Shown piece by piece: positions 1 to 64,000 of a DNA stretch of 64,000 nucleotides. Each line of letters begins with the position of its first letter. The stretch's first letter is position 1. A program made the position numbers and the translations under genes. Under the pieces are notes generated by a model. It had not been told where the DNA came from, did no database searches, and saw only the letters and a list, made by a program, of their open reading frames with translations. The stretch comes from an uncultured Thermoplasmata archaeon (GTDB lineage Archaea; Thermoplasmatota; Thermoplasmata; UBA10834), in NCBI GenBank assembly GCA_963748615.1, contig CAVVJQ010000002.1, positions 323,240 through 387,239 of the forward strand. The letters run 5' to 3'.

Positions 1-6
1 TCGGTC

Positions 7-444
7 GTGAAGGACAAACACCCCCCGCAGAACCTGATGGACGGCGAGATTCTGTCGCTGATCACAGAAGAAGGGAAAACACTTCGGGATCTCATGGCCC
101 TGACTGGCTACCCTGAGGATAGTATCACACTCTCCCTCGGCAGGTTGATCTCCGCCGGAAGCACGATCCTGGATAGTGCTGGCAAAGCGGAGGTCTACAG
201 GCTCGTGCCGCCTCCCGCCCCTCCCATGCGCAAAGCGCTGAAAGTATTGGATGCGGCGGGCGAGGAGGATGCGGAGGAGCGCATAATGAATGCGTTGAGG
301 CCAAATGGCTCCACAAAGGGGCAGTTGGTCCGGATTAGCCGGTTGCCTCCAGAGCAGGCCACAAAGGCGTTGGCATCACTATCTAAAAAGGGAAGGCTCC
401 GCGTGGTGCGCAAAGGCAACAGGGCACTATTCTATCCTGCCTGA
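7..444 (+). CDS. Tandem winged-helix-like protein of unknown function; may start upstream of the window
   Basis: 145-aa ORF with GTG at 7; the frame stays open back to nt 1. It has two similar helix-rich halves. Each ends in a basic wing-like segment (SAGKAEVYRLV and KKGRLRVVRKGNRALFY). No enzyme motifs seen. Confidence 0.45.
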   Translation: MKDKHPPQNLMDGEILSLITEEGKTLRDLMALTGYPEDSITLSLGRLISAGSTILDSAGKAEVYRLVPPPAPPMRKALKVLDAAGEEDAEERIMNALRPNGSTKGQLVRISRLPPEQATKALASLSKKGRLRVVRKGNRALFYPA

Positions 445-523
445 AGCACATCCCCTGCCTTCTGGCTCCTTCGAATCGACAAAGGTTTAATACAGAACCC
501 CTCCGATTGGACGAACGGGACCA

Positions 524-1405
524 GTGCATAGAATGCATGCGTTGAAGATGAGCGGAGTGAGTTTTATCTACGAGGGCGCCGAAAGGCATGCGCTCGACAA
601 TATCTCCGTTTCGATCGAAGAGGGCGAGTTCGTGACGGTCCTTGGCGCCAACCGCGCCGGTAAGACAACGCTCGCCATGTTGTCGAATGGTTTAATCCCA
701 CATGCAATCAAAGGGTCCCTCGAAGGCTTAGTCGAGGTCTTCGGATACGACATAACCAAGCACAGCGTCGCTCAGCTCTCGACCCTGGTCGGAATGGTGT
801 TCCAGGAGCCAGAGAGCCAATTATTCTGCATGAGCGTGGAAGAAGAGGTGGCTTTCGGTCCAGAGAACTTGGCAATCCCTCCCGACGAGATCTTCAAGCG
901 CGTGGAGTGGGCACTCGACCTCGTCGGTCTCAAAGGATTGAACGATCGCTCTCCCTCGACCCTATCCGGCGGCCAGAAGCAGCGTCTCGCGATAGCCGCT
1001 GCACTCGCAATGCGTCCCAAAATGCTGGTTCTAGACGAACCGGCCTATGCGCTCGATCCTGTCGGCAGGATAGAGCTGTACGCACTTCTTCGTTCGTTGA
1101 CCGAGAAGCACGGAATGGCGGTTCTGCTGATGGATCGTGATTCGGAAAACATCCTCGAGTTCTCGGACAAGGTCGTGCTTATGAGTTCTGGTCGTATACT
1201 CACGGTGGCTCCTCCATCTGAAATCCTCCGTGACATCAATAATTTCCGAACGATTCGTGTTCCACCTCCCCAGATTTTCGAAATCGCATCTTTGTTGAAT
1301 TCCAGATTGACGGGTGCAGATTTTTCCTTCACAACTCTCGACGAGGCCGAGGCCGAGCTGCTGTCGAGGGCCCCGTCATTTCCGAGGATCGGTGATATGA
1401 GATGA
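524..1405 (+). CDS. ecfA1: ECF transporter ATPase subunit (EcfA1/CbiO-like ABC ATPase)
   Basis: Walker A GANRAGKTT, ABC signature LSGGQKQR, Walker B MLVLDEP. ATGA stop/start overlap with the next gene. Confidence 0.9.
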   Translation: MHRMHALKMSGVSFIYEGAERHALDNISVSIEEGEFVTVLGANRAGKTTLAMLSNGLIPHAIKGSLEGLVEVFGYDITKHSVAQLSTLVGMVFQEPESQLFCMSVEEEVAFGPENLAIPPDEIFKRVEWALDLVGLKGLNDRSPSTLSGGQKQRLAIAAALAMRPKMLVLDEPAYALDPVGRIELYALLRSLTEKHGMAVLLMDRDSENILEFSDKVVLMSSGRILTVAPPSEILRDINNFRTIRVPPPQIFEIASLLNSRLTGADFSFTTLDEAEAELLSRAPSFPRIGDMR

Positions 1406-2256
1406 TACCCAAGCCGAGCGCCGACCGATCCAAAAGGATGATCGAGATGGACAATGTGGGGTTCACATACGACGCCGGCGTGGAGGCCCTCAGAGGCGTC
1501 TCACTCACGGTATCGAGCGGCGAATTCCTTGCAATAGTGGGCGGGAACGGTTCAGGGAAGACTACTCTGGCCAAACTCATGAATGGTTTGCTCCGACCAT
1601 CGGGCGGTTCGATCAAGATATCTGGCGCTCCCGCCGAGAGTCAATCGATCGCCGAATTGTCGAAAACGGTCGGCTACTGCTTCCAGAATCCAGATCATCA
1701 ACTATTCTGTACGAGCGTCGAGGACGAGGTCATGTTTGGCCCCAAGAATCTCGGGATCGGGGTAGAGGTGTCACGGGAACGCATGGAGCACGCACTCTCC
1801 CTGATGGGCATTTCCTCTCTCAAGACAATGTCACCGTTCTCTCTTAGTCTCAGTGAAAGGCGCAGAGTCACTATCGCGTCCATCCTGGCGATGACGCCTC
1901 CGGTCATGATACTCGACGAACCCACGACAGGTTTGGACGCGGACGAATCATCGGAACTAATGGCACTGATTCGAAAGTTGAACGCGGATGGGAGAACGAT
2001 AATTCTCATCACTCATGAGATGAAGCTCGTGGCCGAGCACGCGGATCGCGTGATCATCCTTTCGGACGGTCACATCCTACTCGATTCTGATGTTCGTGGA
2101 GCGTTCTCTGATCCGGAGATTCTGAAGGCGGGCAGGCTCCTCCCCCCGCCAGTTACTTTATTGGCAAGCAGGATCCCCTCGATAGGCATTTCACGCGACC
2201 TCCTCACGTCAGAGGAGTTCGTGTTCGAATTATCTCGGAGGTATGGGCCCAGATGA
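1402..2256 (+). CDS. ecfA2: ECF transporter ATPase subunit (EcfA2-like) with a degenerate signature motif
   Basis: Walker A GGNGSGKTT, Walker B VMILDEPTTGLD. The position of the LSGGQ signature reads LSLSERRR. ATGA overlaps on both sides. Confidence 0.88.
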   Translation: MIPKPSADRSKRMIEMDNVGFTYDAGVEALRGVSLTVSSGEFLAIVGGNGSGKTTLAKLMNGLLRPSGGSIKISGAPAESQSIAELSKTVGYCFQNPDHQLFCTSVEDEVMFGPKNLGIGVEVSRERMEHALSLMGISSLKTMSPFSLSLSERRRVTIASILAMTPPVMILDEPTTGLDADESSELMALIRKLNADGRTIILITHEMKLVAEHADRVIILSDGHILLDSDVRGAFSDPEILKAGRLLPPPVTLLASRIPSIGISRDLLTSEEFVFELSRRYGPR

Positions 2257-3041
2257 AAGGGGTGTTCGATCTCTACACGGCCCGAGACACATTCCTCCAC
2301 AGGCTCGACCCTCGAGTGAAGATACTCGCGGTCCTATTCCTCAGCCTGCTGGGCTTGATCATGACTGAACTGATCCCCCTGCTCACTCTGCTCTGCTTCA
2401 TCATCCTGTTGCTGTACTTGACCCGATCGACCTTCAGCAAGGCGTACTTCGCGTTGAAGTTCGTGCTGCGGCTGATGGTCCTTATCACCGTCCTTTGGCC
2501 GTTCTTTGACCAATCCGGGCTCCCAGTATTGGCTACGCTCGGCCCGATCAAGATAACCGAGCCAGCAATCTGGAGGGGATTGACATCTGCGATCAGGATC
2601 GGATGTCTCGCGACCGTCTGGTACATACTCATGTTCACCACCACTCAACGCGACCTTGTCAGGGCCCTGGTCAAGATGGGTCTGAGATACGACTATGGAC
2701 TTGCGCTCGCGATATCTCTTAGATTCATCCCGACCTTCGGATTCACAATCGAGTCCGTCAAAGACGCCCAGCGCGCACGCGGGCTCGAGTTCGACAAGGG
2801 CTCCGTCATCCGTAGGTCCAAGAACTACATCGCAGTCCTTGTTCCCGCGATAATCTACGCGTTGAAGACTGCCGAGACACTCTCGCTGTCTCTCCAGTCA
2901 AGAGCCTATGGTGCACGAAAGGACCGGACATACATGCGGGAGATACGCATGGACCGTTCGGACATAGCTGTGCTCGTCGTGGTGATACTTATTTTTGCCG
3001 TCCCTGCAGTTGCGAAGCTCGTCTATGGGGTCGCCATCTGA
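2253..3041 (+). CDS. ecfT: ECF transporter transmembrane (T) component
   Basis: Multi-pass hydrophobic 262-aa protein with an EcfT-type Ala-Arg-Gly coupling motif (VKDAQRARGLEF). Translationally coupled to ecfA2. Confidence 0.85.
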   Translation: MKGVFDLYTARDTFLHRLDPRVKILAVLFLSLLGLIMTELIPLLTLLCFIILLLYLTRSTFSKAYFALKFVLRLMVLITVLWPFFDQSGLPVLATLGPIKITEPAIWRGLTSAIRIGCLATVWYILMFTTTQRDLVRALVKMGLRYDYGLALAISLRFIPTFGFTIESVKDAQRARGLEFDKGSVIRRSKNYIAVLVPAIIYALKTAETLSLSLQSRAYGARKDRTYMREIRMDRSDIAVLVVVILIFAVPAVAKLVYGVAI

Positions 3042-3095
3042 TTTCGTAAATCCGATGCGCAAATCGCCCTCTCGGCCTGTCAGACTTTATGTAGT

Positions 3096-3692
3096 TTGCC
3101 GCATCTTGCGGTCTTCGACATGACAGAAGACGCTCCTCAAGGTCCACTGGACAACCAGCCACCACTAGAGGAGATGCCAAAGGCCAATTTCGTTTCTCCG
3201 AAGACAGTCGCAGTCTACGGTGTCCTCACGGCACTGACAGCTGCAGTGACCATCCTCACAGTCATACCGTTTCCTCCGACGAAGGGCTACTTCAACCTCG
3301 GAGAAGCGATGGTGTTCTTCTCCGCTCTCGTATTCGGTTGGAGGGCCGGTGCGATATGCGGTGGCGTCGGCTCGGCAATCGCAGACGTGATAATCGGATA
3401 CGGCGCCTTCGCCCCGGTAACACTCACCGCGAAAGGCGTCGAGGGATGCGTGACGGGCTTGATATCCAAGCTCAATGGTGGCAAGAAGTGGTCATCCGTG
3501 CTGGGCATCTTCTGTGGAGGTGCCTGCATGGTATCGATATACTATCTGGCCGAAGTATACCTGCTCGACATGGGTCAGGGTGCTGCCCTCACAGAACTGT
3601 TCACCATCAACATCCCACAGGTCGCAATCGGTGGGACACTCGGGTTCGTACTGGCGCACTATGTTCGGAAATCCATCCGACTGCCCAAGTAA
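3096..3692 (+). CDS. ECF-type substrate-capture (S) component-like membrane protein; substrate unknown
   Basis: About 190-aa protein that looks like six TM helices, directly after ecfAAT. Gly-rich helices (AICGGVGSAIADVIIGYGAF). TTG at 3096; an in-frame ATG at 3120 is an alternative start. Confidence 0.6.
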   Translation: MPHLAVFDMTEDAPQGPLDNQPPLEEMPKANFVSPKTVAVYGVLTALTAAVTILTVIPFPPTKGYFNLGEAMVFFSALVFGWRAGAICGGVGSAIADVIIGYGAFAPVTLTAKGVEGCVTGLISKLNGGKKWSSVLGIFCGGACMVSIYYLAEVYLLDMGQGAALTELFTINIPQVAIGGTLGFVLAHYVRKSIRLPK

Positions 3693-3721
3693 GATCATCT
3701 GAGGGAACGCAATGGGCGCAA

Positions 3722-5185
3722 TCACTTCTTCAGCTTCGCGATCTCTCTCTCGCCTACCTTGTCCCTCGGCATGAGCCGTTTCATGCCTGCCATCATGTTC
3801 ATCCCAAAGTTCATCATGAACGCAGGGAGTGAGATGCCATATCTGGTCCCCGTCTCGACAAGTTTTCCAGGGTTCATTATGTCGTTCGGGTCCATCATGG
3901 CCTTGATCGACCTTATCAACTCCGCGCCCTCCTTGCCACGATACTTGGCAAGGTTGCCCGCGAAGAAGATGCCTAGCCCGACCGGTCTACCGCCGTTCTC
4001 GAAGGCGATGTCTCCAAGCTTCTTGCCGAAGCCCATCGCTGCCGTCGATCGCAGGAAGTTATGCTCGTCCGTAAGGTAGTAGGGCATCAACATGACGGTG
4101 TTGTTGTCCGCGATGGTGCCTATGGTAGGTGCCTTGAGCTTCATTTCTTTCACGAGTTTCTGCATCTCCGACAGGACCTTCTCGAAGTTCTCGATGGGGA
4201 TCAGTATCTCTCCGGGTATTGCGCCGACACCCATCTCCCTGACCCTGAACTCGTAGCTCCTCTCGGACCATTCGTGCTCGGCCACATCCTTCGGCATCTT
4301 GGTACCTTCTGACGAGGCCATGATGTCATCAAGGGTCTTCTCCTCAACATCGACCGATTCCTTCGACCCTGTCAGGGCCATCGTGATCATGCAACCGACG
4401 TCCGGGGCGTGCTTCCCGACCGCTCTCAAATACTCGAAATGCTCACGGTCGCCGAACATGATGTGCATGGGGGCGACATGTGTTCTCGTGACCCTCCTCA
4501 TCGCAGGTGCGAACTTGGACAGGTTCTCGAAAGAATATGCGACGACTCTGAACTCCGACGGCTTGGGGACTATGGATAGAGTCACTTCAGTGACAACGCC
4601 GAGGATTCCCTCGGATCCCACGAATAGCCAGTTGAGATTCGGGCCACCGCCGTTGGATGGCACGAGTTTGTCTCCGGTGTGAACGACCGCACCTGTCGGA
4701 AGGACCACTTCGAGGTCTCTGATGAGATCTCCAGCGCTCCCGTACTTGTACGCGCCTATGCCAGTCCCACCGGTCCCGATCCATCCGCCTATGGTCGCAG
4801 ATGGCGCGCTGCTCGGATAGCATGGCAGGAATAGACCTTTCTCATCCAATGCGTCGGAAAGAGCTTTCCATGTGATGCCTGGTTGAACGGTGACGACGAG
4901 ATTCTTTTCGTCGATTGAGATGATCTTGTTCATGGCGGTCATGTCCAGGACTATGCCACCCTTGACCGGTACGGATCCACCAAGCCCCCAGGTGCCAGCT
5001 CCCCTTGGCACAATCGGTTTCCTCGTTGCGATGGCTTTCTTGACCATCTGGACGACCTCTTCCGTATAGCCTGGTCTTACTACCTGATCCGGCATGGTCT
5101 TGAATATCACATCCATCTCCTTCGGGAGTGGAGCGAGGTCATGGCTGTACATTCTCCTTTCGAGTTTATCGTTCGAAGTATCCAT
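3722..5185 (-). CDS. FAD-linked oxidase (GlcD / D-lactate dehydrogenase family)
   Basis: 487 aa. PCMH-type FAD-binding region (KPIVPRGAGTWGLGGSVPVKGGIVLDM). A C-terminal FAD-oxidase domain pattern runs the full length. Confidence 0.85.
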   Translation of the reverse strand: MDTSNDKLERRMYSHDLAPLPKEMDVIFKTMPDQVVRPGYTEEVVQMVKKAIATRKPIVPRGAGTWGLGGSVPVKGGIVLDMTAMNKIISIDEKNLVVTVQPGITWKALSDALDEKGLFLPCYPSSAPSATIGGWIGTGGTGIGAYKYGSAGDLIRDLEVVLPTGAVVHTGDKLVPSNGGGPNLNWLFVGSEGILGVVTEVTLSIVPKPSEFRVVAYSFENLSKFAPAMRRVTRTHVAPMHIMFGDREHFEYLRAVGKHAPDVGCMITMALTGSKESVDVEEKTLDDIMASSEGTKMPKDVAEHEWSERSYEFRVREMGVGAIPGEILIPIENFEKVLSEMQKLVKEMKLKAPTIGTIADNNTVMLMPYYLTDEHNFLRSTAAMGFGKKLGDIAFENGGRPVGLGIFFAGNLAKYRGKEGAELIRSIKAMMDPNDIMNPGKLVETGTRYGISLPAFMMNFGMNMMAGMKRLMPRDKVGEREIAKLKK

Positions 5186-5216
5186 TATAACACCCTTCAG
5201 GTGATGATCGGTTACT

Positions 5217-5234
5217 AGGTGGCCTTGGCCACCT
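5217..5234. promoter_or_regulatory. Inverted repeat AGGTGGCC-TT-GGCCACCT in the divergent intergenic region (candidate operator)
   Basis: Perfect 8-bp arms with a 2-bp spacer. It lies between the FAD-oxidase start (5185, minus) and an AT-rich box AATAAATATATA (~5258-5269) upstream of htpX. Confidence 0.3.
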
Positions 5235-5414
5235 TTGGTGGAAAGCTGTCATTCCCAATAAATATATACGTATCAACAACCCAAAAGGGGTCAAGTCAGA
5301 GTATCACTTTCGTCGAAATCGGGTGGCTTCACGTCGAAACATTCTTATCTGCCCCTTGTGTGATTGTCCTTGAAGCAAGGACCTGCTATTATCTATACTG
5401 GGGTGAGGTAGAGA

Positions 5415-6290
5415 ATGAACGCCACTTTGCGGACTATGGGACTCTTCATGGTACTGATGCTGCTCTTCACGGGCATCGGATTCGTGCTGGGCGGCCCCTT
5501 AATGGGCGGTAATTGGATTCTAGGCGCAGTGCTGTTTCTCGGACTCGCCGCCGTTATGAATATCATATCCTATTTCATGAGCGCCAAGATAGTACTATGG
5601 TCATACCGTGCGAAGATCGTCTCCGAGGCGGAGGCACCTAGGCTCCACAAACTGGTCAGGGGCATCTGTCTCAAGGCCGACCTTCCGATGCCTAGGATCG
5701 CCATAGTCCCGACGCAGAACCCGAACGCATTCGCGACCGGTCGCAACAAGAATAACGCCGTGGTCGCTGCCACGGAGGGGATAATGGTGCTCCTGAGCGA
5801 CGATGAGCTCGAGGGGGTGCTCGCGCATGAGATGGCCCATGTCAAGCACAGGGACATCCTGGTCATGTCCGTAGCTGCCACGATCGCGGGCGCCATATCG
5901 TTCGCAGGTCGGATGGTCTTGTGGAACTCATTGCTCGGCAGGAGAGGTAACGGGAACGGGATCCTACTGCTGGTGGTCGCCATAACGGCCCCGATCGCAG
6001 CGATGTTGATCCAATTGGCCATATCCCGTAACAGAGAGTACAAAGCCGACCGCGAAGGAGCGTTGATGATCCAGCGCCCGCTGGCCCTCGCACGCGCCCT
6101 CGACAAGCTCGAAAAGGGCAACATGCGCAAGCCGATGCAGCGTGGAAACCCCGCGACATCCTCGCTGTTCATCGTGAACCCGTTCAGAGGTGGCGGAATG
6201 ATGATATCGTTATTCATGACACATCCGCCGATGAGTGTGAGGATAAAACGTCTCCGCGAACTCGCAGATGAGACGGGTTTCATAGGCTGA
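5415..6290 (+). CDS. htpX: Zinc metalloprotease HtpX (M48 family)
   Basis: N-terminal TM helices, HEMAHVKHRD zinc motif, conserved C-terminal region REYKADREGA. Confidence 0.92.
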   Translation: MNATLRTMGLFMVLMLLFTGIGFVLGGPLMGGNWILGAVLFLGLAAVMNIISYFMSAKIVLWSYRAKIVSEAEAPRLHKLVRGICLKADLPMPRIAIVPTQNPNAFATGRNKNNAVVAATEGIMVLLSDDELEGVLAHEMAHVKHRDILVMSVAATIAGAISFAGRMVLWNSLLGRRGNGNGILLLVVAITAPIAAMLIQLAISRNREYKADREGALMIQRPLALARALDKLEKGNMRKPMQRGNPATSSLFIVNPFRGGGMMISLFMTHPPMSVRIKRLRELADETGFIG

Positions 6291-6302
6291 TCAGAAACAC
6301 CT

Positions 6303-7640
6303 TCAACCAACCTTTTCCCATTTCTCCAGCTTAAGAACGCTTGAGAGGGTTCCGCCTCGCTTTATCTCTTCTCGAACACGGTTCTCCCTCTCCATGACAT
6401 CCAGTGCCCGGTTCGCCACCTCGACGGCGTTCTCCTGCGGCACTACAACAACGCCGCTCTCGTCACCGATCACCCAATCGCCCGTGCGGACGGTGACCCC
6501 GCCGCACACGATCTCCTGGCCTATGCCGCCATATCCCTTCGGTTCCCCTGCGTTGGACGAGATATGCCTCGAGAAGCAGGGGAATCCCATTTCGATTATT
6601 GCATCGACATCCCTCGTGGCACCGTCGATGACCACTCCTGCGAGTCCTTTCGTCTTGCAGCTCCACGATGCCAGCTCTCCCCAGACCGCGATGTCTCCGC
6701 CACAGGCATCGACAACTATCACGTCGCCTTCGGACGCGCGGTCGATGGCTTCTACGGATTTCGCCCAGTCCCCATTGAATGTCTGGACTGTAACGGCGCG
6801 CCCGACCATCTTCGCGTTATGGGCTATCCGAGGGAGTATACCCTTCATGGCGCCTCTCTTGTGCTGGGCATCGGTCACGTTCGGGGACGATACCTTCGAG
6901 AAAGCTTCGAAAAGCTCATCCGCGGAGTATTTCCTGAACAGCTCGGACATCTTCTTCTCGCCGGATACCATCGCATCCTTGACCGTCTTCGCGGCGGACG
7001 ACACATCCATCGCCTTGATTATGGCCCCGCCGACGATGACGATCATCGCACCAGCGTTCACCACATCAGGTGCGGTCTCGCTGTTAATGCCACCTGCGGC
7101 AGCAACTTGGATCCTGACAGCTTCAACGACGCTCTTGAGCTCTCCAAGGGGAGAACCTCCGACCATCTGCTCGTCCACCCCGACATGGACGCAGACATAA
7201 TCGGCACCCATCTCCTCGACCCTCTTCGCCCTCGCAGCCTTGTCCTTGACGTTGAACAGGTCGACCATTATCTTCGCGCCATACTGCCTGGCGCTGAGAA
7301 CCGCCTCGGTTATCGTGGGATCTGAAGACAGCCCTAGTATGACCACCACGTCGGCCCCTGACTTCGCAGCTATCTCGACCTCGGCTCCACCGACATCGAT
7401 GGTCTTCATGTCCGCGACTATCGTATTTGCAGGAAAGCTCTTCTTGAGCTTTCTGATGATCTCCACCCCTTCGCTCTTTATCAACGGAGTGCCCGCCTCT
7501 ATCCAATCGACTCCCCCACTGACTGCCTCCTTCGCAATCTCGAGGGCCCTCTCGCCTTGCACCAAGTCGAGTGCGACCTGAAGTACGGGTCTCATCGAGA
7601 TGAATGACTCACCTGCCCTGATAAAAAAGTGTCGCATCAC
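6303..7640 (-). CDS. Bifunctional 3-hexulose-6-phosphate synthase (HPS, OMP-decarboxylase fold) / RraA-like domain protein
   Basis: The N-terminal half (PVLQVALDL...GVDWIEAGTPLIK...DMKTIDVGG) is HPS-like. The C-terminal half (GDVIVVDACGG...GVVIDGATRD...GDWVIGDESGVVVVP) is RraA/aldolase-like. The true start may be the internal Met at about 7595. Confidence 0.8.
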   Translation of the reverse strand: MMRHFFIRAGESFISMRPVLQVALDLVQGERALEIAKEAVSGGVDWIEAGTPLIKSEGVEIIRKLKKSFPANTIVADMKTIDVGGAEVEIAAKSGADVVVILGLSSDPTITEAVLSARQYGAKIMVDLFNVKDKAARAKRVEEMGADYVCVHVGVDEQMVGGSPLGELKSVVEAVRIQVAAAGGINSETAPDVVNAGAMIVIVGGAIIKAMDVSSAAKTVKDAMVSGEKKMSELFRKYSADELFEAFSKVSSPNVTDAQHKRGAMKGILPRIAHNAKMVGRAVTVQTFNGDWAKSVEAIDRASEGDVIVVDACGGDIAVWGELASWSCKTKGLAGVVIDGATRDVDAIIEMGFPCFSRHISSNAGEPKGYGGIGQEIVCGGVTVRTGDWVIGDESGVVVVPQENAVEVANRALDVMERENRVREEIKRGGTLSSVLKLEKWEKVG

Positions 7641-7704
7641 CCAATAACGTGCACGTGCCTGCGGTTAAGAAACAATAATATGCGAACCACGGTATTCATA
7701 AGGA

Positions 7705-8460
7705 ATGATGGAGCCGAGAACAGGTGATCGTGTACGATGCGCGACAGGTATCGACGGTCTTGACACCATATTGTATGGTGGTATACCCACAGACAACACA
7801 GTCATCCTCACTGGTAGCTGTGGCACTGGGAAGACATCTCTAGCACTCGAGTTTCTCATCCACGGCGCCTTGAACAACGAGAACTCGTTGTTCATATCTG
7901 TCACTGAGAACTCTGAGAAACTTCTGGCGAACATCATACCCTACAGATTCTTCGATAAGGATCTATTGAAATCCGGCAGACTGGTCTTCGTCGACCTACC
8001 CGCCATGTACGACCGGTTGGGCATGACCAAGGCGGAGCTGTCGATGGAGGAGATCGACCTCCTCGTCGCGTCGATAAGCAGCCTCGTCAGGGAACTGAAA
8101 ACCAAGCGTTTGGTCATAGATTCCATAACTTCCGTGTGCTACAAGCTCAAAACACCTGAGAAGATTCGCGACTTCGTCCTCAAATTGAGCAAAGCGCTCT
8201 CGGACCTCAAGTGCACATCCATACTGGTGAGCGAGATAGCCGCTCATTCCAATGCGTACTCATTGTTCGGCGTAGAGGAAGCCATCGCCGATGGTATCAT
8301 GCTCATGTCGAACATGGAACGAAGGGGGGATCTCCTGCGCACCCTGCAGGTGATCAAGATGCGCGGAACCATGCATAGCCGAGCGAAGTACGTGCTTGAC
8401 CTGACCCCGGTAGGCGTGCTCCTCGTGCCACTTCTGAAAGGAGGGAGCGCTGGAACATGA
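7705..8460 (+). CDS. KaiC-like RecA-superfamily ATPase (intact Walker A)
   Basis: GIDGLD..L.GGIP lead-in, Walker A GSCGTGKTSLALEF, Walker B-like LVIDSITS, C-terminal LQVIKMRGTMH motif typical of KaiC/RadA-like proteins. Confidence 0.8.
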   Translation: MMEPRTGDRVRCATGIDGLDTILYGGIPTDNTVILTGSCGTGKTSLALEFLIHGALNNENSLFISVTENSEKLLANIIPYRFFDKDLLKSGRLVFVDLPAMYDRLGMTKAELSMEEIDLLVASISSLVRELKTKRLVIDSITSVCYKLKTPEKIRDFVLKLSKALSDLKCTSILVSEIAAHSNAYSLFGVEEAIADGIMLMSNMERRGDLLRTLQVIKMRGTMHSRAKYVLDLTPVGVLLVPLLKGGSAGT

Positions 8461-9047
8461 GCGACGCCAACTCCCCACAGGGGATAGCCGCACAGCTGTC
8501 AGAACTCTCACCAGGATCCGCGGTCTCGTTGCAGATGAGCGTCGATAGCTACCTCGAAGTGATGCGAGGGGTGCTGGATATCTTCGCTAGCAAGAAGGAC
8601 ATGGACACGATATACGTCACGGCGACGATCTCGTTCGAGGCTATAAAACGAGTATTGGACGCCCTCGATATTGACACATCTCGCATGTACTTCGTCGATT
8701 GCATCTCACACATAATGATGGGCACCACAGCCGCGCAGAAGGACGAGCACGCATCCTTGGTCGAGAGCCCTACGATGCTCGAGAACATCATGCTGAAGGT
8801 CGAATACCTCATAAGGATGTCTCCGTCCAAGAACAAACTGGTCGTGCTCGATTCGATCAACTCCCTCTCGATACACAACAATAACTGGATCCTCTCCGAG
8901 TTTCTTCACATATTGGTGTCAGGGCTCAGGGCGAAGGATGCATACACGATCATTCTATCCGTCGAGGAGCACTCCACACCGGAGATCGTGAACCTGGTGA
9001 ACCTCGTCTGCGACCAAGTCATACGAATCGGCAAGCCGGGGGACTGA
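8457..9047 (+). CDS. RecA/KaiC-fold-like protein with no recognisable Walker A (probably an inactive paralogue)
   Basis: 196 aa with an ATGA overlap with the upstream gene. It keeps the strand-helix pattern after the P-loop position (TIYVTATISFE..., LVVLDSINSL as a Walker-B-like strand). No GxxxxGK[ST] is present. Confidence 0.5.
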   Translation: MSDANSPQGIAAQLSELSPGSAVSLQMSVDSYLEVMRGVLDIFASKKDMDTIYVTATISFEAIKRVLDALDIDTSRMYFVDCISHIMMGTTAAQKDEHASLVESPTMLENIMLKVEYLIRMSPSKNKLVVLDSINSLSIHNNNWILSEFLHILVSGLRAKDAYTIILSVEEHSTPEIVNLVNLVCDQVIRIGKPGD

Positions 9048-9048
9048 G

Positions 9049-9774
9049 ATGGATCTGACGAGCATGGGAATCCCCGCCCTCAACGATCATCTGGGCGGAG
9101 GCGTCCAGAAGGGATCGACCGTCCTCGTCGTAGGTGGTCCTGGATCCGGAGCCGAATTCTTCGCGAAGCAGTTCGCCTCCACGGGACAGGAGCCAGTAAC
9201 CTACTTCACGTCAACGGAGAGGGACGAGGACGTCATGAACATAATGCATGAGCACGGGTGGAGGACGGATATCAACATAGTCAATATCGGCACGAAGTAC
9301 TATGAAAACGTGCTCGCAAAGAAACTCGAGATCAGCAAGTTCAGGCAGGAAGGTATAACGCTCGAGGATATCCGACAGATCAGGGACAAGGACGCGGGCA
9401 AGGAAGAGAATTTCCTGACCTTCCTCGCATATGAGATATCGAAGATCACGCCTCCTTTCAGGGTGGTCATCAACTCGCTCGATTTCTTCCTCGAGAACTA
9501 TGACAGCTCGGAGGTGCTCATGGCCATGCGCACGATAAAGGCGCATACGCAGCACTCGGAGAGCGTCACCTTGATGACGATGCTCAAGGGCGTCCATGAT
9601 TCTCGCATACAGAGCAGCATTGAGGACCTCGCGGACGTGATATTCGAGCTCGACAGGGAAAAGATCGGACAGGAGTTCAAGAAGTACATCGTCGTGCAGA
9701 AGGTCCGAAACAGGCCAGGCTTGGTCGGGATCCTGCCGTGCGCATTCGATCAGACAGGCATACGGACCTGCTGA
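9049..9774 (+). CDS. KaiC-like protein with the Walker A lysine lost (GGPGSGAEFF)
   Basis: GIPALNDHLGGGVQKGSTVLVVGGPGSGAEFFAKQFA replaces the GKT/S; VVINSLDFF is the Walker-B-like strand. Starts 1 nt after the upstream stop. Confidence 0.65.
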   Translation: MDLTSMGIPALNDHLGGGVQKGSTVLVVGGPGSGAEFFAKQFASTGQEPVTYFTSTERDEDVMNIMHEHGWRTDINIVNIGTKYYENVLAKKLEISKFRQEGITLEDIRQIRDKDAGKEENFLTFLAYEISKITPPFRVVINSLDFFLENYDSSEVLMAMRTIKAHTQHSESVTLMTMLKGVHDSRIQSSIEDLADVIFELDREKIGQEFKKYIVVQKVRNRPGLVGILPCAFDQTGIRTC

Positions 9775-9862
9775 AAATCGTCTTCCTGGGACCGGTAACG
9801 GCGTTATCGTAATGTCGACGTTTCGACAAAAAGCGACGTTATTTAAGCGATAATACTCTAAT

Positions 9863-9881
9863 AAGAAGACTAAGTCTTCTT
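9863..9881 (+). terminator. Hairpin AAGAAGAC-taa-GTCTTCTT downstream of the KaiC-like operon
   Basis: Perfect 8-bp stem with a 3-nt loop, about 90 nt after the stop at 9774, followed by TT. Archaeal termination is usually oligo-T driven, so the function is uncertain. Confidence 0.3.
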
Positions 9882-9971
9882 TAGCGTCATGATTTTGCGA
9901 CATAGCCAGATGTCACACTTCGGCATTGAGCGAAGCCGTGAACGCTCGAAGATGATAACCAGCCGGAAAGC

Positions 9972-9979
9972 TATATAAA
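9972..9979 (+). promoter_or_regulatory. TATA box (TATATAAA) for the pilin gene
   Basis: AT-rich box about 60 nt upstream of ATG 10038. An SD-like AAGGAGG lies 8 nt before the ATG. Confidence 0.45.
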
Positions 9980-10037
9980 CCCTACTCAGCGGTTAATACT
10001 CTCAAGCGGGCCGAAAGGTTCGCAAGGAGGACATAAC

Positions 10038-10553
10038 ATGAAGCGAATTTGGGCAATCCGCAAGGATGCTGAAGCGGTGTCTCCGGTTATTGCTACCATC
10101 TTGATGGTCGCGATTACCGTCGTCCTAGCAGCCGTCTTATATGTGATGGTTCTGGGATTCGGTGGCACGAGCCAGCAGACACCAACGACTCAGCTGACAA
10201 AGGGTACGATCTCCAATGGTGTGAGGTTGACTCTGGCAGCTGTGAGCATAGAGACTCTATGGAGTGATGTGACAGTTCTGATAACCGATGGATCGAACAA
10301 CGCGAACTGGATCAATATCACTACTGAAGATCTCGATGGCGGAGAGGTTATCATGCACAACTACGCGTCCAAGACTCTTGGGAGCCTTGCCGTGTTCTTG
10401 AACATAACCGATCTGGCAGGTAACGGATACGCGAATCAGGGTGATTCACTTGCTCTGACCGCAGGTTCGTTCGCGAGCACAACCACCTACACGGTGACAT
10501 TGATGTACTCGCCAACATCGAGCGAAATGACCCACATAACATTCAACGGTTAG
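10038..10553 (+). CDS. Archaeal type IV pilin-like protein (class III signal peptide, DUF1628-type N-terminus)
   Basis: The N-terminus is MKRIWAIRKDAEA|VSPVIATILMVAITVVLAAVLYVMV, the canonical archaeal prepilin motif. The remainder is beta-rich and Thr/Asn-rich. Confidence 0.85.
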   Translation: MKRIWAIRKDAEAVSPVIATILMVAITVVLAAVLYVMVLGFGGTSQQTPTTQLTKGTISNGVRLTLAAVSIETLWSDVTVLITDGSNNANWINITTEDLDGGEVIMHNYASKTLGSLAVFLNITDLAGNGYANQGDSLALTAGSFASTTTYTVTLMYSPTSSEMTHITFNG

Positions 10554-10691
10554 ACAAGATCGTTTCGAGTGGGTCGACCATAGAAACCCCTTCCTTTTCT
10601 AATATTTCCCCTTCTTCATCATCCTGCACGTCGATCAGTTAGGGTCTTGCTCCATGGTCCACCATGACAATAGGGATTAACCGTCCCACGC

Positions 10692-10943
10692 ATGAGGGGT
10701 CCGATGAGGCCTAGGGACCCGACCGCTGTGATGACATCCCTCGATGCGGAATCCTTCATAACCGCCCTGTTGCGGAAGAGAGGGCCACTGACAACCATGG
10801 AGATCGAGAAGCTCGCAGCTGCTGAGGATAAGAAGTGCCCTGATCATACAGTGATGTTCCTGACGAAGATGCGTAAGAAAGGGTTGATACGCGGGGATGT
10901 GTCACAGGAGAAGCGGGGCTGGTTATGGAGTCTCCCAGAATAA
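10692..10943 (+). CDS. Small winged-helix-like protein (hypothetical)
   Basis: 83-aa ORF with an HTH-like core (GPLTTMEIEKLAA...VMFLTKMRKKGLIRGDV). No other motifs. Confidence 0.4.
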   Translation: MRGPMRPRDPTAVMTSLDAESFITALLRKRGPLTTMEIEKLAAAEDKKCPDHTVMFLTKMRKKGLIRGDVSQEKRGWLWSLPE

Positions 10944-10947
10944 TCGG

Positions 10948-11394
10948 TCAGGGTGCTCTCGGATGATCGTAGACGATGACGGCCGTATGCGCAACTTGAT
11001 CGGTCCATTTCTGCCTGGGATCCTTCGTGTCGACCGCCATCCCGATTACCCAGTCGAGGATGAGGAAGACGGGGAACACCTTTGTGAAGTTCCTTATGAG
11101 CGCTTGCGAAGGAGACATGGTGCCATGGATCGGCACCGCCTTCATGTGGACAATCATCTTCCCCACGGTCCCTCCTATTGTGGATTCGAAGAGGAACGAA
11201 TACGCGAGCAGCGCGACGCCGGCGAAGTAGCCTGGAAATATCAGCGGAAGGCCGAGTGCGATCCAGATGAGCCATATCGGAGTATAGACTATGGCGAAAT
11301 CTATCACAAGGGCCACGAGACGTTTCAGCCAATGCTCCCGTAAAGCCGTGTCGTGACTCAGGTAATCGAATCCTGTGACCATGCAACCTTCCAT
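10948..11394 (-). CDS. RDD-family membrane protein
   Basis: 148 aa with an RDD-type N-terminus (REHWLKRLVALVIDFAIVY), three hydrophobic helices and conserved Asp positions. Confidence 0.6.
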   Translation of the reverse strand: MEGCMVTGFDYLSHDTALREHWLKRLVALVIDFAIVYTPIWLIWIALGLPLIFPGYFAGVALLAYSFLFESTIGGTVGKMIVHMKAVPIHGTMSPSQALIRNFTKVFPVFLILDWVIGMAVDTKDPRQKWTDQVAHTAVIVYDHPRAP

Positions 11395-11589
11395 CCCTTA
11401 TTCCGATATCCGAACACGGGCATCTCGCGATGCCCGGCTCTGCCACTCCGATCGCCCGTCTTTCATCACTACATCAGCAGGAATTCTTTCGTCATCGTGG
11501 CGTCTGCATATATCCATCGCACCTTTATGAACCCTTGTCCAGCTCGCTCAACGTATCCTAAATACTATGGTAGCCACTCACTCAACAAG

Positions 11590-12111
11590 ATGCAGCAGAT
11601 ACGTCTCTACATACTGATGGAACACGAGGACGACCCACGCAAATGCACTGCAGCGAGGCTCGCGAAGTTCGAGGAAGCCAGGCCCGTCAAGGACAGGTCA
11701 CGCATACCAGGCGGCTCGATAGTCCTGGACCCAGAAGCAGAGAAGTCCATCTCGAGGGAGGACCGAGACGTTGTGATGAAGATGGGTCTTCTTGCAGTGG
11801 ACTGCTCCTGGAACCAGCTCACGAAGTTCCCGTTCGTTCGCACAGGGCTCAGGCACCGTGCGCTCCCATTCGTCCTAGCCGCGAACCCAACCAACTTCGG
11901 CAAAGCACAGAAGTTGACGACCGCAGAGGCGCTCGCCGCGGCACTTTATATACTCGGCTTCCCGGAACAGGCTGAGAGGGTGATGTCCAGGTTCAAATGG
12001 GGACCAGTGTTCATCACGGTGAACAGGGAGATACTCGATGCGTACGCATCCGTGGAGACCAGCGCCGAGGTCTGCGCGATCCAGAACGAAATCGTGGGAC
12101 GTGCGCCCTGA
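11590..12111 (+). CDS. tsr3: 16S rRNA aminocarboxypropyltransferase Tsr3 (DUF367)
   Basis: HEDDPRKCTAARL, LLAVDCSWNQ and LPFVLAANPTNFGKAQKLTTAEALAAALYILG are characteristic Tsr3 blocks. The start is placed at ATG 11590; the upstream part of the six-frame ORF shows no similarity. Confidence 0.8.
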   Translation: MQQIRLYILMEHEDDPRKCTAARLAKFEEARPVKDRSRIPGGSIVLDPEAEKSISREDRDVVMKMGLLAVDCSWNQLTKFPFVRTGLRHRALPFVLAANPTNFGKAQKLTTAEALAAALYILGFPEQAERVMSRFKWGPVFITVNREILDAYASVETSAEVCAIQNEIVGRAP

Positions 12112-12149
12112 GACTACTTGTAAAGGCGGATATAGAGTAGGAAAACCAT

Positions 12150-14354
12150 TTGTATCAAACTGCCATTCCATACCCCTTCTTAAGGGTCTATCGGAATCAT
12201 GCTTCATCGACTGAAACGGGGGGAGAACCGACGCCCAAGGATTACACACCTGAAGATCTTGTAGCAATATGGGAAGAGTTCCTAGGGGATCAGGAGCGAA
12301 GGCACCAGGTCTCCACCATCGCCGATCTATATCCAGACGTGCGAAGCATATACGTGGAGTTCTCGTCCATAGAGAAGTTCGATCCAGACCTTGCCAATTA
12401 CACGCTGATAAATCCTGCACGGTCCCTTGGCGCGGCCGAGGACGCGATAGAGAGGATGGTCTCGCACGCTCTGACGAACCCGTTCCTGCACTTCCGGATC
12501 AAGGGCCTTCCTCGCGATTCCAGGGTGGAGGTCAGGAAACTGCGGGCGAAGCATCTCGGCACGTTCGTCTCTGTCGAAGGGTTGGTGAGAAAGGCCACTG
12601 AGGTCCGACCGCGCGTGACGATCGCCGAGTTCGAGTGCGCTCGCTGTGGTTTCCAGATATCCGTCGACCAGGATGGCATGCAGTTCCAGGAACCGCTCGA
12701 ATGTCCCAAGGATGATGGCGGTTGCGGAAGGGGATCAGGGTCCACGAAGTTCCGATTGGTCACCGACCCGTCCACCTTCGTTGATACTCAGAAGATCGAG
12801 ATACAGGAACCTCCCGAGGGCCTGAGAGGAGGCGCTCAGCCCGAACGTCTTGTAGGCTACATCGAAGACGACATCGCGGGTAAATTATCACCTGGTGACA
12901 GGATCATAATCAACGGTATCCTCAAGAGTCAGCAGAAGGGCGCTCAGATCAAGTCCACGCTCTTCGACATCAGCATCGATGTCAATTCGGTGGAATACGA
13001 GGAGCACGAGTACGAGGAGATCGTGATAACTCCAGAGGACGAGGAGATGATACGGGAGTTCGCGGCATCCCCGGATGTGCTGGGCAAGGTGGTATCCTCG
13101 ATCTCACCCACGATATACGGATACACGCAGGAGAAAGAGGCACTCGCGCTGCAGCTTTTCGGCGGCGTCTCCAAGACGCTCGACGACGGGACCCGCATCA
13201 GAGGTGACATACACATCGTCATGATCGGCGACCCAGGCACTGCGAAATCCCAGATCCTGCGATACATGGCGATGCTCGCTCCAAGGGGCATATACACATC
13301 TGGCAAGGCATCATCTGCGGCAGGACTTACTGCAGCAGCGGTCAAGGACGAGTTCGGAGAGGGCAGATGGACTCTTGAAGCAGGCGCCCTGGTGATCGCA
13401 GACAAAGGTCTCGCCTGCATTGATGAGCTGGACAAGATGAGCGATCAGGACCGTTCGAGCATCCACGAGAGTCTTGAGCAGGGCACGATATCCGTCGCCA
13501 AGGCCGGGATAACGGCAACCCTTCAGTCGCGATGCGCGGTCCTGGGAGCTGCTAACCCGAAGTACGGCAGGTTCGACGAGAACAGGAGCATTGCGGAACA
13601 GATCGATCTACCTCCAGCATTGCTGTCCAGGTTCGATGCGATATTCACAATGACAGACCGTCCGAATTCGGATATGGACATGAGGATCGCGAAACACATA
13701 CTCACCGTTCACAGGCGAGGTGAGGTCATGCTCCACGAGTCTTCCGAGGTTATACCAGGGATCGACAGGGCCCAGATAATCAGCGATAGCGATGTGCTGG
13801 TGCCCACGATGGAGCGAGACTTCCTCCGGAAATACGTGGCATTCAGCAAACGCATCACGCCTATCATGAGTGACGAGGCGATGCGGACGATAGAGAACTA
13901 TTATGTGTCGATAAGGAAACTAGGAGAGGGCGAGGGGGCGTCCGTCCCCATCACTGCCAGACAGCTCGAGGCCCTCATCCGTATGTCTGAGGCGAGCGCG
14001 AGGGCTAGCCTGATGCCTGTGGTCAGCGCGGAAGACGCGAGCAGAGCCATCGGCATAGTACAGTATTATCTGAACAAGGTCGCCAGCGAGGGTGGGCGGA
14101 TGGACATAGACATCCTCGCGACAGGGACCAGCAGGAGCCAGAGAGAGAAGATATATGTCCTGAAGAACCTCGTGCAGCAGCTATCCGATGAGCGGAGAGG
14201 CGTCAGCATGGATGAGCTCATCCAGAAGGCGAGTTCCGATAATATAAGCGAGGAGCAGGTCCGCGCACTCCTCAAACGCTTGAGCGATGCCGGGGAGGTA
14301 TATTCCCCACAGCCAGGATACTTCAAGCTTGCGACCGAGGAGCGGATCGGATGA
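12150..14354 (+). CDS. mcm: Replicative helicase MCM
   Basis: Zn finger CARCGF...CPKDDGGCG, Walker A MIGDPGTAKSQ, Walker B ACIDELDKM, arginine finger SRFD, C-terminal winged helix. No in-frame ATG near the N-terminus; TTG at 12150. Confidence 0.95.
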   Translation: MYQTAIPYPFLRVYRNHASSTETGGEPTPKDYTPEDLVAIWEEFLGDQERRHQVSTIADLYPDVRSIYVEFSSIEKFDPDLANYTLINPARSLGAAEDAIERMVSHALTNPFLHFRIKGLPRDSRVEVRKLRAKHLGTFVSVEGLVRKATEVRPRVTIAEFECARCGFQISVDQDGMQFQEPLECPKDDGGCGRGSGSTKFRLVTDPSTFVDTQKIEIQEPPEGLRGGAQPERLVGYIEDDIAGKLSPGDRIIINGILKSQQKGAQIKSTLFDISIDVNSVEYEEHEYEEIVITPEDEEMIREFAASPDVLGKVVSSISPTIYGYTQEKEALALQLFGGVSKTLDDGTRIRGDIHIVMIGDPGTAKSQILRYMAMLAPRGIYTSGKASSAAGLTAAAVKDEFGEGRWTLEAGALVIADKGLACIDELDKMSDQDRSSIHESLEQGTISVAKAGITATLQSRCAVLGAANPKYGRFDENRSIAEQIDLPPALLSRFDAIFTMTDRPNSDMDMRIAKHILTVHRRGEVMLHESSEVIPGIDRAQIISDSDVLVPTMERDFLRKYVAFSKRITPIMSDEAMRTIENYYVSIRKLGEGEGASVPITARQLEALIRMSEASARASLMPVVSAEDASRAIGIVQYYLNKVASEGGRMDIDILATGTSRSQREKIYVLKNLVQQLSDERRGVSMDELIQKASSDNISEEQVRALLKRLSDAGEVYSPQPGYFKLATEERIG

Positions 14355-14647
14355 TATGTATCAGGATACACACGAAGGGCACCGAGCGTCTGTTGGCCGC
14401 ATGCGACGCCGATATCGTGGGTAAGAAATTTAGTTCCGGCAAGCTCAGGATAGAAGTCACGGAATCGTTCTACAAGGAGGACGTGGTGGAGGACGAAGTC
14501 CTGCTGAACTGGCTCCGCCTGGCTACCATAGCGAACCTCGTAGGTGAGCGGACTGTTGGCATAGCGGTGGACAATGGTTTCGTCGACCCGGACGGTGTGA
14601 TCCTGATCGGTGGCGTCCCGCATGCTCAGATGGCGAGGATGATCTGA
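14351..14647 (+). CDS. DUF424 family protein
   Basis: 98 aa. The pattern ERLLAACDADIVGKKF...IEVTESFY...IANLVGERTV...GGVPHAQM matches conserved archaeal DUF424. Overlaps the mcm stop. Confidence 0.7.
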   Translation: MICIRIHTKGTERLLAACDADIVGKKFSSGKLRIEVTESFYKEDVVEDEVLLNWLRLATIANLVGERTVGIAVDNGFVDPDGVILIGGVPHAQMARMI

Positions 14648-15685
14648 TTGTTCTGTGTCGAATGCGGTGCAGAGAATTGCGAGATCGTCGACTCTCTCTG
14701 CAGGGAGTGCTATGCCAAGAAGCATGTGTGGGCGACGATACCTGATCATGTAGATCTGGTCATCTGCGCCCACTGCTCACACGTCGAGATCGAAGGTCGC
14801 TGGAGAGCTGTCGATTCCATGAAGGATGCGATGGAATCCGCGACGGTCGGCTCGATTTCCATACCTCCGGATGCGAAGATCGTCGACACGAAGGTCACGC
14901 TGAGTGAGAATGACCCGAGGAATTTCCTGGCGCAGGTGAACATCACGCTCGCATCGCGCGGCGCCAACTTCGAGAGATCCATATCCACCATCGTGAGGTT
15001 CAAGCGCGGTTCATGCAACGAATGCTCGAAGAAGATGGGCAACTATTTCGAGGCCATTCTCCAGGTGAGGGGCACCGGCAGGACCATGGACGATGAGATG
15101 GAGCAGGAACTCAATACGTTCGTCACGGAGAGGATGAACTCGATGAAGGGCGATAGCCGAGACCTCTTCATAAGCAAGATCGAGCGGGTGAAGGGCGGCC
15201 TGGACTTCTACTTCAGCAAGGCGCAGCCTGCCAGGAACGTGGCAAGAGAGCTACAGGACACCCGATGCGCCGAGTACAAGGAATCCTCCAGCATGTGGGG
15301 GATGCGCGAAGGAGAGGAGGTCTCCAGGATGACCTATCTCGTGAGGATGCCTGGATTCGGCAAAGGGGACATCATCGAGTACGACTCACGAGACTACTTC
15401 GTCCGCAGCATGTCCAAGGGGTCGGTTCATGGCATCGACCTTGAGCGCGGTGACTCCAGACCTCTGAAGATGAAAGAAGCATCAGACTTCCGGCTCTCCG
15501 TCCGTGCCTCCCAAATTCGGAGCGTGGTCGTGCTAATGGAGACCGATAAGGAGGTCCAGGTGCTCGATCCAGAGACCATGGTTCCTTTGGACCTGAGGAA
15601 ACCTGTAGGATTTGTCCGCAAAGGTGAACTGGTGCGCCTGGCAAAGACGAGGCTCGGCGCCTACGTGCTCAGCGACAGCTGGTAG
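14648..15685 (+). CDS. NMD3-family protein (archaeal homologue of the 60S export adaptor)
   Basis: N-terminal paired Cys clusters (CVECG...CRECY, CAHCS) and full-length NMD3-like organisation. The TTG start directly follows the upstream stop. Confidence 0.75.
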   Translation: MFCVECGAENCEIVDSLCRECYAKKHVWATIPDHVDLVICAHCSHVEIEGRWRAVDSMKDAMESATVGSISIPPDAKIVDTKVTLSENDPRNFLAQVNITLASRGANFERSISTIVRFKRGSCNECSKKMGNYFEAILQVRGTGRTMDDEMEQELNTFVTERMNSMKGDSRDLFISKIERVKGGLDFYFSKAQPARNVARELQDTRCAEYKESSSMWGMREGEEVSRMTYLVRMPGFGKGDIIEYDSRDYFVRSMSKGSVHGIDLERGDSRPLKMKEASDFRLSVRASQIRSVVVLMETDKEVQVLDPETMVPLDLRKPVGFVRKGELVRLAKTRLGAYVLSDSW

Positions 15686-15760
15686 TCGTCTCGTTCGCGC
15701 TGAGTTCCATGAAAAGGCATTAATTCTATCGTTGCCTACCCGTGAACGGAGGCAGTCATC

Positions 15761-16645
15761 ATGGTCACTGAAGCCGATATCCAGAATGCGGTTGTCGAGC
15801 TGCTTAGGAAGACCGTCGTCAGACTTCCGTCCGATGTCGAACAGGCCTTGAATAAGGCTTATGAGACAGAGACCGACGAGGTCCCCCGGATGCAGCTGAA
15901 GGCGATCCTGGACAACATAGAACTTGCGAAGAAGGGGAACACACCGATGTGCCAGGATACTGGCGTAACGATATTCTATGTGACCCTTCCAAAGGAGTGT
16001 AGAGTAGACGTCGAGAAAGGCATCATCGAAGGCGTGAGGAGGGCTACGAAAGAGGTCCCTCTGAGGCCGAACGCAGTCCATCCGATAACGAGGAAGAACC
16101 CCGGAGACAACGTCGGAAACAGAATGCCTTACATCAACTGGAAGGTCGGGGACAAGGACTACATCGAGATCATGGTGATGACCAAGGGCGCAGGGTCGGA
16201 GAACATGAGTGCCTTGGCGATGCTCACCCCAAGCGCGGGATTGAAGGGGATCAAGGAGTTCGCGCTCAGCACTCTCCTGAGGGCTGGTAGCAACCCGTGC
16301 CCGCCGACCATCATCGGGATGGGTATCGGGGGTTCATCGGACATCTGCATGAAGCTGGCCAAAGAGGCCCTGCTGCGGCCGTTGGACAAGAGGCACGCGG
16401 ATCCGGAGATCGCAAAACTCGAGACGGAGCTATTCGAGGCGATCAACATGCTGGGTATAGGTCCAATGGGCCTGGGTGGCAAGACCACTATGCTCGGACT
16501 GAACATCGAGTATGCATACTGTCACACCGCCAGTTTGCCGGTCGCGATCAATGTGCAATGTTGGGCCGGAAGAAGGGGCAACGTCAGGATATATCCGGAC
16601 GGGAAGACCACCTTCCCAATCCATGAGGGTGAGAAAGATGCCTAA
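15761..16645 (+). CDS. Class I (Fe-S) fumarate hydratase / tartrate dehydratase, alpha subunit
   Basis: PMCQDTG cluster-ligand block and GAGSEN block; 294 aa as expected for the split archaeal enzyme. Confidence 0.85.
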   Translation: MVTEADIQNAVVELLRKTVVRLPSDVEQALNKAYETETDEVPRMQLKAILDNIELAKKGNTPMCQDTGVTIFYVTLPKECRVDVEKGIIEGVRRATKEVPLRPNAVHPITRKNPGDNVGNRMPYINWKVGDKDYIEIMVMTKGAGSENMSALAMLTPSAGLKGIKEFALSTLLRAGSNPCPPTIIGMGIGGSSDICMKLAKEALLRPLDKRHADPEIAKLETELFEAINMLGIGPMGLGGKTTMLGLNIEYAYCHTASLPVAINVQCWAGRRGNVRIYPDGKTTFPIHEGEKDA

Positions 16646-17237
16646 GAGATTGAAGACACCACTGTCGGAAGAAGACGCTCGCGGACTCAGGGCAGGAGAG
16701 ACGATCTACCTGGACGGAGTCATCTATACTGGCAGGGACGAAGTCCATATACACGCCTTGGAGCACCTCGAGCATGGGAAGAAGATCCCCGTCGATTTCA
16801 AGAGGGCTGTGCTGTTCCACTGCGGCCCGATCATGAAGAAGGTCGATGACAAGTGGCATGTGGTCGCTGCAGGTCCCACGACATCGTCGAGGATGAACTC
16901 TCTCGAACCACAGTTCATCGAGAAGTTCGGACCAGGCGCCATAATCGGAAAAGGTGGGATGTCTCAGCCGACTGTTGATGCCATGAAGAAGTACGGATGT
17001 GTCTACCTAGCCATCACCGGTGGCGCGGCCGTGCTCGCAGCAAAAGGCATCAAGAACGTCCAAGGAGTCGAGTGGTATGAGCTCGGGATGCCCGAGGCCA
17101 TATGGATTATGGATGCCGACAACTTCGGACCTCTGACCGTCGCGATCGATGCTCATGGCAACAGTCTCTATACCGATGTGGGCGTCAAGATCAAGGAGAA
17201 CGAAAAGAAGGCCCGAGAGAAACTAGGTCTCAAGTAA
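16638..17237 (+). CDS. Class I fumarate hydratase / tartrate dehydratase, beta subunit
   Basis: Starts at ATG 16638, overlapping the alpha stop. Blocks GETIYLDGVIYTGRDEVH, GPTTSSRM and IGKGGM are typical of the beta subunit. Confidence 0.85.
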   Translation: MPKRLKTPLSEEDARGLRAGETIYLDGVIYTGRDEVHIHALEHLEHGKKIPVDFKRAVLFHCGPIMKKVDDKWHVVAAGPTTSSRMNSLEPQFIEKFGPGAIIGKGGMSQPTVDAMKKYGCVYLAITGGAAVLAAKGIKNVQGVEWYELGMPEAIWIMDADNFGPLTVAIDAHGNSLYTDVGVKIKENEKKAREKLGLK

Positions 17238-17273
17238 ACGATTTCAATCGACTGACCGGACTATCAGCGCCGG

Positions 17274-18905
17274 TCAGCCTTCTATCTCTGTTTTATCGAT
17301 CTCGCTGTCGACCGTCTCGTCCAGTTTCTCTTTCTCGGACTCAGGTTCCTCATCCTGCTCGTCATATACTGCAGGGGCATTGTCAGGCGTTTCGAACGCC
17401 CGTATCCTTAGAATGACGGCGAGAGCGAGTATTATTATCGTCAGGAATAGCGCGAGTATCATCATCGAATGTGCGAGATCGAAACCGAATATGAACCCAC
17501 CGAAGCTCTCACTCGCTGGTTCCATAAGGACCTGGTCGAGTTTTGTAGTCTCATTCTGAGTTAGTTTAATCGGTCCAAGTTCCTTCGACTTGTACCCTTC
17601 AAGAACGAATGTTATCGTGTAATTACCAGCATTCATTCCTGTGAATTCGAACTCTCCATAGATGTTAGTCACGGTCTCACGCTGCACTATAAGACTGGTG
17701 ATCGTGATCTTGATGCCAGATATCGGCTGGCTGGTCTCACTGGAAATCACCTTCCCGGACAACGATCCTGGCAATCCTTGGAGGGCGATATTGAGCAGTT
17801 TCTCTCCTCCTCTCGCTATTGTCACGGACGTCGTGTTCGTGTTATATCCTTCCCGTGATGCGACAACGGTGTATGTGCCCGCGGTCAAGTTCAATATCTC
17901 GTACTCACCATCGATCGACGAGTTCGTCATGAACGAGGTGCCCACAATCGTAATCAGTACTCCTGGAATTAGAAAAGTGCCGGCTTTCACGACTCCATAA
18001 AGCCGTGTCGGCTTCTCCGTCAGCTGAAAGTCGATACCGGTCGTGTGTACACCGCTCTCAACCACTATATCTGAAGTCGTGACCGAAGCGAACCCCTCCA
18101 ACGAGGCGTTCAGCGAGTACGACCCCGCATCGAGGTTCGGTATCATGTAGGTCCCATCTGCATTTGTCGTCGCCGTGACAGTCACCGTTCCAACAATCAC
18201 CGAGACGGTCGCGCCAGCGAGAGGTTCAGAGTTCTCCGAATCACGGACAGTCCCGGATATCGAACCGGTCAGCGAAGTCAAAACGAAATCTGATTGCGTC
18301 ACACCCCCAGTGCTGAGGGATACGTCGTTCGTCTTGTTCACATATCCATGGGCGCTTGCAGTCAATGCGTAAGGAAACGTATTGCCGGGCACGCCATCCA
18401 GTCTATAGTGGCCAAGACTGTCAGTTACGTTCGAATATCCCAGGGAAGAGATCGAGACCATCGCGCCAGCAATCGGTCCCATGGAATAGCTGACCATGCC
18501 AAGTATGCTTCCGCCGTATATCGTCAGTGTTATCGAAGACGCGTTCCCAGGTGTGGCGACGATCTCCGAGACCCCCGATGGGGTGTATCCGATCTTCTGG
18601 GCGGAAACGTTGTAGAGCGTGCCAATCGTATCTGCCATCAATCCCGTGAACGCCGTCATGCCGCTGATATTCGTCTGGTTGCTGAGGGTTGTGCCAACCA
18701 GCTGCACGAGCACTCCTTCAATTGTTCTTCCCACGTCGTCAGTGACGGTTACGATGATTGTGGCGTTGTATTCAATCGCCTGAATAGTGGCACGATCGGA
18801 ATCTGCTGTCTGAAATTGGAGCATGCTCCCGGCTGGAAGCATCGAGAGTACGAGGACCGCAACGAGCAGGACCCTGGCAGACGGAGACAATGATTGAGGC
18901 GTCAT
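17274..18905 (-). CDS. Secreted, C-terminally anchored surface protein with repeated CarboxypepD_reg-like Ig domains and an acidic tail
   Basis: The signal peptide starts at the ATG at 18905 (MTPQSLSPSARVLLVAVLVLSML). There are at least 5 repeats of the pattern G.V.D..G.P..GA.V...GT...T..DG.Y.I..L..G.Y. A C-terminal TM (MMILALFLTIIILALAVIL) is followed by a Glu/Asp-rich tail. Confidence 0.75.
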   Translation of the reverse strand: MTPQSLSPSARVLLVAVLVLSMLPAGSMLQFQTADSDRATIQAIEYNATIIVTVTDDVGRTIEGVLVQLVGTTLSNQTNISGMTAFTGLMADTIGTLYNVSAQKIGYTPSGVSEIVATPGNASSITLTIYGGSILGMVSYSMGPIAGAMVSISSLGYSNVTDSLGHYRLDGVPGNTFPYALTASAHGYVNKTNDVSLSTGGVTQSDFVLTSLTGSISGTVRDSENSEPLAGATVSVIVGTVTVTATTNADGTYMIPNLDAGSYSLNASLEGFASVTTSDIVVESGVHTTGIDFQLTEKPTRLYGVVKAGTFLIPGVLITIVGTSFMTNSSIDGEYEILNLTAGTYTVVASREGYNTNTTSVTIARGGEKLLNIALQGLPGSLSGKVISSETSQPISGIKITITSLIVQRETVTNIYGEFEFTGMNAGNYTITFVLEGYKSKELGPIKLTQNETTKLDQVLMEPASESFGGFIFGFDLAHSMMILALFLTIIILALAVILRIRAFETPDNAPAVYDEQDEEPESEKEKLDETVDSEIDKTEIEG

Positions 18906-18996
18906 GAAGGTGTTCCAGTGGTCATCAATCACGTAGTTGCGATAAATACGTTTGCCGAATCGGCTCATACATGATTCGTACACCCCTCTGAAAACG

Positions 18997-19004
18997 TATT
19001 AATA
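18997..19004. promoter_or_regulatory. Palindromic TATA-like box TATTAATA shared by divergent genes
   Basis: The only AT-rich box in the 143-nt divergent spacer. It lies 45 nt from the Lhr ATG (19049) and 92 nt from the surface-protein ATG (18905). Confidence 0.35.
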
Positions 19005-19048
19005 TGGACACCTGATAACGAAGTAGAATCGACGGTCAGGATGACATC

Positions 19049-20047
19049 ATGAGAACAGGAACGAGTAGTGCGAGCACAACTAGGGTCCTCTCTCTCATGC
19101 ACCCGGTCATCGCGGAATGGTTCAAGTCCAGATTCACGGAAGTGACCGAAGCTCAGGCCATGGCGGTTCCGCTCATCCATTCAATGGAAGGCGTCCTGGT
19201 TTCCTCCCCCACAGGCTCGGGGAAGACCCTGACCGCCTTCATGGCGATCCTGAACGAACTGACCCTGATGGCTGAGAAGGAGGAACTGGAGGACCGGGTC
19301 TACGCCGTCTATGTCTCACCATTGAAAGCCCTCGCCAACGATATTAACGCAAATCTGATCCGCCCGCTGGATGAGATATCCGAGCTGTTCCGGAGCAAGG
19401 GTCGTCCGGTCCCACGGATCAGGGTGGGCGTGAGGACAGGAGACACTCTTCCCAACGAGAGGCAGAAACAGCTCCGATTGCCTCCGCATATATTCATCAC
19501 GACTCCCGAATCGTTGTCCTTGGTGCTGTCCACACCAGTGTTTCGCAAGAAGTTCGAGCAAGTGAGCTATGTGATCGTGGACGAAGTCCATGAGATATGT
19601 GATTCAAAGCGTGGCGTCGCCCTCTCGCTGGCCTTGGAGCGACTCAGAAGCATCTGCCCCAAAGATTTCGTGAGGATCGGGCTATCCGCGACGGTGGCAC
19701 CCATTCAGGAGGTCGCGGATTTCCTGGCAGGTGTCGAAGGCGGGAAACCTCGAGCGATCAAGATCATCGAGGTGTACCGTCAACGGTCCTTGGACCTGCA
19801 GGTCCTGTGTCCTGCCAGTGATATGACTGCCCTTTCATTCGAGGTGGTCAACTCCAAGATGTACGACGTCCTCAAGGATATGATCGACTCTCACAGGACC
19901 ACTCTGGTCTTCACCAACACTCGCAGTGGCACGGAGAGTGTGGTATACAAGTTGAAGGAACGAGGCCTCGAGAACTGTCGGTGCACACCATGGAAGCCTG
20001 AGCAGGGAGACCAGGCTCGAGGTCGAGGAGCGTCTGAGGAAGGGTGA
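19049..20047 (+). CDS. lhr: Lhr-type DEAD/DEAH helicase, fragment 1 of 3 (frameshifted at about 19976)
   Basis: Motif I SSPTGSGKT, motif II VDEVHE, motif III GLSATV. After ...KERGLEN the ORF leaves the conserved frame. The expected VGAHHGSLSRETRLEVEERLRKGELKAVVSS is encoded in the +1 frame from 19977. Confidence 0.85.
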   Translation: MRTGTSSASTTRVLSLMHPVIAEWFKSRFTEVTEAQAMAVPLIHSMEGVLVSSPTGSGKTLTAFMAILNELTLMAEKEELEDRVYAVYVSPLKALANDINANLIRPLDEISELFRSKGRPVPRIRVGVRTGDTLPNERQKQLRLPPHIFITTPESLSLVLSTPVFRKKFEQVSYVIVDEVHEICDSKRGVALSLALERLRSICPKDFVRIGLSATVAPIQEVADFLAGVEGGKPRAIKIIEVYRQRSLDLQVLCPASDMTALSFEVVNSKMYDVLKDMIDSHRTTLVFTNTRSGTESVVYKLKERGLENCRCTPWKPEQGDQARGRGASEEG

Positions 20048-20057
20048 ACTCAAGGCG

Positions 20058-22577
20058 GTGGTTTCCTCTACATCACTCGAGCTCGGAATCGATATCGGAT
20101 CCGTCGATCTGGTTGTCCAGATAGGTTCTCCGAAATCCGTGGCGAAGGGCCTACAGAGGGTCGGCAGGGCCGGGCATCAGTATGGTGGCACTTCCAAAGG
20201 GCGTATGCTCGTCTTCGACAACGACGATCTGGTGGAATGTGCGGTCCTCTCGAGAGCGGCTCATAAGAAGATGATCGACAGGGTCTCGATACCAGTGAAC
20301 TCCCTCGACGTCCTCGCGCAAATGATAGTCGGGCTGTCGCTTGATAGACCGTGGACCGTTGACGAGGCATTCTCACTGGTCACGGGATCCTACTGCTACA
20401 GGACCCTCTCGATCGACCAGATGCGCAGCGTGATCAATTATCTCGCCGGCAAGGACGATTTCGAAGGAGTCTATTCCAAGATATGGTATGATGTCAGTAC
20501 CGACACGTTCGGCAAGAAGCGCGGTTCCAGGATGATTTTCTACCTGAACCAGGGCACCATACCCGAGGAAGCGGATTACAAGATATATTCTGAGCGCGGC
20601 GCCCCGATAGGTTCTCTGTCCGAGAAGTTCGTCGAACGCCTCTCGGTTGGGGACATATTCGTCCTCGGAGGGCGGAGTTACGAGTTCGTTCGGGCGAAAG
20701 GCACGAAAGCATTCGTCAAGAGCGCGAGCGGCAGGAAGCCCACGGTCCCATCATGGACTGGAGAGACGCTACCGAGAAGCTTCGACCTGTCCGTTCTCAT
20801 CGGCAAGTTCCGCGGCGAATTCGAGGAGAGGCTCGGCAGAGACTCGGACGATATGACATCTAAGTGGATCATGGACGAATTCATGGTGGATGAGGGCTCC
20901 GCCACTACGATCATCAGCTATTTCCGAGAGCAGAAGATGGTCGCGAAGCTTCCGACCGATGAACGCCTCGTCATTGAAGGGTACATTGATCCCTCCGGGA
21001 ACAGGAATGCTATATTCCATTTCCCCTTCGGCCGCCGTGTGAACGACGCGCTCAGCCGGTCATACGCATGGGTGCTTTCCAAGAAGCTCGGGTGCAACGT
21101 GACCGTATCTGTGACCGATGATTGTTTCATGCTCACAGCGCCCAGGGATTTCAAGTTGGATGGCATAGAACGGCTGCTGAGTTCGCGTGACATAGAGAGC
21201 ATCCTGAGAGAGGCGGTCAAGGACTCCGAGCTGTTCCATCACAGGTTCAGGCATACGGCGACCAGGAGCTTCATGGTTCTGCGCAATTACAAGGGCCGGC
21301 AAATGCCTGTGGCGAGGCAACAGCTGCGCTCTCAGCGATTGTTGGACGCATTGCACGAGCTATCAGACTTCCCCGTCATGTCCGAGACATATTCTGAGAT
21401 TCTCACCGAGGTGATGGACCTCGAGCACGCACGAGAAGTACTGTCGACGATCGAGGGCGGTACTCGTTCGGTCGAGTACATCCAATTCTCTGGGGTACCG
21501 TCCCCCTTGGCGCACAACGTGATACTGATCGGTGTGTCCGATATTGTCCTGATGGAGGATCGGAGCATGCTCCTGAGAGACCTTCACAGGAAGGTCCTGG
21601 CCAGGGTGCTTGGCGACGACGCCCTATCCGAATACACCTTCGACGCGGAGACCGTGGCGGAATACTTCGACGCCAAGTCCCCCTGTATCCGGACCAAGCG
21701 CGATATCCTGGATGCGTTGCGACTCGTAGGCCCCATGAATCTCTTCAAGGAGAAGGGCGAGAACATATACACACGCTCAACAGGGAACTACGACGACCTC
21801 CACACATGGGCTACAGAACTTCTACGAGAAGGAAAGGTCCGTTCCGTATGGATCGGAGAGGATGTCTATGTCCATTCGGATGATTGGTCACTCTATTCGA
21901 GCCTACATCATCGTCCACACAAACCTTCTGCTGTCGAGGAAGCGTTGATGGATGAGATGTTGGGTGAACCTCTCGATATCTCGATACTCTGTGAGCGTCT
22001 CGATCTTGACAAGGATGAAGCCAAGGATATCGTCAAGCGGCTGGAGATCGCCAACATGGTGCACAGGAGCGGCATCCGTGGGGGGCGTTTCCAATACTCG
22101 TCGTCCACCAGCGCTCCGGTCGAAATCGATGATTGCGCCCGAGAGGCGGTGATGAGGCACCTCGCATACCATGCCCCTCTGTCCATCGAGGATATAGCTT
22201 ATGAGGTCGGCACGAGCGAGGAGGCGACCGACAAAGCCCTGAGGTCGCTCCTTGCGAAGGAGCTGGTTGTGTCCGGCAGGTTCGTCATAGGCGAGCAACA
22301 GCAGTTCATGCTCGCCAGGGATTATCTCGCGTTGCTCTCCAAGGAACTGTCCGGTGTTCGACCGGGAGACAGTCCGCTCCTACGTCGAATCCAAGCTACT
22401 CGGCGACGTCCACTCCGCACGCGAATTCTTCGAGCGGTTCGGCGACGTCGGCATGCCATACGACATTGCCGTGAGGGTCCGAGGATTCTCCATAGAGGAA
22501 TTCGGAGGAATGAGGGACCGCGGGGAAGTGGTGCTCGGCAGGTTTGTCCGGGGGAGATTGAGGTATGTCCTGGCTGA
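20058..22577 (+). CDS. lhr: Lhr-type helicase, fragment 2 of 3 (RecA2 end, winged helix and DEAD_assoc-like domains)
   Basis: It begins mid-domain (SSTSLELGIDIGSVDLV; motif VI QRVGRAGH), and its frame is open from 19956. The last ~75 codons (after about 22354) are Arg-rich, non-protein-like read-through that overlaps fragment 3. Confidence 0.85.
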   Translation: MVSSTSLELGIDIGSVDLVVQIGSPKSVAKGLQRVGRAGHQYGGTSKGRMLVFDNDDLVECAVLSRAAHKKMIDRVSIPVNSLDVLAQMIVGLSLDRPWTVDEAFSLVTGSYCYRTLSIDQMRSVINYLAGKDDFEGVYSKIWYDVSTDTFGKKRGSRMIFYLNQGTIPEEADYKIYSERGAPIGSLSEKFVERLSVGDIFVLGGRSYEFVRAKGTKAFVKSASGRKPTVPSWTGETLPRSFDLSVLIGKFRGEFEERLGRDSDDMTSKWIMDEFMVDEGSATTIISYFREQKMVAKLPTDERLVIEGYIDPSGNRNAIFHFPFGRRVNDALSRSYAWVLSKKLGCNVTVSVTDDCFMLTAPRDFKLDGIERLLSSRDIESILREAVKDSELFHHRFRHTATRSFMVLRNYKGRQMPVARQQLRSQRLLDALHELSDFPVMSETYSEILTEVMDLEHAREVLSTIEGGTRSVEYIQFSGVPSPLAHNVILIGVSDIVLMEDRSMLLRDLHRKVLARVLGDDALSEYTFDAETVAEYFDAKSPCIRTKRDILDALRLVGPMNLFKEKGENIYTRSTGNYDDLHTWATELLREGKVRSVWIGEDVYVHSDDWSLYSSLHHRPHKPSAVEEALMDEMLGEPLDISILCERLDLDKDEAKDIVKRLEIANMVHRSGIRGGRFQYSSSTSAPVEIDDCAREAVMRHLAYHAPLSIEDIAYEVGTSEEATDKALRSLLAKELVVSGRFVIGEQQQFMLARDYLALLSKELSGVRPGDSPLLRRIQATRRRPLRTRILRAVRRRRHAIRHCREGPRILHRGIRRNEGPRGSGARQVCPGEIEVCPG

Positions 22578-24432
22578 GGAGGCACAGTACTATCTCGGGG
22601 TTTTTAGAAGGGGTCGTCTATCGAAGTATGAGAGCGCCATCCTGAAGGCAGCTGAACGGTTGGGACCCGGCACCTATCAGGAGATCGCCGAGGCGGCCAA
22701 CATACCTGGGGAGGTGATGCGGGAACACTTCGAATCCCTCGACCGAAAAGGGTACTTCTTCAGGGTGTTCGACGGATCGGATGTATGGACTTCGAGGAAT
22801 GTGTATGCCGTCTGCACGGTCGAGCCCGAGATCGAAGGCGCATTCGAACTCGTGCTTTCGAAGTACGTCCGTGGATATGGTCCCGTGACAGCTTTTCAGG
22901 CAGCGTCCCATCTCGACATCGAAGTCGATGCGGCCCGAGCCCTCCTGAGGAAGATCGGAGCGGAACCGATAACCGTCGGTCTAGAACAGACCGAGATGTT
23001 CGTGATGAAGGATGAGTTGTCGAACATCGGAAAGAGGAGAGGGGCCGACACACGGGTCCGCGTGCTATCACTATATGATCCATTTCTTGGAGACCGATGG
23101 GTCGAGGTCACATCGAAGTACGGTGAAGGTTGGATATTCCCCGTCATTCACAACGGCCAGATTGCAGGAATGATCGAGGAATGGTTGATGGCTGGGGCGA
23201 TCGACATACGTGAGATCCGCCTGGACGACCCGAGTCTGCTCGGACCTTTGCTGGACGAGCTGGACGGCGTGATGGAATTCTACAGATCGATCAACGTGGA
23301 CATCATCCGAGTAAAACGGGCCTTCGGATTGGATGTCGTGGAATTGGATCCTGAAGTGCTGAAGGAATTTCACGGTCATGGCTATAGGGCGTCGAACGGG
23401 ATGTTGGTCAAAGGCTCTCTTGTGACGGATTGTCACGAGAAGTCGGAGTTGTTGGACGTGGTATTCTCGTTGCAGCATTGGAGTGACCTGGATAGATTGG
23501 ACGACATGTCAGTCGCGCTAGCGAAGTACGGCGGTCTCAGAAGCAACTCAGAAGCGCTCACGCGCGTCGATAGGTTCGCACCCCTCGAGATACTTCTGAA
23601 AAATGGGCTGGTTGTCCGCGGTCACCTCGTTCCTGACAGAGTCGGATATTGTACCAAGGACGACGCATCGATCTATCGCGCGGCCAGGTCCCGCGAGCTG
23701 ACCCCTGAGGAGAAGCTGATCCTCAGGATCGTGAAGGACCAGCAGCCGATCCGTCGGGACAGGGCGCTCACAATATCGCCATTGGGTATTGAGGACACGA
23801 CAGAGGCACTCAAATCATTGTATTCCTCATCCATGCTTTACCTCGATACCACCCGAGGATACGTCGCGGCTCCAAAGACGCGACTCTCCCGAAGGTCTGC
23901 TTGGATAAGGATAATCCGGCGCATGTTCCTCAGCTATGGCATATGCTCGGCCGAGGCGCTCTCCATGATGATCGGCTCGGAGATCCCCATGCGAGAACTG
24001 AGGAGTATCCTGAGATTCCTCGAAGGGGAAGGCACTCTGGTGAAGGGCCATCTGGTCCGAGGCTCGACGACCATCTACTGGGCCACTGCGGGTGCACATG
24101 CTCTCCTGGGCGAGGCGGCCCCGAGTGTATCGGTCGTGGTAGCTCCAGAAGACAACATCGTCGGATATCTTCGCGCTGGCTTCAGAGACTCCCTGCCGGA
24201 GACCGGAAGACACGCAGTCTATTCGGGGTCCAAACTGATCGGCTCATTCATCGGGCGTATAGTACAGAACAAGCTCGTGGTGGAAGATCTCCAGAGCGAG
24301 GATGACTGCTCAGAGATCATGGCGTCTTTCGCGAAGAGGCTGGGTGTTGCCCTTTCAGATAGGGAGGAGAGCAGCTTGTCTGAATGGGAGATCATGGAAT
24401 TCTATAGGAAGAGCCACCCTGGGATGGGTTGA
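22354..24432 (+). CDS. lhr: Lhr C-terminal extension, fragment 3 of 3: duplicated winged-helix / AlkZ(YcaQ)-like modules
   Basis: The frame is open from 22291. Two similar halves are present; the first contains VRVLSLYDPFLGDRW...WIFPVIHNGQIAGMIEEW, resembling the YcaQ/AlkZ-type core found in long bacterial Lhr C-terminal domains. Confidence 0.65.
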   Translation: MFDRETVRSYVESKLLGDVHSAREFFERFGDVGMPYDIAVRVRGFSIEEFGGMRDRGEVVLGRFVRGRLRYVLAEEAQYYLGVFRRGRLSKYESAILKAAERLGPGTYQEIAEAANIPGEVMREHFESLDRKGYFFRVFDGSDVWTSRNVYAVCTVEPEIEGAFELVLSKYVRGYGPVTAFQAASHLDIEVDAARALLRKIGAEPITVGLEQTEMFVMKDELSNIGKRRGADTRVRVLSLYDPFLGDRWVEVTSKYGEGWIFPVIHNGQIAGMIEEWLMAGAIDIREIRLDDPSLLGPLLDELDGVMEFYRSINVDIIRVKRAFGLDVVELDPEVLKEFHGHGYRASNGMLVKGSLVTDCHEKSELLDVVFSLQHWSDLDRLDDMSVALAKYGGLRSNSEALTRVDRFAPLEILLKNGLVVRGHLVPDRVGYCTKDDASIYRAARSRELTPEEKLILRIVKDQQPIRRDRALTISPLGIEDTTEALKSLYSSSMLYLDTTRGYVAAPKTRLSRRSAWIRIIRRMFLSYGICSAEALSMMIGSEIPMRELRSILRFLEGEGTLVKGHLVRGSTTIYWATAGAHALLGEAAPSVSVVVAPEDNIVGYLRAGFRDSLPETGRHAVYSGSKLIGSFIGRIVQNKLVVEDLQSEDDCSEIMASFAKRLGVALSDREESSLSEWEIMEFYRKSHPGMG

Positions 24433-24445
24433 TTCCATCCCGCCA

Positions 24446-25327
24446 TCATCCCTGATCTTGTGCGCATCTTGAGAATTCGCAACCGCTGCTCTTCGCCAAG
24501 GTCCTCTCATTGAAGTAGAGGTACTCCTGCGCATAACCAGCGAATCCTCCCCATCTCTGGGTCGCGAACCCTCTGATCGCCTTGTACGATCCTTCGAGAT
24601 TGAACAATCGTGAGATTGCACGTTCTATCCAGATGTCGATTGGAAACGCATCCAGTCTTCCGAAACCGAACAGAGAAACGCAATCAGCGACCTTCTCCCC
24701 GACCCCTGGCAGGGCCATCAGCTCTCTCCGCAGGTCTTGGTACTCGAGCAGCTTCAAACGCCTGATCTCCGCTCGGTCGATACATCTGGAGATGGAGTGG
24801 AGATATTTCGCTCTGTATCCAAGCCCGCACTTCTGTAGTTCTCCCACACTGGCTTCTCTTAGATCGGAAGGTGATGGGAATGAGCGCACCCCATCCACGA
24901 TTTCGTGGCCGAACCGCATGGAGACCTCGTCAATCATCTTCGCGATCCTGGGGATGTTCGCATAGGTTGCCAACACATAGCTCGCCAGGCATTCCCATTC
25001 ATCCATTTTGACGATTCTTAGCCCCCTGAACCGTTCGAGTCCAGAGGATAATACTGGATCGTCGGAGAGCGTCGATTGGATCTCCGAGATGTCATCCGAC
25101 GCCCTCAGAAACTCGGAGATTCGGGCAGGCATCCTGGGTTCTCCAGGATGGGCACCGACGGACAATCGGCCGTTCTCCCACCCTAGAGTGACCAGATGTC
25201 TCCCGAGAGGGCCGATCCAATCGCCCCTGCCCGTTCTGGACCATCTGAACACCTGTCCACATCCAAGGGTCTGGTCCAGATCCAGAGGCTCGATTTCTAG
25301 CGAGAATTTCATGATCGTATCTTCCAA
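24446..25327 (-). CDS. ogg: 8-oxoguanine DNA glycosylase/AP lyase (Ogg1-type, HhH-GPD)
   Basis: OGG_N block LDLDQTLGCGQVFRW. HhH-GPD region LMALPGVGEKVADCVSLFGFGRLDAFPIDIW carries the catalytic Lys and Asp positions. Confidence 0.85.
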   Translation of the reverse strand: MEDTIMKFSLEIEPLDLDQTLGCGQVFRWSRTGRGDWIGPLGRHLVTLGWENGRLSVGAHPGEPRMPARISEFLRASDDISEIQSTLSDDPVLSSGLERFRGLRIVKMDEWECLASYVLATYANIPRIAKMIDEVSMRFGHEIVDGVRSFPSPSDLREASVGELQKCGLGYRAKYLHSISRCIDRAEIRRLKLLEYQDLRRELMALPGVGEKVADCVSLFGFGRLDAFPIDIWIERAISRLFNLEGSYKAIRGFATQRWGGFAGYAQEYLYFNERTLAKSSGCEFSRCAQDQG

Positions 25328-25334
25328 TCACCAA

Positions 25335-25838
25335 TCATCTCTTGTATCCGAACTTGCGGAGGAGCGTCTTCCTATCGTCCGCATCTTTCTCGGTCTCCAC
25401 ACCCTTTGGTCTTTCGCCGTCGATCACTCCGATGACCCCTCTTCCTCTCTCGTTCTCGACCACGACCACGTCCAAAGGGTTCGCGGTAGCGCAAAATATG
25501 GTGCATATCTCCTGCACATCACGAAGCCTGTTCATGATGTTGATCGGATACGAATCCCTCAATATGATGACGAAAGTGTGCCCCGCACCGATGCTCATCG
25601 CATTCTCGGATGCTGATTTCATCAGGTCTTCATCATTTCCGTCCACTCTCACCAGGCACGGACCCGAAGCCTCGCAGAACGCGACCCCGAACTTGGCCTG
25701 TGGGACCGTACTGACTATTGCCTCATAGATGTCCTCTACCGTCTTGATGAAATGACTCTGCCCTATCACGACGTTCGCATTGTCCGGGAGCACGACCTCG
25801 ATTGATTGCATCTTCATGACAGCAAACCCCTTTGGCAA
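25335..25838 (-). CDS. Adenosine-specific kinase-like protein (PAE2307/PF04008-type)
   Basis: Blocks IGQSHFIKTVEDIYEA, KFGVAFCEASGPCLVR, GAGHTFVI, ATANPLDVVV and GRGVIGVIDG match this small conserved archaeal family. Confidence 0.7.
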   Translation of the reverse strand: MPKGFAVMKMQSIEVVLPDNANVVIGQSHFIKTVEDIYEAIVSTVPQAKFGVAFCEASGPCLVRVDGNDEDLMKSASENAMSIGAGHTFVIILRDSYPINIMNRLRDVQEICTIFCATANPLDVVVVENERGRGVIGVIDGERPKGVETEKDADDRKTLLRKFGYKR

Positions 25839-25999
25839 GAAGGTCGATCGTCGGGAAAAATCTTTCTCCGCATGGCTGGCGCACGCACTGGGGTTCCGCA
25901 GCCCTCCTCACCAGTTATCATCAATCGGAATCAAAATGGTTAACTATTTATCCAGGCATACCGTAGACTTGTAAACCATGTCTAAGGAGGCACTGCGAG

Positions 26000-27715
26000 T
26001 TGCCAAGTTCTAGCGGGGACAAACTCTGCCCCATCTGCGATTCTCCACTCCAGCCCGGATCGAAGAAGTGTGGGTTCTGTGGGACCGATTTGTCCATATT
26101 CGATATGGACGTCGAAGAGCCCGTTCAGCCTGCGCCTAGCGCACCGGCTCCAAAGAAATCGATCGATACGATGGTTCGCGAGGTCTTATCGGTTCCTCGC
26201 AATGAACCAGAGGTCCCTGAGACCCCCAAGACTGAGGCCTCAGAGGAATCTGCTGCGACTGCCGCTTCACTGTTCTCGCAATCCATATCCGATACCGGTC
26301 CTGAAACGGAGGAACCGGCAGTTGTCGAGGAAGAGGCCATTCCCGAGACACAAGTGACCGAGCCCGCCCAAGAGGACCAATTCGCATGTCCCGAGTGCGG
26401 CGCAAAAGTGAGCATCACCGCATCCTCATGTTCGAGTTGCGGTGTTATTTTCTCGGATGAAGGCACAGAAGTATTCCAATGTCCTGCATGTAACACGCTC
26501 GTCAATATCGACGCCAAGACATGCCCTGGTTGTGGTGCCATGTTCGTCGAATCCGAGGAGGAAGCGGCTGCGTCAGTGGAACCTCAGCAAGAGCTCGAGC
26601 CGCCGATCGCTGAAGTCCCGGTCATGAGCGAGACCCCAATCGTCGATGATGAGGTCGAGACCGAGGAGGCCGAGGAGGCCGAGGAGTCACCTTCCGATGA
26701 GGTGGAAGCGTCTGAGAAGGCTGCCCCAAAGGAGAAGAAGTCCCGCTCACCGTTCGGCTGGCTGAAGAAGCGCAAGAAGGACGATGTCCCAGACGAGGTG
26801 GAGCCTGAACCCGAACCTCTGGTCGAGTCTGAACCTATCGAGGTCGAGCCAGTGCGACATCTGAAGGAAGAACCGAAGGCAAGAATACCTGAACCGGAGT
26901 TCACCACCAAACCTGCTCCAGCCCCGAAAGTCTCCTCTACGAGTGCTGATCTGAGGGACAAGGGAAAAGAGCTTGCGAGGATGGTGGCGGAAATGAAGCC
27001 GCTCCTATCCCTGGCCATGCAGAATGAGATCGAGATATCTGAGAGTAAGCAGCTCATCGATGATGCAGCCATAGCAGGACGGGAGAGGCAGCTCGAAAAA
27101 GCCCTTGAGCTTGTCAACACTGCACGCGCGATCCTGATGGATGCAATAGATGCGAGGCTGACCGAGACCCTTGACCAGCTGAGGGAAGAAGTCCAAGTGG
27201 CCGATGAGCTCGGCGGTGAAGTCTCTCGACCGAAGACATACATAAGCGAGATGGAGAAGGCCAAATCTCGCGGTGATTTGGAGGCCGCATTCATCTACTC
27301 TGATAAGGTCTCGAACGAGCTCCTTCCGATCACGGGCAGATACAACGAAACGAAGAAGAAGCTCAAATCATTGAAATCCTTGCTTTCGGATTGCGAGATG
27401 CTCATACTTGATACAAGAGAGGCGCGTGCATCTTTTGTCGAAGCCAACAAGGCCTTCGATTCCAGGGCCTTCGATAAGGCCGAGATGCTCATCACGCAGA
27501 CGAACGAGCGTCTCAACGCAGCCATCCCTGAGCGGCTCACTGAGGAGATAAAAGCCGCTCGTCACCTGCTCGTCGATGCGAAGATCCGAAATGTGAACAT
27601 AACCCCCATGCTTACGCTATTGAAGTCGGTGACGAACCTGACGAAATCGAAGGACTATCCGCAGGCGCTCAGAGAGTTGAGGGAATTCAAGGAGATGTCG
27701 AAGAAGACCATGTGA
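26000..27715 (+). CDS. Triple zinc-ribbon protein with an acidic linker and a C-terminal all-helical repeat domain (function unknown)
   Basis: TTG start preceded by AAGGAGG. Ribbons are CPICDSPLQPGSKKCGFCG, CPECGAKVSITASSCSSCG and CPACNTLVNIDAKTCPGCG. A long Glu/Pro/Val-rich linker is followed by about 270 aa of heptad-like helices. Confidence 0.7.
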   Translation: MPSSSGDKLCPICDSPLQPGSKKCGFCGTDLSIFDMDVEEPVQPAPSAPAPKKSIDTMVREVLSVPRNEPEVPETPKTEASEESAATAASLFSQSISDTGPETEEPAVVEEEAIPETQVTEPAQEDQFACPECGAKVSITASSCSSCGVIFSDEGTEVFQCPACNTLVNIDAKTCPGCGAMFVESEEEAAASVEPQQELEPPIAEVPVMSETPIVDDEVETEEAEEAEESPSDEVEASEKAAPKEKKSRSPFGWLKKRKKDDVPDEVEPEPEPLVESEPIEVEPVRHLKEEPKARIPEPEFTTKPAPAPKVSSTSADLRDKGKELARMVAEMKPLLSLAMQNEIEISESKQLIDDAAIAGRERQLEKALELVNTARAILMDAIDARLTETLDQLREEVQVADELGGEVSRPKTYISEMEKAKSRGDLEAAFIYSDKVSNELLPITGRYNETKKKLKSLKSLLSDCEMLILDTREARASFVEANKAFDSRAFDKAEMLITQTNERLNAAIPERLTEEIKAARHLLVDAKIRNVNITPMLTLLKSVTNLTKSKDYPQALRELREFKEMSKKTM

Positions 27716-27730
27716 ACTTGACCGACGATT

Positions 27731-29956
27731 TCAGGTCAGGTTCAGAACCTCCATCTCCCTCTCCATTATCGATATCTCCTGCTCCTTCATGGTCTCAGGG
27801 CTTATTGAGACTGCGAATATGCATTTCGATTCGGACACTTCATCGATTATGCTCCTCAGGAATCTGAGCACCGAATCGAAGTTGGTGTTGCTGATGAGAT
27901 ATTGTATACCATCGAGGACGACCATTCCGTTCCCCTCCTCCAGCATGAATTCCTGAATCTTGTGAATGATCATCTCCAGTGATGGCGGGACCGTATTCTC
28001 CATAGAACTGTCTTTATCCGTAAGCCAAAGTATCTGAGGGTCCTTCACGAAAGCATCTCTGATCCTCTTGGGGTTCATCCTCGTTATTATGAGCCCTCTG
28101 TATTTCTCGGTCATCATTCGTTCCATCAGGACATTGCTGTAGGTCGGTTTCTCCTCCTCTATCAGGTAACAATGGCCAGGCTGGATATTGACCTCCTTCA
28201 TGATCTCCTTTCTAGTCTCTTGCACTGGGGCGAGTGGCTTGAGTATGTCTGAGACGAGGGTCATGTCGATTTCCATCTTCATTATGGTGGAGAACGCGAC
28301 TATCTTGTTCAGCGTGCTCTCTATTTCCCGGACACTCTGAGTGACCTTCTCAGCGATGTACTTCACTACCTCATCGCTGAGTTTCAACTTCTTCTCGTGT
28401 GCCTTCACCCTGACGAGCTTGATCCTGGTGCTCTCATCTGGAGGGAGCAGGTCGACGGTCAATCCCTTCTGGATCCTGGCGTTCAACCTGTCGCTGAAGC
28501 CCGGGATCTCCGCGGGTAGTCTGTCGCTGGCAAGCACGACCTGCTTTCCAGAGTCGATGAGCGAATCGATGATATGTACCATCTCACCCTGAGCCTGTTC
28601 GCTGGCACCAAGGAACTGCATGTCGTCGACAAGCAGGAGTTCGGCATGGTTCAACTCATCCCTCAGATTCTTGATTGCATCTGAGCTCGTACTGTGCTCG
28701 ACCGCGTCGACCAGCTTGTCGGCCGGGGCATACAGGACGGCATATTCGCGGTTCTTGTTCAGTATGTGGTTTCCGATGGCCGCCAGGAGATGCGTCTTTC
28801 CCAGGCCAGTCGCACCGAATATCAGGAGTGGGTTGTATGCCTTGCCCGGATTCTCAGCTACGGCGACAGCGGTCGCTGCCGAGAACTTCGAACCAGGTCC
28901 TATCACGAAGTTGTCGAACCTCATTTCTGGCGGGAATGACTTGGTGAATCGCTGCTCCTTCTCACACTTGCTGCATTGTCCATCTTCCAATCCTCCACCA
29001 CAGATGGGGCACTTCTCGGTTTTCACAGCCTCTTCATCATCGGGCGTTGTCTGGTACTTGAGGATCAAATCGTAGACGTCCGACGCCTTCTCATCCTTCT
29101 TCTTCCGTTCCATCTCCTGCTTTATTGAATCCTCTTCCGCTTTCCTCTTCTGTATCTTGCGGCGGATCTTCTCTTGCAGGAACTCGATGTCAGATTCTAT
29201 CTCCGCAATCCGAGTGCGATCGTTCAGCTTCGTCCTTATCTCTGCAATCTCCGGTTCGAGTCCGAGTATCGGGAAATTGTTCAGGATAGTCTCGAACTGC
29301 CTGAGCTTGTTCGTGTCGCGCTCGAAGCCAGTCAGCTCCTTGGAGATTTCCTGGACACCTTGCTCCCTCGCGGTCTCAAGAGTCTCCACCTTGTACCCCT
29401 TTCTGCGCCACTGCTCTATCTTCTCGGCATACGGATCGATCTCCGCCTCTTCCTTGACCTTCGATTCGTCCCGCGCTTTAGGCGCTGGTTTGGGGGCGAC
29501 TCTTCCTGCGATGTATGCATCGGGGAAACGGCGCTCGAACTCCTCCTTCGGGACACGACTGTGTAGCTCGATGTTGGACCCCTTGTCCTGCGAGTCCTCT
29601 AGTATGAATCTAAGCGACTTCTCTCCGGTGTATATCCTCCGAAGCTCTCTGGGTTTCGATTTCTCGAACTCGTAGATCGCCATGACTGGTGTCCCGAGTT
29701 CAACGACGATGTAACCCGTGGAGTTCATGACGGGCTTCTCGAGCGTGACCTTCAGGTACCCGGTGAAACTGTACTGTTTCAGGTCCGACAGTATGCCCTT
29801 TAACGAATCGGGTCCTCCTTTGGCGGTCCTTACGATTATACCCTCAGGGATTCGGAGATCACTAACCATATCTGGGTCCACTCCGTGAATACTGTCGAAA
29901 CCTATTAACCCTTGTTGCCTGTGATAACCGCTGGTGTGGACCGATGCCACCATCAT
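27731..29956 (-). CDS. Chimeric protein: N-terminal DUF4388-like domain, coiled coil, zinc ribbon, DnaA-type AAA+ module, DUF835-like C-terminal domain
   Basis: Walker A YNPLLIFGATGLGKTHLLAAIGN, Walker B LLLVDDMQFL, then VVLASDRLPAEIPGFSDRLNARIQKGLTVDLLPPDESTRIKL, colinear with bacterial DnaA domain III. The ribbon is KCPICGGGLEDGQCSKCE. The C-terminus shows the DUF835 pattern (GLIITRMNP, ILWLTD, VVLDGIQYL, FLRSIID). The start is set at ATG 29956 because the upstream 56 codons of the six-frame ORF overlap tRNA-Thr. Confidence 0.8.
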   Translation of the reverse strand: MMVASVHTSGYHRQQGLIGFDSIHGVDPDMVSDLRIPEGIIVRTAKGGPDSLKGILSDLKQYSFTGYLKVTLEKPVMNSTGYIVVELGTPVMAIYEFEKSKPRELRRIYTGEKSLRFILEDSQDKGSNIELHSRVPKEEFERRFPDAYIAGRVAPKPAPKARDESKVKEEAEIDPYAEKIEQWRRKGYKVETLETAREQGVQEISKELTGFERDTNKLRQFETILNNFPILGLEPEIAEIRTKLNDRTRIAEIESDIEFLQEKIRRKIQKRKAEEDSIKQEMERKKKDEKASDVYDLILKYQTTPDDEEAVKTEKCPICGGGLEDGQCSKCEKEQRFTKSFPPEMRFDNFVIGPGSKFSAATAVAVAENPGKAYNPLLIFGATGLGKTHLLAAIGNHILNKNREYAVLYAPADKLVDAVEHSTSSDAIKNLRDELNHAELLLVDDMQFLGASEQAQGEMVHIIDSLIDSGKQVVLASDRLPAEIPGFSDRLNARIQKGLTVDLLPPDESTRIKLVRVKAHEKKLKLSDEVVKYIAEKVTQSVREIESTLNKIVAFSTIMKMEIDMTLVSDILKPLAPVQETRKEIMKEVNIQPGHCYLIEEEKPTYSNVLMERMMTEKYRGLIITRMNPKRIRDAFVKDPQILWLTDKDSSMENTVPPSLEMIIHKIQEFMLEEGNGMVVLDGIQYLISNTNFDSVLRFLRSIIDEVSESKCIFAVSISPETMKEQEISIMEREMEVLNLT

Positions 29957-30004
29957 CTTGTCAAAAGGCTTAACTACAGAGACAATCTTCCCAACATTCC
30001 GTCT

Positions 30005-30108
30005 GCCACTGTAGCTCAGCGGTTGCGTCTGCGACCATGCAGGTGCCGCTAGAGAGCGGCAGTTTCGTAAACTGCAGGCCGGGGGTTCGAAACCCTCCAG
30101 TGGCTCCA
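30005..30108 (+). tRNA. tRNA-Thr(CGU) with a 26-29-nt intron in the D-loop; CCA encoded
   Basis: Acceptor GCCACTG/CAGTGGC. D stem GCTC (30014-17) pairs with GAGC (30054-57) only after removing about 30024-30049/52. Anticodon stem GCAGT/ACTGC, loop TTCGTAA. T arm GGGGG-TTCGAAA-CCCTC. Discriminator T, then CCA. Confidence 0.8.
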
Positions 30109-30165
30109 TATCCACCCTCGTCATCCAAGTGACAACTCTAATATGTCAACGAGTCAATCGGCCTT

Positions 30166-31077
30166 TTGATGTCGGGCAAATCCGTTGTGTTCATCCCAGA
30201 TTCCAAATGTTCGACCTGCGGCACATCCATCTCGGACTACCTGCAGGTCCAGGGTGATGGGAAAGCCACATTCGTCTGCCCGAACTGCGGCAGCCCTGTT
30301 ATTCGCGAAATCGCAGCCGGGGTTGCGCCACCGACCCATCCTGACGAGGTCATCGAACTCGGGGGTGGTCAGACGACCAAGAGCCACTACCCTTGTCTCT
30401 ACATCCAACCCAGGCACGCTCCAAGATTCGACCTTCGGAGCATGGTCATGACATCGATCCGCCCGACCAAGTCCCTGACTAATCTGTATCTGTCCACAGA
30501 TATGAGGCACGCGATCGCGCTGGTCCTGGTGTTCAGCGTGATCTCCACGATATTCAGCGTGTTCATCACCCATGATATGGCGGAAGTGGTCGGATACACT
30601 TCAAGGGATGCGATCGGCATCATTCTTCAGGGGGTCGTAGGGTGGATCGTCACTCTTTTATCGTTCCTGATATTCGGGGCAGTGGCTGCGCTTCTATCCC
30701 GCGAGATCTTCGGGGGGAGGGGAGATAAAGGACCGACCATCACTCTGGTCGCATACTGTTATCCCTGGTTCGTAGTCCTTTCGATAATCCTTCTGTCCGT
30801 GTTCGACCTCGGATTTGTAGGCCTCGACCTCGCGGGCGTCGAGGGTTGGGCAGATGATGAGGTCCAGCAAGCCATGATGTTCGGCGCGATACTCATTATC
30901 CTGGTCCTAGCGGGTCTGGTGTGGATCCTGAGTATCGTGAGCAAGGCGATCGGAATAGCAAATGACATATCGACTGGTTCCGCAGCCATGTGCGCCATCC
31001 TCGCGGGCGTCGCCGCAGGAATAATCGCGCTCATCGTCGGCTCATTCATGCGATTGCCGATAGGGATTAATTTCTGA
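30166..31077 (+). CDS. Zinc-ribbon / Yip1-like multi-pass membrane protein
   Basis: N-terminal CSTCG...(22 aa)...CPNCG ribbon, then five or six TM helices with a Yip1-like layout. TTG at 30166, ATG at 30169. Confidence 0.5.
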   Translation: MMSGKSVVFIPDSKCSTCGTSISDYLQVQGDGKATFVCPNCGSPVIREIAAGVAPPTHPDEVIELGGGQTTKSHYPCLYIQPRHAPRFDLRSMVMTSIRPTKSLTNLYLSTDMRHAIALVLVFSVISTIFSVFITHDMAEVVGYTSRDAIGIILQGVVGWIVTLLSFLIFGAVAALLSREIFGGRGDKGPTITLVAYCYPWFVVLSIILLSVFDLGFVGLDLAGVEGWADDEVQQAMMFGAILIILVLAGLVWILSIVSKAIGIANDISTGSAAMCAILAGVAAGIIALIVGSFMRLPIGINF

Positions 31078-31083
31078 CGACCA

Positions 31084-32349
31084 TCATTCGTCGAGGAGCC
31101 TGTCCACCATCCTCATTGCGCAGAGGTCTCCACACATGGAACAGACATCGGGGCTCTTTGACTTGCGCCGGTCTCTATAGGCCCTTGCCTTCTCTGGGTT
31201 GAAAGAGAGTTCGAACATGGTGTCCCAATCGAAAGCCTTCCTGGCACACGACATCTTCCGGTCTCTATCGCCACCCCTACCTCTTGCGAGATCAGCTGAA
31301 TGAGCGGCTATCTTGCTCGCGATGACGCCTTCTCTCACATCGTCGACGGTCGGCAGCGAAAGATGTTCCGATGGGGTGACATAGCAGAGGAAGTCCGCAC
31401 CGTGATATGCGGCCAACGCTCCACCGATTGCACCAGCGATGTGGTCATAGCCTGCCGCCACATCGCAAACGATCGGCCCAAGGACATAGAACGGCGCTCC
31501 CTTGCAGATGGTTTTCTCCGCCATAACATTCGCCTCTATCTGGTTCAGAGGCACATGTCCAGGCCCTTCGACCATGGCCTGAACGCCGGCTGCACGAGCT
31601 CTCTGGACGAGTTTCCCTAGGACGATCAACTCATGGAGTTGCGGCCCATCAGTGGCATCCGCGGTCGAGCCAGGCCTCAGCCCATCTCCCAGGCTCAGTG
31701 CGAAGCCATGCTCCCTGGCCATCTCCAGGAGGTAGTCGTATTCCTCGTAGAGGGGATTCTCCCGGCTATTCTCGTGCATCCATGCGACCAGGATCGCTCC
31801 TCCTCTGGATACGACGCCGGTGAGCCTCTTGTGGCTTCTCAACGTGGACGCCGTCTCTCTGGTTATGCCGCAATGCACGGTCATGAAATCCACACCATCT
31901 TTCGCATGCTTCTCGATGGTTTTGAAAAGGTCGTCGCTTGTCATCGACATCGGTCCGCCAGATTTCGATGTCCTACAAACTGCTTCGTAGATCGGGACGG
32001 TCCCCACGGGAGCGTCGCACTCGCCGATGACCTTCTTCCTTATCTCGTGCAGGTCTCCTCCCGTGCTGAGATCCATCACCGCGTCAGCACCATATCGCAG
32101 AGCGGTCCTGACCTTCTCCAGCTCCTCGGACAGATCGATCATGTCTTTGGAGGTGCCTATGTTCGCATTCACCTTGACCGTCAACCCTTCACCGATAGCC
32201 CTCGGCCGGAGGTTCTTGTGTCTTGGATTGGATGGGATCACCACTCTCCCACTTTCGAACAATCTGATCAACTTGTCTGGCTCGATTCCTTCCGCCCTGC
32301 AGACCCCCTTCATTTCCGGTGGAGAATCGTTTTTCTTTCTAGTCGCCAT
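31084..32349 (-). CDS. thiC: Phosphomethylpyrimidine synthase ThiC
   Basis: Full-length ThiC-like protein (421 aa) with the C-terminal Fe-S motif CSMCGDLCAMR and conserved MVEGPGHVPL and TIGTS-like blocks. Confidence 0.92.
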   Translation of the reverse strand: MATRKKNDSPPEMKGVCRAEGIEPDKLIRLFESGRVVIPSNPRHKNLRPRAIGEGLTVKVNANIGTSKDMIDLSEELEKVRTALRYGADAVMDLSTGGDLHEIRKKVIGECDAPVGTVPIYEAVCRTSKSGGPMSMTSDDLFKTIEKHAKDGVDFMTVHCGITRETASTLRSHKRLTGVVSRGGAILVAWMHENSRENPLYEEYDYLLEMAREHGFALSLGDGLRPGSTADATDGPQLHELIVLGKLVQRARAAGVQAMVEGPGHVPLNQIEANVMAEKTICKGAPFYVLGPIVCDVAAGYDHIAGAIGGALAAYHGADFLCYVTPSEHLSLPTVDDVREGVIASKIAAHSADLARGRGGDRDRKMSCARKAFDWDTMFELSFNPEKARAYRDRRKSKSPDVCSMCGDLCAMRMVDRLLDE

Positions 32350-32654
32350 CTGATACCGTTGCTACAAAACGACCAATCGGTATAAAGCCTTTGATTGACA
32401 AGGCAATTCTTGGTATCTGAAAAGGGCCTCTGGCCACAGTCGATCGGTGGTTCTGTTCATGGATCAGTGGCTTCTGGTCCTCCTTGGGCCATTCACTCCA
32501 TCATCGGCCATCTTACGCTCTATCGGCGTCTGCCGAATTTTCGAGTGGAAACCGACCGGACGAATCGACGATACGCCGCAATCGAAACGGAGGGAGGTTT
32601 TTGCGGTAGCCAGATAGTATTCTCAAAGATTTTATATACGCAGGCTCCATTTAA

Positions 32655-34655
<2,001 letters not shown>

Positions 34656-34665
34656 GTGATCACTC

Positions 34666-37248
34666 ATGACTGAAGAACCTCAGGAATCCACCAAGTTCGC
34701 CGGCAAGCTGATCATGCGTCCGATAGAAGTCGAGATGAAGAAATCCTACATCGATTACGCCATGAGCGTGATCGTCGGCCGTGCGCTGCCCGACGTCAGC
34801 GATGGTCTGAAGCCCGTTCACAGAAGGATCCTCTATGCCATGAACGAGATGGGGCTTGCCCATAACAAAGCCCAGAAGAAATCCGCCAGAGTGGTCGGAG
34901 AGGTCCTTGGTAAATTCCATCCCCATGGCGATTCTGCGATATACGACACGATCGTACGCATGGCCCAGGACTTCTCGATGAGGTATCCTCTGGTCGACGG
35001 CCAGGGCAACTTCGGCAGCGTCGACGGCGACTCCGCTGCAGCGATGAGATACACCGAGTGCAGACTCTCAGCGATTGCATCCGAGATGCTTCTGGACGTG
35101 GACGAGGACACGGTCGATTTCATCGACAACTTCGACGGTTCCCTCAAAGAGCCCATAGTCCTTCCGGCCAAGCTGCCGAACCTCTTAGTCAACGGCTCAT
35201 CCGGAATCGCCGTGGGCATGGCGACAAACATCCCGCCGCACAACCTGGGCGAAATCGTGGACGCCATCACACTGATGATCGACAGGCAGATCGAGGGGTC
35301 CGATGTCGAGCTCAAGGACCTGATGGATGTCGTCAAAGGTCCGGACTTCCCGACCGGAGGCATAATCTACGGTGCCCAAGGCATCGTGGAGGCATATGCC
35401 CAGGGTAAGGGCAGGATACGGGTCAGGGCACTGAGCACGATCGAGCACGACGAGGATACTGGCCGCGGGCAGATCATAGTCACCGAAATCCCATATATGG
35501 TCAACAAGAGCACCCTGATGGAGGAGATCGCGGAGCTCGTGAAGGACAAGCGCATCGAAGGTATCAGCGACCTCAGAGACGAGTCCGACAAGGAGGGTAT
35601 GCGCATAGTCATCGAGCTCAAACGCGACGCCATCGAGGACGTCGTCATGAATCAGCTGTATGCCCACACACAGCTTCAGACGACCTTCGGAATAAACAAC
35701 CTGGCGCTCGTCAACAACCAGCCTCGTATACTCTCCCTCAAGGAGATGCTGGAGTATCACATAGAACACAGGTTCGATGTGGTCAAGAGGCGCACGGAAT
35801 ACCGCCTGAGACAGGCCGAGAAGCGTGCGCACATACTGGAGGGGCTGTTGATCGCCCTCGACCATCTGGACGAGGTCATCAAGCTCATCAGGAAGGCGAA
35901 GACGAGGGAAGAGGCGAGAACCGGCCTGATGGCCAAGTTCAAGTTGTCAGAGGAACAGACCAAGGCAATACTGGAGATGCAGCTACAACGCCTCACCGGC
36001 ATAGAGATGCAAGCGGTCCGCGAAGAATACGACGCGGTCTCGAAGCAGATCGCGGAGTACCACAGCATTCTCAAGGACGAGAAGAGGATCCTGGGCATGA
36101 TCAAGGACGAGGCGCAGGTCGTCAAGGACAAATACGGCAACGCGCGGCGGACCAGGATCGAATCAAACGCGATCGACATGGATATCGAAGACCTGATCCC
36201 GATGGAGAACGTCCTCGTGATGATCAGCCAGACCGGCTACATCAAGCGCGTCTCGCTCGACACTTATGCCGCGCAGCACAGGGGAGGCGTCGGCCTTCTT
36301 GGCATGGAGACCAAGGAGGAGGATTACATCGTCGACATGTTCGTCACATCCACTCACGATTATGTGATGTACTTCACGAACAAGGGCCGTGTGTACTGGC
36401 TCAAGGCCTACAAGATACCAGTGGGCGGAAGACACGCGAAAGGCAAGCCAGTTGTGAACCTGCTCGAGCACCTCGAAGAGGGCGAGAAGGTCATGAGCAT
36501 GATCCCCGTCAAGCATTTCGACGAGGAACGGAACCTGGTGTTCTCAACCAGGGGTGGCCTGATCAAGAAGACGAGACTCATCGCATATTCCCATGTCCGC
36601 CAGAACGGCATAATCGCAATAAGGTTGGAGGACGGGGACGAGGTCGTCGACACCGCCCTCACAGACGGATCGAAGGAGATAGTACTGGCGACCAGGAAGG
36701 GCTCTGCCGCCAGGTTCAACGAGTCCGATGTCAGGTCGACCGGTCGGGCGACATATGGCGTGCGTGGCATCCGTTTGAGGAAAGGAGACGAAGTCGTCAG
36801 CATGGCGGTCGTGGTGCCGAAGGACCAGTTGTTGACAGTGACGGAGAACGGTTACGGGAAACGCTCCTTGGTCGAGGACTACAGGAAGATCAGACGTGGC
36901 GGCAAAGGCGTCATCACGATCAAGAGCGGCGGCAGGAACGGCGATGTCGTATCGGTCCAACCGGTCAGTGACGAGCATGAGATAATGGTGACGAGCGTGC
37001 GCGGCATGGTCATAAGGATGCCTGTGAGCGGCATAAGCCTGCTAGGCAGGGCGACCATGGGCGTCAGGCTCATGCGCCTCAAGGATCGCGACAAGGTCGT
37101 GGCGGTCGCGCAGATGGTCGGACTCGCGGAGGAGGAACGGATGATAGAGTCGGGACTGACCATCACCCATTGCGCAGAGGAGAACGGTGACCTGGTCGAT
37201 GACGAGGAGAAGGACGATGCGGAAAACGATGATGAGAACGACGAGTAG
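34666..37248 (+). CDS. gyrA: DNA gyrase subunit A
   Basis: [21 protein letters not shown] and the active-site AAMRYTE block. C-terminal beta-pinwheel repeats and an acidic tail. Confidence 0.95.
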
Positions 37249-37374
37249 CCAGGTGGGTTTTTGACCATCTGGCCAGCGTCTCACTACTGATAACGACCCG
37301 CAAACCTTTATTAGTAGACAATCTATTGAAATCCGCAGAGGAGTCCGACTCACCCGAACAAGGAGGGCTGCACT

Positions 37375-38088
37375 TTGTTTAGAGACTCGATACAAGGTCT
37401 GGAAAAGGTTTTCAAGAATGACATCGAGAGGCCCAAGGTCATACTCGTCACCGGTCCCCCGGGATCGATGAAGACGAGCTTCTGCTATTCTCTGATGTCG
37501 CACTACCTGAGGGATAAGAACGAGTTCGGCCTCTATGCCACTCTCGAAGAGACGGTTGACAGCCACCTGAAGAACATGGAGAGCATGGGCGTGAAACTCT
37601 CCGCGAAGATGCAGATATCAGACATGACCGATCTCAGGGAGATCGACCAGATCGATGAGGTCATCGGCGATTCTGCGCAGACAGATTACGTACTGTTTAT
37701 AGAGAAGATGATACAGCGTTTCAGGAGGACTCACGGAGATAAGTTCTCGATATTCGTTCTCGACTCGCTCGGCGCGCTCTACTCCCTGATGGAGAACGCG
37801 GAGGACATGAGGAAGAAGATGTTCTATTTCTTCAAGATGCTCAGGGACAACAACCTCACATCATTCATAATCATGGAACGATCGTTGACAGGCGAGTCGC
37901 AGCTTCTCGGAAACGAAGGCTTTCTCGCAGACGGCATCGTGATGCTGGGTCTTGACCGTCAGAGGGGCAAGCTGGTGAGATACCTCCAGGTCGAGAAGAT
38001 GAGGGCCGCGGAGCACAGTATGGAGAAGCACGCCATAGAAGTCAACAAATCCGGAATGCAGGTGCTGGGCCCGTTGCTGAGCACTTGA
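37375..38088 (+). CDS. KaiC-like single-domain ATPase (ArlH/FlaH-sized)
   Basis: 237 aa. Walker A VTGPPGSMKTSF, Walker B IFVLDSLGAL, C-terminal LQVEKMRAAEH block. TTG start 7 nt after AAGGAGGG. Confidence 0.75.
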   Translation: MFRDSIQGLEKVFKNDIERPKVILVTGPPGSMKTSFCYSLMSHYLRDKNEFGLYATLEETVDSHLKNMESMGVKLSAKMQISDMTDLREIDQIDEVIGDSAQTDYVLFIEKMIQRFRRTHGDKFSIFVLDSLGALYSLMENAEDMRKKMFYFFKMLRDNNLTSFIIMERSLTGESQLLGNEGFLADGIVMLGLDRQRGKLVRYLQVEKMRAAEHSMEKHAIEVNKSGMQVLGPLLST

Positions 38089-38203
38089 CACCTCGACATG
38101 GCCGATGCTGCCCGTGTCGCGCAAACCCCATGAGTGTGCGCCGTCCATCCCCCTGGGATCAGGCGCTGATCACGAATGACCTTGTCAACAGGGAAAGGGA
38201 TCG

Positions 38204-39214
38204 ATGATGACAGAAGACCAGAGCATTTCGCAGATAATCGAGGACGCAGTCAAGAGCCTGAGGACCCAGGAGGCCGAGGTCCGCAAGAAGGATCAGGACG
38301 TTCAGGGCCAGAGGTCCGAGCTTCAGAAGATGAAGGCGGAGCTGGAGTCACGTGAACAGATGCTCCGCGAGAAGGAGGACTCACTGAGGGAAACGGAATC
38401 GTCCCTTGAGAGAAAGGACGAGGAGGTCACGGCTCGCGAGGCATCCGTCCAGACCAAGGCGGCCCAGGTGGATGCGAAGAATGCCGAGGCTCTGAAGCTC
38501 GAGGAACGGTCAAAGGCGGCCCTGGCGAATGCGGAGGCGAGGGAGCGGGAAGCCGAGACCTCGTTATCGGAATCATCTCGCGCCCAGGCCGAGACGACCC
38601 AAAAACGCAAAGTGCTCCTCGACCGGGAAGATCAGATGAAGAAGTCCGAGGAGGAACTCCAGAGGCTTATGGAACAGGTGGCATCGAGGCGTGATGCGCT
38701 CATATCTCGTGAGCGTTCCCTGGCAGCTGAAGAGGAATCCATCCGGAATGATCGCGAAAGACTCTCAGAAGACGCTCAGAGGCTCCTCAACAGACAGACC
38801 GAAGTGATCGAGGGCGTCACCGTGGAGCAGGCCGAAGGCATTGAGACAAGCAAGTCCGATCTGGGCGACGACGAGATAGAATGCCCCCGGTGCAAGACGG
38901 TCATAAGCAAGGACGCGATAATGTGCTATTCCTGTGGTCATCAACTGAGGGTGGTCGAACCCGAAGAGATCTCAGAGGATGCATCTGGCCAAGAGGACGA
39001 TGTCGAACCATCCGAGGAAGATGAGGTGTCCTGTCCGAAGTGCAGGACGATGGTCAGCAAGGGTGCGATAATGTGCTACGCCTGCGGTTCCGACCTGAGA
39101 GGTTCGCAGCAGGAAGCGGATGAGTCAGGAAGTCGCGAAGAGGAGAAAGTCGCAGAGGAACCCAAGAAGCCACAGGTCTTTGTCAAGAAGATCGTCAAGA
39201 AAAAGGTCGCTTAG
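38204..39214 (+). CDS. Coiled-coil protein with two C-terminal zinc ribbons (function unknown)
   Basis: About 220 aa of Glu/Lys/Arg-rich heptads, then CPRCKTVISKDAIMCYSCG and CPKCRTMVSKGAIMCYACG, and a basic tail. Confidence 0.7.
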   Translation: MMTEDQSISQIIEDAVKSLRTQEAEVRKKDQDVQGQRSELQKMKAELESREQMLREKEDSLRETESSLERKDEEVTAREASVQTKAAQVDAKNAEALKLEERSKAALANAEAREREAETSLSESSRAQAETTQKRKVLLDREDQMKKSEEELQRLMEQVASRRDALISRERSLAAEEESIRNDRERLSEDAQRLLNRQTEVIEGVTVEQAEGIETSKSDLGDDEIECPRCKTVISKDAIMCYSCGHQLRVVEPEEISEDASGQEDDVEPSEEDEVSCPKCRTMVSKGAIMCYACGSDLRGSQQEADESGSREEEKVAEEPKKPQVFVKKIVKKKVA

Positions 39215-39324
39215 CCAGCATCTGTTCGAACCCTTCGTCGCCATGAAAATATGGCAAATAGCTTTTTATATAGCCGAACTGCTTACTTTGATTCGCAATA
39301 CCCAGCATCTGGGTGGGTGAACTT

Positions 39325-40725
39325 ATGGAACACAGAGCTGGCCCTCTTCTGGCCAACAGATCTCTGAGCGCATTGATTGTAGCCACATTCGTGCTGTCGG
39401 CGTTCGCCGGGTTATTCGTAATGTCGAATCCTGCGCCTACCGCTGCACAGACACCGATCGGTGACCTGAATGTAACTGCCGGCACATACACAATCGAGAA
39501 TGTGAACCAACCTGTAGATGGTGATGTTCTCGTCAGTGGTGGGGAGCTGATAATACGGAACGCTGCTTTGCTGGTGATCAGCAACGAAGGTGTTCAGCGG
39601 ACGGTGACGGTCGAGACCGATGGAACCATGATTCTTGAACATGGCACTCTCACCACCTATCTGGATCAGATCGATCCATGGCCGTTCCTGGTTGTGGATA
39701 TCGATGGAGGGACTCTCATAGCCTCGGAGCGGTCGCTATTGAGTTTCCCAGGCTCGATCACCGTACAGAACGGTGGCGAGCTCATACTGTATGACAGTAC
39801 TATCGAGCCGCTACCTGCAGGGGATATATCCTTGTACCTCTCAGGATCCCCCACGGTAGCCATTGACGCCGCGGATGATGGACCTGAGATCTCAGTCATT
39901 GACGGCTCAATAATGATGTTCGATTCCGAGATAACGAGCCTTCCGGAATATCCTTCCCTGGGTCTCGTCGCAAGCAACCTCACTCTGAGTGGAGAATCTA
40001 CTCTGCTGGCGGTCAACAGCTACATCAGTGTTGACTTCGGACCTGACGTTAGTGCATCTGATTGGTACACTCATAATATGCTGGTCTTGTCGAATTCTTC
40101 AAAAGCCCATCTTTACGGAACATATTTCGATGAGTATTCTGGTAGCTACTCGGCGAGGTCATCTGCCGTCCTTGCTGATGGCGAAAGCTACATTGCATTG
40201 CCTACTTCCTCTGGATCAGAAGATACTACGGGACAACCTTACACTGATCTCCTGGCCAGCAATGAAGGTTCAACATACCACGTCGCTCCAGGGGATGTAA
40301 TGGCCATTGATACTTTCAGTGCAGGTCCTCCAGCGACAGTTGATGAAGCAACGCTGTATGTGAGATATCTCGTGGATGCCGGATATAACGGCGCGAGATC
40401 ATTTACATGGTGCCTTGAAGGAGGAACTGCTGCATCAACTGGAATCACTCCATTGCCGTCTGAGACTTCCTTCGTAGAGAAGAGCTTCGATTTGCGTGAT
40501 GCGGGAGTAACCACCACTAGCGATCTTGCTGATTTGGATATCAACTTCATACACGATGGATCAACAGGCGATGTTCAAGTGGACAGCATGTCCATTGTAA
40601 TCTCTCTGGGGCCAGAAGCCTACATATATAGATGGATCAACCTGACAGTCGGCGATGAATACGGCGTGCCGATTCCCGACTGTGACATTTCATCGACATT
40701 TACGGGGTCTTTGACAGTTCTCTGA
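39325..40725 (+). CDS. Giant surface adhesin, N-terminal part (signal peptide and beta-helix-like module); probably the 5' portion of one gene continuing at 40718
   Basis: ATG 39325 is preceded by GGTGGGTGA. Signal/TM LSALIVATFVLSAFAGLFVM. The ORF ends inside an Ig-like domain that starts YIYRWINLTVGDEYGVPIPD. Confidence 0.75.
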   Translation: MEHRAGPLLANRSLSALIVATFVLSAFAGLFVMSNPAPTAAQTPIGDLNVTAGTYTIENVNQPVDGDVLVSGGELIIRNAALLVISNEGVQRTVTVETDGTMILEHGTLTTYLDQIDPWPFLVVDIDGGTLIASERSLLSFPGSITVQNGGELILYDSTIEPLPAGDISLYLSGSPTVAIDAADDGPEISVIDGSIMMFDSEITSLPEYPSLGLVASNLTLSGESTLLAVNSYISVDFGPDVSASDWYTHNMLVLSNSSKAHLYGTYFDEYSGSYSARSSAVLADGESYIALPTSSGSEDTTGQPYTDLLASNEGSTYHVAPGDVMAIDTFSAGPPATVDEATLYVRYLVDAGYNGARSFTWCLEGGTAASTGITPLPSETSFVEKSFDLRDAGVTTTSDLADLDINFIHDGSTGDVQVDSMSIVISLGPEAYIYRWINLTVGDEYGVPIPDCDISSTFTGSLTVL

Positions 40726-40795
40726 TCAGCCATCTTTCTACTTCGGACTGGGTGAGGGAAGTTCATCTGTTCCACCACAAGTTGTACTTGATTAC

Positions 40796-43700
40796 ATGGA
40801 CGAGACCGCTGAATCATTTGGTGTCACAGGCCCACTCGGTGCCGCGACCATACCCCTAATGACTGATTTGGTGTCTGGTGGCCAATCTCCCAACTCTCTG
40901 TTTGTCGGAAGTTATAGTATTACTGGAACCGTCATACAGGGCGCAGTGGAGCATGCATCAAACGAAACCTTCTCATTCCCTGCATACCCTGCGATGTCGA
41001 TTACAGATCAGCAATTCGACATGACGGTCGATGTTCAAGGCATATCTGCCGAGAGCCCTGACCCATCCAAGTGGTTAGTTGTTCCGCCAAACCTAACGAT
41101 CGAGAACATGAGCTACTATCACGCGGGCGATGTCATAGTGGCGTCTGATGGTAATCTCACGCTGAGGAACGCAGTCTTTGAGCTAGTCCAGTCAGTTGCG
41201 AATGAGAGAACCGTCTATGTCGATGGAACTGCCAACTTCGTGATCGAGGACTCTCAGGTGAACAGTGCATTCGCGATCGATATCATAGTCAAGGGCAATG
41301 GGACGCTCGAAGTCAACAGGTCAGTTCTGAACGGCGTGAACATAGTCGCTATGGACGACGCGCTCGTGATTCTCAGAGATACTGACTTTGATGGTACGTT
41401 GAGCACTTCATGGGACTCATCGGCTAGAATCGTGGTCGTCGACTCCGTACTTGCTATGGCGCCGGTACTGTCTGGCAATGCGTTGGGAGAGTTTACGAAC
41501 TCGAGTGTTCCATCGATCGTGATAACGGAAGACGCAAGAGCATTGATCTACAGATGGATCCACGTGACCGTTCTAGATGGTGGAGACAACCCCCTGCCAG
41601 GAGCGACTGTGTCGACATGGTTCTTTGTGAACGGTACATACTGGTCGAGTGCGCTCAGCGACGAATCGGGGATAGCAGAGATTAGATCCCTGGGAACAAT
41701 ACTGACATCCGAAGGCTCGACGTTTGTCGGCAACTACAAGATCAACTCGACATACATGAGCGACGGAGAAATGCATTTCTCGGATCTGACGATATCCATA
41801 GGCGTCATGCCGTATACTCAGCCCCTGACTGAAAACGCAACATACGCCGTGCTGAGAATGTCCACAGTCGTACTTCCCGATCTTAGCGTGAGGCCGGGTT
41901 ATATTTGGACCGAGCCAGTGGATGTCGTGTACGACTCTGAATGTACGATCTTCGCCTTCATAGAAAACACCGGAGATAAGGTCGCTGAAGATGTTATGGT
42001 TGAGTTCTTGATAGGAGCAGATATCGAGACGGCAACCCTTCTGAATTCGACCGTGATTTCAACGATAAACTCGGACAGTCAGGTGACTGTTCATGTAGGT
42101 TGGATTCCTGACAGTATTGGGACATTCACAGTATGGGTCCGGGTCAACGGTGGGCTCGACGGAACCCCGGATTTCAATGAGCTTTCATTCATTGACAACC
42201 AGGAATGGGTCTACATCCGAGTGTTGGACTACGCTGACCTCTCGCTGAATGCGATCGAATTCTTGGCCGGCGACCCGTTGTTTGCAGTGTCGACCATGCC
42301 TGGCGGACAGACCGTATATGTCCGTTCAGTGTTGTTCAACAACGGTGAGGCTCCAGTCTTGAACCCTGAAGTATCATTGACTGTGAACTATAGCGACTCT
42401 GAGAGCGAGGTCTTCAATCAGACACTGTACGGTGTTCTCTATGGGGGCGCTCAATTCGCGGTTGAGTTCGAGTATTCCGCACCATTTGTGGTGAACAACA
42501 CTGTTTTCACTTTCACAATGGAAGCGAACCCCTATGGTGCAGTGATGGAGACTGACCTGACAGACAACGTGGTGACGGATACGCTCACCATCCTTGATAT
42601 CCGTGAAGATTTCAAAGTCGCCGCGGATGACATCTCGGTGGAAGACGATTCTTATGCCCACGAGTTCGGAACCCGGGTCAATATTACGGCCAATGTCTAC
42701 AACCTAGGTGGAACCGACCCAGGCTATGTGAGCATCGAATTCTCCATTAGGTTGGGCGACTCTCTGAACTACTTGATTGGCATCAAGGAAACGAACATAC
42801 CTGCAGGTATGTGGACGCCAGTCAGAATGCCGTATATGATAAACCTGACGGTTGGAGCAACATATTCCATATTCGTGTCCGTAGACTATGACAACAACCG
42901 GTCGAATGAGAAGAGCGAGACGAACAACAATGCATCGATAGATTTCGAAATCATCGATCTCGTTTATCATATCGAAATTACATCCGACGCGAGCGAGTAC
43001 AAAGCGGGCACCAATGCAGAGGTGACCCTGTACATCTTCTATGGCGCAGAGGCGCCGGCGTCAGGTGCGGAGAAAGCCGTATCTGGGTTGCCAGGTATTT
43101 CCGTTAACCTCGTGAGCCCCGGCGGAGATATTCTCAAGCACGCGGATGCCATTTCGACATCCACGGGCGGTCAGGCAGTATTTACTGTGGTGCTCGATGG
43201 TGAACTTGAGACTGGTCAGTACACGCTAGTCCCAGTCGTTCTCGGAGACGAGCAGCCCAGCTCCTCGATTACGATAAGTGTAGACGGCGCGGTTTCTGGT
43301 CGTGGCATTGCATTGTGGGTATGGCTCGCAATAATCGGGGTGATCGTTGGTTCCGTTCTCGGAGTTACTGCTTATATCTATTTCCGAGGCCTCGGCAAAC
43401 TGGTCGAGTGTGGAGAATGCGGCGCATTCATCCCTGCTGGGAACAAGAGATGCCCGAAGTGTGGAGTCGAGTTCGAAGTCGGCACGATGAAATGCTCTGA
43501 GTGCGGAGCATGGGTGCCTGCAGAATCGACCGAGTGCCCCAACTGCGGTGTGAAGTTCGTTGGCGAGGAGATCGGTGAAGAGGATTACCTCGAGAAGATG
43601 AGAGGCGAGTACGACGAGATGGTCTCTAAATACCGCGAACTGGCAAAGCCCGAGCTCGGAAAGAAGTTCAGCGACAAGAAGTTCGAAGAGTGGTGGGCGA

Positions 43701-44110
43701 CCCAGCCGACATACATCTCTTTCGAGGATTGGCTCGCAAAGGAAGAGGAGAAGCATAAGGAGGGCCCGGTACCATGCCCTGTCTGTGGCACTATGAACCC
43801 GAAGGAATCGAGCGTATGCCACAAGTGCGGCACGGTCTTCGGAGTCGAAAAGGACGTGCCTCCAGGAGAGCAGCCGCCGACCCCACCATCCTCAGGCGAA
43901 CAGGTGCCAGAACCATCCAGAGTCGAACCTGCTCCGCCAGGTGAGAAGGCTCCAGAACAACCGAGCCCACCTCAAGCTGCGGCGCCCAAGATGGTCATCC
44001 GAAGACCCATCGATAGAAAGGTGGTCCCGAAGAAGATCATTAAGACTCCGATAGCGAGGACTTCGGATAAGAACGGCAACGAGTCCGACAACAGCGATGA
44101 TCAACAGTAG
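40796..44110 (+). CDS. Giant surface adhesin, C-terminal part: beta-helix-like, CarboxypepD_reg-like and CARDB repeats, TM anchor, cytoplasmic triple zinc-ribbon and Pro-rich tail
   Basis: No signal peptide. At least three CARDB-like units (e.g. PDLSVRPGYIWTEP...IENTGDKVAEDVMVEF). TM IALWVWLAIIGVIVGSVLGVTAYIYF at about 43303-43385. Ribbons are CGECGAFIPAGNKRCPKCG, CSECGAWVPAESTECPNCG and CPVCGTMNPKESSVCHKCG. The frame is open back to 40715. Confidence 0.8.
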   Translation: MDETAESFGVTGPLGAATIPLMTDLVSGGQSPNSLFVGSYSITGTVIQGAVEHASNETFSFPAYPAMSITDQQFDMTVDVQGISAESPDPSKWLVVPPNLTIENMSYYHAGDVIVASDGNLTLRNAVFELVQSVANERTVYVDGTANFVIEDSQVNSAFAIDIIVKGNGTLEVNRSVLNGVNIVAMDDALVILRDTDFDGTLSTSWDSSARIVVVDSVLAMAPVLSGNALGEFTNSSVPSIVITEDARALIYRWIHVTVLDGGDNPLPGATVSTWFFVNGTYWSSALSDESGIAEIRSLGTILTSEGSTFVGNYKINSTYMSDGEMHFSDLTISIGVMPYTQPLTENATYAVLRMSTVVLPDLSVRPGYIWTEPVDVVYDSECTIFAFIENTGDKVAEDVMVEFLIGADIETATLLNSTVISTINSDSQVTVHVGWIPDSIGTFTVWVRVNGGLDGTPDFNELSFIDNQEWVYIRVLDYADLSLNAIEFLAGDPLFAVSTMPGGQTVYVRSVLFNNGEAPVLNPEVSLTVNYSDSESEVFNQTLYGVLYGGAQFAVEFEYSAPFVVNNTVFTFTMEANPYGAVMETDLTDNVVTDTLTILDIREDFKVAADDISVEDDSYAHEFGTRVNITANVYNLGGTDPGYVSIEFSIRLGDSLNYLIGIKETNIPAGMWTPVRMPYMINLTVGATYSIFVSVDYDNNRSNEKSETNNNASIDFEIIDLVYHIEITSDASEYKAGTNAEVTLYIFYGAEAPASGAEKAVSGLPGISVNLVSPGGDILKHADAISTSTGGQAVFTVVLDGELETGQYTLVPVVLGDEQPSSSITISVDGAVSGRGIALWVWLAIIGVIVGSVLGVTAYIYFRGLGKLVECGECGAFIPAGNKRCPKCGVEFEVGTMKCSECGAWVPAESTECPNCGVKFVGEEIGEEDYLEKMRGEYDEMVSKYRELAKPELGKKFSDKKFEEWWATQPTYISFEDWLAKEEEKHKEGPVPCPVCGTMNPKESSVCHKCGTVFGVEKDVPPGEQPPTPPSSGEQVPEPSRVEPAPPGEKAPEQPSPPQAAAPKMVIRRPIDRKVVPKKIIKTPIARTSDKNGNESDNSDDQQ

Positions 44111-44248
44111 GTTGCCGTCATCCTCAAACCCATAAAACCCTTTGACAGTTTTTCATTTCTCATGTTACAATGCCCTGTCAGTGGATGCCGTATCGCGCCG
44201 CAGCTGATGCATGTAAATGAAGACCTATCTAGGGCAGGATCATCGAGA

Positions 44249-46006
44249 TCAGGTCCGCTGAGGAGGGCCGGTCTCTGCCAGTTTCGCTCGGACCTCTTTC
44301 ATGACCTTGTCTGGATCCTTGTAATATGCAGATATGATGGTGGCGACCTTCTTGTGATTGTCGATACTCATCTTCTTCATGTACTCGAGAATGTCGACAC
44401 GCCTCTTGATCTCCCTTTCCATCTCACGCGGGGCCCAGTTCCTGGCCATCCTGACCTTCTCGTAAACGTAGCTGTGGCCGCTGTAGTTGAAGGTATCATC
44501 TGCCGGGTTCCATGTGTAGACGGAGTTCGTGATCAGCTCATCTGTCTCAGGGTCTATTCCGACGATCTCCGTCAGTGACTTGACCCTTCTGGTCATTTTG
44601 GTCCCGACCTTGACCTGCGCCTGCAATAGCACGATGTTGAGGGCGGTTATCAATGCCCTGGGCAGGTTGATGGGGTCGTTCTCCATCCTATGGACCATCG
44701 CCTGGACATCCTCTGCGTGGAAAGTGGAGTAACAGGTCTTGCCAGTCGCCATGGCTTGGAATACGACATACGCTTCCTTGCCTCTGACCTCACCGACCAT
44801 CAGATACTGGGGCCTCTGCCTCATGGCAGCAGTGAGCAAGTCGAACATATCTATCTCGCCGGAAGACCTTCCCGTGATCATACTCTTCCCACCGAAGCCC
44901 TCTCGAGTCAGACCAGGGACCCAGTTCTCATGGGGTAGGTTGAGTTCTCTAGTATCCTCGATGGAGACGATCTTCATCTGTGGCGGGATGAAAAGCAGGA
45001 CCGCGTTCAGCGTCGTGGTCTTTCCGCTCGCGGTACCTCCGCACACGAGCATCGATTGTCCATGCTCGATGCCTATCCAGAGGTATGCCATCATTTCGGT
45101 ACTCATCGTCTTGAATTTGAGTAGGTCGAGCGGCGTGAACGGATTCTCCTTGAACCGTCTGATTGTGAACGACGAACCTCTCTTCGTGACATGCTTTCCG
45201 AGGGTCGCCTGCAATCTCGAACCGTCCGGGATCGTTGCGTCCAGAAGCGGGCTTGCAACCGAGATGTGCTTACCGCACTTCTGAGCAAGCCATACCACGA
45301 AACCGTCGAGTTCCACCTCCTTCTCGAATCTGAGGTTGGACCTTATTGAACCGTATTTCCTGTGGTAGATGTACAGCGGGACGTCGACCCCATCGCAGGA
45401 GCAGTCCTCCACATTCGGTTCGGTCATCATCACGTCGATGACGCCATACCCAAGGAAATCCCTCAGGAGATAGTACATGACCCTCTCCTTGGATACTGGA
45501 TGCAGCGATATGCCCAGCTGATCCATGAGCTCTTCGATGATCCGCCTGAGGTATTTCTCCTTCTCGGAAGGTTCCTCCTCGGTCATCTTCTCGACAGATG
45601 CGATCAGAGTCTCCTTCAGCAAGGCGAGCACGGCTGCCTCGTCTCCCAGCAGCTTCGGCTCGATCACCTCATATGTGTACTCGTTGGCTTTGTTATCGTA
45701 CCTTATCCTGACATACGAGTAATTCTGCTTGACTGGTACCATCTCGACCTCGTCGATATTCGACTCGGTCAGTTTTGGTATCTCGGTGATCTGGCTGATA
45801 TCGACCTTCACTTCGTTCTTTGTGATTGCGATCATCGCAGGTCTGGGCTTAATCTTCATGAGGAAACCATAGTACGCCGCGAAAAAGCCTCCGCTCTTCG
45901 CCTTCTCCTCCGCTGGAGGGGGAGTCTTCTCGTCCGTTTCAGGCGCGTTTGGCTGCGGTTCCTCCGTCTCTATCTTGACCTGCTCGGTTTCAGACATCTC
46001 AATCAC
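44249..46006 (-). CDS. Type II/IV secretion-family ATPase (ArlI/EpdL/CpaF-like), copy 2
   Basis: Walker A CGGTASGKTTTLNA, EDTRELNLPHENW, Walker B/His box MVGEVRGKEAYVVFQAMATGKTCYSTFHA. GTG 46006 overlaps the upstream stop; ATG 45997 is an alternative start. Confidence 0.9.
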   Translation of the reverse strand: MIEMSETEQVKIETEEPQPNAPETDEKTPPPAEEKAKSGGFFAAYYGFLMKIKPRPAMIAITKNEVKVDISQITEIPKLTESNIDEVEMVPVKQNYSYVRIRYDNKANEYTYEVIEPKLLGDEAAVLALLKETLIASVEKMTEEEPSEKEKYLRRIIEELMDQLGISLHPVSKERVMYYLLRDFLGYGVIDVMMTEPNVEDCSCDGVDVPLYIYHRKYGSIRSNLRFEKEVELDGFVVWLAQKCGKHISVASPLLDATIPDGSRLQATLGKHVTKRGSSFTIRRFKENPFTPLDLLKFKTMSTEMMAYLWIGIEHGQSMLVCGGTASGKTTTLNAVLLFIPPQMKIVSIEDTRELNLPHENWVPGLTREGFGGKSMITGRSSGEIDMFDLLTAAMRQRPQYLMVGEVRGKEAYVVFQAMATGKTCYSTFHAEDVQAMVHRMENDPINLPRALITALNIVLLQAQVKVGTKMTRRVKSLTEIVGIDPETDELITNSVYTWNPADDTFNYSGHSYVYEKVRMARNWAPREMEREIKRRVDILEYMKKMSIDNHKKVATIISAYYKDPDKVMKEVRAKLAETGPPQRT

Positions 46007-46935
46007 GCAAACAGTATTCTGAGGGAAACGAACCCTGCGACCAACATGATGAAGCTGTGCCTCATTCCTATGGGGATGCTGCCCTTTTGAATCACACCAG
46101 CGAGTATTCCATCTCCGACCGCATGTACTACTATCGCAAGCAGGAACACGAACCCGACCTCGTCAATGACCGCGACCTTGATGTTGACCCCTGGAATCTC
46201 CTGCAACCCCATCTCCTGGGCGGATTCGTTCACAGTCGTCCCTGCCTCTTCCATCTTGGGCAGGAACTGCAGGTTGAGGATCAATATTGTCGCAATGAAC
46301 ACGAAGAATGAAATGTAGACGACCATCACATATGTCGACATGGTCACGTTCCTCTCTTCCTGTGTGAGGATGGTCTCCTTGGCATCATGGGAAACCATCG
46401 TGAGGACATCGGCAACGTTGCCGCCAGCATCGTTAGCTTTCCGTATTATCGATGTCATTCTTATGACCAGTGGCGTCTTGACCCTCTCCGAGAACAATCT
46501 GATGGCCTCAGATGCTGGCACACCCCATTCTATCTGCGCAGACATCTTCTTTATCTCTGGGGTCAACCGACCGTATCTGCCGGATGATGCGATGACGATT
46601 GAATCCGCCAAAGTCATGCCGAACCTTCCCGCCTCCGCCACATCCCTGAGGAAATCGGGCAGTCTGGTCTCGATCTCCCTGATGTGCTTCTCCTTTGCCG
46701 AAGTGTAAAATCCGTAGGGGGCAAGGAATGCCAATATTCCAAAGATGACGTAATCAATCGGTTCGAACGGGAGTGAAAGGCTACCTATCCCATCTATGAT
46801 CGCCAAGAAGATGCATATGCCCACAGCGGCGAACGAACCTGCCAGGATGGTCTTGGTTTTATCAGACTTCTCAGTGGAGAGGATCTTCTTGATCGCCCTC
46901 TCCTGCTCTGCCTGGCTGAGTTTCTTCGTTGTCAT
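46003..46935 (-). CDS. T2SSF-domain platform protein (TadC/EpdK-like half-platform)
   Basis: Start set at ATG 46935, 1 nt after the upstream TAG. Two N-terminal TM helices, a cytoplasmic helical T2SSF-like domain (LPDFLRDVAEAGRFGMTL...) and C-terminal TM helices. Confidence 0.75.
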   Translation of the reverse strand: MTTKKLSQAEQERAIKKILSTEKSDKTKTILAGSFAAVGICIFLAIIDGIGSLSLPFEPIDYVIFGILAFLAPYGFYTSAKEKHIREIETRLPDFLRDVAEAGRFGMTLADSIVIASSGRYGRLTPEIKKMSAQIEWGVPASEAIRLFSERVKTPLVIRMTSIIRKANDAGGNVADVLTMVSHDAKETILTQEERNVTMSTYVMVVYISFFVFIATILILNLQFLPKMEEAGTTVNESAQEMGLQEIPGVNIKVAVIDEVGFVFLLAIVVHAVGDGILAGVIQKGSIPIGMRHSFIMLVAGFVSLRILFA

Positions 46936-46936
46936 T

Positions 46937-47980
46937 CTACATCGCCCCTTCCTGTGACATGTTCCAAATGACAAATATGAATCCAAACTGTGAGATCGGG
47001 ATCATCCCTAGGACGATCAGATAGAGGAGCGTGACCATCATGTTGGAGTCGCCTCCACCCACGATTGCCATGATCGCCATGATGAGGACAAGGAAGAGGG
47101 GGAAAGCAACGACGACGGTGACGAAGGATTCAGCGAGCATGCCGAGCGTCTCCATCTGGGACTTCATGGCAAGCTTGTTCTCTTTCTGGTATTCATCCGC
47201 CTTGAGCAGGAAGTACGGCTTGAGTTGCCCGCCAGATGTAGAGGTAGTGACGACACCCTGCAAGAACTCCTGGAACTTGGCCGAGGGTGATCTCTTCGAA
47301 GCCTTCTTGATAGCGGTCAGGATATCCGACCCCAGAAGTTCCGTATCTCGCGTGATCCACGAGGACTCCTCTGAGATCTCCCCGTAGACCTTCTGTCTCG
47401 AGAGTTCCTTGAATATGACATCTATATTGACATCCGCGGACGCCATGGCCGAGATGAAGCTCATCGCAGCTGCGATCCTCTTGTCGATATCCCTGCCTCT
47501 GGACTTGGCCTTCGAGGCTGGTGATCCCATGAGCATCATGAACGCCATCATGGGTAACAGACCGATTGCAAGGCCCGATATCAAGATCCTTATGACTAAC
47601 GATACGCCCAGCACCCCGAAGAGGATGACGCCGACGACCACTGCTATGACTACTCCTATGATGAGTGCGACGATAGTGCTCATGAGCACGAAGGCATAGT
47701 ATTCTTCCGCCCGTATCTTGATGTGGGCCTTGGTGAGTGATTCCTCAAGGCTTTGGTTGTTGGCGCTGGTCATCCGCTCACTCGCATACTTGCCCATTAT
47801 GCGCCAGGACATGTCCTGAAACTTGGTCAGACTGATATAGTCGGGGACAGCGCCCTTGGTCAACCGGATCCCATGAGGTCCGATATCCTCCCCTCTCTGG
47901 GTCAGTTTGGTCTTGAGGTACTCTCCCTTCTTGGTCTCGACTCTCTCGAAGACATCGGAGACTTCAGGCAGAGTCGGCAC
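46937..47980 (-). CDS. T2SSF-domain platform protein (TadB/EpdJ-like half-platform)
   Basis: 347 aa with central TM pairs and a T2SSF-like helical domain (DIDKRIAAAMSFISAMASADVNIDVIFKEL). The GTG start overlaps the end of ATPase copy 1 by 17 nt. Confidence 0.75.
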   Translation of the reverse strand: MPTLPEVSDVFERVETKKGEYLKTKLTQRGEDIGPHGIRLTKGAVPDYISLTKFQDMSWRIMGKYASERMTSANNQSLEESLTKAHIKIRAEEYYAFVLMSTIVALIIGVVIAVVVGVILFGVLGVSLVIRILISGLAIGLLPMMAFMMLMGSPASKAKSRGRDIDKRIAAAMSFISAMASADVNIDVIFKELSRQKVYGEISEESSWITRDTELLGSDILTAIKKASKRSPSAKFQEFLQGVVTTSTSGGQLKPYFLLKADEYQKENKLAMKSQMETLGMLAESFVTVVVAFPLFLVLIMAIMAIVGGGDSNMMVTLLYLIVLGMIPISQFGFIFVIWNMSQEGAM

Positions 47981-49733
47981 CTCCCGTCGGCATCTTCAGA
48001 CCGCTCTGGGAGGCTGCGGGATACATGTCCTTTCGAACCTTCTCCGCTTGTCCCTTGGGGTCCTTGTAGTATGATTTGATGATGTTCCAGATGTCCACAT
48101 GGTCTGACATGTCCTTGGACACCATGTATTTCACGATATCCACACGGCGCTCGAATTCCTCCAGGAGTTCTTCGTGTGTGAGATTCTTCATCTCCATGAT
48201 CTTGTCAAACAGGAAGCTGTGGCCCTTGAAGATGAACTTATCCGTGGCCTGATCCCATTCGTAGACCGTGTTGCTGATGAGTTCGTTCGTTTCGGGTTCG
48301 AAACCAACGATCTCGATGAGCTGCTTGACCCTCCTGACCATGTCCATTCCTACTCTCGCATGAGTCTGGATTATGACATTCCTCAGGGCAGTTAGCAGAA
48401 TTCTGGGACAGTTGATGGGCGGGTTCTCAAGTCTGTTGACCATGCCCTTGACAGAATCCGCGTGCATGGTCGAGAAGGTAGTGTGACCTGTCGCCATCGC
48501 CTGGAACATGGTGTAGGTCTCCTTTCCTCTAACCTCTCCGACGATGATGTAGTTAGGCCTCTGTCTCAACGCGGCCCTGACGAGGTCGTACATGTCTATC
48601 TCCCCTGCGGCCTTTCCATCCGGCCCCCGTTCGCCTGAGCCAGTTCTTGTCGTGCCAGGGATCCAGTTCTCATGGGGTAGGTTGATCTCTCTAGTATCCT
48701 CCATGGTGACGACTTTGGCACCAGGGGGTATGAACAGCGACATTGCGTTGAGCGTCGCCGTCTTTCCACTCGCCGTGCCTCCGGCTATGATGGCCGACTC
48801 TCCATGCTCGACGCTGAGCCACAGGTACGCGACTATCTCCGGTGACGCCGTGCCATACTTGATCAGCTCGACAGGCGTGAACGGTTTCTCCTTGAATCGT
48901 CTGATCGTGAACGATGCACCCCTCGTAGTCACTTCCCTCGCGTAGGTCGCCTGGACTCTGTGCCCTTCAGGTGTAGTACCATCGAGTATGGGGTTCGAGA
49001 CGGAGAGCTGCTTCCCACATCTCTGACCAAGTGATATGACGAACGAGTTGAGTTCGTCCTCATCCTCGAACACGACATTGGTCTTGATGGATTCGAATTT
49101 GTTGTGGAAAAGGAACAGCGGGATGCCCACGCCATCGCAAGACACGTCTTCGACATGAGTGTCACTCATCATTGCATCGATCGGACCATATCCGACGAAA
49201 TCCCTCGTGATGAAGTATTTCACCTTGTCTTCCGAGATCGGTTCAAGCCGGATTCCTCTCGACCTGATATAGCTGTCCACGCTCCTCTCAAGGTAAGTCT
49301 TCTTGTTCATGTGGTCGAGCTTCGCCCATTCATAATCGAGGGTCATCTCGAAGGTGCTCTTGATCTTCTTCATCAGCGCGTCTTCATCTTCGGTAAGCAC
49401 TGGCTCGATCACGTTCATTATGTAATCGCTGGTGGCCGCGTTGTATGTTATTCTCACGTAGCTGAACGGGTCAACCACTGGATAGAACGCCATCTCCTGG
49501 ATATCCGGGTCCGTGATGGGTGGGATTTCGGTGTACGGTGAACCCTTCCCATCCTTCCACTGCTTCCTTCTGGCAGCTGCGCCCTTCGCGGATTTGACCT
49601 TGATGGGTTCGGACTTGAGCCTGCTCACAGCGTTTATGTATCCATGCCAGATGCGAGCACCCATTGGCCGTCTAGGGGCTTTCACGGGTATGTCATATTC
49701 AATTTTCGCCTCTGCCTCAGCCAAAACGCTCAC
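47964..49733 (-). CDS. Type II/IV secretion-family ATPase (ArlI/EpdL/CpaF-like), copy 1
   Basis: Walker A AGGTASGKTATLNA, EDTREINLPHENW, IVGEVRGKETYTMFQAMATGHTTFSTMHA. GTG start 2 nt after the upstream TAG. Confidence 0.9.
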   Translation of the reverse strand: MSVLAEAEAKIEYDIPVKAPRRPMGARIWHGYINAVSRLKSEPIKVKSAKGAAARRKQWKDGKGSPYTEIPPITDPDIQEMAFYPVVDPFSYVRITYNAATSDYIMNVIEPVLTEDEDALMKKIKSTFEMTLDYEWAKLDHMNKKTYLERSVDSYIRSRGIRLEPISEDKVKYFITRDFVGYGPIDAMMSDTHVEDVSCDGVGIPLFLFHNKFESIKTNVVFEDEDELNSFVISLGQRCGKQLSVSNPILDGTTPEGHRVQATYAREVTTRGASFTIRRFKEKPFTPVELIKYGTASPEIVAYLWLSVEHGESAIIAGGTASGKTATLNAMSLFIPPGAKVVTMEDTREINLPHENWIPGTTRTGSGERGPDGKAAGEIDMYDLVRAALRQRPNYIIVGEVRGKETYTMFQAMATGHTTFSTMHADSVKGMVNRLENPPINCPRILLTALRNVIIQTHARVGMDMVRRVKQLIEIVGFEPETNELISNTVYEWDQATDKFIFKGHSFLFDKIMEMKNLTHEELLEEFERRVDIVKYMVSKDMSDHVDIWNIIKSYYKDPKGQAEKVRKDMYPAASQSGLKMPTGGADSA

Positions 49734-49735
49734 CT

Positions 49736-50779
49736 CTAGGGGGCCACCTCGCCCACTGTAACCTGTACCGTCGCGTGCGTGTGGTCCAGGACGTTCACAT
49801 CCTTGATCGTGACTGTCAATGTGTAGTAATCGTTCTGAGTGCCTTCCAAATCATGTAACGTCAGAGGTCCTATCGAGAAGTCAGTATCGTATGTCAAACC
49901 GGCCAACGAGTTGTTGAGTGCCTTGTTGAAGTAAGTATGCCAAGCGTGTCCGTGCTTGCTCACTATCGTGAATGTAAGATCCGCTCCCGCGCTGCTTTCG
50001 TATACATTGGTGTTCGCATAGAGGAGGTCCGCGTATATCCCCTTCGTGCCAGTCCCACCCACGGTCTTATCAAGGCCAAGCATCGAGATCTGCGTCAGTT
50101 TGACGACTCTGCTGGAATCAGTTCCAGCAACGATATCCGTGACCGAGAACTGAAGCCCCGCGATGATGTACTCTCCATCCGATTGGTTGAGTATCAGGGC
50201 GCCACAATCATAGGTCAGATGCTGTTCGACATAGTACCTGTTAGGTGCATAGAAGTCGATGTATCCGCCAGAGTGTCCGTCATCGGTTGTGCTCAACGTC
50301 TGATCGTCGCCAACAAATGTCGAGTTGAACGATGGATACCCCGCGGTGGTTTGAGAACCGAATTGTAATATCCCTGCAGTGGGTGCAGCGAATATAGGTA
50401 TGCCCTGGGCATGTAAAGTTATCGGGACGAAAACGGGAGTGGGGGCCAGAAGGCTGTTCGAATAGTCCGCGACCAACCCGTCGATCTGGGACTTGAGGTA
50501 GATCATCTGCTGAACGACCGTCGCCATGTGCGCGCTCTCGTTATCGCTCATCCAGACAGGGACGAATTGGTTGGTGAACATGCCCATGAACGTAAGGAAT
50601 ACAAGGAGCGACATGATAGTGCCGATTGTCGAAGCAACCCCCTCATCATCGTTCCATCTCGGTGATCGCTTAATACGGCCAATTACGGAGTTTCCAGAAT
50701 AGCTATTTCGAATTTCTGACAAGTCCATCCTACCACCGAAGGGGGGTTTCTGAAGCAACCTAATCAGCGTCTGAAACAT
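49736..50779 (-). CDS. Pilin/FlaF-like membrane-anchored beta-rich protein (first gene of the filament operon)
   Basis: Charged N-terminus, then EG|VASTIGTIMSLLVFLTFMGMF (class-III-signal-like). The rest is Thr/Gly/Tyr-rich beta. An in-frame ATG at 50728 (preceded by GGTGGTAGG) is a likelier start, because the TTTAAATA box abuts 50779. Confidence 0.6.
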   Translation of the reverse strand: MFQTLIRLLQKPPFGGRMDLSEIRNSYSGNSVIGRIKRSPRWNDDEGVASTIGTIMSLLVFLTFMGMFTNQFVPVWMSDNESAHMATVVQQMIYLKSQIDGLVADYSNSLLAPTPVFVPITLHAQGIPIFAAPTAGILQFGSQTTAGYPSFNSTFVGDDQTLSTTDDGHSGGYIDFYAPNRYYVEQHLTYDCGALILNQSDGEYIIAGLQFSVTDIVAGTDSSRVVKLTQISMLGLDKTVGGTGTKGIYADLLYANTNVYESSAGADLTFTIVSKHGHAWHTYFNKALNNSLAGLTYDTDFSIGPLTLHDLEGTQNDYYTLTVTIKDVNVLDHTHATVQVTVGEVAP

Positions 50780-50990
50780 ATTTAAAGCCTTCGTTTCTGG
50801 TATCGTCTGGAATACACCTCATTTTGCCATCCCAGACTGGGCGAATTAGCCCGGTCACGGGGGCCATCGACGTTGATTGATTTCGCTCGAACACCTAATC
50901 CCCCGTCAATTTCCTTTCTTGCGTTTCGCATGATGCGAATCACCGAAGATTTAATACCGAGTTCCGCCTAACTGCCATTCCCAGCAGCGC

Positions 50991-51066
50991 GCCGTGGTAA
51001 CTCAGTTGGGAGAGTGCAAGACTGAAGATCTTGAAGTCGCTGGTTCGAGTCCGGCCCACGGCACCA
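50991..51066 (+). tRNA. tRNA-Phe(GAA), CCA encoded, no intron
   Basis: Acceptor GCCGTGG/CCACGGC, D arm ACTC-AGTTGGGA-GAGT, anticodon arm CAAGA-CTGAAGA-TCTTG, T arm GCTGG-TTCGAGT-CCGGC, discriminator A, then CCA. A TTTAATAC box lies about 35 nt upstream. Confidence 0.95.
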
Positions 51067-51176
51067 TCTCCATGTCAATGACGGTCGGGGGCGTTGCCCC
51101 TCGATATGCAACCATTTGTTGGAATAGATTCATGTCCTGATATGTTCTATATGCGACGGAACGGAGGAGAGCAAGA

Positions 51177-51614
51177 ATGCCAATCAAATCATTCGAACTA
51201 GTGTCGCTCGATGCGAAGAGATTCACAAAATTTGGGGAACGGGTCCCTCAGCTCAGGGTCGACCACAATACTTCAGTGACGAGCATATCTGCGATATCCG
51301 AGAAGGACGCCATGGTGGAATTCACATTCACAGTCAGCTATGTAGGCGTCGGGATAATCAAGATCGAAGGCAAGGTTGTATGGGACGGGGAAGCCCAGAC
51401 CATCGCATCCCAATGGGCCAACAAGAAGGAGCTCCCTCAGACTGTATTCAACCCTATCCTGAACGCGATCTTCGCGAACTGTATGCCCGCATCCGTCACA
51501 GTGGCGCGGGACATAGGCCTGCCACCGCCGTTGCCACCGCCACAGGTCGCGATGAAGCGGAACGCCAAGATGCCGGGCGCGAAGGACCATAAATCGTCCA
51601 TGGAAGTGGCCTGA
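51177..51614 (+). CDS. Hypothetical 145-aa protein (beta-rich core, Pro-rich basic tail)
   Basis: ATG preceded by GGAGGAG. Codon usage matches its neighbours. I recognise no family motif. Confidence 0.45.
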   Translation: MPIKSFELVSLDAKRFTKFGERVPQLRVDHNTSVTSISAISEKDAMVEFTFTVSYVGVGIIKIEGKVVWDGEAQTIASQWANKKELPQTVFNPILNAIFANCMPASVTVARDIGLPPPLPPPQVAMKRNAKMPGAKDHKSSMEVA

Positions 51615-51629
51615 CAAGCCACCGTTCTC

Positions 51630-54011
51630 TTATCTTATGTGGTCCAGTGAGAACGATCCGATGTTCAGTCCGGATTTGGTGAAAGAGTATCTAATGAACG
51701 CTCTTGACTGGACCTCGCAGATACCCTTCACCGATAGGAACATGTTCAGGTTCTCGAGTTTGAACTCGATCATGCCGTCCATGAGCGACCCGAGCATCTG
51801 AATCTCCTGATCCCCATGTACGCCCTTCTCAATCGTGTACATGGAGACTGCTTTGTCTCTCTTTCTTCTGCCAGCGACTGGGCTGAGGAATCGGAATGCC
51901 GTGTTCGGATCCAGATACGCTATGAGTGTGGAGATCGATCTGAACGCCATTCTATAGTATTCGTGGTCTTTCTTGAATCCCTTGGCCGCCTTCTCCAACG
52001 CCTTCTGAATCGATTCATAATCTGTTGGGGCCTCGACGTAATCCGTGTATGGGTCCTCGGTCTCGTCACCCATGCTCCGGGAATACATGTCCACGTATCT
52101 CACGAGTCCCCTGCTCTCATACTCCTCGTATCCTGAGAGCACGAACATCATCTCGTTCCTGATCTCCTTCGGTGATTTCTCGGTGATGACCCATATCGCG
52201 GGGATTCCTTTCTTCAACCCCTCTGCGATGAATGAATTCATGAGCACTTCCTTCCCAGTGAAGGGCGGGCCATAAATGAGCATGTTCGATCCGAAGGGCG
52301 CGCCGCCCAGAAGCAGATCATCGAGTCTGGTGGTCCCGGTCTTGACCTTCTCCTGTTTGAGTTCGATGAGTCTGTCCTGCTCCCTCTTCTCGATCTCATC
52401 TGTTATGAGCCCTTGCTCCCTCGCCCGGAGTTCTTCCTCCTTCATCGAGAAGTACTTCTCCTTGTTCCTTATCTCCTCTTCCTTCTGGGTGATCTGCCCC
52501 TGCAGCTCTTCGAGGCGTTGTTTCATGGTTAATTCGTCAGTGTTCATGAGGTCGCTCTTCTGTTGGGAGACCCTCTTCAGTTCCTCCTCTAGGAGCCTCT
52601 CCCTGAACATCAGGTCCTCCTCTCGGCGGATCATCTCCCGCTCCTTGTAGGCCAGCGGTTCTTTGAGCTTCTTCATCTCATCGTCTCGTATCCTCAACTC
52701 TTCCTTGAGCCTCTCCAATTCTTGCTCCCTCAGAGCGAACGATCGCTCGAGGTTCTGGGCCTCTTCCAACCTCTTCATTAGCGCTGGGTCCAATGCGGAG
52801 CCCTTAGCCGCGGATACCTTCGCTTTCTCTTCCAGATGTTTCATGTCGAATTCTGTCCGGGAGAGTTTCGCCTCCAATTCGTGTATCTGTTCGTTGAGCT
52901 CGCGTTCCTTGGCGGAGAACTCCTCCAGCTCCCTGATGCGCTCTTCGCTGTCCGAAGGTCCTCTTCCATAGGACATTATGCCTTCCTGGAGTGTGTTCTC
53001 CTTTGCCTTGAGCTGCAACTCATAAGCATCGATCTGGGCCATCCTCTGCGATAGCTCGATCTCCTGGCGCTTGAGGACCTGTGCATCCACGGGCATCTCG
53101 TTGATGCCCTTCTCCGTCTTTTCCCTGAGGTCCGTCAGTTGGTTCTCGAGCTCCATGACTTTCAGCCCGAGATCCTCCTTCTGGGCCATCTCGGACGCGA
53201 GCTTGTCCGTGAGGTTCTCCGCATCAGCCGGTGCCCCCTGTTGATTCTTGATGAATTTGATGACTGCGATGCTTCCGCGTTTGACATTCTCCAATTCCTC
53301 TTCCAGCTGCTTCCTGTGAACGCGCTCGGCCTCGACTTCGCTCCTTGTATGGGCTAGTTGTTCCAGGACAGCCTGAGGGTCGAACCCCTCCGTCTCGAAC
53401 TGCTTCAGCGTCTGTTTCAGTGTTTCGCGGAGTTGTGTGATTTCCTCACCGTGCTCGAGCATCTCCTCGGGCACGGTCTTCTCAGATTTGGGGATGCTCT
53501 TGATCTTGGGTTCATCGAGCCATGACTCAAGCCCCTCCTCGGTGCCAGCGAGCCACTTGGCTAGAGAATCGTCACGGATGAGCTCAGGTTCGGTCGCGGC
53601 CACCACATTCTTCTCCTCATGGTCCTCTCCCGAGATCCATGCGGACAGGCCTTCGTCCTCACCAGCCAACCAATGGGCGAGCTCCTTGTTCTCAGGACTC
53701 GCCAGCGATTGGGCGCCCTTGATTATCTTCGCGGCCAATTTGTCTCCGATGCCTCTGACTCCGGCCAATTCATCATGGTCTGCATTCTGCAGGTCATTGA
53801 CATTCCTGTAGCCGGCTCTGAGCAATAAATGAGCTTTTGCCTCGCCAACTCCAGGCACCGACCTAAGCTCCTCGATGTCCCCATCGCTTGAATGAGAATC
53901 CTCTACTAAGGGGGCAGCACAGTGCTCACAGCTGCCCTCGGAGACGGAAGACATCTGCCCGCAATTCGGGCATGAGACGTGACTCTTTTCCGCGTCATCT
54001 TTTTTCGGCAT
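51630..54011 (-). CDS. Zinc ribbon, tandem HhH, long coiled coil and a C-terminal KaiC-like domain (function unknown)
   Basis: CPNCGQMSSVSEGSCEHC; HhH pair LRSVPGVGEAKAHLLLRAG...ELAGVRGIGDKLAAKI. A duplicated motif is present (LAHWLAGEDEGLSAWI and LAKWLAGTEEGLESWL). About 400 aa of heptads follow. The C-terminal RecA-fold domain has LLLGGAPFGSNMLIYGPPFTGKEVL, i.e. P-loop GK followed by E rather than T/S. Confidence 0.75.
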   Translation of the reverse strand: MPKKDDAEKSHVSCPNCGQMSSVSEGSCEHCAAPLVEDSHSSDGDIEELRSVPGVGEAKAHLLLRAGYRNVNDLQNADHDELAGVRGIGDKLAAKIIKGAQSLASPENKELAHWLAGEDEGLSAWISGEDHEEKNVVAATEPELIRDDSLAKWLAGTEEGLESWLDEPKIKSIPKSEKTVPEEMLEHGEEITQLRETLKQTLKQFETEGFDPQAVLEQLAHTRSEVEAERVHRKQLEEELENVKRGSIAVIKFIKNQQGAPADAENLTDKLASEMAQKEDLGLKVMELENQLTDLREKTEKGINEMPVDAQVLKRQEIELSQRMAQIDAYELQLKAKENTLQEGIMSYGRGPSDSEERIRELEEFSAKERELNEQIHELEAKLSRTEFDMKHLEEKAKVSAAKGSALDPALMKRLEEAQNLERSFALREQELERLKEELRIRDDEMKKLKEPLAYKEREMIRREEDLMFRERLLEEELKRVSQQKSDLMNTDELTMKQRLEELQGQITQKEEEIRNKEKYFSMKEEELRAREQGLITDEIEKREQDRLIELKQEKVKTGTTRLDDLLLGGAPFGSNMLIYGPPFTGKEVLMNSFIAEGLKKGIPAIWVITEKSPKEIRNEMMFVLSGYEEYESRGLVRYVDMYSRSMGDETEDPYTDYVEAPTDYESIQKALEKAAKGFKKDHEYYRMAFRSISTLIAYLDPNTAFRFLSPVAGRRKRDKAVSMYTIEKGVHGDQEIQMLGSLMDGMIEFKLENLNMFLSVKGICEVQSRAFIRYSFTKSGLNIGSFSLDHIR

Positions 54012-54062
54012 TCTCGTTCTCCTCTGAGCTTCGAGTGGGTCGGATCAGTGAAATCAATTCTA

Positions 54063-54190
54063 GGGGGTATCATTACCCCCATTATAGCACGTTTTCCCAT
54101 AATATGCATCATGGGGTGCATTCGAGACTACGAACGTGCTAAATAACCTGGTCTCCATATATATACTTACTCGGCCCATGTTTTTGGGCC
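54063..54190. other. Cluster of perfect inverted repeats in the divergent spacer (candidate operators or structured leader)
   Basis: The cluster holds GGGGGTA-tcat-TACCCCC (54063-54080) and TAGCACGTT (54085-93) pairing with AACGTGCTA (54133-41). The second pair encloses CCCAT...ATGGG and an ATGCAT core. An alternating TA tract follows at 54157-54165, then GGCCCA-tgtttt-TGGGCC (54173-54190). Confidence 0.4.
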
Positions 54191-54328
54191 AGTTATTGTG
54201 AATTCATTCATCGGTCACCTATGAGGTTGACCACATCGCATCGTGTGGTTAGGGCGATCCGCAACGAGCACTCTTCTATAGAATCGACCAAAAGGCCAAT
54301 AACCCGTGCATTGATTCTAAGATGCAAA

Positions 54329-56740
54329 ATGACTGGAGACAAGGGTAAGAAAGAGAAGAGGGAACGGATCGGAGTCTATGTGTGTCACTGTGGCACGAAT
54401 ATCGGTGGCACGGTGGACTGCAAGGTCGTGACCGACTATGCTGGCACTCTGGACGATGTTGTGGTCAGCAGGGATAGCATCTACACCTGCTCCGAGCCTG
54501 GCCAGAACCAGATAGCCGAAGACATCAAGAAACATGACCTCACGAAGGTCGTCGTCGCATCATGCTCGCCTAAGATGCACGAGAAGACCTTCAGGAAAAC
54601 CCTCCAGGATGCAGGTCTGAACCCGTACGTCCTCGAGGTGATCAACTTGAGGGAACAATGCTCTTGGGTGCACAAGGATAAGGCAGAGGCTACCAAGAAG
54701 GCCAAGGATCTTGTGCGTGGTGGTGTGTATCGCGCGGCACACCTGGAAGTCCTCAACCCTAGGGAGATAGAGCTCTCCAAGGATGTGCTTGTCATCGGCG
54801 GCGGGATTGCGGGGATATCATCCGCCCTCCAGCTGGCGAATTCAGGATATCAGGTCCACCTGATCGAAAGGAACCCGAGCATTGGTGGGAGGATGGCCCA
54901 ACTAAGCAAGACCTTCCCCACTCTCGACTGTGCCCCATGCATCCTCAGTCCGAGGATGGTTGACATCGCATCGAACCCGAGGATCGCGCTGTATACCAGA
55001 TCTGAAGTCGTATCCGTATCCGGTTCTCCAGGCAACTACTCCGTACGCGTGAAGGTGTCGCCGAGGGGAGTAGATCTGAAGAAATGCATAGGGTGCGCCA
55101 AATGCGAGAAGGTGTGCCCGGTGAGGGTGCCCAACGAATTCGAGGAGGGATTGTACGAGCGCAAAGCGATCTACAAACCGTTCCCGCAGGCAGTCCCAGC
55201 GGCTTACGTGGTCGATTTCGACAACTGTAAGGAGTGCGGAGCATGCGAGAAGGTCTGCTCCGCCCATGCGATAGACATGGGTGCGGAGGAGCGGTTCGAG
55301 GTCCTCCAGATCGGCGCGATCGTGATTGCGACTGGCTTCGACCTCTTCGATGTCAGAAAGCTAGGAGAATACGACACATCGATCCCCGATGTCATCACAG
55401 CGACTCAGATGGAGCGGCTGATGATCAACGAGTGCGGGGCGGGAATGGTCCTCAAACGCAAGACTGATGGCAACAGGGTGAAGAAGGTCGCCCTAGTGCT
55501 GTGCGCGGGCTCGCGGACGCGGAAGGTGGGCATGCCATATTGCAGCAAGATATGCTGCAACTATGCGATCAAGCAGGCCGTGATCCTCAGGAAGACCTTC
55601 CCTTACATGCAGGTCTACATCTACTATATTGACATCAGATCGGCTGGTCGTGGGTTCGAGGAGTTCTATGTCCGTTCACAGGAGGAATTCAATGTCAAAT
55701 ACGTGCACGGTCGTGTTTCAGACATCCAGAAGGGCAAGAACGGCATCATGGTAAGAGCGGAGGATGTCACTCTCGGAGAGGTCATAGAGAATGAATTCGA
55801 TATGGTCGTCCTATGCACCTCGATGATGCCTTCGGAAGGGACCGACACACTGGCGCGGACGCTCAAAGTACCTCTCGGGGAAGACGGGTTTATATCCGAG
55901 AAGCATCCAAAGCTCGACCCTGTATCCTCACATCGGTCAGGCATTTTCGCTGCTGGCGCAATTCTGGGACCAAAAGATGTTCGAGATAGCGTCGTGGATG
56001 GAAGGAGCACCGCTGCTCATGTGATCGAGTTCCTCGGAACAGGGAAGATGCTACTCGACCCGGCCAAAGCCCAGATAGTGGATGCCAGCAAATGCATCCA
56101 GTGCGGAGCATGCGAGCTCATCTGTCCTGTCCACGCGATAATAGTGGGAGAGATGCCCCAGATAGATCAGATCGCATGCATCGGTTGTGGCGCTTGCGTA
56201 TCCGAGTGCCCTACGCATGTGTTCGATCTCGCTCACTACACGGACACGCAGGTCGACGCCGAAATCCGTGGGGTTCTGGCAGAGCCATCAGAAGATGTGA
56301 GAATAGTCGGCTTCTTCGGCGACATCCTGGCATATGTTGCCGCTGACTCAGCCGGCACTGCGCGCATGGAGTATCCAACCACCCTGAGGATCCTGAGAAT
56401 GCCTTCCGCGGCCAGAGTTGCGCGGAGGGAGATATTGTTGACATTCGCAAACGGTGCAGATGGTGTGATGCTGTCCGATGAGGAAGGGGGCGAGGTTGCG
56501 GAGATCATCGAGCGTCGCATGAAGGCGCTCGTCCCCGAATTGGATCGGCTCGGGATCGGCAAGGAACGCCTCACTTTCGTCCCGATGCTCCTTCCGATCT
56601 ACAAGGTCCTGCCTAAGTTCGTGGACAATTTCGACAAGAAGATCAGGCAATTGGGCCGGCTTCCGGAAGAGGCGAGGAAGAATGCATCGAAAGCCGCTAA
56701 AGAGCAATATGATCCCGTGTTCAAGCAGGGCTCTGAATAA
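54329..56740 (+). CDS. hdrA: HdrA-like FAD / iron-sulfur flavoprotein fused to an MvhD (FlpD)-like domain
   Basis: N-terminal GVYVCHCGTNIGG; FAD fold VLVIGGGIAGISSALQLANSG. Four 4Fe-4S motifs are present (CIGCAKCEKVCP, CKECGACEKVCS, CIQCGACELICP, CIGCGACVSECP). The C-terminal VRIVGFFGDILAYVAADSAG...ILRMPSAARV is MvhD-like. Start set at ATG 54329. Confidence 0.85.
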   Translation: MTGDKGKKEKRERIGVYVCHCGTNIGGTVDCKVVTDYAGTLDDVVVSRDSIYTCSEPGQNQIAEDIKKHDLTKVVVASCSPKMHEKTFRKTLQDAGLNPYVLEVINLREQCSWVHKDKAEATKKAKDLVRGGVYRAAHLEVLNPREIELSKDVLVIGGGIAGISSALQLANSGYQVHLIERNPSIGGRMAQLSKTFPTLDCAPCILSPRMVDIASNPRIALYTRSEVVSVSGSPGNYSVRVKVSPRGVDLKKCIGCAKCEKVCPVRVPNEFEEGLYERKAIYKPFPQAVPAAYVVDFDNCKECGACEKVCSAHAIDMGAEERFEVLQIGAIVIATGFDLFDVRKLGEYDTSIPDVITATQMERLMINECGAGMVLKRKTDGNRVKKVALVLCAGSRTRKVGMPYCSKICCNYAIKQAVILRKTFPYMQVYIYYIDIRSAGRGFEEFYVRSQEEFNVKYVHGRVSDIQKGKNGIMVRAEDVTLGEVIENEFDMVVLCTSMMPSEGTDTLARTLKVPLGEDGFISEKHPKLDPVSSHRSGIFAAGAILGPKDVRDSVVDGRSTAAHVIEFLGTGKMLLDPAKAQIVDASKCIQCGACELICPVHAIIVGEMPQIDQIACIGCGACVSECPTHVFDLAHYTDTQVDAEIRGVLAEPSEDVRIVGFFGDILAYVAADSAGTARMEYPTTLRILRMPSAARVARREILLTFANGADGVMLSDEEGGEVAEIIERRMKALVPELDRLGIGKERLTFVPMLLPIYKVLPKFVDNFDKKIRQLGRLPEEARKNASKAAKEQYDPVFKQGSE

Positions 56741-56744
56741 CCCT

Positions 56745-56810
56745 CATGCGTACGTATGCGCATGTGCCCGGCAATGACAAGTGCGCGTGGGCTTGAGCCT
56801 GCGCATGCGT
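56745..56810 (+). terminator. GC-rich palindrome cluster just after the hdrA stop (possible terminator or structured 3' end)
   Basis: Hairpin CATGCG-tacgtatg-CGCATG (56745-56764). Self-complementary ATGCGCAT (56756-63) and CGCATGCG (56802-09). An imperfect hairpin lies around GGCTtgAGCC. Confidence 0.3.
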
Positions 56811-56894
56811 GACACCAGCCTGAGTAAACCTATTTATATCCAGATTTCCCATAGGAATCTATGCTCCTCGCCTGGCTGAGTGCAGAGGTGTACT

Positions 56895-57062
56895 ATGCAG
56901 AAAAGGGTTCTGATTAAGATAAAGAAAGACGGCACAGAGCTCAGCCTGCGCGAGGTGCTCGAGAAGATCAAGGAGCTGCAGGACCAGAACCCTGATCTGG
57001 ATGTTTTCTTCGACGGGGACGAATATGCGATTTGCAGCAGACCAAGGGACGCTTCTCCATAA
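56895..57062 (+). CDS. Small conserved-looking hypothetical protein (55 aa)
   Basis: ATG 56895 lies 4 nt after GAGGTG. A TTTATAT box is at 56833-39. The sequence MQKRVLIKIKKDGTELSLREVLEKIKELQDQNPDLDVFFDGDEYAI has a compact alpha/beta look. Confidence 0.5.
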   Translation: MQKRVLIKIKKDGTELSLREVLEKIKELQDQNPDLDVFFDGDEYAICSRPRDASP

Positions 57063-57120
57063 CCGCAGATCGGATGGTCATCTATATCTCCCACGGCCTC
57101 TGCAAGAGGGTGTGTGACAA

Positions 57121-57651
57121 ATGCCTGGACGAGTCACGATCGGCCTATTCAATTCCTACGATCCAGTGAAGTTCCACGAGGCGCACAGACGCGTCTTGGC
57201 AAGGGCAGGCCCGCTCGCCCTTGCGTTCGATTGTAACCTCGCCACTTTCGGTTTCCCTTACGACAAGGAGTTGTCAACCCCGGTCGAAATAGCAAAATGG
57301 GTCTCGACAACGACCACGATCGGGGAGGGTGGAGGATATCTCATGGAACTCTCGGAGAAGGGAAGATTCTCGTGTTTCGATTTCCCGAAGAAGGGGTTCC
57401 CTCCTCAGATGGGTGAAGTGATCGTAACCACAAGGAAACCGAAGCCCGCGAACGCGGTGTCGACTGCTCAGGTGCGGTCGATGGTCGCATCTGGGAAATC
57501 GGCGTTGCTTGTATTCGGCCTGGGTCCTCACGGACTGCCAAAGGACGTGTTCAGCATGGCTCGCATGCACTTAGACATCACTGGCCGCGGACTTTCTTTG
57601 GAGACATGCACCGCGCTTGGAGTTGTCATCGGTTCGCTTTTAGGCAGATGA
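57121..57651 (+). CDS. DUF531/SPOUT-like putative RNA methyltransferase
   Basis: 176 aa. The C-terminal block SALLVFGLGPHGLPKDVF...LDITGRGLSLETCTALGVVIG resembles the trefoil-knot SAM site of SPOUT enzymes. The family call is tentative. Confidence 0.45.
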   Translation: MPGRVTIGLFNSYDPVKFHEAHRRVLARAGPLALAFDCNLATFGFPYDKELSTPVEIAKWVSTTTTIGEGGGYLMELSEKGRFSCFDFPKKGFPPQMGEVIVTTRKPKPANAVSTAQVRSMVASGKSALLVFGLGPHGLPKDVFSMARMHLDITGRGLSLETCTALGVVIGSLLGR

Positions 57652-57667
57652 TGATCGGAGCGATGAA

Positions 57668-58678
57668 TCAATATACGGTATATTCGAGCCCAAATTCTGG
57701 GACCGTCACGCCCCCGTCCTTGGTCACACGACCTATGATCCTGGCGCCTCTGCCTGCAGTCCTCAGAACATCGTCGACTTCCTTTCCTCTGACCACAATG
57801 CAGAATCCCATGCCCATGTTAAATGTCTGATACATCTCCTCGTCGGTGACCTTACCTAGGTCCTGGAGCACTCCGAACACGGGATTCGGGGTGATCGGAT
57901 CCGTTATCTGGAACCCAACCCCGCTCTTCAGTCTCAGAAGATTCCTCAATCCGCCACCTGTAATGTTTGCCATTCCTTTGACCTGGTGTTTCCCGATGAT
58001 CTTCAGGACCTGTTTGACATAGATCGTGGTCGGTTCCAGGAGCTCAATGCCGATCGGCCTGGAGAGTCCATTGACCCTCTTCCGATATCCGATCCCGTTT
58101 CTTTTGAGTATCTTCCTGGCAAGTGACAATCCATTCGAATGTACTCCTGAGCTCGGCAGTCCGATGAGCGCGTCACCAGGCCTTATCCCCGCACCTGTTA
58201 TGATGCGTTTCTTGTCAACGATCCCGAGACATGTCCCCGCAAGATCGAACCCATTCACGAGTTCCGGGAGGACAGCGATCTCTCCGCCCACGATGGTCAT
58301 GTTGGACATGCGCGCGCCTTCCTCCAACCCCTTACCGACCTCGGATGTGACCCTGGAGTCAGGGCGGTCGATCGCTATGTAGTCTACGAATGCGATCGGC
58401 TCAGCACCGACGCAGATGGTATCGTTCACGTTCATCGCTATGCAATCGATTCCGATAGTGTCCCATTTCTTCAGAGAGTCTGCGATCAGCAGCTTGGTGC
58501 CTACCCCATCTGTGCACAGCGTGAGCGCTCGGTCCCCTAAATCGATCAATCCTGCAAAATGACCTGGAATGTCCAGAGGCTTCCCTACGCCTTTTCTCTT
58601 GTACTTCAGATGCTCTACAAGGGCGGCTATGCTGCTTGATTTCTTGTCTATATCGACTCCCGCCTGCGCATAGGTCAT
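57668..58678 (-). CDS. purM: Phosphoribosylformylglycinamidine cyclo-ligase (AIR synthetase, PurM)
   Basis: YAQAGVDIDKK, CTDGVGTKLL and ANITGGGLRNL blocks. The start is set at ATG 58678 (MTYAQAGVD); the longer six-frame ORF would overlap the rlmE promoter region. Confidence 0.9.
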   Translation of the reverse strand: MTYAQAGVDIDKKSSSIAALVEHLKYKRKGVGKPLDIPGHFAGLIDLGDRALTLCTDGVGTKLLIADSLKKWDTIGIDCIAMNVNDTICVGAEPIAFVDYIAIDRPDSRVTSEVGKGLEEGARMSNMTIVGGEIAVLPELVNGFDLAGTCLGIVDKKRIITGAGIRPGDALIGLPSSGVHSNGLSLARKILKRNGIGYRKRVNGLSRPIGIELLEPTTIYVKQVLKIIGKHQVKGMANITGGGLRNLLRLKSGVGFQITDPITPNPVFGVLQDLGKVTDEEMYQTFNMGMGFCIVVRGKEVDDVLRTAGRGARIIGRVTKDGGVTVPEFGLEYTVY

Positions 58679-58773
58679 ACCTTTTGGCACTGGGTTCGCC
58701 TCTAATCGGCGATTGCATACCACGGCTATACTTTTTGCCTTCGCGGTGGGAATCAATAAATCCAATCGAGAGA

Positions 58774-59412
58774 ATGGGGAGAGCCGTGACGAAGCAGTGG
58801 CGGGCCCAGCGGAAGAGGGATTATTACTACCGCAAAGCCAAAGAGGAGCATTATCGGAGCAGGGCGTCTTACAAGCTCAAACAGCTGAACGACCGCTTCG
58901 GGATGATCCAACCTGGCGACACGGTGGTCGACCTCGGGGCTTCTCCAGGAGGCTGGTCCCAGGTGGCGGTCGAGCTCGCAGGTGAGGGGTCGAGTGTGTT
59001 CGCTCTGGATCTTGACCGCTTCGTTCCGATCGATGGAGTCACATTCATCCGAGGGGACATCCGCGATGTCAATGTCGTCGCTGGCCTTCTCGAACTCATA
59101 CCCGAAGGTGCAGATGTCGTGATATCTGATATGGCACCGAACATAAGTGGCAACTACTCCTATGACCACGCACTGTCGATCGAACTATGCGAGCACGCTC
59201 TGAAGTTCGCTTCCACAGTGCTGAAACCGAACGGCAATTTCGTTGCGAAGATGTTCTTCGGCGACATGAGCAAGGATTATGTCGCGTCCGTGAGACGCTC
59301 GTTCTATAATGTGAGTGTCCATCATCCACGCGCTTCTAGAAAGTCTAGCTCGGAGGTCTATGTCATCGGTCTGGGATTGAGGAAACCTCGGTCTAATCCC
59401 AGAACCTCTTAG
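58774..59412 (+). CDS. rlmE: 23S rRNA 2'-O-ribose methyltransferase RlmE/FtsJ
   Basis: YRSRASYKL, SAM motif VVDLGASPGGWSQV, DMAPNISG and the K-D-K-E context. Start set at ATG 58774. Confidence 0.9.
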   Translation: MGRAVTKQWRAQRKRDYYYRKAKEEHYRSRASYKLKQLNDRFGMIQPGDTVVDLGASPGGWSQVAVELAGEGSSVFALDLDRFVPIDGVTFIRGDIRDVNVVAGLLELIPEGADVVISDMAPNISGNYSYDHALSIELCEHALKFASTVLKPNGNFVAKMFFGDMSKDYVASVRRSFYNVSVHHPRASRKSSSEVYVIGLGLRKPRSNPRTS

Positions 59413-62137
59413 TCCTGGCATAGGTTATCTCCGCGGCCAGGAGGTCTCTCAGGAATTCGTACTCCTCCATGTGGCATCGAGCGAGTATCCTCGCTGCCGT
59501 GTCCGCACCAACCCCCCTTCCTACGAGGGCTATCACGGCCTTCTTCCCATGGGCCGTGACCAAGTTGGCGTTCTTGTATATCCTCTTCAGGGTCTTGCCG
59601 TCCTCTTCGTTCGTCGCCCCTTTCCTGAGTATTTTCAATTCCTTCCTCGCATATGGCTGTATCGCAGCGATGACAACCCCACCGCATCTGCTGCACGAGA
59701 TCTTTTCTGGAAGGTTCGCGACCTTTGCCTTTCGCTGACTCCTGCAATTCATGCAGACCATCACGACATCCTCGGCCTGCAATCTGTCCTTAAGTGCCAT
59801 CAGCACGGTCTTGTCCGCCCTCTGCGGCTGGACGATATGCCTTCTTTCGCCTATTGCCTCGAGCCCCATCGGCGACAGTTTGCCTGTGACTAACTCTATC
59901 GCTCCCTCTTGGATGCGTTTGAGAACGGTCACAGTCCCTTCGACATCCATGTTCTCCCACAGGGTCTTGGCGACCGCCTCCTCGAACATCGGCGAGTATT
60001 CGAACACGTCGACCATCTTCGAAACGTTGAGCATCTTATAGTCCGCATCCTTCCGAACCGCGCCGAACTTCTTTGCCACATGTACGAACTGCCAGCGCAG
60101 GTCGGACGAGTTCCTGACGATCAGCCTCATCAGTTGGTGCAGGGTCGAGGCATCAGTCTCCTTTATCACTCGGACCACATCGCTCACCCCTACTCCCCTC
60201 GGTGTCTCAAGCACGATGGAATATGGTTCCGTGTTCACACCGATGCTCTCACCGAACCGCGCCGCGAGCAATGTGGTGATCAGCTTGGCGATGGTCTCAT
60301 TGATTCTGGTGCCGAAACAGCAGTTGATGACGATCACACCGTCTCCCTGTTCGATCGTTATCAGCTTGTCGTTCGGGACGGCATACCCCTTCTGGCCAGA
60401 TATCCATTCGGTAATTTCCTTCTTGGTCGTTTCGTCAGTTGGATATATGTCCAGCGGGAGGAGCCGCCGCATGGCACCAACCTCTTGCGCGATTTCATAC
60501 GGGACCGGTATCTCTTCGCCTATCCAGGACGGAGTCGCTCCAATCTCGTTGATCTGTTCCACGATGACCTCATCCTCACCGACCTCCACTACTCTCCAAG
60601 TTCTCCCTCTCGCGACGAATGTTGCATAAGGTTCGGCATAGCTGGCCACGAAACTCTCATCGAGGGTTCCGATGATGCTCCTCGAGGAAACGTCTCTGAT
60701 CTTGTATGTGCGTTCGTCCGGTATCATGGAGATGTTGTCGAAGAAATGTCTCATCCCTGTGGTCTTGCGGCGGAATTGACCTTCATCGTTCCAGACGATG
60801 TGCAGCTCTCCCAATAGATGCAACACCTCGTCAAAATCCTTTCTTATGAGGTTCCTGAATGGGTACGCTTTACGAACGGTCGCGTAGGCCCATTCCTTGT
60901 CCACCTTCGGCTCGGTCATGGTCATGGCGACGATCTGGTTGGCCAGGACGCTGAACGGATTCTGCCTGATTCGGTAGCTCTCGAGCTCCTCAACCATCGC
61001 CTTCCTCGCTATCACCATGCTCTCAGCGGTTTCCGAAGGTGTGGTCGTTATGATCTTGCCAAAGGAGACAGCATCGTGCCGATGTCCCGACCGACCGACT
61101 CTCTGAATCAGCCTCGTGACCTGTCTCGGAGAGTTGAACTGCAGTGTGAAATCGGCGGAGCCGACGTCGATCCCGAGTTCGAGTGACGAGGTGCATATCA
61201 ATGCCTGGAGCTTCTGCGATTTGAAATCATCTTCCATCTGCACTCGAATGTCTTTCGACAGAGAACCGTGATGCACGCCGACACGGAACGACTCGTCCCA
61301 AAGATGGTATCTGACCCCCAAAGCCTCTGCATAGTCTCTCGTGTTGACGAAGAATAGTGTGGAAGTGTTCTCCTCGACCAGTTGTCTGCTCCTCTTCATG
61401 CAGGCCACATGTTTCTGATCTGTCTGAAGTCGGCCAGCCAAAGTCTTGTCGGCCTCCTCCGTTGCCGGACTCTCCACGGATATCCTCATATCCTTCATGG
61501 CCGAGATTCTGACCGAAGTGATCGTCCTCCCCTCACCCGCGAGGTACGCCGATATCTCCTCAACGGAGCCTACAGTTGCCGAGAGTCCGATCCTCTGGAA
61601 CTCCCCTGCCAGATGCGCGAGCCTCTCAAGAGCGACAGACAGTTGAGCGCCCCTCTCGTCCTCCGCGAGTTCGTGTATCTCATCTATTATGACATGTCTC
61701 ACGCCGCTGAGATGCTTCCTGAGGTTGCGGCCAGTAAACATTATCTGTAGTGTCTCGGGCGTGGTTATGAGGACATCCGGAGGATTCTTCGATTGTGCTG
61801 TGCGTTCTGATTGTGAAGTGTCGCCGTGCCTTACAGCGACCTTGAGTCCGACAGCGTCGCCCATCTCATCAAGGCGCTTGAGAAGATCTCGATTGAGAGC
61901 CCTGAGGGGTGTCACGTATACGCACCTGATGCCCTCCCTTTTCCCCATACTGAGCATGTGCAGTATAGGAAGCATAGCAGCCTCAGTCTTGCCAATGCCT
62001 GTGGGGGCAACGAGCAACACGTGCTCTCCTGCAAGGATAGGAGGTATCGCCTTAGCCTGCGGTTCAGTAGGCGCGAGGAACCCCCGATTCGCGAGAAGAT
62101 CCTGGATCCTCCTATCCAGCCTCTGGAAGACGTTCAT
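59393..62137 (-). CDS. Lhr-like DEAD/DEAH helicase (intact core-length paralogue, 914 aa) with a C-terminal Cys4 ribbon
   Basis: Motif I VAPTGIGKT, motif II IDEIHE, GLSATV, HHGSLSKDIRVQMEDDFKSQKLQALICTSSLELGIDVG, QRVGRSGH. C-terminal CMNCRS...CSRCGG. A TTTTATA box lies about 30 nt upstream, suggesting a leaderless mRNA. Confidence 0.88.
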   Translation of the reverse strand: MNVFQRLDRRIQDLLANRGFLAPTEPQAKAIPPILAGEHVLLVAPTGIGKTEAAMLPILHMLSMGKREGIRCVYVTPLRALNRDLLKRLDEMGDAVGLKVAVRHGDTSQSERTAQSKNPPDVLITTPETLQIMFTGRNLRKHLSGVRHVIIDEIHELAEDERGAQLSVALERLAHLAGEFQRIGLSATVGSVEEISAYLAGEGRTITSVRISAMKDMRISVESPATEEADKTLAGRLQTDQKHVACMKRSRQLVEENTSTLFFVNTRDYAEALGVRYHLWDESFRVGVHHGSLSKDIRVQMEDDFKSQKLQALICTSSLELGIDVGSADFTLQFNSPRQVTRLIQRVGRSGHRHDAVSFGKIITTTPSETAESMVIARKAMVEELESYRIRQNPFSVLANQIVAMTMTEPKVDKEWAYATVRKAYPFRNLIRKDFDEVLHLLGELHIVWNDEGQFRRKTTGMRHFFDNISMIPDERTYKIRDVSSRSIIGTLDESFVASYAEPYATFVARGRTWRVVEVGEDEVIVEQINEIGATPSWIGEEIPVPYEIAQEVGAMRRLLPLDIYPTDETTKKEITEWISGQKGYAVPNDKLITIEQGDGVIVINCCFGTRINETIAKLITTLLAARFGESIGVNTEPYSIVLETPRGVGVSDVVRVIKETDASTLHQLMRLIVRNSSDLRWQFVHVAKKFGAVRKDADYKMLNVSKMVDVFEYSPMFEEAVAKTLWENMDVEGTVTVLKRIQEGAIELVTGKLSPMGLEAIGERRHIVQPQRADKTVLMALKDRLQAEDVVMVCMNCRSQRKAKVANLPEKISCSRCGGVVIAAIQPYARKELKILRKGATNEEDGKTLKRIYKNANLVTAHGKKAVIALVGRGVGADTAARILARCHMEEYEFLRDLLAAEITYARTKRFWD

Positions 62138-62384
62138 CTACTCTGACTCAGTCCACATTTGGGTATAAAACCTTCCGCCTTAGGTGAACGAATATCCCTG
62201 TCCTGCATCGATGATTATTGCTCCGACAATGCTCCAACGGCATGGAATCCACTGCCTCGAACCCATCCACATTTTCGAACGGAACCCCGATGTATATTTG
62301 TCTGCTCGTCAGTATAGTTCTAATCTTGTACCAAAACGACTATCTATCCGTACTTTTGATTTGCGGCCAACGAGGGGGAAAACC

Positions 62385-63680
62385 TTGAGAAGGAGAATAT
62401 CTGGAATAGCTGTGTCTATGCTCATGCTGATTGCTGCCATATCCATGGCGAGCATTGCTGGAATTGCGAAACCCGACTTCACGAACAAAATGATGGCTGG
62501 CCCATCCACCGATACAGCCGAGTGGACTATAATGGTCTACTTGGACGGTGACAACAATCTTCAGGCAGATGCATTGAACGATCTCGCAGAGATGGAAGTT
62601 GTCGGTTCAGTCGGCGGTGTCAACGTGATTGTCATGATGGATACATATGACGCTTTCGAGGGCACGCACTGGTACTTCATCGAGGCTGGCAGTGATCATG
62701 TCAATGTCGAAGAGGGGATAAACGCCTGCGAATGCGAGGCGATAGCTGGCGAATGCCCGGGCGAGCTCAACATGGGTGATCCCGCGACGCTCACTTACTT
62801 CCTCAAGACTGCCGTCGCATATGCACCTGCCGATCATTACATGCTCGATCTATGGGACCACGGCGGTGGCTGGTGGGGCGTCTGTTATGATGACTCCTCG
62901 ATATCTGAGACCGGCTACAAAGACCGGTTGATCATGGATGAAGTTGCGAACGCGGTCGAAGCTTCGGGCGTGCATCTCGATATCATCGGATATGACGCAT
63001 GCTTCATGGGAATGCTCGAGGTGGCATATGAGAACAGGAACGTCGCGGATTACATGGTCGCATCGATCACCACCGTACCTGGTTTCGGTTGGGATTACAC
63101 TGGATTGCTGAACTCGATTCAGGCGCTGGATGAGAAGACCCCTGAGGCAGTCTCAATAGCGACCGTCGACGCGTACATAGCATCGTACAAGATCTGCGCC
63201 GGCAGCGGAATCGCGGGTTATCCGTATGTCAGCGCGTCGGTGTTCGACTTGTCGAAGGTCAGTGACCTCGCAACCTATGGTATCGATCCATTGGCCGAGG
63301 CGCTTCTGGACCTCGCGGACGACTACTACCTGAGAGGAGCTATTGAATCTTCCGAATCACAGACGCCTCAGCTGCAGTTCATGGGCGAACAATTCCCGTT
63401 CGTGGACATCGGTTGGTTTGTTACGCTCATGGCTGACAAGATACCGGACCTGGAGGCACTCTGTGACAATACCTTCACGCTGCTCGACGAAGCGGTCGTC
63501 CATGTGAGTTCGGTCACATCCGATTCCGGTGGAGTCCTAGACACATATGGCATGTCGATCTACTTCACATGCTCGTGGGACAAACTGTACGAGAACTACC
63601 TGACCAGCAACCTCGACCTTGTTGACGACACGCTCTGGGACGAGTTCCTGTTTGCGTTCTCGATGGTATACGTCGAGTGA
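62385..63680 (+). CDS. Clostripain-like cysteine peptidase (family C11) with an N-terminal signal/anchor
   Basis: TTG 62385 is preceded by GAGGGGG. Anchor ISGIAVSMLMLIAAISMASIAG. TIMVYLDGDNNL; catalytic His in LWDHGGGWWG; catalytic Cys in IGYDACFMG. Confidence 0.8.
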   Translation: MRRRISGIAVSMLMLIAAISMASIAGIAKPDFTNKMMAGPSTDTAEWTIMVYLDGDNNLQADALNDLAEMEVVGSVGGVNVIVMMDTYDAFEGTHWYFIEAGSDHVNVEEGINACECEAIAGECPGELNMGDPATLTYFLKTAVAYAPADHYMLDLWDHGGGWWGVCYDDSSISETGYKDRLIMDEVANAVEASGVHLDIIGYDACFMGMLEVAYENRNVADYMVASITTVPGFGWDYTGLLNSIQALDEKTPEAVSIATVDAYIASYKICAGSGIAGYPYVSASVFDLSKVSDLATYGIDPLAEALLDLADDYYLRGAIESSESQTPQLQFMGEQFPFVDIGWFVTLMADKIPDLEALCDNTFTLLDEAVVHVSSVTSDSGGVLDTYGMSIYFTCSWDKLYENYLTSNLDLVDDTLWDEFLFAFSMVYVE

Positions 63681-63709
63681 TTCGGTCTAGAATCGACGAA
63701 ACCTCTTAA

Positions 63710-64000
<291 letters not shown>

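Follow-up and report, generated by a model that had tools for sequence, protein, structure and literature searches.

Counterparts of two-ATPase pilus loci

A machinery with two ATPases and a split platform, CdiP, has been described in Cuniculiplasma divulgatum, where the arrangement was termed "enigmatic" (ISME J 2025, PMC12448462). Two ATPases have also been found in one locus of Aciduliprofundum boonei, together with one pilA-like gene, and this locus was assigned to clade 2 (Makarova et al., 2016, PMC4858521). Paired-ATPase loci are therefore on record, as the first-pass annotation of the DNA analyzed here had considered. In CdiP, the ATPases flank the genes for the N-terminal and C-terminal halves of the platform, with overlapping frames, and the genes for the PilA-type pilins lie at a distance from those of the motor. 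The euryarchaeal clade 2 or 'system 2' pili, represented by Haloferax PilB3-PilC3 and Archaeoglobus fulgidus GspE (afGspE), are described with a single platform gene and one ATPase. The Epd pili of Methanococcus and the bacterial Tad pili have two single-T2SSF-domain platform genes beside the ATPase, of which there is one only, and short Flp-like pilins. Lastly, bacterial type IVa pili use more than one hexameric secretion-superfamily ATPase, PilB, PilT and in some cases PilU, per platform.

Organization of the operon

The locus lies in a 64,000-nucleotide stretch of DNA (the window) from a neutral-GC, HdrA2-encoding uncultured Thermoplasmata lineage, in contrast to Cuniculiplasma, an acidophilic member of the Thermoplasmatales. 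It had been read as one compact operon of five minus-strand genes, with paralogous ATPases around two single-domain genes for a split platform, and the open reading frames, all five of which are present (Table 1), the domain matches and the junctions bear this out. The pilin-like gene and E1 are separated by 2 nt, E1 and Fa overlap by 17 nt, Fa and Fb are 1 nt apart, and Fb and E2 overlap by 4 nt (GTGA), with GTG starts for E1, Fa and E2, all as first described. The order of the ATPase and platform genes is identical to that of CdiP. A short TATA-box-like element, which precedes the Met18 start discussed below by ~55 nt, is a candidate archaeal promoter for the operon.

Table 1. Features of the operon and of pilus-related or intervening genes in the window.
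Feature	Position	Strand	Remarks
Candidate promoter element TTTAAAT	50780..50786	minus	TATA-box-like; read from the sequence
Pilin-like gene	49736..50779	minus	ORF; opens the operon
ATPase E1, 589 aa	47964..49733	minus	T2SSE (Pfam), E 3e-33
Platform half Fa, 347 aa	46937..47980	minus	One T2SSF domain
Platform half Fb, 310 aa	46003..46935	minus	One T2SSF domain
ATPase E2, 585 aa	44249..46006	minus	T2SSE (Pfam), E 8e-32; PilB3_C
tRNA-Phe	50991-51066	plus	Between operon and KaiC-domain gene
ORF	51177-51614	plus	Between operon and KaiC-domain gene
Zn-ribbon/HhH/coiled-coil/KaiC-domain protein, 793 aa	51630..54011	minus	Pfam KaiC, DUF7504, HHH_5
Three KaiC-family genes	7705-9774		Directly before the PilA-type pilin gene
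PilA-type archaeal pilin, 171 aa	10038..10553	plus	Pilin_N PF07790, E 3e-12

The pilin-like gene at the head of the operon is present as annotated, but its start most likely lies at Met18, as in the public call P0307, giving a protein of 330 aa (about 49736-50728). The product is a DUF7289-like pilin-like membrane protein, probably the minor pilin of the arCOG02911 type. A Pfam search with the window protein returned no match; PF23960 (DUF7289) is present in many of its homologues and in the L001 orthologue. Its N-terminus (...DDEG/VASTIGTIMSLLVFLTF), as read from the sequence, resembles a class III signal peptide, and its AF2 model (pLDDT 78.5) comprises a transmembrane helix (31-47), a long helix (64-88) and then an all-beta domain, with no significant match in a fold comparison of the model against the PDB. 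In 72 of the 80 loci surveyed (see below), a homologue precedes E1, and the Cuniculiplasma locus differs in lacking such a gene.

As in CdiP, a gene for a PilA-type pilin lies well away from the motor operon. The N-terminus of this pilin, MKRIWAIRKDAEAVSPVIATILMVAITVVLAA, shares 58% identity over 40 aa with CdiPB, the major pilin of C. divulgatum, which by analogy with that species makes it a candidate filament subunit for this motor, supplied in trans. No Peptidase_A24 was found among the window ORFs of at least 150 aa, in line with the earlier statement that the window lacks a prepilin peptidase. KaiC-family ATPases are reported to accompany type IV pilus loci of clade 2 (PMC4858521), and in 28 of the 80 loci surveyed the KaiC-domain gene stands in synteny ahead of the cassette. 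In the window, the plus-strand tRNA-Phe gene and ORF that intervene exclude the large KaiC-domain gene as an operon member, and its product is a conserved neighbor and a candidate regulator outside the transcript.

Relationship to the CdiP machinery

Fa aligns to positions 5-245 of 555 and Fb to positions 181-450 of 465 in ArlJ models, as N-half and C-half matches to ArlJ/UpsF-type platforms, and no similarity was detectable between Fb and Fa. Judged from these alignments, Fa is the N-terminal half and Fb the C-terminal half of one PilC/ArlJ-type platform. Both are homologous to the published CdiPFa,b and split at the identical point: Fa matches residues 37-304 (33% identity over 280 aa, E 9e-37) and Fb residues 337-604 (28% over 283 aa, E 8e-35). 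CdiPFa,b in turn show 70% and 65% identity with the two platform proteins encoded on a contig of a Cuniculiplasma sp., whose operon reads E1 (840 aa)-Fa-Fb-E2 (528 aa). In reciprocal BLAST comparisons, the window E1 pairs with the Cuniculiplasma E1 (413 vs 342 bits) and the window E2 with its E2 (404 vs 375 bits). The aligned and similarly split platform halves, this pairing, the E1-type and E2-type clades of the neighbor-joining (NJ) tree and the E1 motif (both below) together identify E1 and E2, by position and sequence, as orthologues of CdiPE1 and CdiPE2. The layout is thus not new, since the CdiP operon matches it. The two machineries are nevertheless only about 28-46% identical, and the window E1 is without the long N-terminal extension of its Cuniculiplasma counterpart.

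The survey of paired-ATPase loci proposed in the first pass was carried out on 80 species-level Thermoplasmatota genomes. The order E1-Fa-Fb-E2 is kept in 67 of them; among the other 13, 12 loci are interrupted by contig ends and one shows an apparent frameshift, with the parts in fused ORFs. The cassette is therefore present in all informative genomes sampled, its order being conserved across Thermoplasmata, Methanomassiliicoccales and DHVE2, and it also occurs on the Cuniculiplasma contig.

Two conserved ATPases of the afGspE/FlaI clade

E1 and E2 are 50% identical over 515 aa, which agrees with their description as paralogous but diverged. They are alike in length and have the same domain layout, with PilB3-type terminal domains (PilB3_N and PilB3_C) in both. 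The Walker A (GGTASGKT), Asp box (EDTRE.NLPHENW), Walker B (VGEVRGKE) and His box motifs are identical in the two proteins and at least 95% conserved among 78 E1 and 64 E2 orthologues; across the alignment, 123 columns, all catalytic motifs included, reach at least 95% conservation with the same residue in either paralog. FlaI entry 4IHQ carries its mutation at the Walker B Glu. With no motif missing from either alignment, the view that neither ATPase is decayed holds. Mean pairwise identity is 65% among E1 orthologues and 67% among E2 orthologues, both above the values for the platform halves, and each paralog is 60-95% conserved among its own orthologues. From the conserved motifs, the orthologue identities and the cassette survey, we infer that both motors are functional and co-required.

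The paralogs differ beside the first arginine finger, where E1 has a derived motif, LDGTTPEGHR (DATLPDGSR in relatives), common to E1-type proteins, and E2 retains the canonical LDATIPDGSR. E2 is also nearer than E1 to afGspE (p-distance 0.542 vs 0.575) and to FlaI (0.614 vs 0.653). By these sequence measures, E2 is the conservative paralog and E1 the derived one.

In the PDB, afGspE (2OAP) is matched with 411 bits by E1 and 436 bits by E2, for which it is the best match, FlaI with 288 and 312 bits, and CpaF with 141-147 bits by both. Scores against the FlaI NCBIfam model (413 and 432 bits) remain below its cut-off of 550, those against the TadA model (139-146 bits) below 373, and those against PilB/PilT family models (44-48 bits) below 319-676. 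In an NJ tree rooted on CpaF with 200 bootstraps, E1 and E2 fall inside a clade with afGspE and FlaI. The clade of E1 with 20 orthologues and that of E2 were each recovered in 200/200 replicates, and E1 groups with the E1 proteins of Cuniculiplasma and L088 in 111/200; the E2-type clade is weakly supported (62/200) and deeper nodes are without resolution. E1 and E2 formed an exclusive sister pair in 0/200.

The locus thus resembles clade 2 in its best solved ATPase homologue, in its terminal domains, and in having a large pilin-like gene beside the ATPase, PilA-type pilins in trans and KaiC-family neighbors, and it differs from 'system 2' in that its platform is split and its ATPase duplicated.

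How two motors might serve one pilus

We favor, with a probability of about 0.6, the reading that this operon is the assembly motor of a CdiP-type adhesive archaeal pilus and that both ATPases are needed by one machine. PilA-type pilins from elsewhere (e.g., 10038-10553), after cleavage by a peptidase whose gene lies beyond the window, would enter the Fa/Fb platform, and the operon-encoded pilin-like protein would be a minor subunit or one that primes assembly. In Cuniculiplasma, which has the same cassette, a pilus has been imaged.

As to why one machine would require E1 as well as E2, we tentatively prefer a mixed ring to an extension/retraction pair. The two ATPases would co-assemble into a mixed, probably alternating, hexamer, with E1 touching Fa and E2 touching Fb, in each case at the cytoplasmic domain, such that the motor duplication would match platform halves that have become separate proteins. 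E2 would retain the ancestral chemistry, and E1, altered beside its first arginine finger, would tune or gate the ATP cycle. This preference rests on the coupled frames and the position of each ATPase gene directly beside one half of the platform, on the shared length and layout of the paralogs, and on the existence of natural proteins with two complete secretion-ATPase domains fused in tandem, which are encoded next to T2SSF genes in a related family and one of which occurs in two independent samples. In addition, afGspE, the closest solved homologue, was reportedly crystallized with alternating open and closed subunits (by Yamagata and Tainer, in 2007). On the other hand, the tandem fusions belong to a different, CpaF-like clade, and a split platform does not demand two motors, since a relative (L087) and Epd/Tad combine one with a single ATPase. 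Furthermore, the paralogous pilus ATPases studied in bacteria reportedly form separate homohexamers (PMC6821130), and RNA-seq of C. divulgatum gave an Fa:Fb ratio of 2:1, not 1:1 (PMC12448462).

An extension/retraction pair, in which the conservative E2 polymerizes the filament and the derived E1 replaces it on the platform to depolymerize, appears unlikely. The proximity of E2 to afGspE and FlaI, both assembly ATPases, in p-distances and bit scores, the substitutions shared by E1-type proteins around the first arginine finger and the variable E1 N-terminus (589 vs 840 aa) would fit it, and bacterial retraction motors are thought to stem from duplication followed by sub-functionalization (PMC6711533). 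However, C. divulgatum, with the same operon, shows no twitching (PMC12448462), E1 has a complete assembly-ATPase layout and scores 48 bits against a PilT model with a cut-off of 319, and both directions are already driven by a single ATPase in archaeal and Tad pili. Unlike PilB and PilT, to whose families neither belongs, E1 and E2 have a common domain layout at 50% identity, and a single operon couples the two genes to those of the platform; to our knowledge, translational coupling to platform genes is not usual for bacterial pilT.

Less probable still is that one platform handles two cargo classes, each ATPase incorporating its own pilin set, for example E2 the major pilins of the PilA type and E1 either the DUF7289-like subunit or a priming complex, or being used under its own conditions. 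Archaeal ATPase/TadC modules have been argued to serve several pilin sets, and the two A. boonei ATPases accompany one pilA-like gene (Makarova et al., 2016, PMC4858521); the large product of the first gene differs from the PilA-type pilin. Yet Cuniculiplasma has both ATPases without the upstream pilin-like gene, and the coupled translation of a single transcript speaks against use tied to particular conditions. RNA-seq of the C. divulgatum machinery genes showed no growth-phase difference (PMC12448462).

The first-pass classification, an Epd/Tad-type pilus that gained a second ATPase, drew on the two single-domain platform genes, as in EpdJ/EpdK and TadB/TadC. It is refuted by the sequence comparisons: the ATPases score ~145 bits with CpaF, of the clade of the Epd/Tad ATPase, vs ~420 with afGspE, and are similarly remote from the TadA model; the tree places both with afGspE and FlaI; their terminal domains are of the PilB3 type; and split platforms are found in other archaeal clades as well. 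Because the ATPases are not of the CpaF type and the candidate pilin is of the PilA type, the split platform is a likeness in form only. The notion that two independent operons were joined here by chance, or that one ATPase is a recent redundant copy in decay, has only the duplication itself in its favor and is refuted by the constant gene order of the survey, whose remaining loci are uninformative, and further opposed by the divergence of two paralogs each conserved among its orthologues, by their failure to form sisters and by their complete catalytic motifs.

On the favored reading, the operon would encode the motor that, at the cytoplasmic membrane, assembles an adhesive archaeal type IV pilus of the CdiP type, which is Thermoplasmatota-wide. 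Should E1 instead depolymerize the filament, it would be a dedicated archaeal retraction motor, with an origin independent of bacterial PilT.

Genomic organization and conservation of the operon

The operon consists of five consecutive ORFs, which encode a pilin-like protein, a first motor ATPase (E1), the two platform proteins Fa and Fb, and a second motor ATPase (E2). This anatomy, with two ATPases around two platform genes, had been proposed in the first-pass annotation and was borne out by ORF reading and Pfam searches; re-reading of the sequence also confirmed the junctions described there (genes 2 nt apart at the first junction, overlapping by 17 nt at the second, 1 nt apart at the third, and overlapping by 4 nt at the fourth, with three GTG starts). 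When aligned with the ArlJ/UpsF-type platform models of NCBIfam, Fa covers positions 5-245 of the ArlJ model and Fb positions 181-450. Fa thus corresponds to the N-terminal half and Fb to the C-terminal half of such models, so that together they make up one split platform; no similarity was detectable between the two halves when they were compared with each other. Scans for promoters and terminators with bacterial models, which are inapplicable to archaea, yielded counts no higher than those in shuffled sequence.

Features of the operon and of other genes in the window
Feature	Coordinates	Strand	Length	Remarks
Operon	44249-50779	minus		Five consecutive ORFs
Gene 1, pilin-like	49736-50779	minus	347 aa as ORF	No Pfam match
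Gene 2, ATPase E1	47964-49733	minus	589 aa	T2SSE secretion-superfamily ATPase, Pfam E 3e-33
Gene 3, platform Fa	46937-47980	minus	347 aa	One T2SSF platform domain (Pfam)
Gene 4, platform Fb	46003-46935	minus	310 aa	One T2SSF platform domain (Pfam)
Gene 5, ATPase E2	44249-46006	minus	585 aa	T2SSE secretion-superfamily ATPase, Pfam E 8e-32
Three consecutive KaiC-family genes	7705-8460, 8457-9047, 9049-9774	plus		Directly upstream of the PilA-type gene
PilA-type pilin gene	10038-10553	plus		Archaeal Pilin_N domain
Lhr-type helicase, apparently split, first part	19049-20047	plus		DEAD
Lhr-type helicase, apparently split, second part	20058-22577	plus		Helicase_C, WH_Lhr, DEAD_assoc; AlkZ-like protein next
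Archaeal protein with bacterial DnaA-type ATPase domain	27731-30124	minus	797 aa	E 8e-50; C-terminal DUF835
KaiC-family gene	37375-38088			
Genes alongside the CARDB gene	38204-39214, 39313-40725	plus		
CARDB/zinc-ribbon protein	40796-44110	plus	1104 aa	CARDB domains, C-terminal zinc ribbons; convergent to operon end
tRNA-Phe gene	50991-51066	plus		After the 145-aa ORF
ORF between KaiC-HhH gene and operon	51177-51614	plus	145 aa	No family match
KaiC-family gene	51630-54011			
Lhr, intact	59393-62137	minus	914 aa	

The closest relatives of E1 are proteins of uncultured Thermoplasmata, with 78-97% identity, and their contigs harbor the same cassette together with neighboring genes for a KaiC-HhH protein, HdrA2, and a giant CARDB/zinc-ribbon protein. 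In a survey with a single genome for each GTDB species, 80 loci were found, all of them in Thermoplasmatota (with the labels Thermoplasmata, Methanomassiliicoccales or Methanomassiliicoccaceae, and DHVE2). Of these loci, 67 have their core genes in the order E1, Fa, Fb, E2; 12 end at a contig edge and one, L075, is irregular. In that locus (9629-13430 of a long-read MAG) one ORF of 1077 aa spans Fa, Fb, and the N-terminal part of E2, and the remainder of E2 lies in another frame, which is probably an assembly frameshift rather than a natural fusion. A homolog of the pilin-like gene is present upstream in 72 of the 80 loci. Across the 45 loci complete for all five genes, mean pairwise identity is highest in the two ATPases (E1 65%, E2 67%), lower in the platform halves (Fa 59%, Fb 55%), and lowest in the pilin-like protein (35%). 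As gene order, identity, and motifs are conserved across the survey, the possibilities that two independent operons were joined by chance or that one ATPase copy is decaying, both envisaged at the outset, are excluded. The two-motor, split-platform cassette is an old and strictly conserved trait across the phylum, inherited as a unit. One of the loci, L078, comes from an archaeon labelled as DHVE2 group, to which Aciduliprofundum boonei presumably belongs. Two ATPases in one A. boonei locus have been noted previously (Makarova et al., 2016; PMC4858521).

Relationship to the CdiP pilus of Cuniculiplasma

The paired-ATPase arrangement, initially regarded as unreported, turned out to be on record. 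[quoted passage not shown] BLASTP comparisons with the printed, OCR-derived CdiPFa and CdiPFb sequences gave 33% identity over 280 aa for Fa (E 9e-37) and 28% over 283 aa for Fb (E 8e-35), and the platform is broken at the same place in both systems. In a Cuniculiplasma sp. contig, the two platform genes in turn match CdiPFa and CdiPFb with 70% and 65% identity, and the locus there (L085) displays the gene order of the window operon, E1-Fa-Fb-E2, with overlapping frames and products of 840, 319, 280, and 528 aa, respectively.

The orthology of the ATPases was judged against this Cuniculiplasma sp. contig rather than against CdiPE1 and CdiPE2 themselves. E1 scores 413 bits with the Cuniculiplasma E1 and 342 with its E2, and E2 scores 404 bits with the Cuniculiplasma E2 and 375 with its E1. 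Neighbor-joining trees with Kimura distances were computed from an HMM-guided alignment from which columns with 20% gaps or more had been removed (initially 480 columns left), which comprised the window proteins, 20 orthologue pairs, 115 domain sequences representing clusters at 50% identity, and the afGspE, FlaI, and CpaF sequences. The E1 and E2 clades were each recovered in 200/200 bootstraps and were never exclusive sisters, with supports of 6-16/200 for the deeper nodes. When the pairs from Cuniculiplasma and from locus L088 were added, the E1-type clade was recovered in 111/200 and the E2-type clade in 62/200 bootstraps. Orthology of E1 to CdiPE1 and of E2 to CdiPE2 is nevertheless supported at the sequence level, not strongly by the tree alone, because of the reciprocal bit scores and of a derived motif in E1 (see below). 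The duplication, as judged from these sequences, was concluded to be older than the split between the Thermoplasmatales and the Methanomassiliicoccales-like lineages. The window locus thus has its orthologue in a pilus motor with two ATPases and a split platform that was described before, and is not a new kind of system. The Cuniculiplasma cassette accompanies an imaged pilus. A PilA-type pilin gene resembling that of the major pilin CdiPB is present in the window, and its link to the motor is putative.

Placement among archaeal type IV filament systems

The Epd/Tad classification suggested in the first-pass annotation did not hold. The best PDB match of both ATPases is afGspE of Archaeoglobus fulgidus (2OAP; 411 and 436 bits), followed by Sulfolobus FlaI (288 and 312 bits), whereas the Tad-pilus ATPase CpaF scores far lower (141-147 bits); at E<=1e-10, no PilB or PilT chain was found among the PDB matches of either protein. 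Similarly, the TadA model of NCBIfam yields 139-146 bits for a cut-off of 373, and rooting the tree with CpaF nests both paralogs within the afGspE/FlaI clade. The sole pilin found in the window is a 171-aa protein of the PilA type, not a short Flp/Epd-type pilin. As noted earlier, a prepilin peptidase is missing from the window: Pfam searches of every ORF of at least 150 aa detected no A24 peptidase, including one of the dedicated EppA/CpaA type of Epd/Tad-type systems. The presence of two single-domain platform genes is therefore a resemblance in form only, and split platforms are on record in several archaeal clades (2026 preprint).

All ATPase scores with the ArlI, TadA, PilB, and PilT family models are well under the cut-offs. 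An archaellum was discarded, with 413 and 432 bits for a FlaI cut-off of 550 and no archaellins, ArlF, ArlG, ArlH, ArlC/D/E, or ArlX within the operon, and so was membership in the PilT/PilU family (TIGR01420; 44.6 and 48.3 bits for a cut-off of 319). Both ATPases group with afGspE/PilB3-type ATPases, given their best match to 2OAP and the PilB3_N and PilB3_C domains found by Pfam. On the strength of the ATPase similarities, the family-model scores, and the PilA-type pilin, the system is assigned by sequence to the euryarchaeal clade 2 / system 2 pili. It differs from these in its split platform and duplicated ATPase, as system 2 loci were described with a single platform gene and one ATPase each, and two-ATPase loci are not discussed in that classification of archaeal type IV filament systems (2026 preprint).

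The two ATPases

E1 and E2 are 50% identical over 515 residues. Both are intact, as stated in the first-pass annotation, with the Walker A, Asp box, Walker B, and His box motifs in common, and alignment showed that both possess the Walker B glutamate, the residue that differs between the FlaI structures 4II7 and 4IHQ. In an alignment of 78 E1 and 64 E2 sequences, 123 columns, including all catalytic motifs, show at least 95% conservation and the same residue in the two paralogs, and 13 columns are fixed differently between them. All E1-type proteins carry a derived motif, D(G/T)(T/S)xP(E/Q)G(H/N)R, at a position where the E2-type proteins, one single-ATPase relative, afGspE, FlaI, and CpaF keep DA(T/S)LPDGSR. 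The arginine of the E1 motif corresponds to R208 of afGspE (structure numbering), which we take to be an arginine finger, together with R227; both are said to have been given as such by Yamagata and Tainer in 2007, and afGspE reportedly has alternating open and closed subunits. The equivalents of both arginines are retained in E1 and E2. Moreover, afGspE and FlaI lie slightly nearer to the E2-type than to the E1-type proteins. It was concluded that the conservative copy is E2 and that E1 has become specialized.

Two complete secretion-ATPase domains were also found in tandem in single polypeptides, P0142 (L089 264-3728) and P0269 (L090 and L091 685-3240), the latter in two independent samples. 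The halves are 54% identical in P0142 and 49% in P0269, with Walker A and Walker B motifs in each of them, and the tree position of both proteins is CpaF-like. In L089, P0142 is followed by an overlapping gene for a 388-aa T2SSF protein. We know of no description of such fusions. In other related ATPases (P0185, P0186, P0189, P0223, P0238, P0239, P0247, P0255, and P0263), the conserved domain is interrupted by inserts of approximately 450-750 aa, whose positions recur close to the Walker A and Walker B regions; these inserts look like inteins.

The pilin-like protein and neighboring genes

The public gene call (P0307) starts the pilin-like protein at Met18, for a length of 330 aa. Its N-terminus, in which DDEG is followed by VASTIGTIMSLLVFLTF, resembles a class III signal peptide, and many of its homologs carry DUF7289. 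An AlphaFold2 model (57 homologs, pLDDT 78.5) predicts a transmembrane helix, a long helix, and an all-β domain; a PDB fold search with this model returned no significant match (best E 4e-3, TM ~0.1). The “signature” minor pilin of clade 2 systems is arCOG02911 (Makarova et al., PMC4858521), whose members have 250-550 aa, a class III signal, and an all-β domain. In size, N-terminal helix, and β-rich model, the pilin-like protein resembles this description, and it is a candidate for that minor pilin.

Five KaiC-family genes are present in the window. The KaiC-HhH gene upstream of the operon, which is found in 28 of the 80 loci, was rejected as a cistron of it and is a neighbor only, since a plus-strand tRNA-Phe gene and a plus-strand ORF intervene. 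Wherever the KaiC-HhH gene is present, a counterpart of the 145-aa ORF, with 35-97% identity, separates it from the operon. At the other end, the CARDB/zinc-ribbon protein is syntenic among relatives and reaches 1730 aa in locus L001; ahead of it are genes for a 470-aa protein (no Pfam match, N-terminal hydrophobic stretch), a zinc-ribbon protein, and a KaiC protein. The CARDB/zinc-ribbon protein is a candidate for the large adhesin-like partner that has been reported from system 2 loci.

Possible roles of two motors

The operon is compact, its two ATPases are both catalytically intact and strongly constrained, and its platform consists of two different proteins. In the proposed mechanism, PilA-type pilins encoded elsewhere would be cut by a peptidase from outside the window and assembled on Fa/Fb, with the pilin-like protein of the operon as a minor subunit and the KaiC-family neighbors as possible regulators. 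As for the second motor, the favored reading, with a probability of roughly one in three, is that E1 and E2 operate in one mixed ring. It is favored because each ATPase gene abuts one platform half with coupled frames, because E1 and E2 have the same architecture, and because natural tandem fusions of two ATPase domains (P0142, P0269) adjoin platform genes in a related family. Its more specific form, an obligate alternating E1/E2 hetero-hexamer on a hetero-oligomeric Fa/Fb platform, with a variant in which E1 would be an independently evolved archaeal retraction motor, is somewhat more doubtful.

A split platform alone does not demand two motors, since the Thermoplasmata contig L087 combines a single 862-aa ATPase with a split platform (293 and 631 aa) downstream of it. 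That locus (3552-12369) represents a second kind of Thermoplasmata pilus locus, with genes for a Roadblock/LC7 protein, a KaiC-small GTPase fusion, a second KaiC protein, and a 301-aa protein before the ATPase. Next to the mixed ring, E1 and E2 might form an extension/retraction pair in which E1 is the derived motor, in keeping with its specialized sequence. This explanation is rather unlikely, and the lack of twitching in C. divulgatum (PMC12448462) speaks against it. That each ATPase would serve a separate class of cargo ranks third and is improbable.

Significance of the two-motor cassette

Archaeal type IV filaments are thought to be driven by a single multifunctional ATPase. The CdiP pilus of C. 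divulgatum, the one exception studied by experiment, was presented as a unique and unexplained outlier (PMC12448462). New here are how widely and strictly the cassette is conserved and a change next to the arginine finger that is specific to E1. The two-motor cassette is not the oddity of one acidophile but is found phylum-wide, including in gut and sediment Methanomassiliicoccales and in DHVE2 vent archaea, with one conservative paralog and another that has undergone this change lineage-wide; the window locus itself is an ordinary member of the family. Given this conservation, why there are two motors becomes a general question, for which many natural sequence pairs are at hand, and the function of the second motor is testable. 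The question bears on whether Archaea ever evolved a dedicated retraction motor and on whether secretion-superfamily ATPases can operate as mixed rings. An obligate alternating E1/E2 hetero-hexamer, if true, would give the secretion/type IV filament ATPase superfamily its first motor of mixed subunits.
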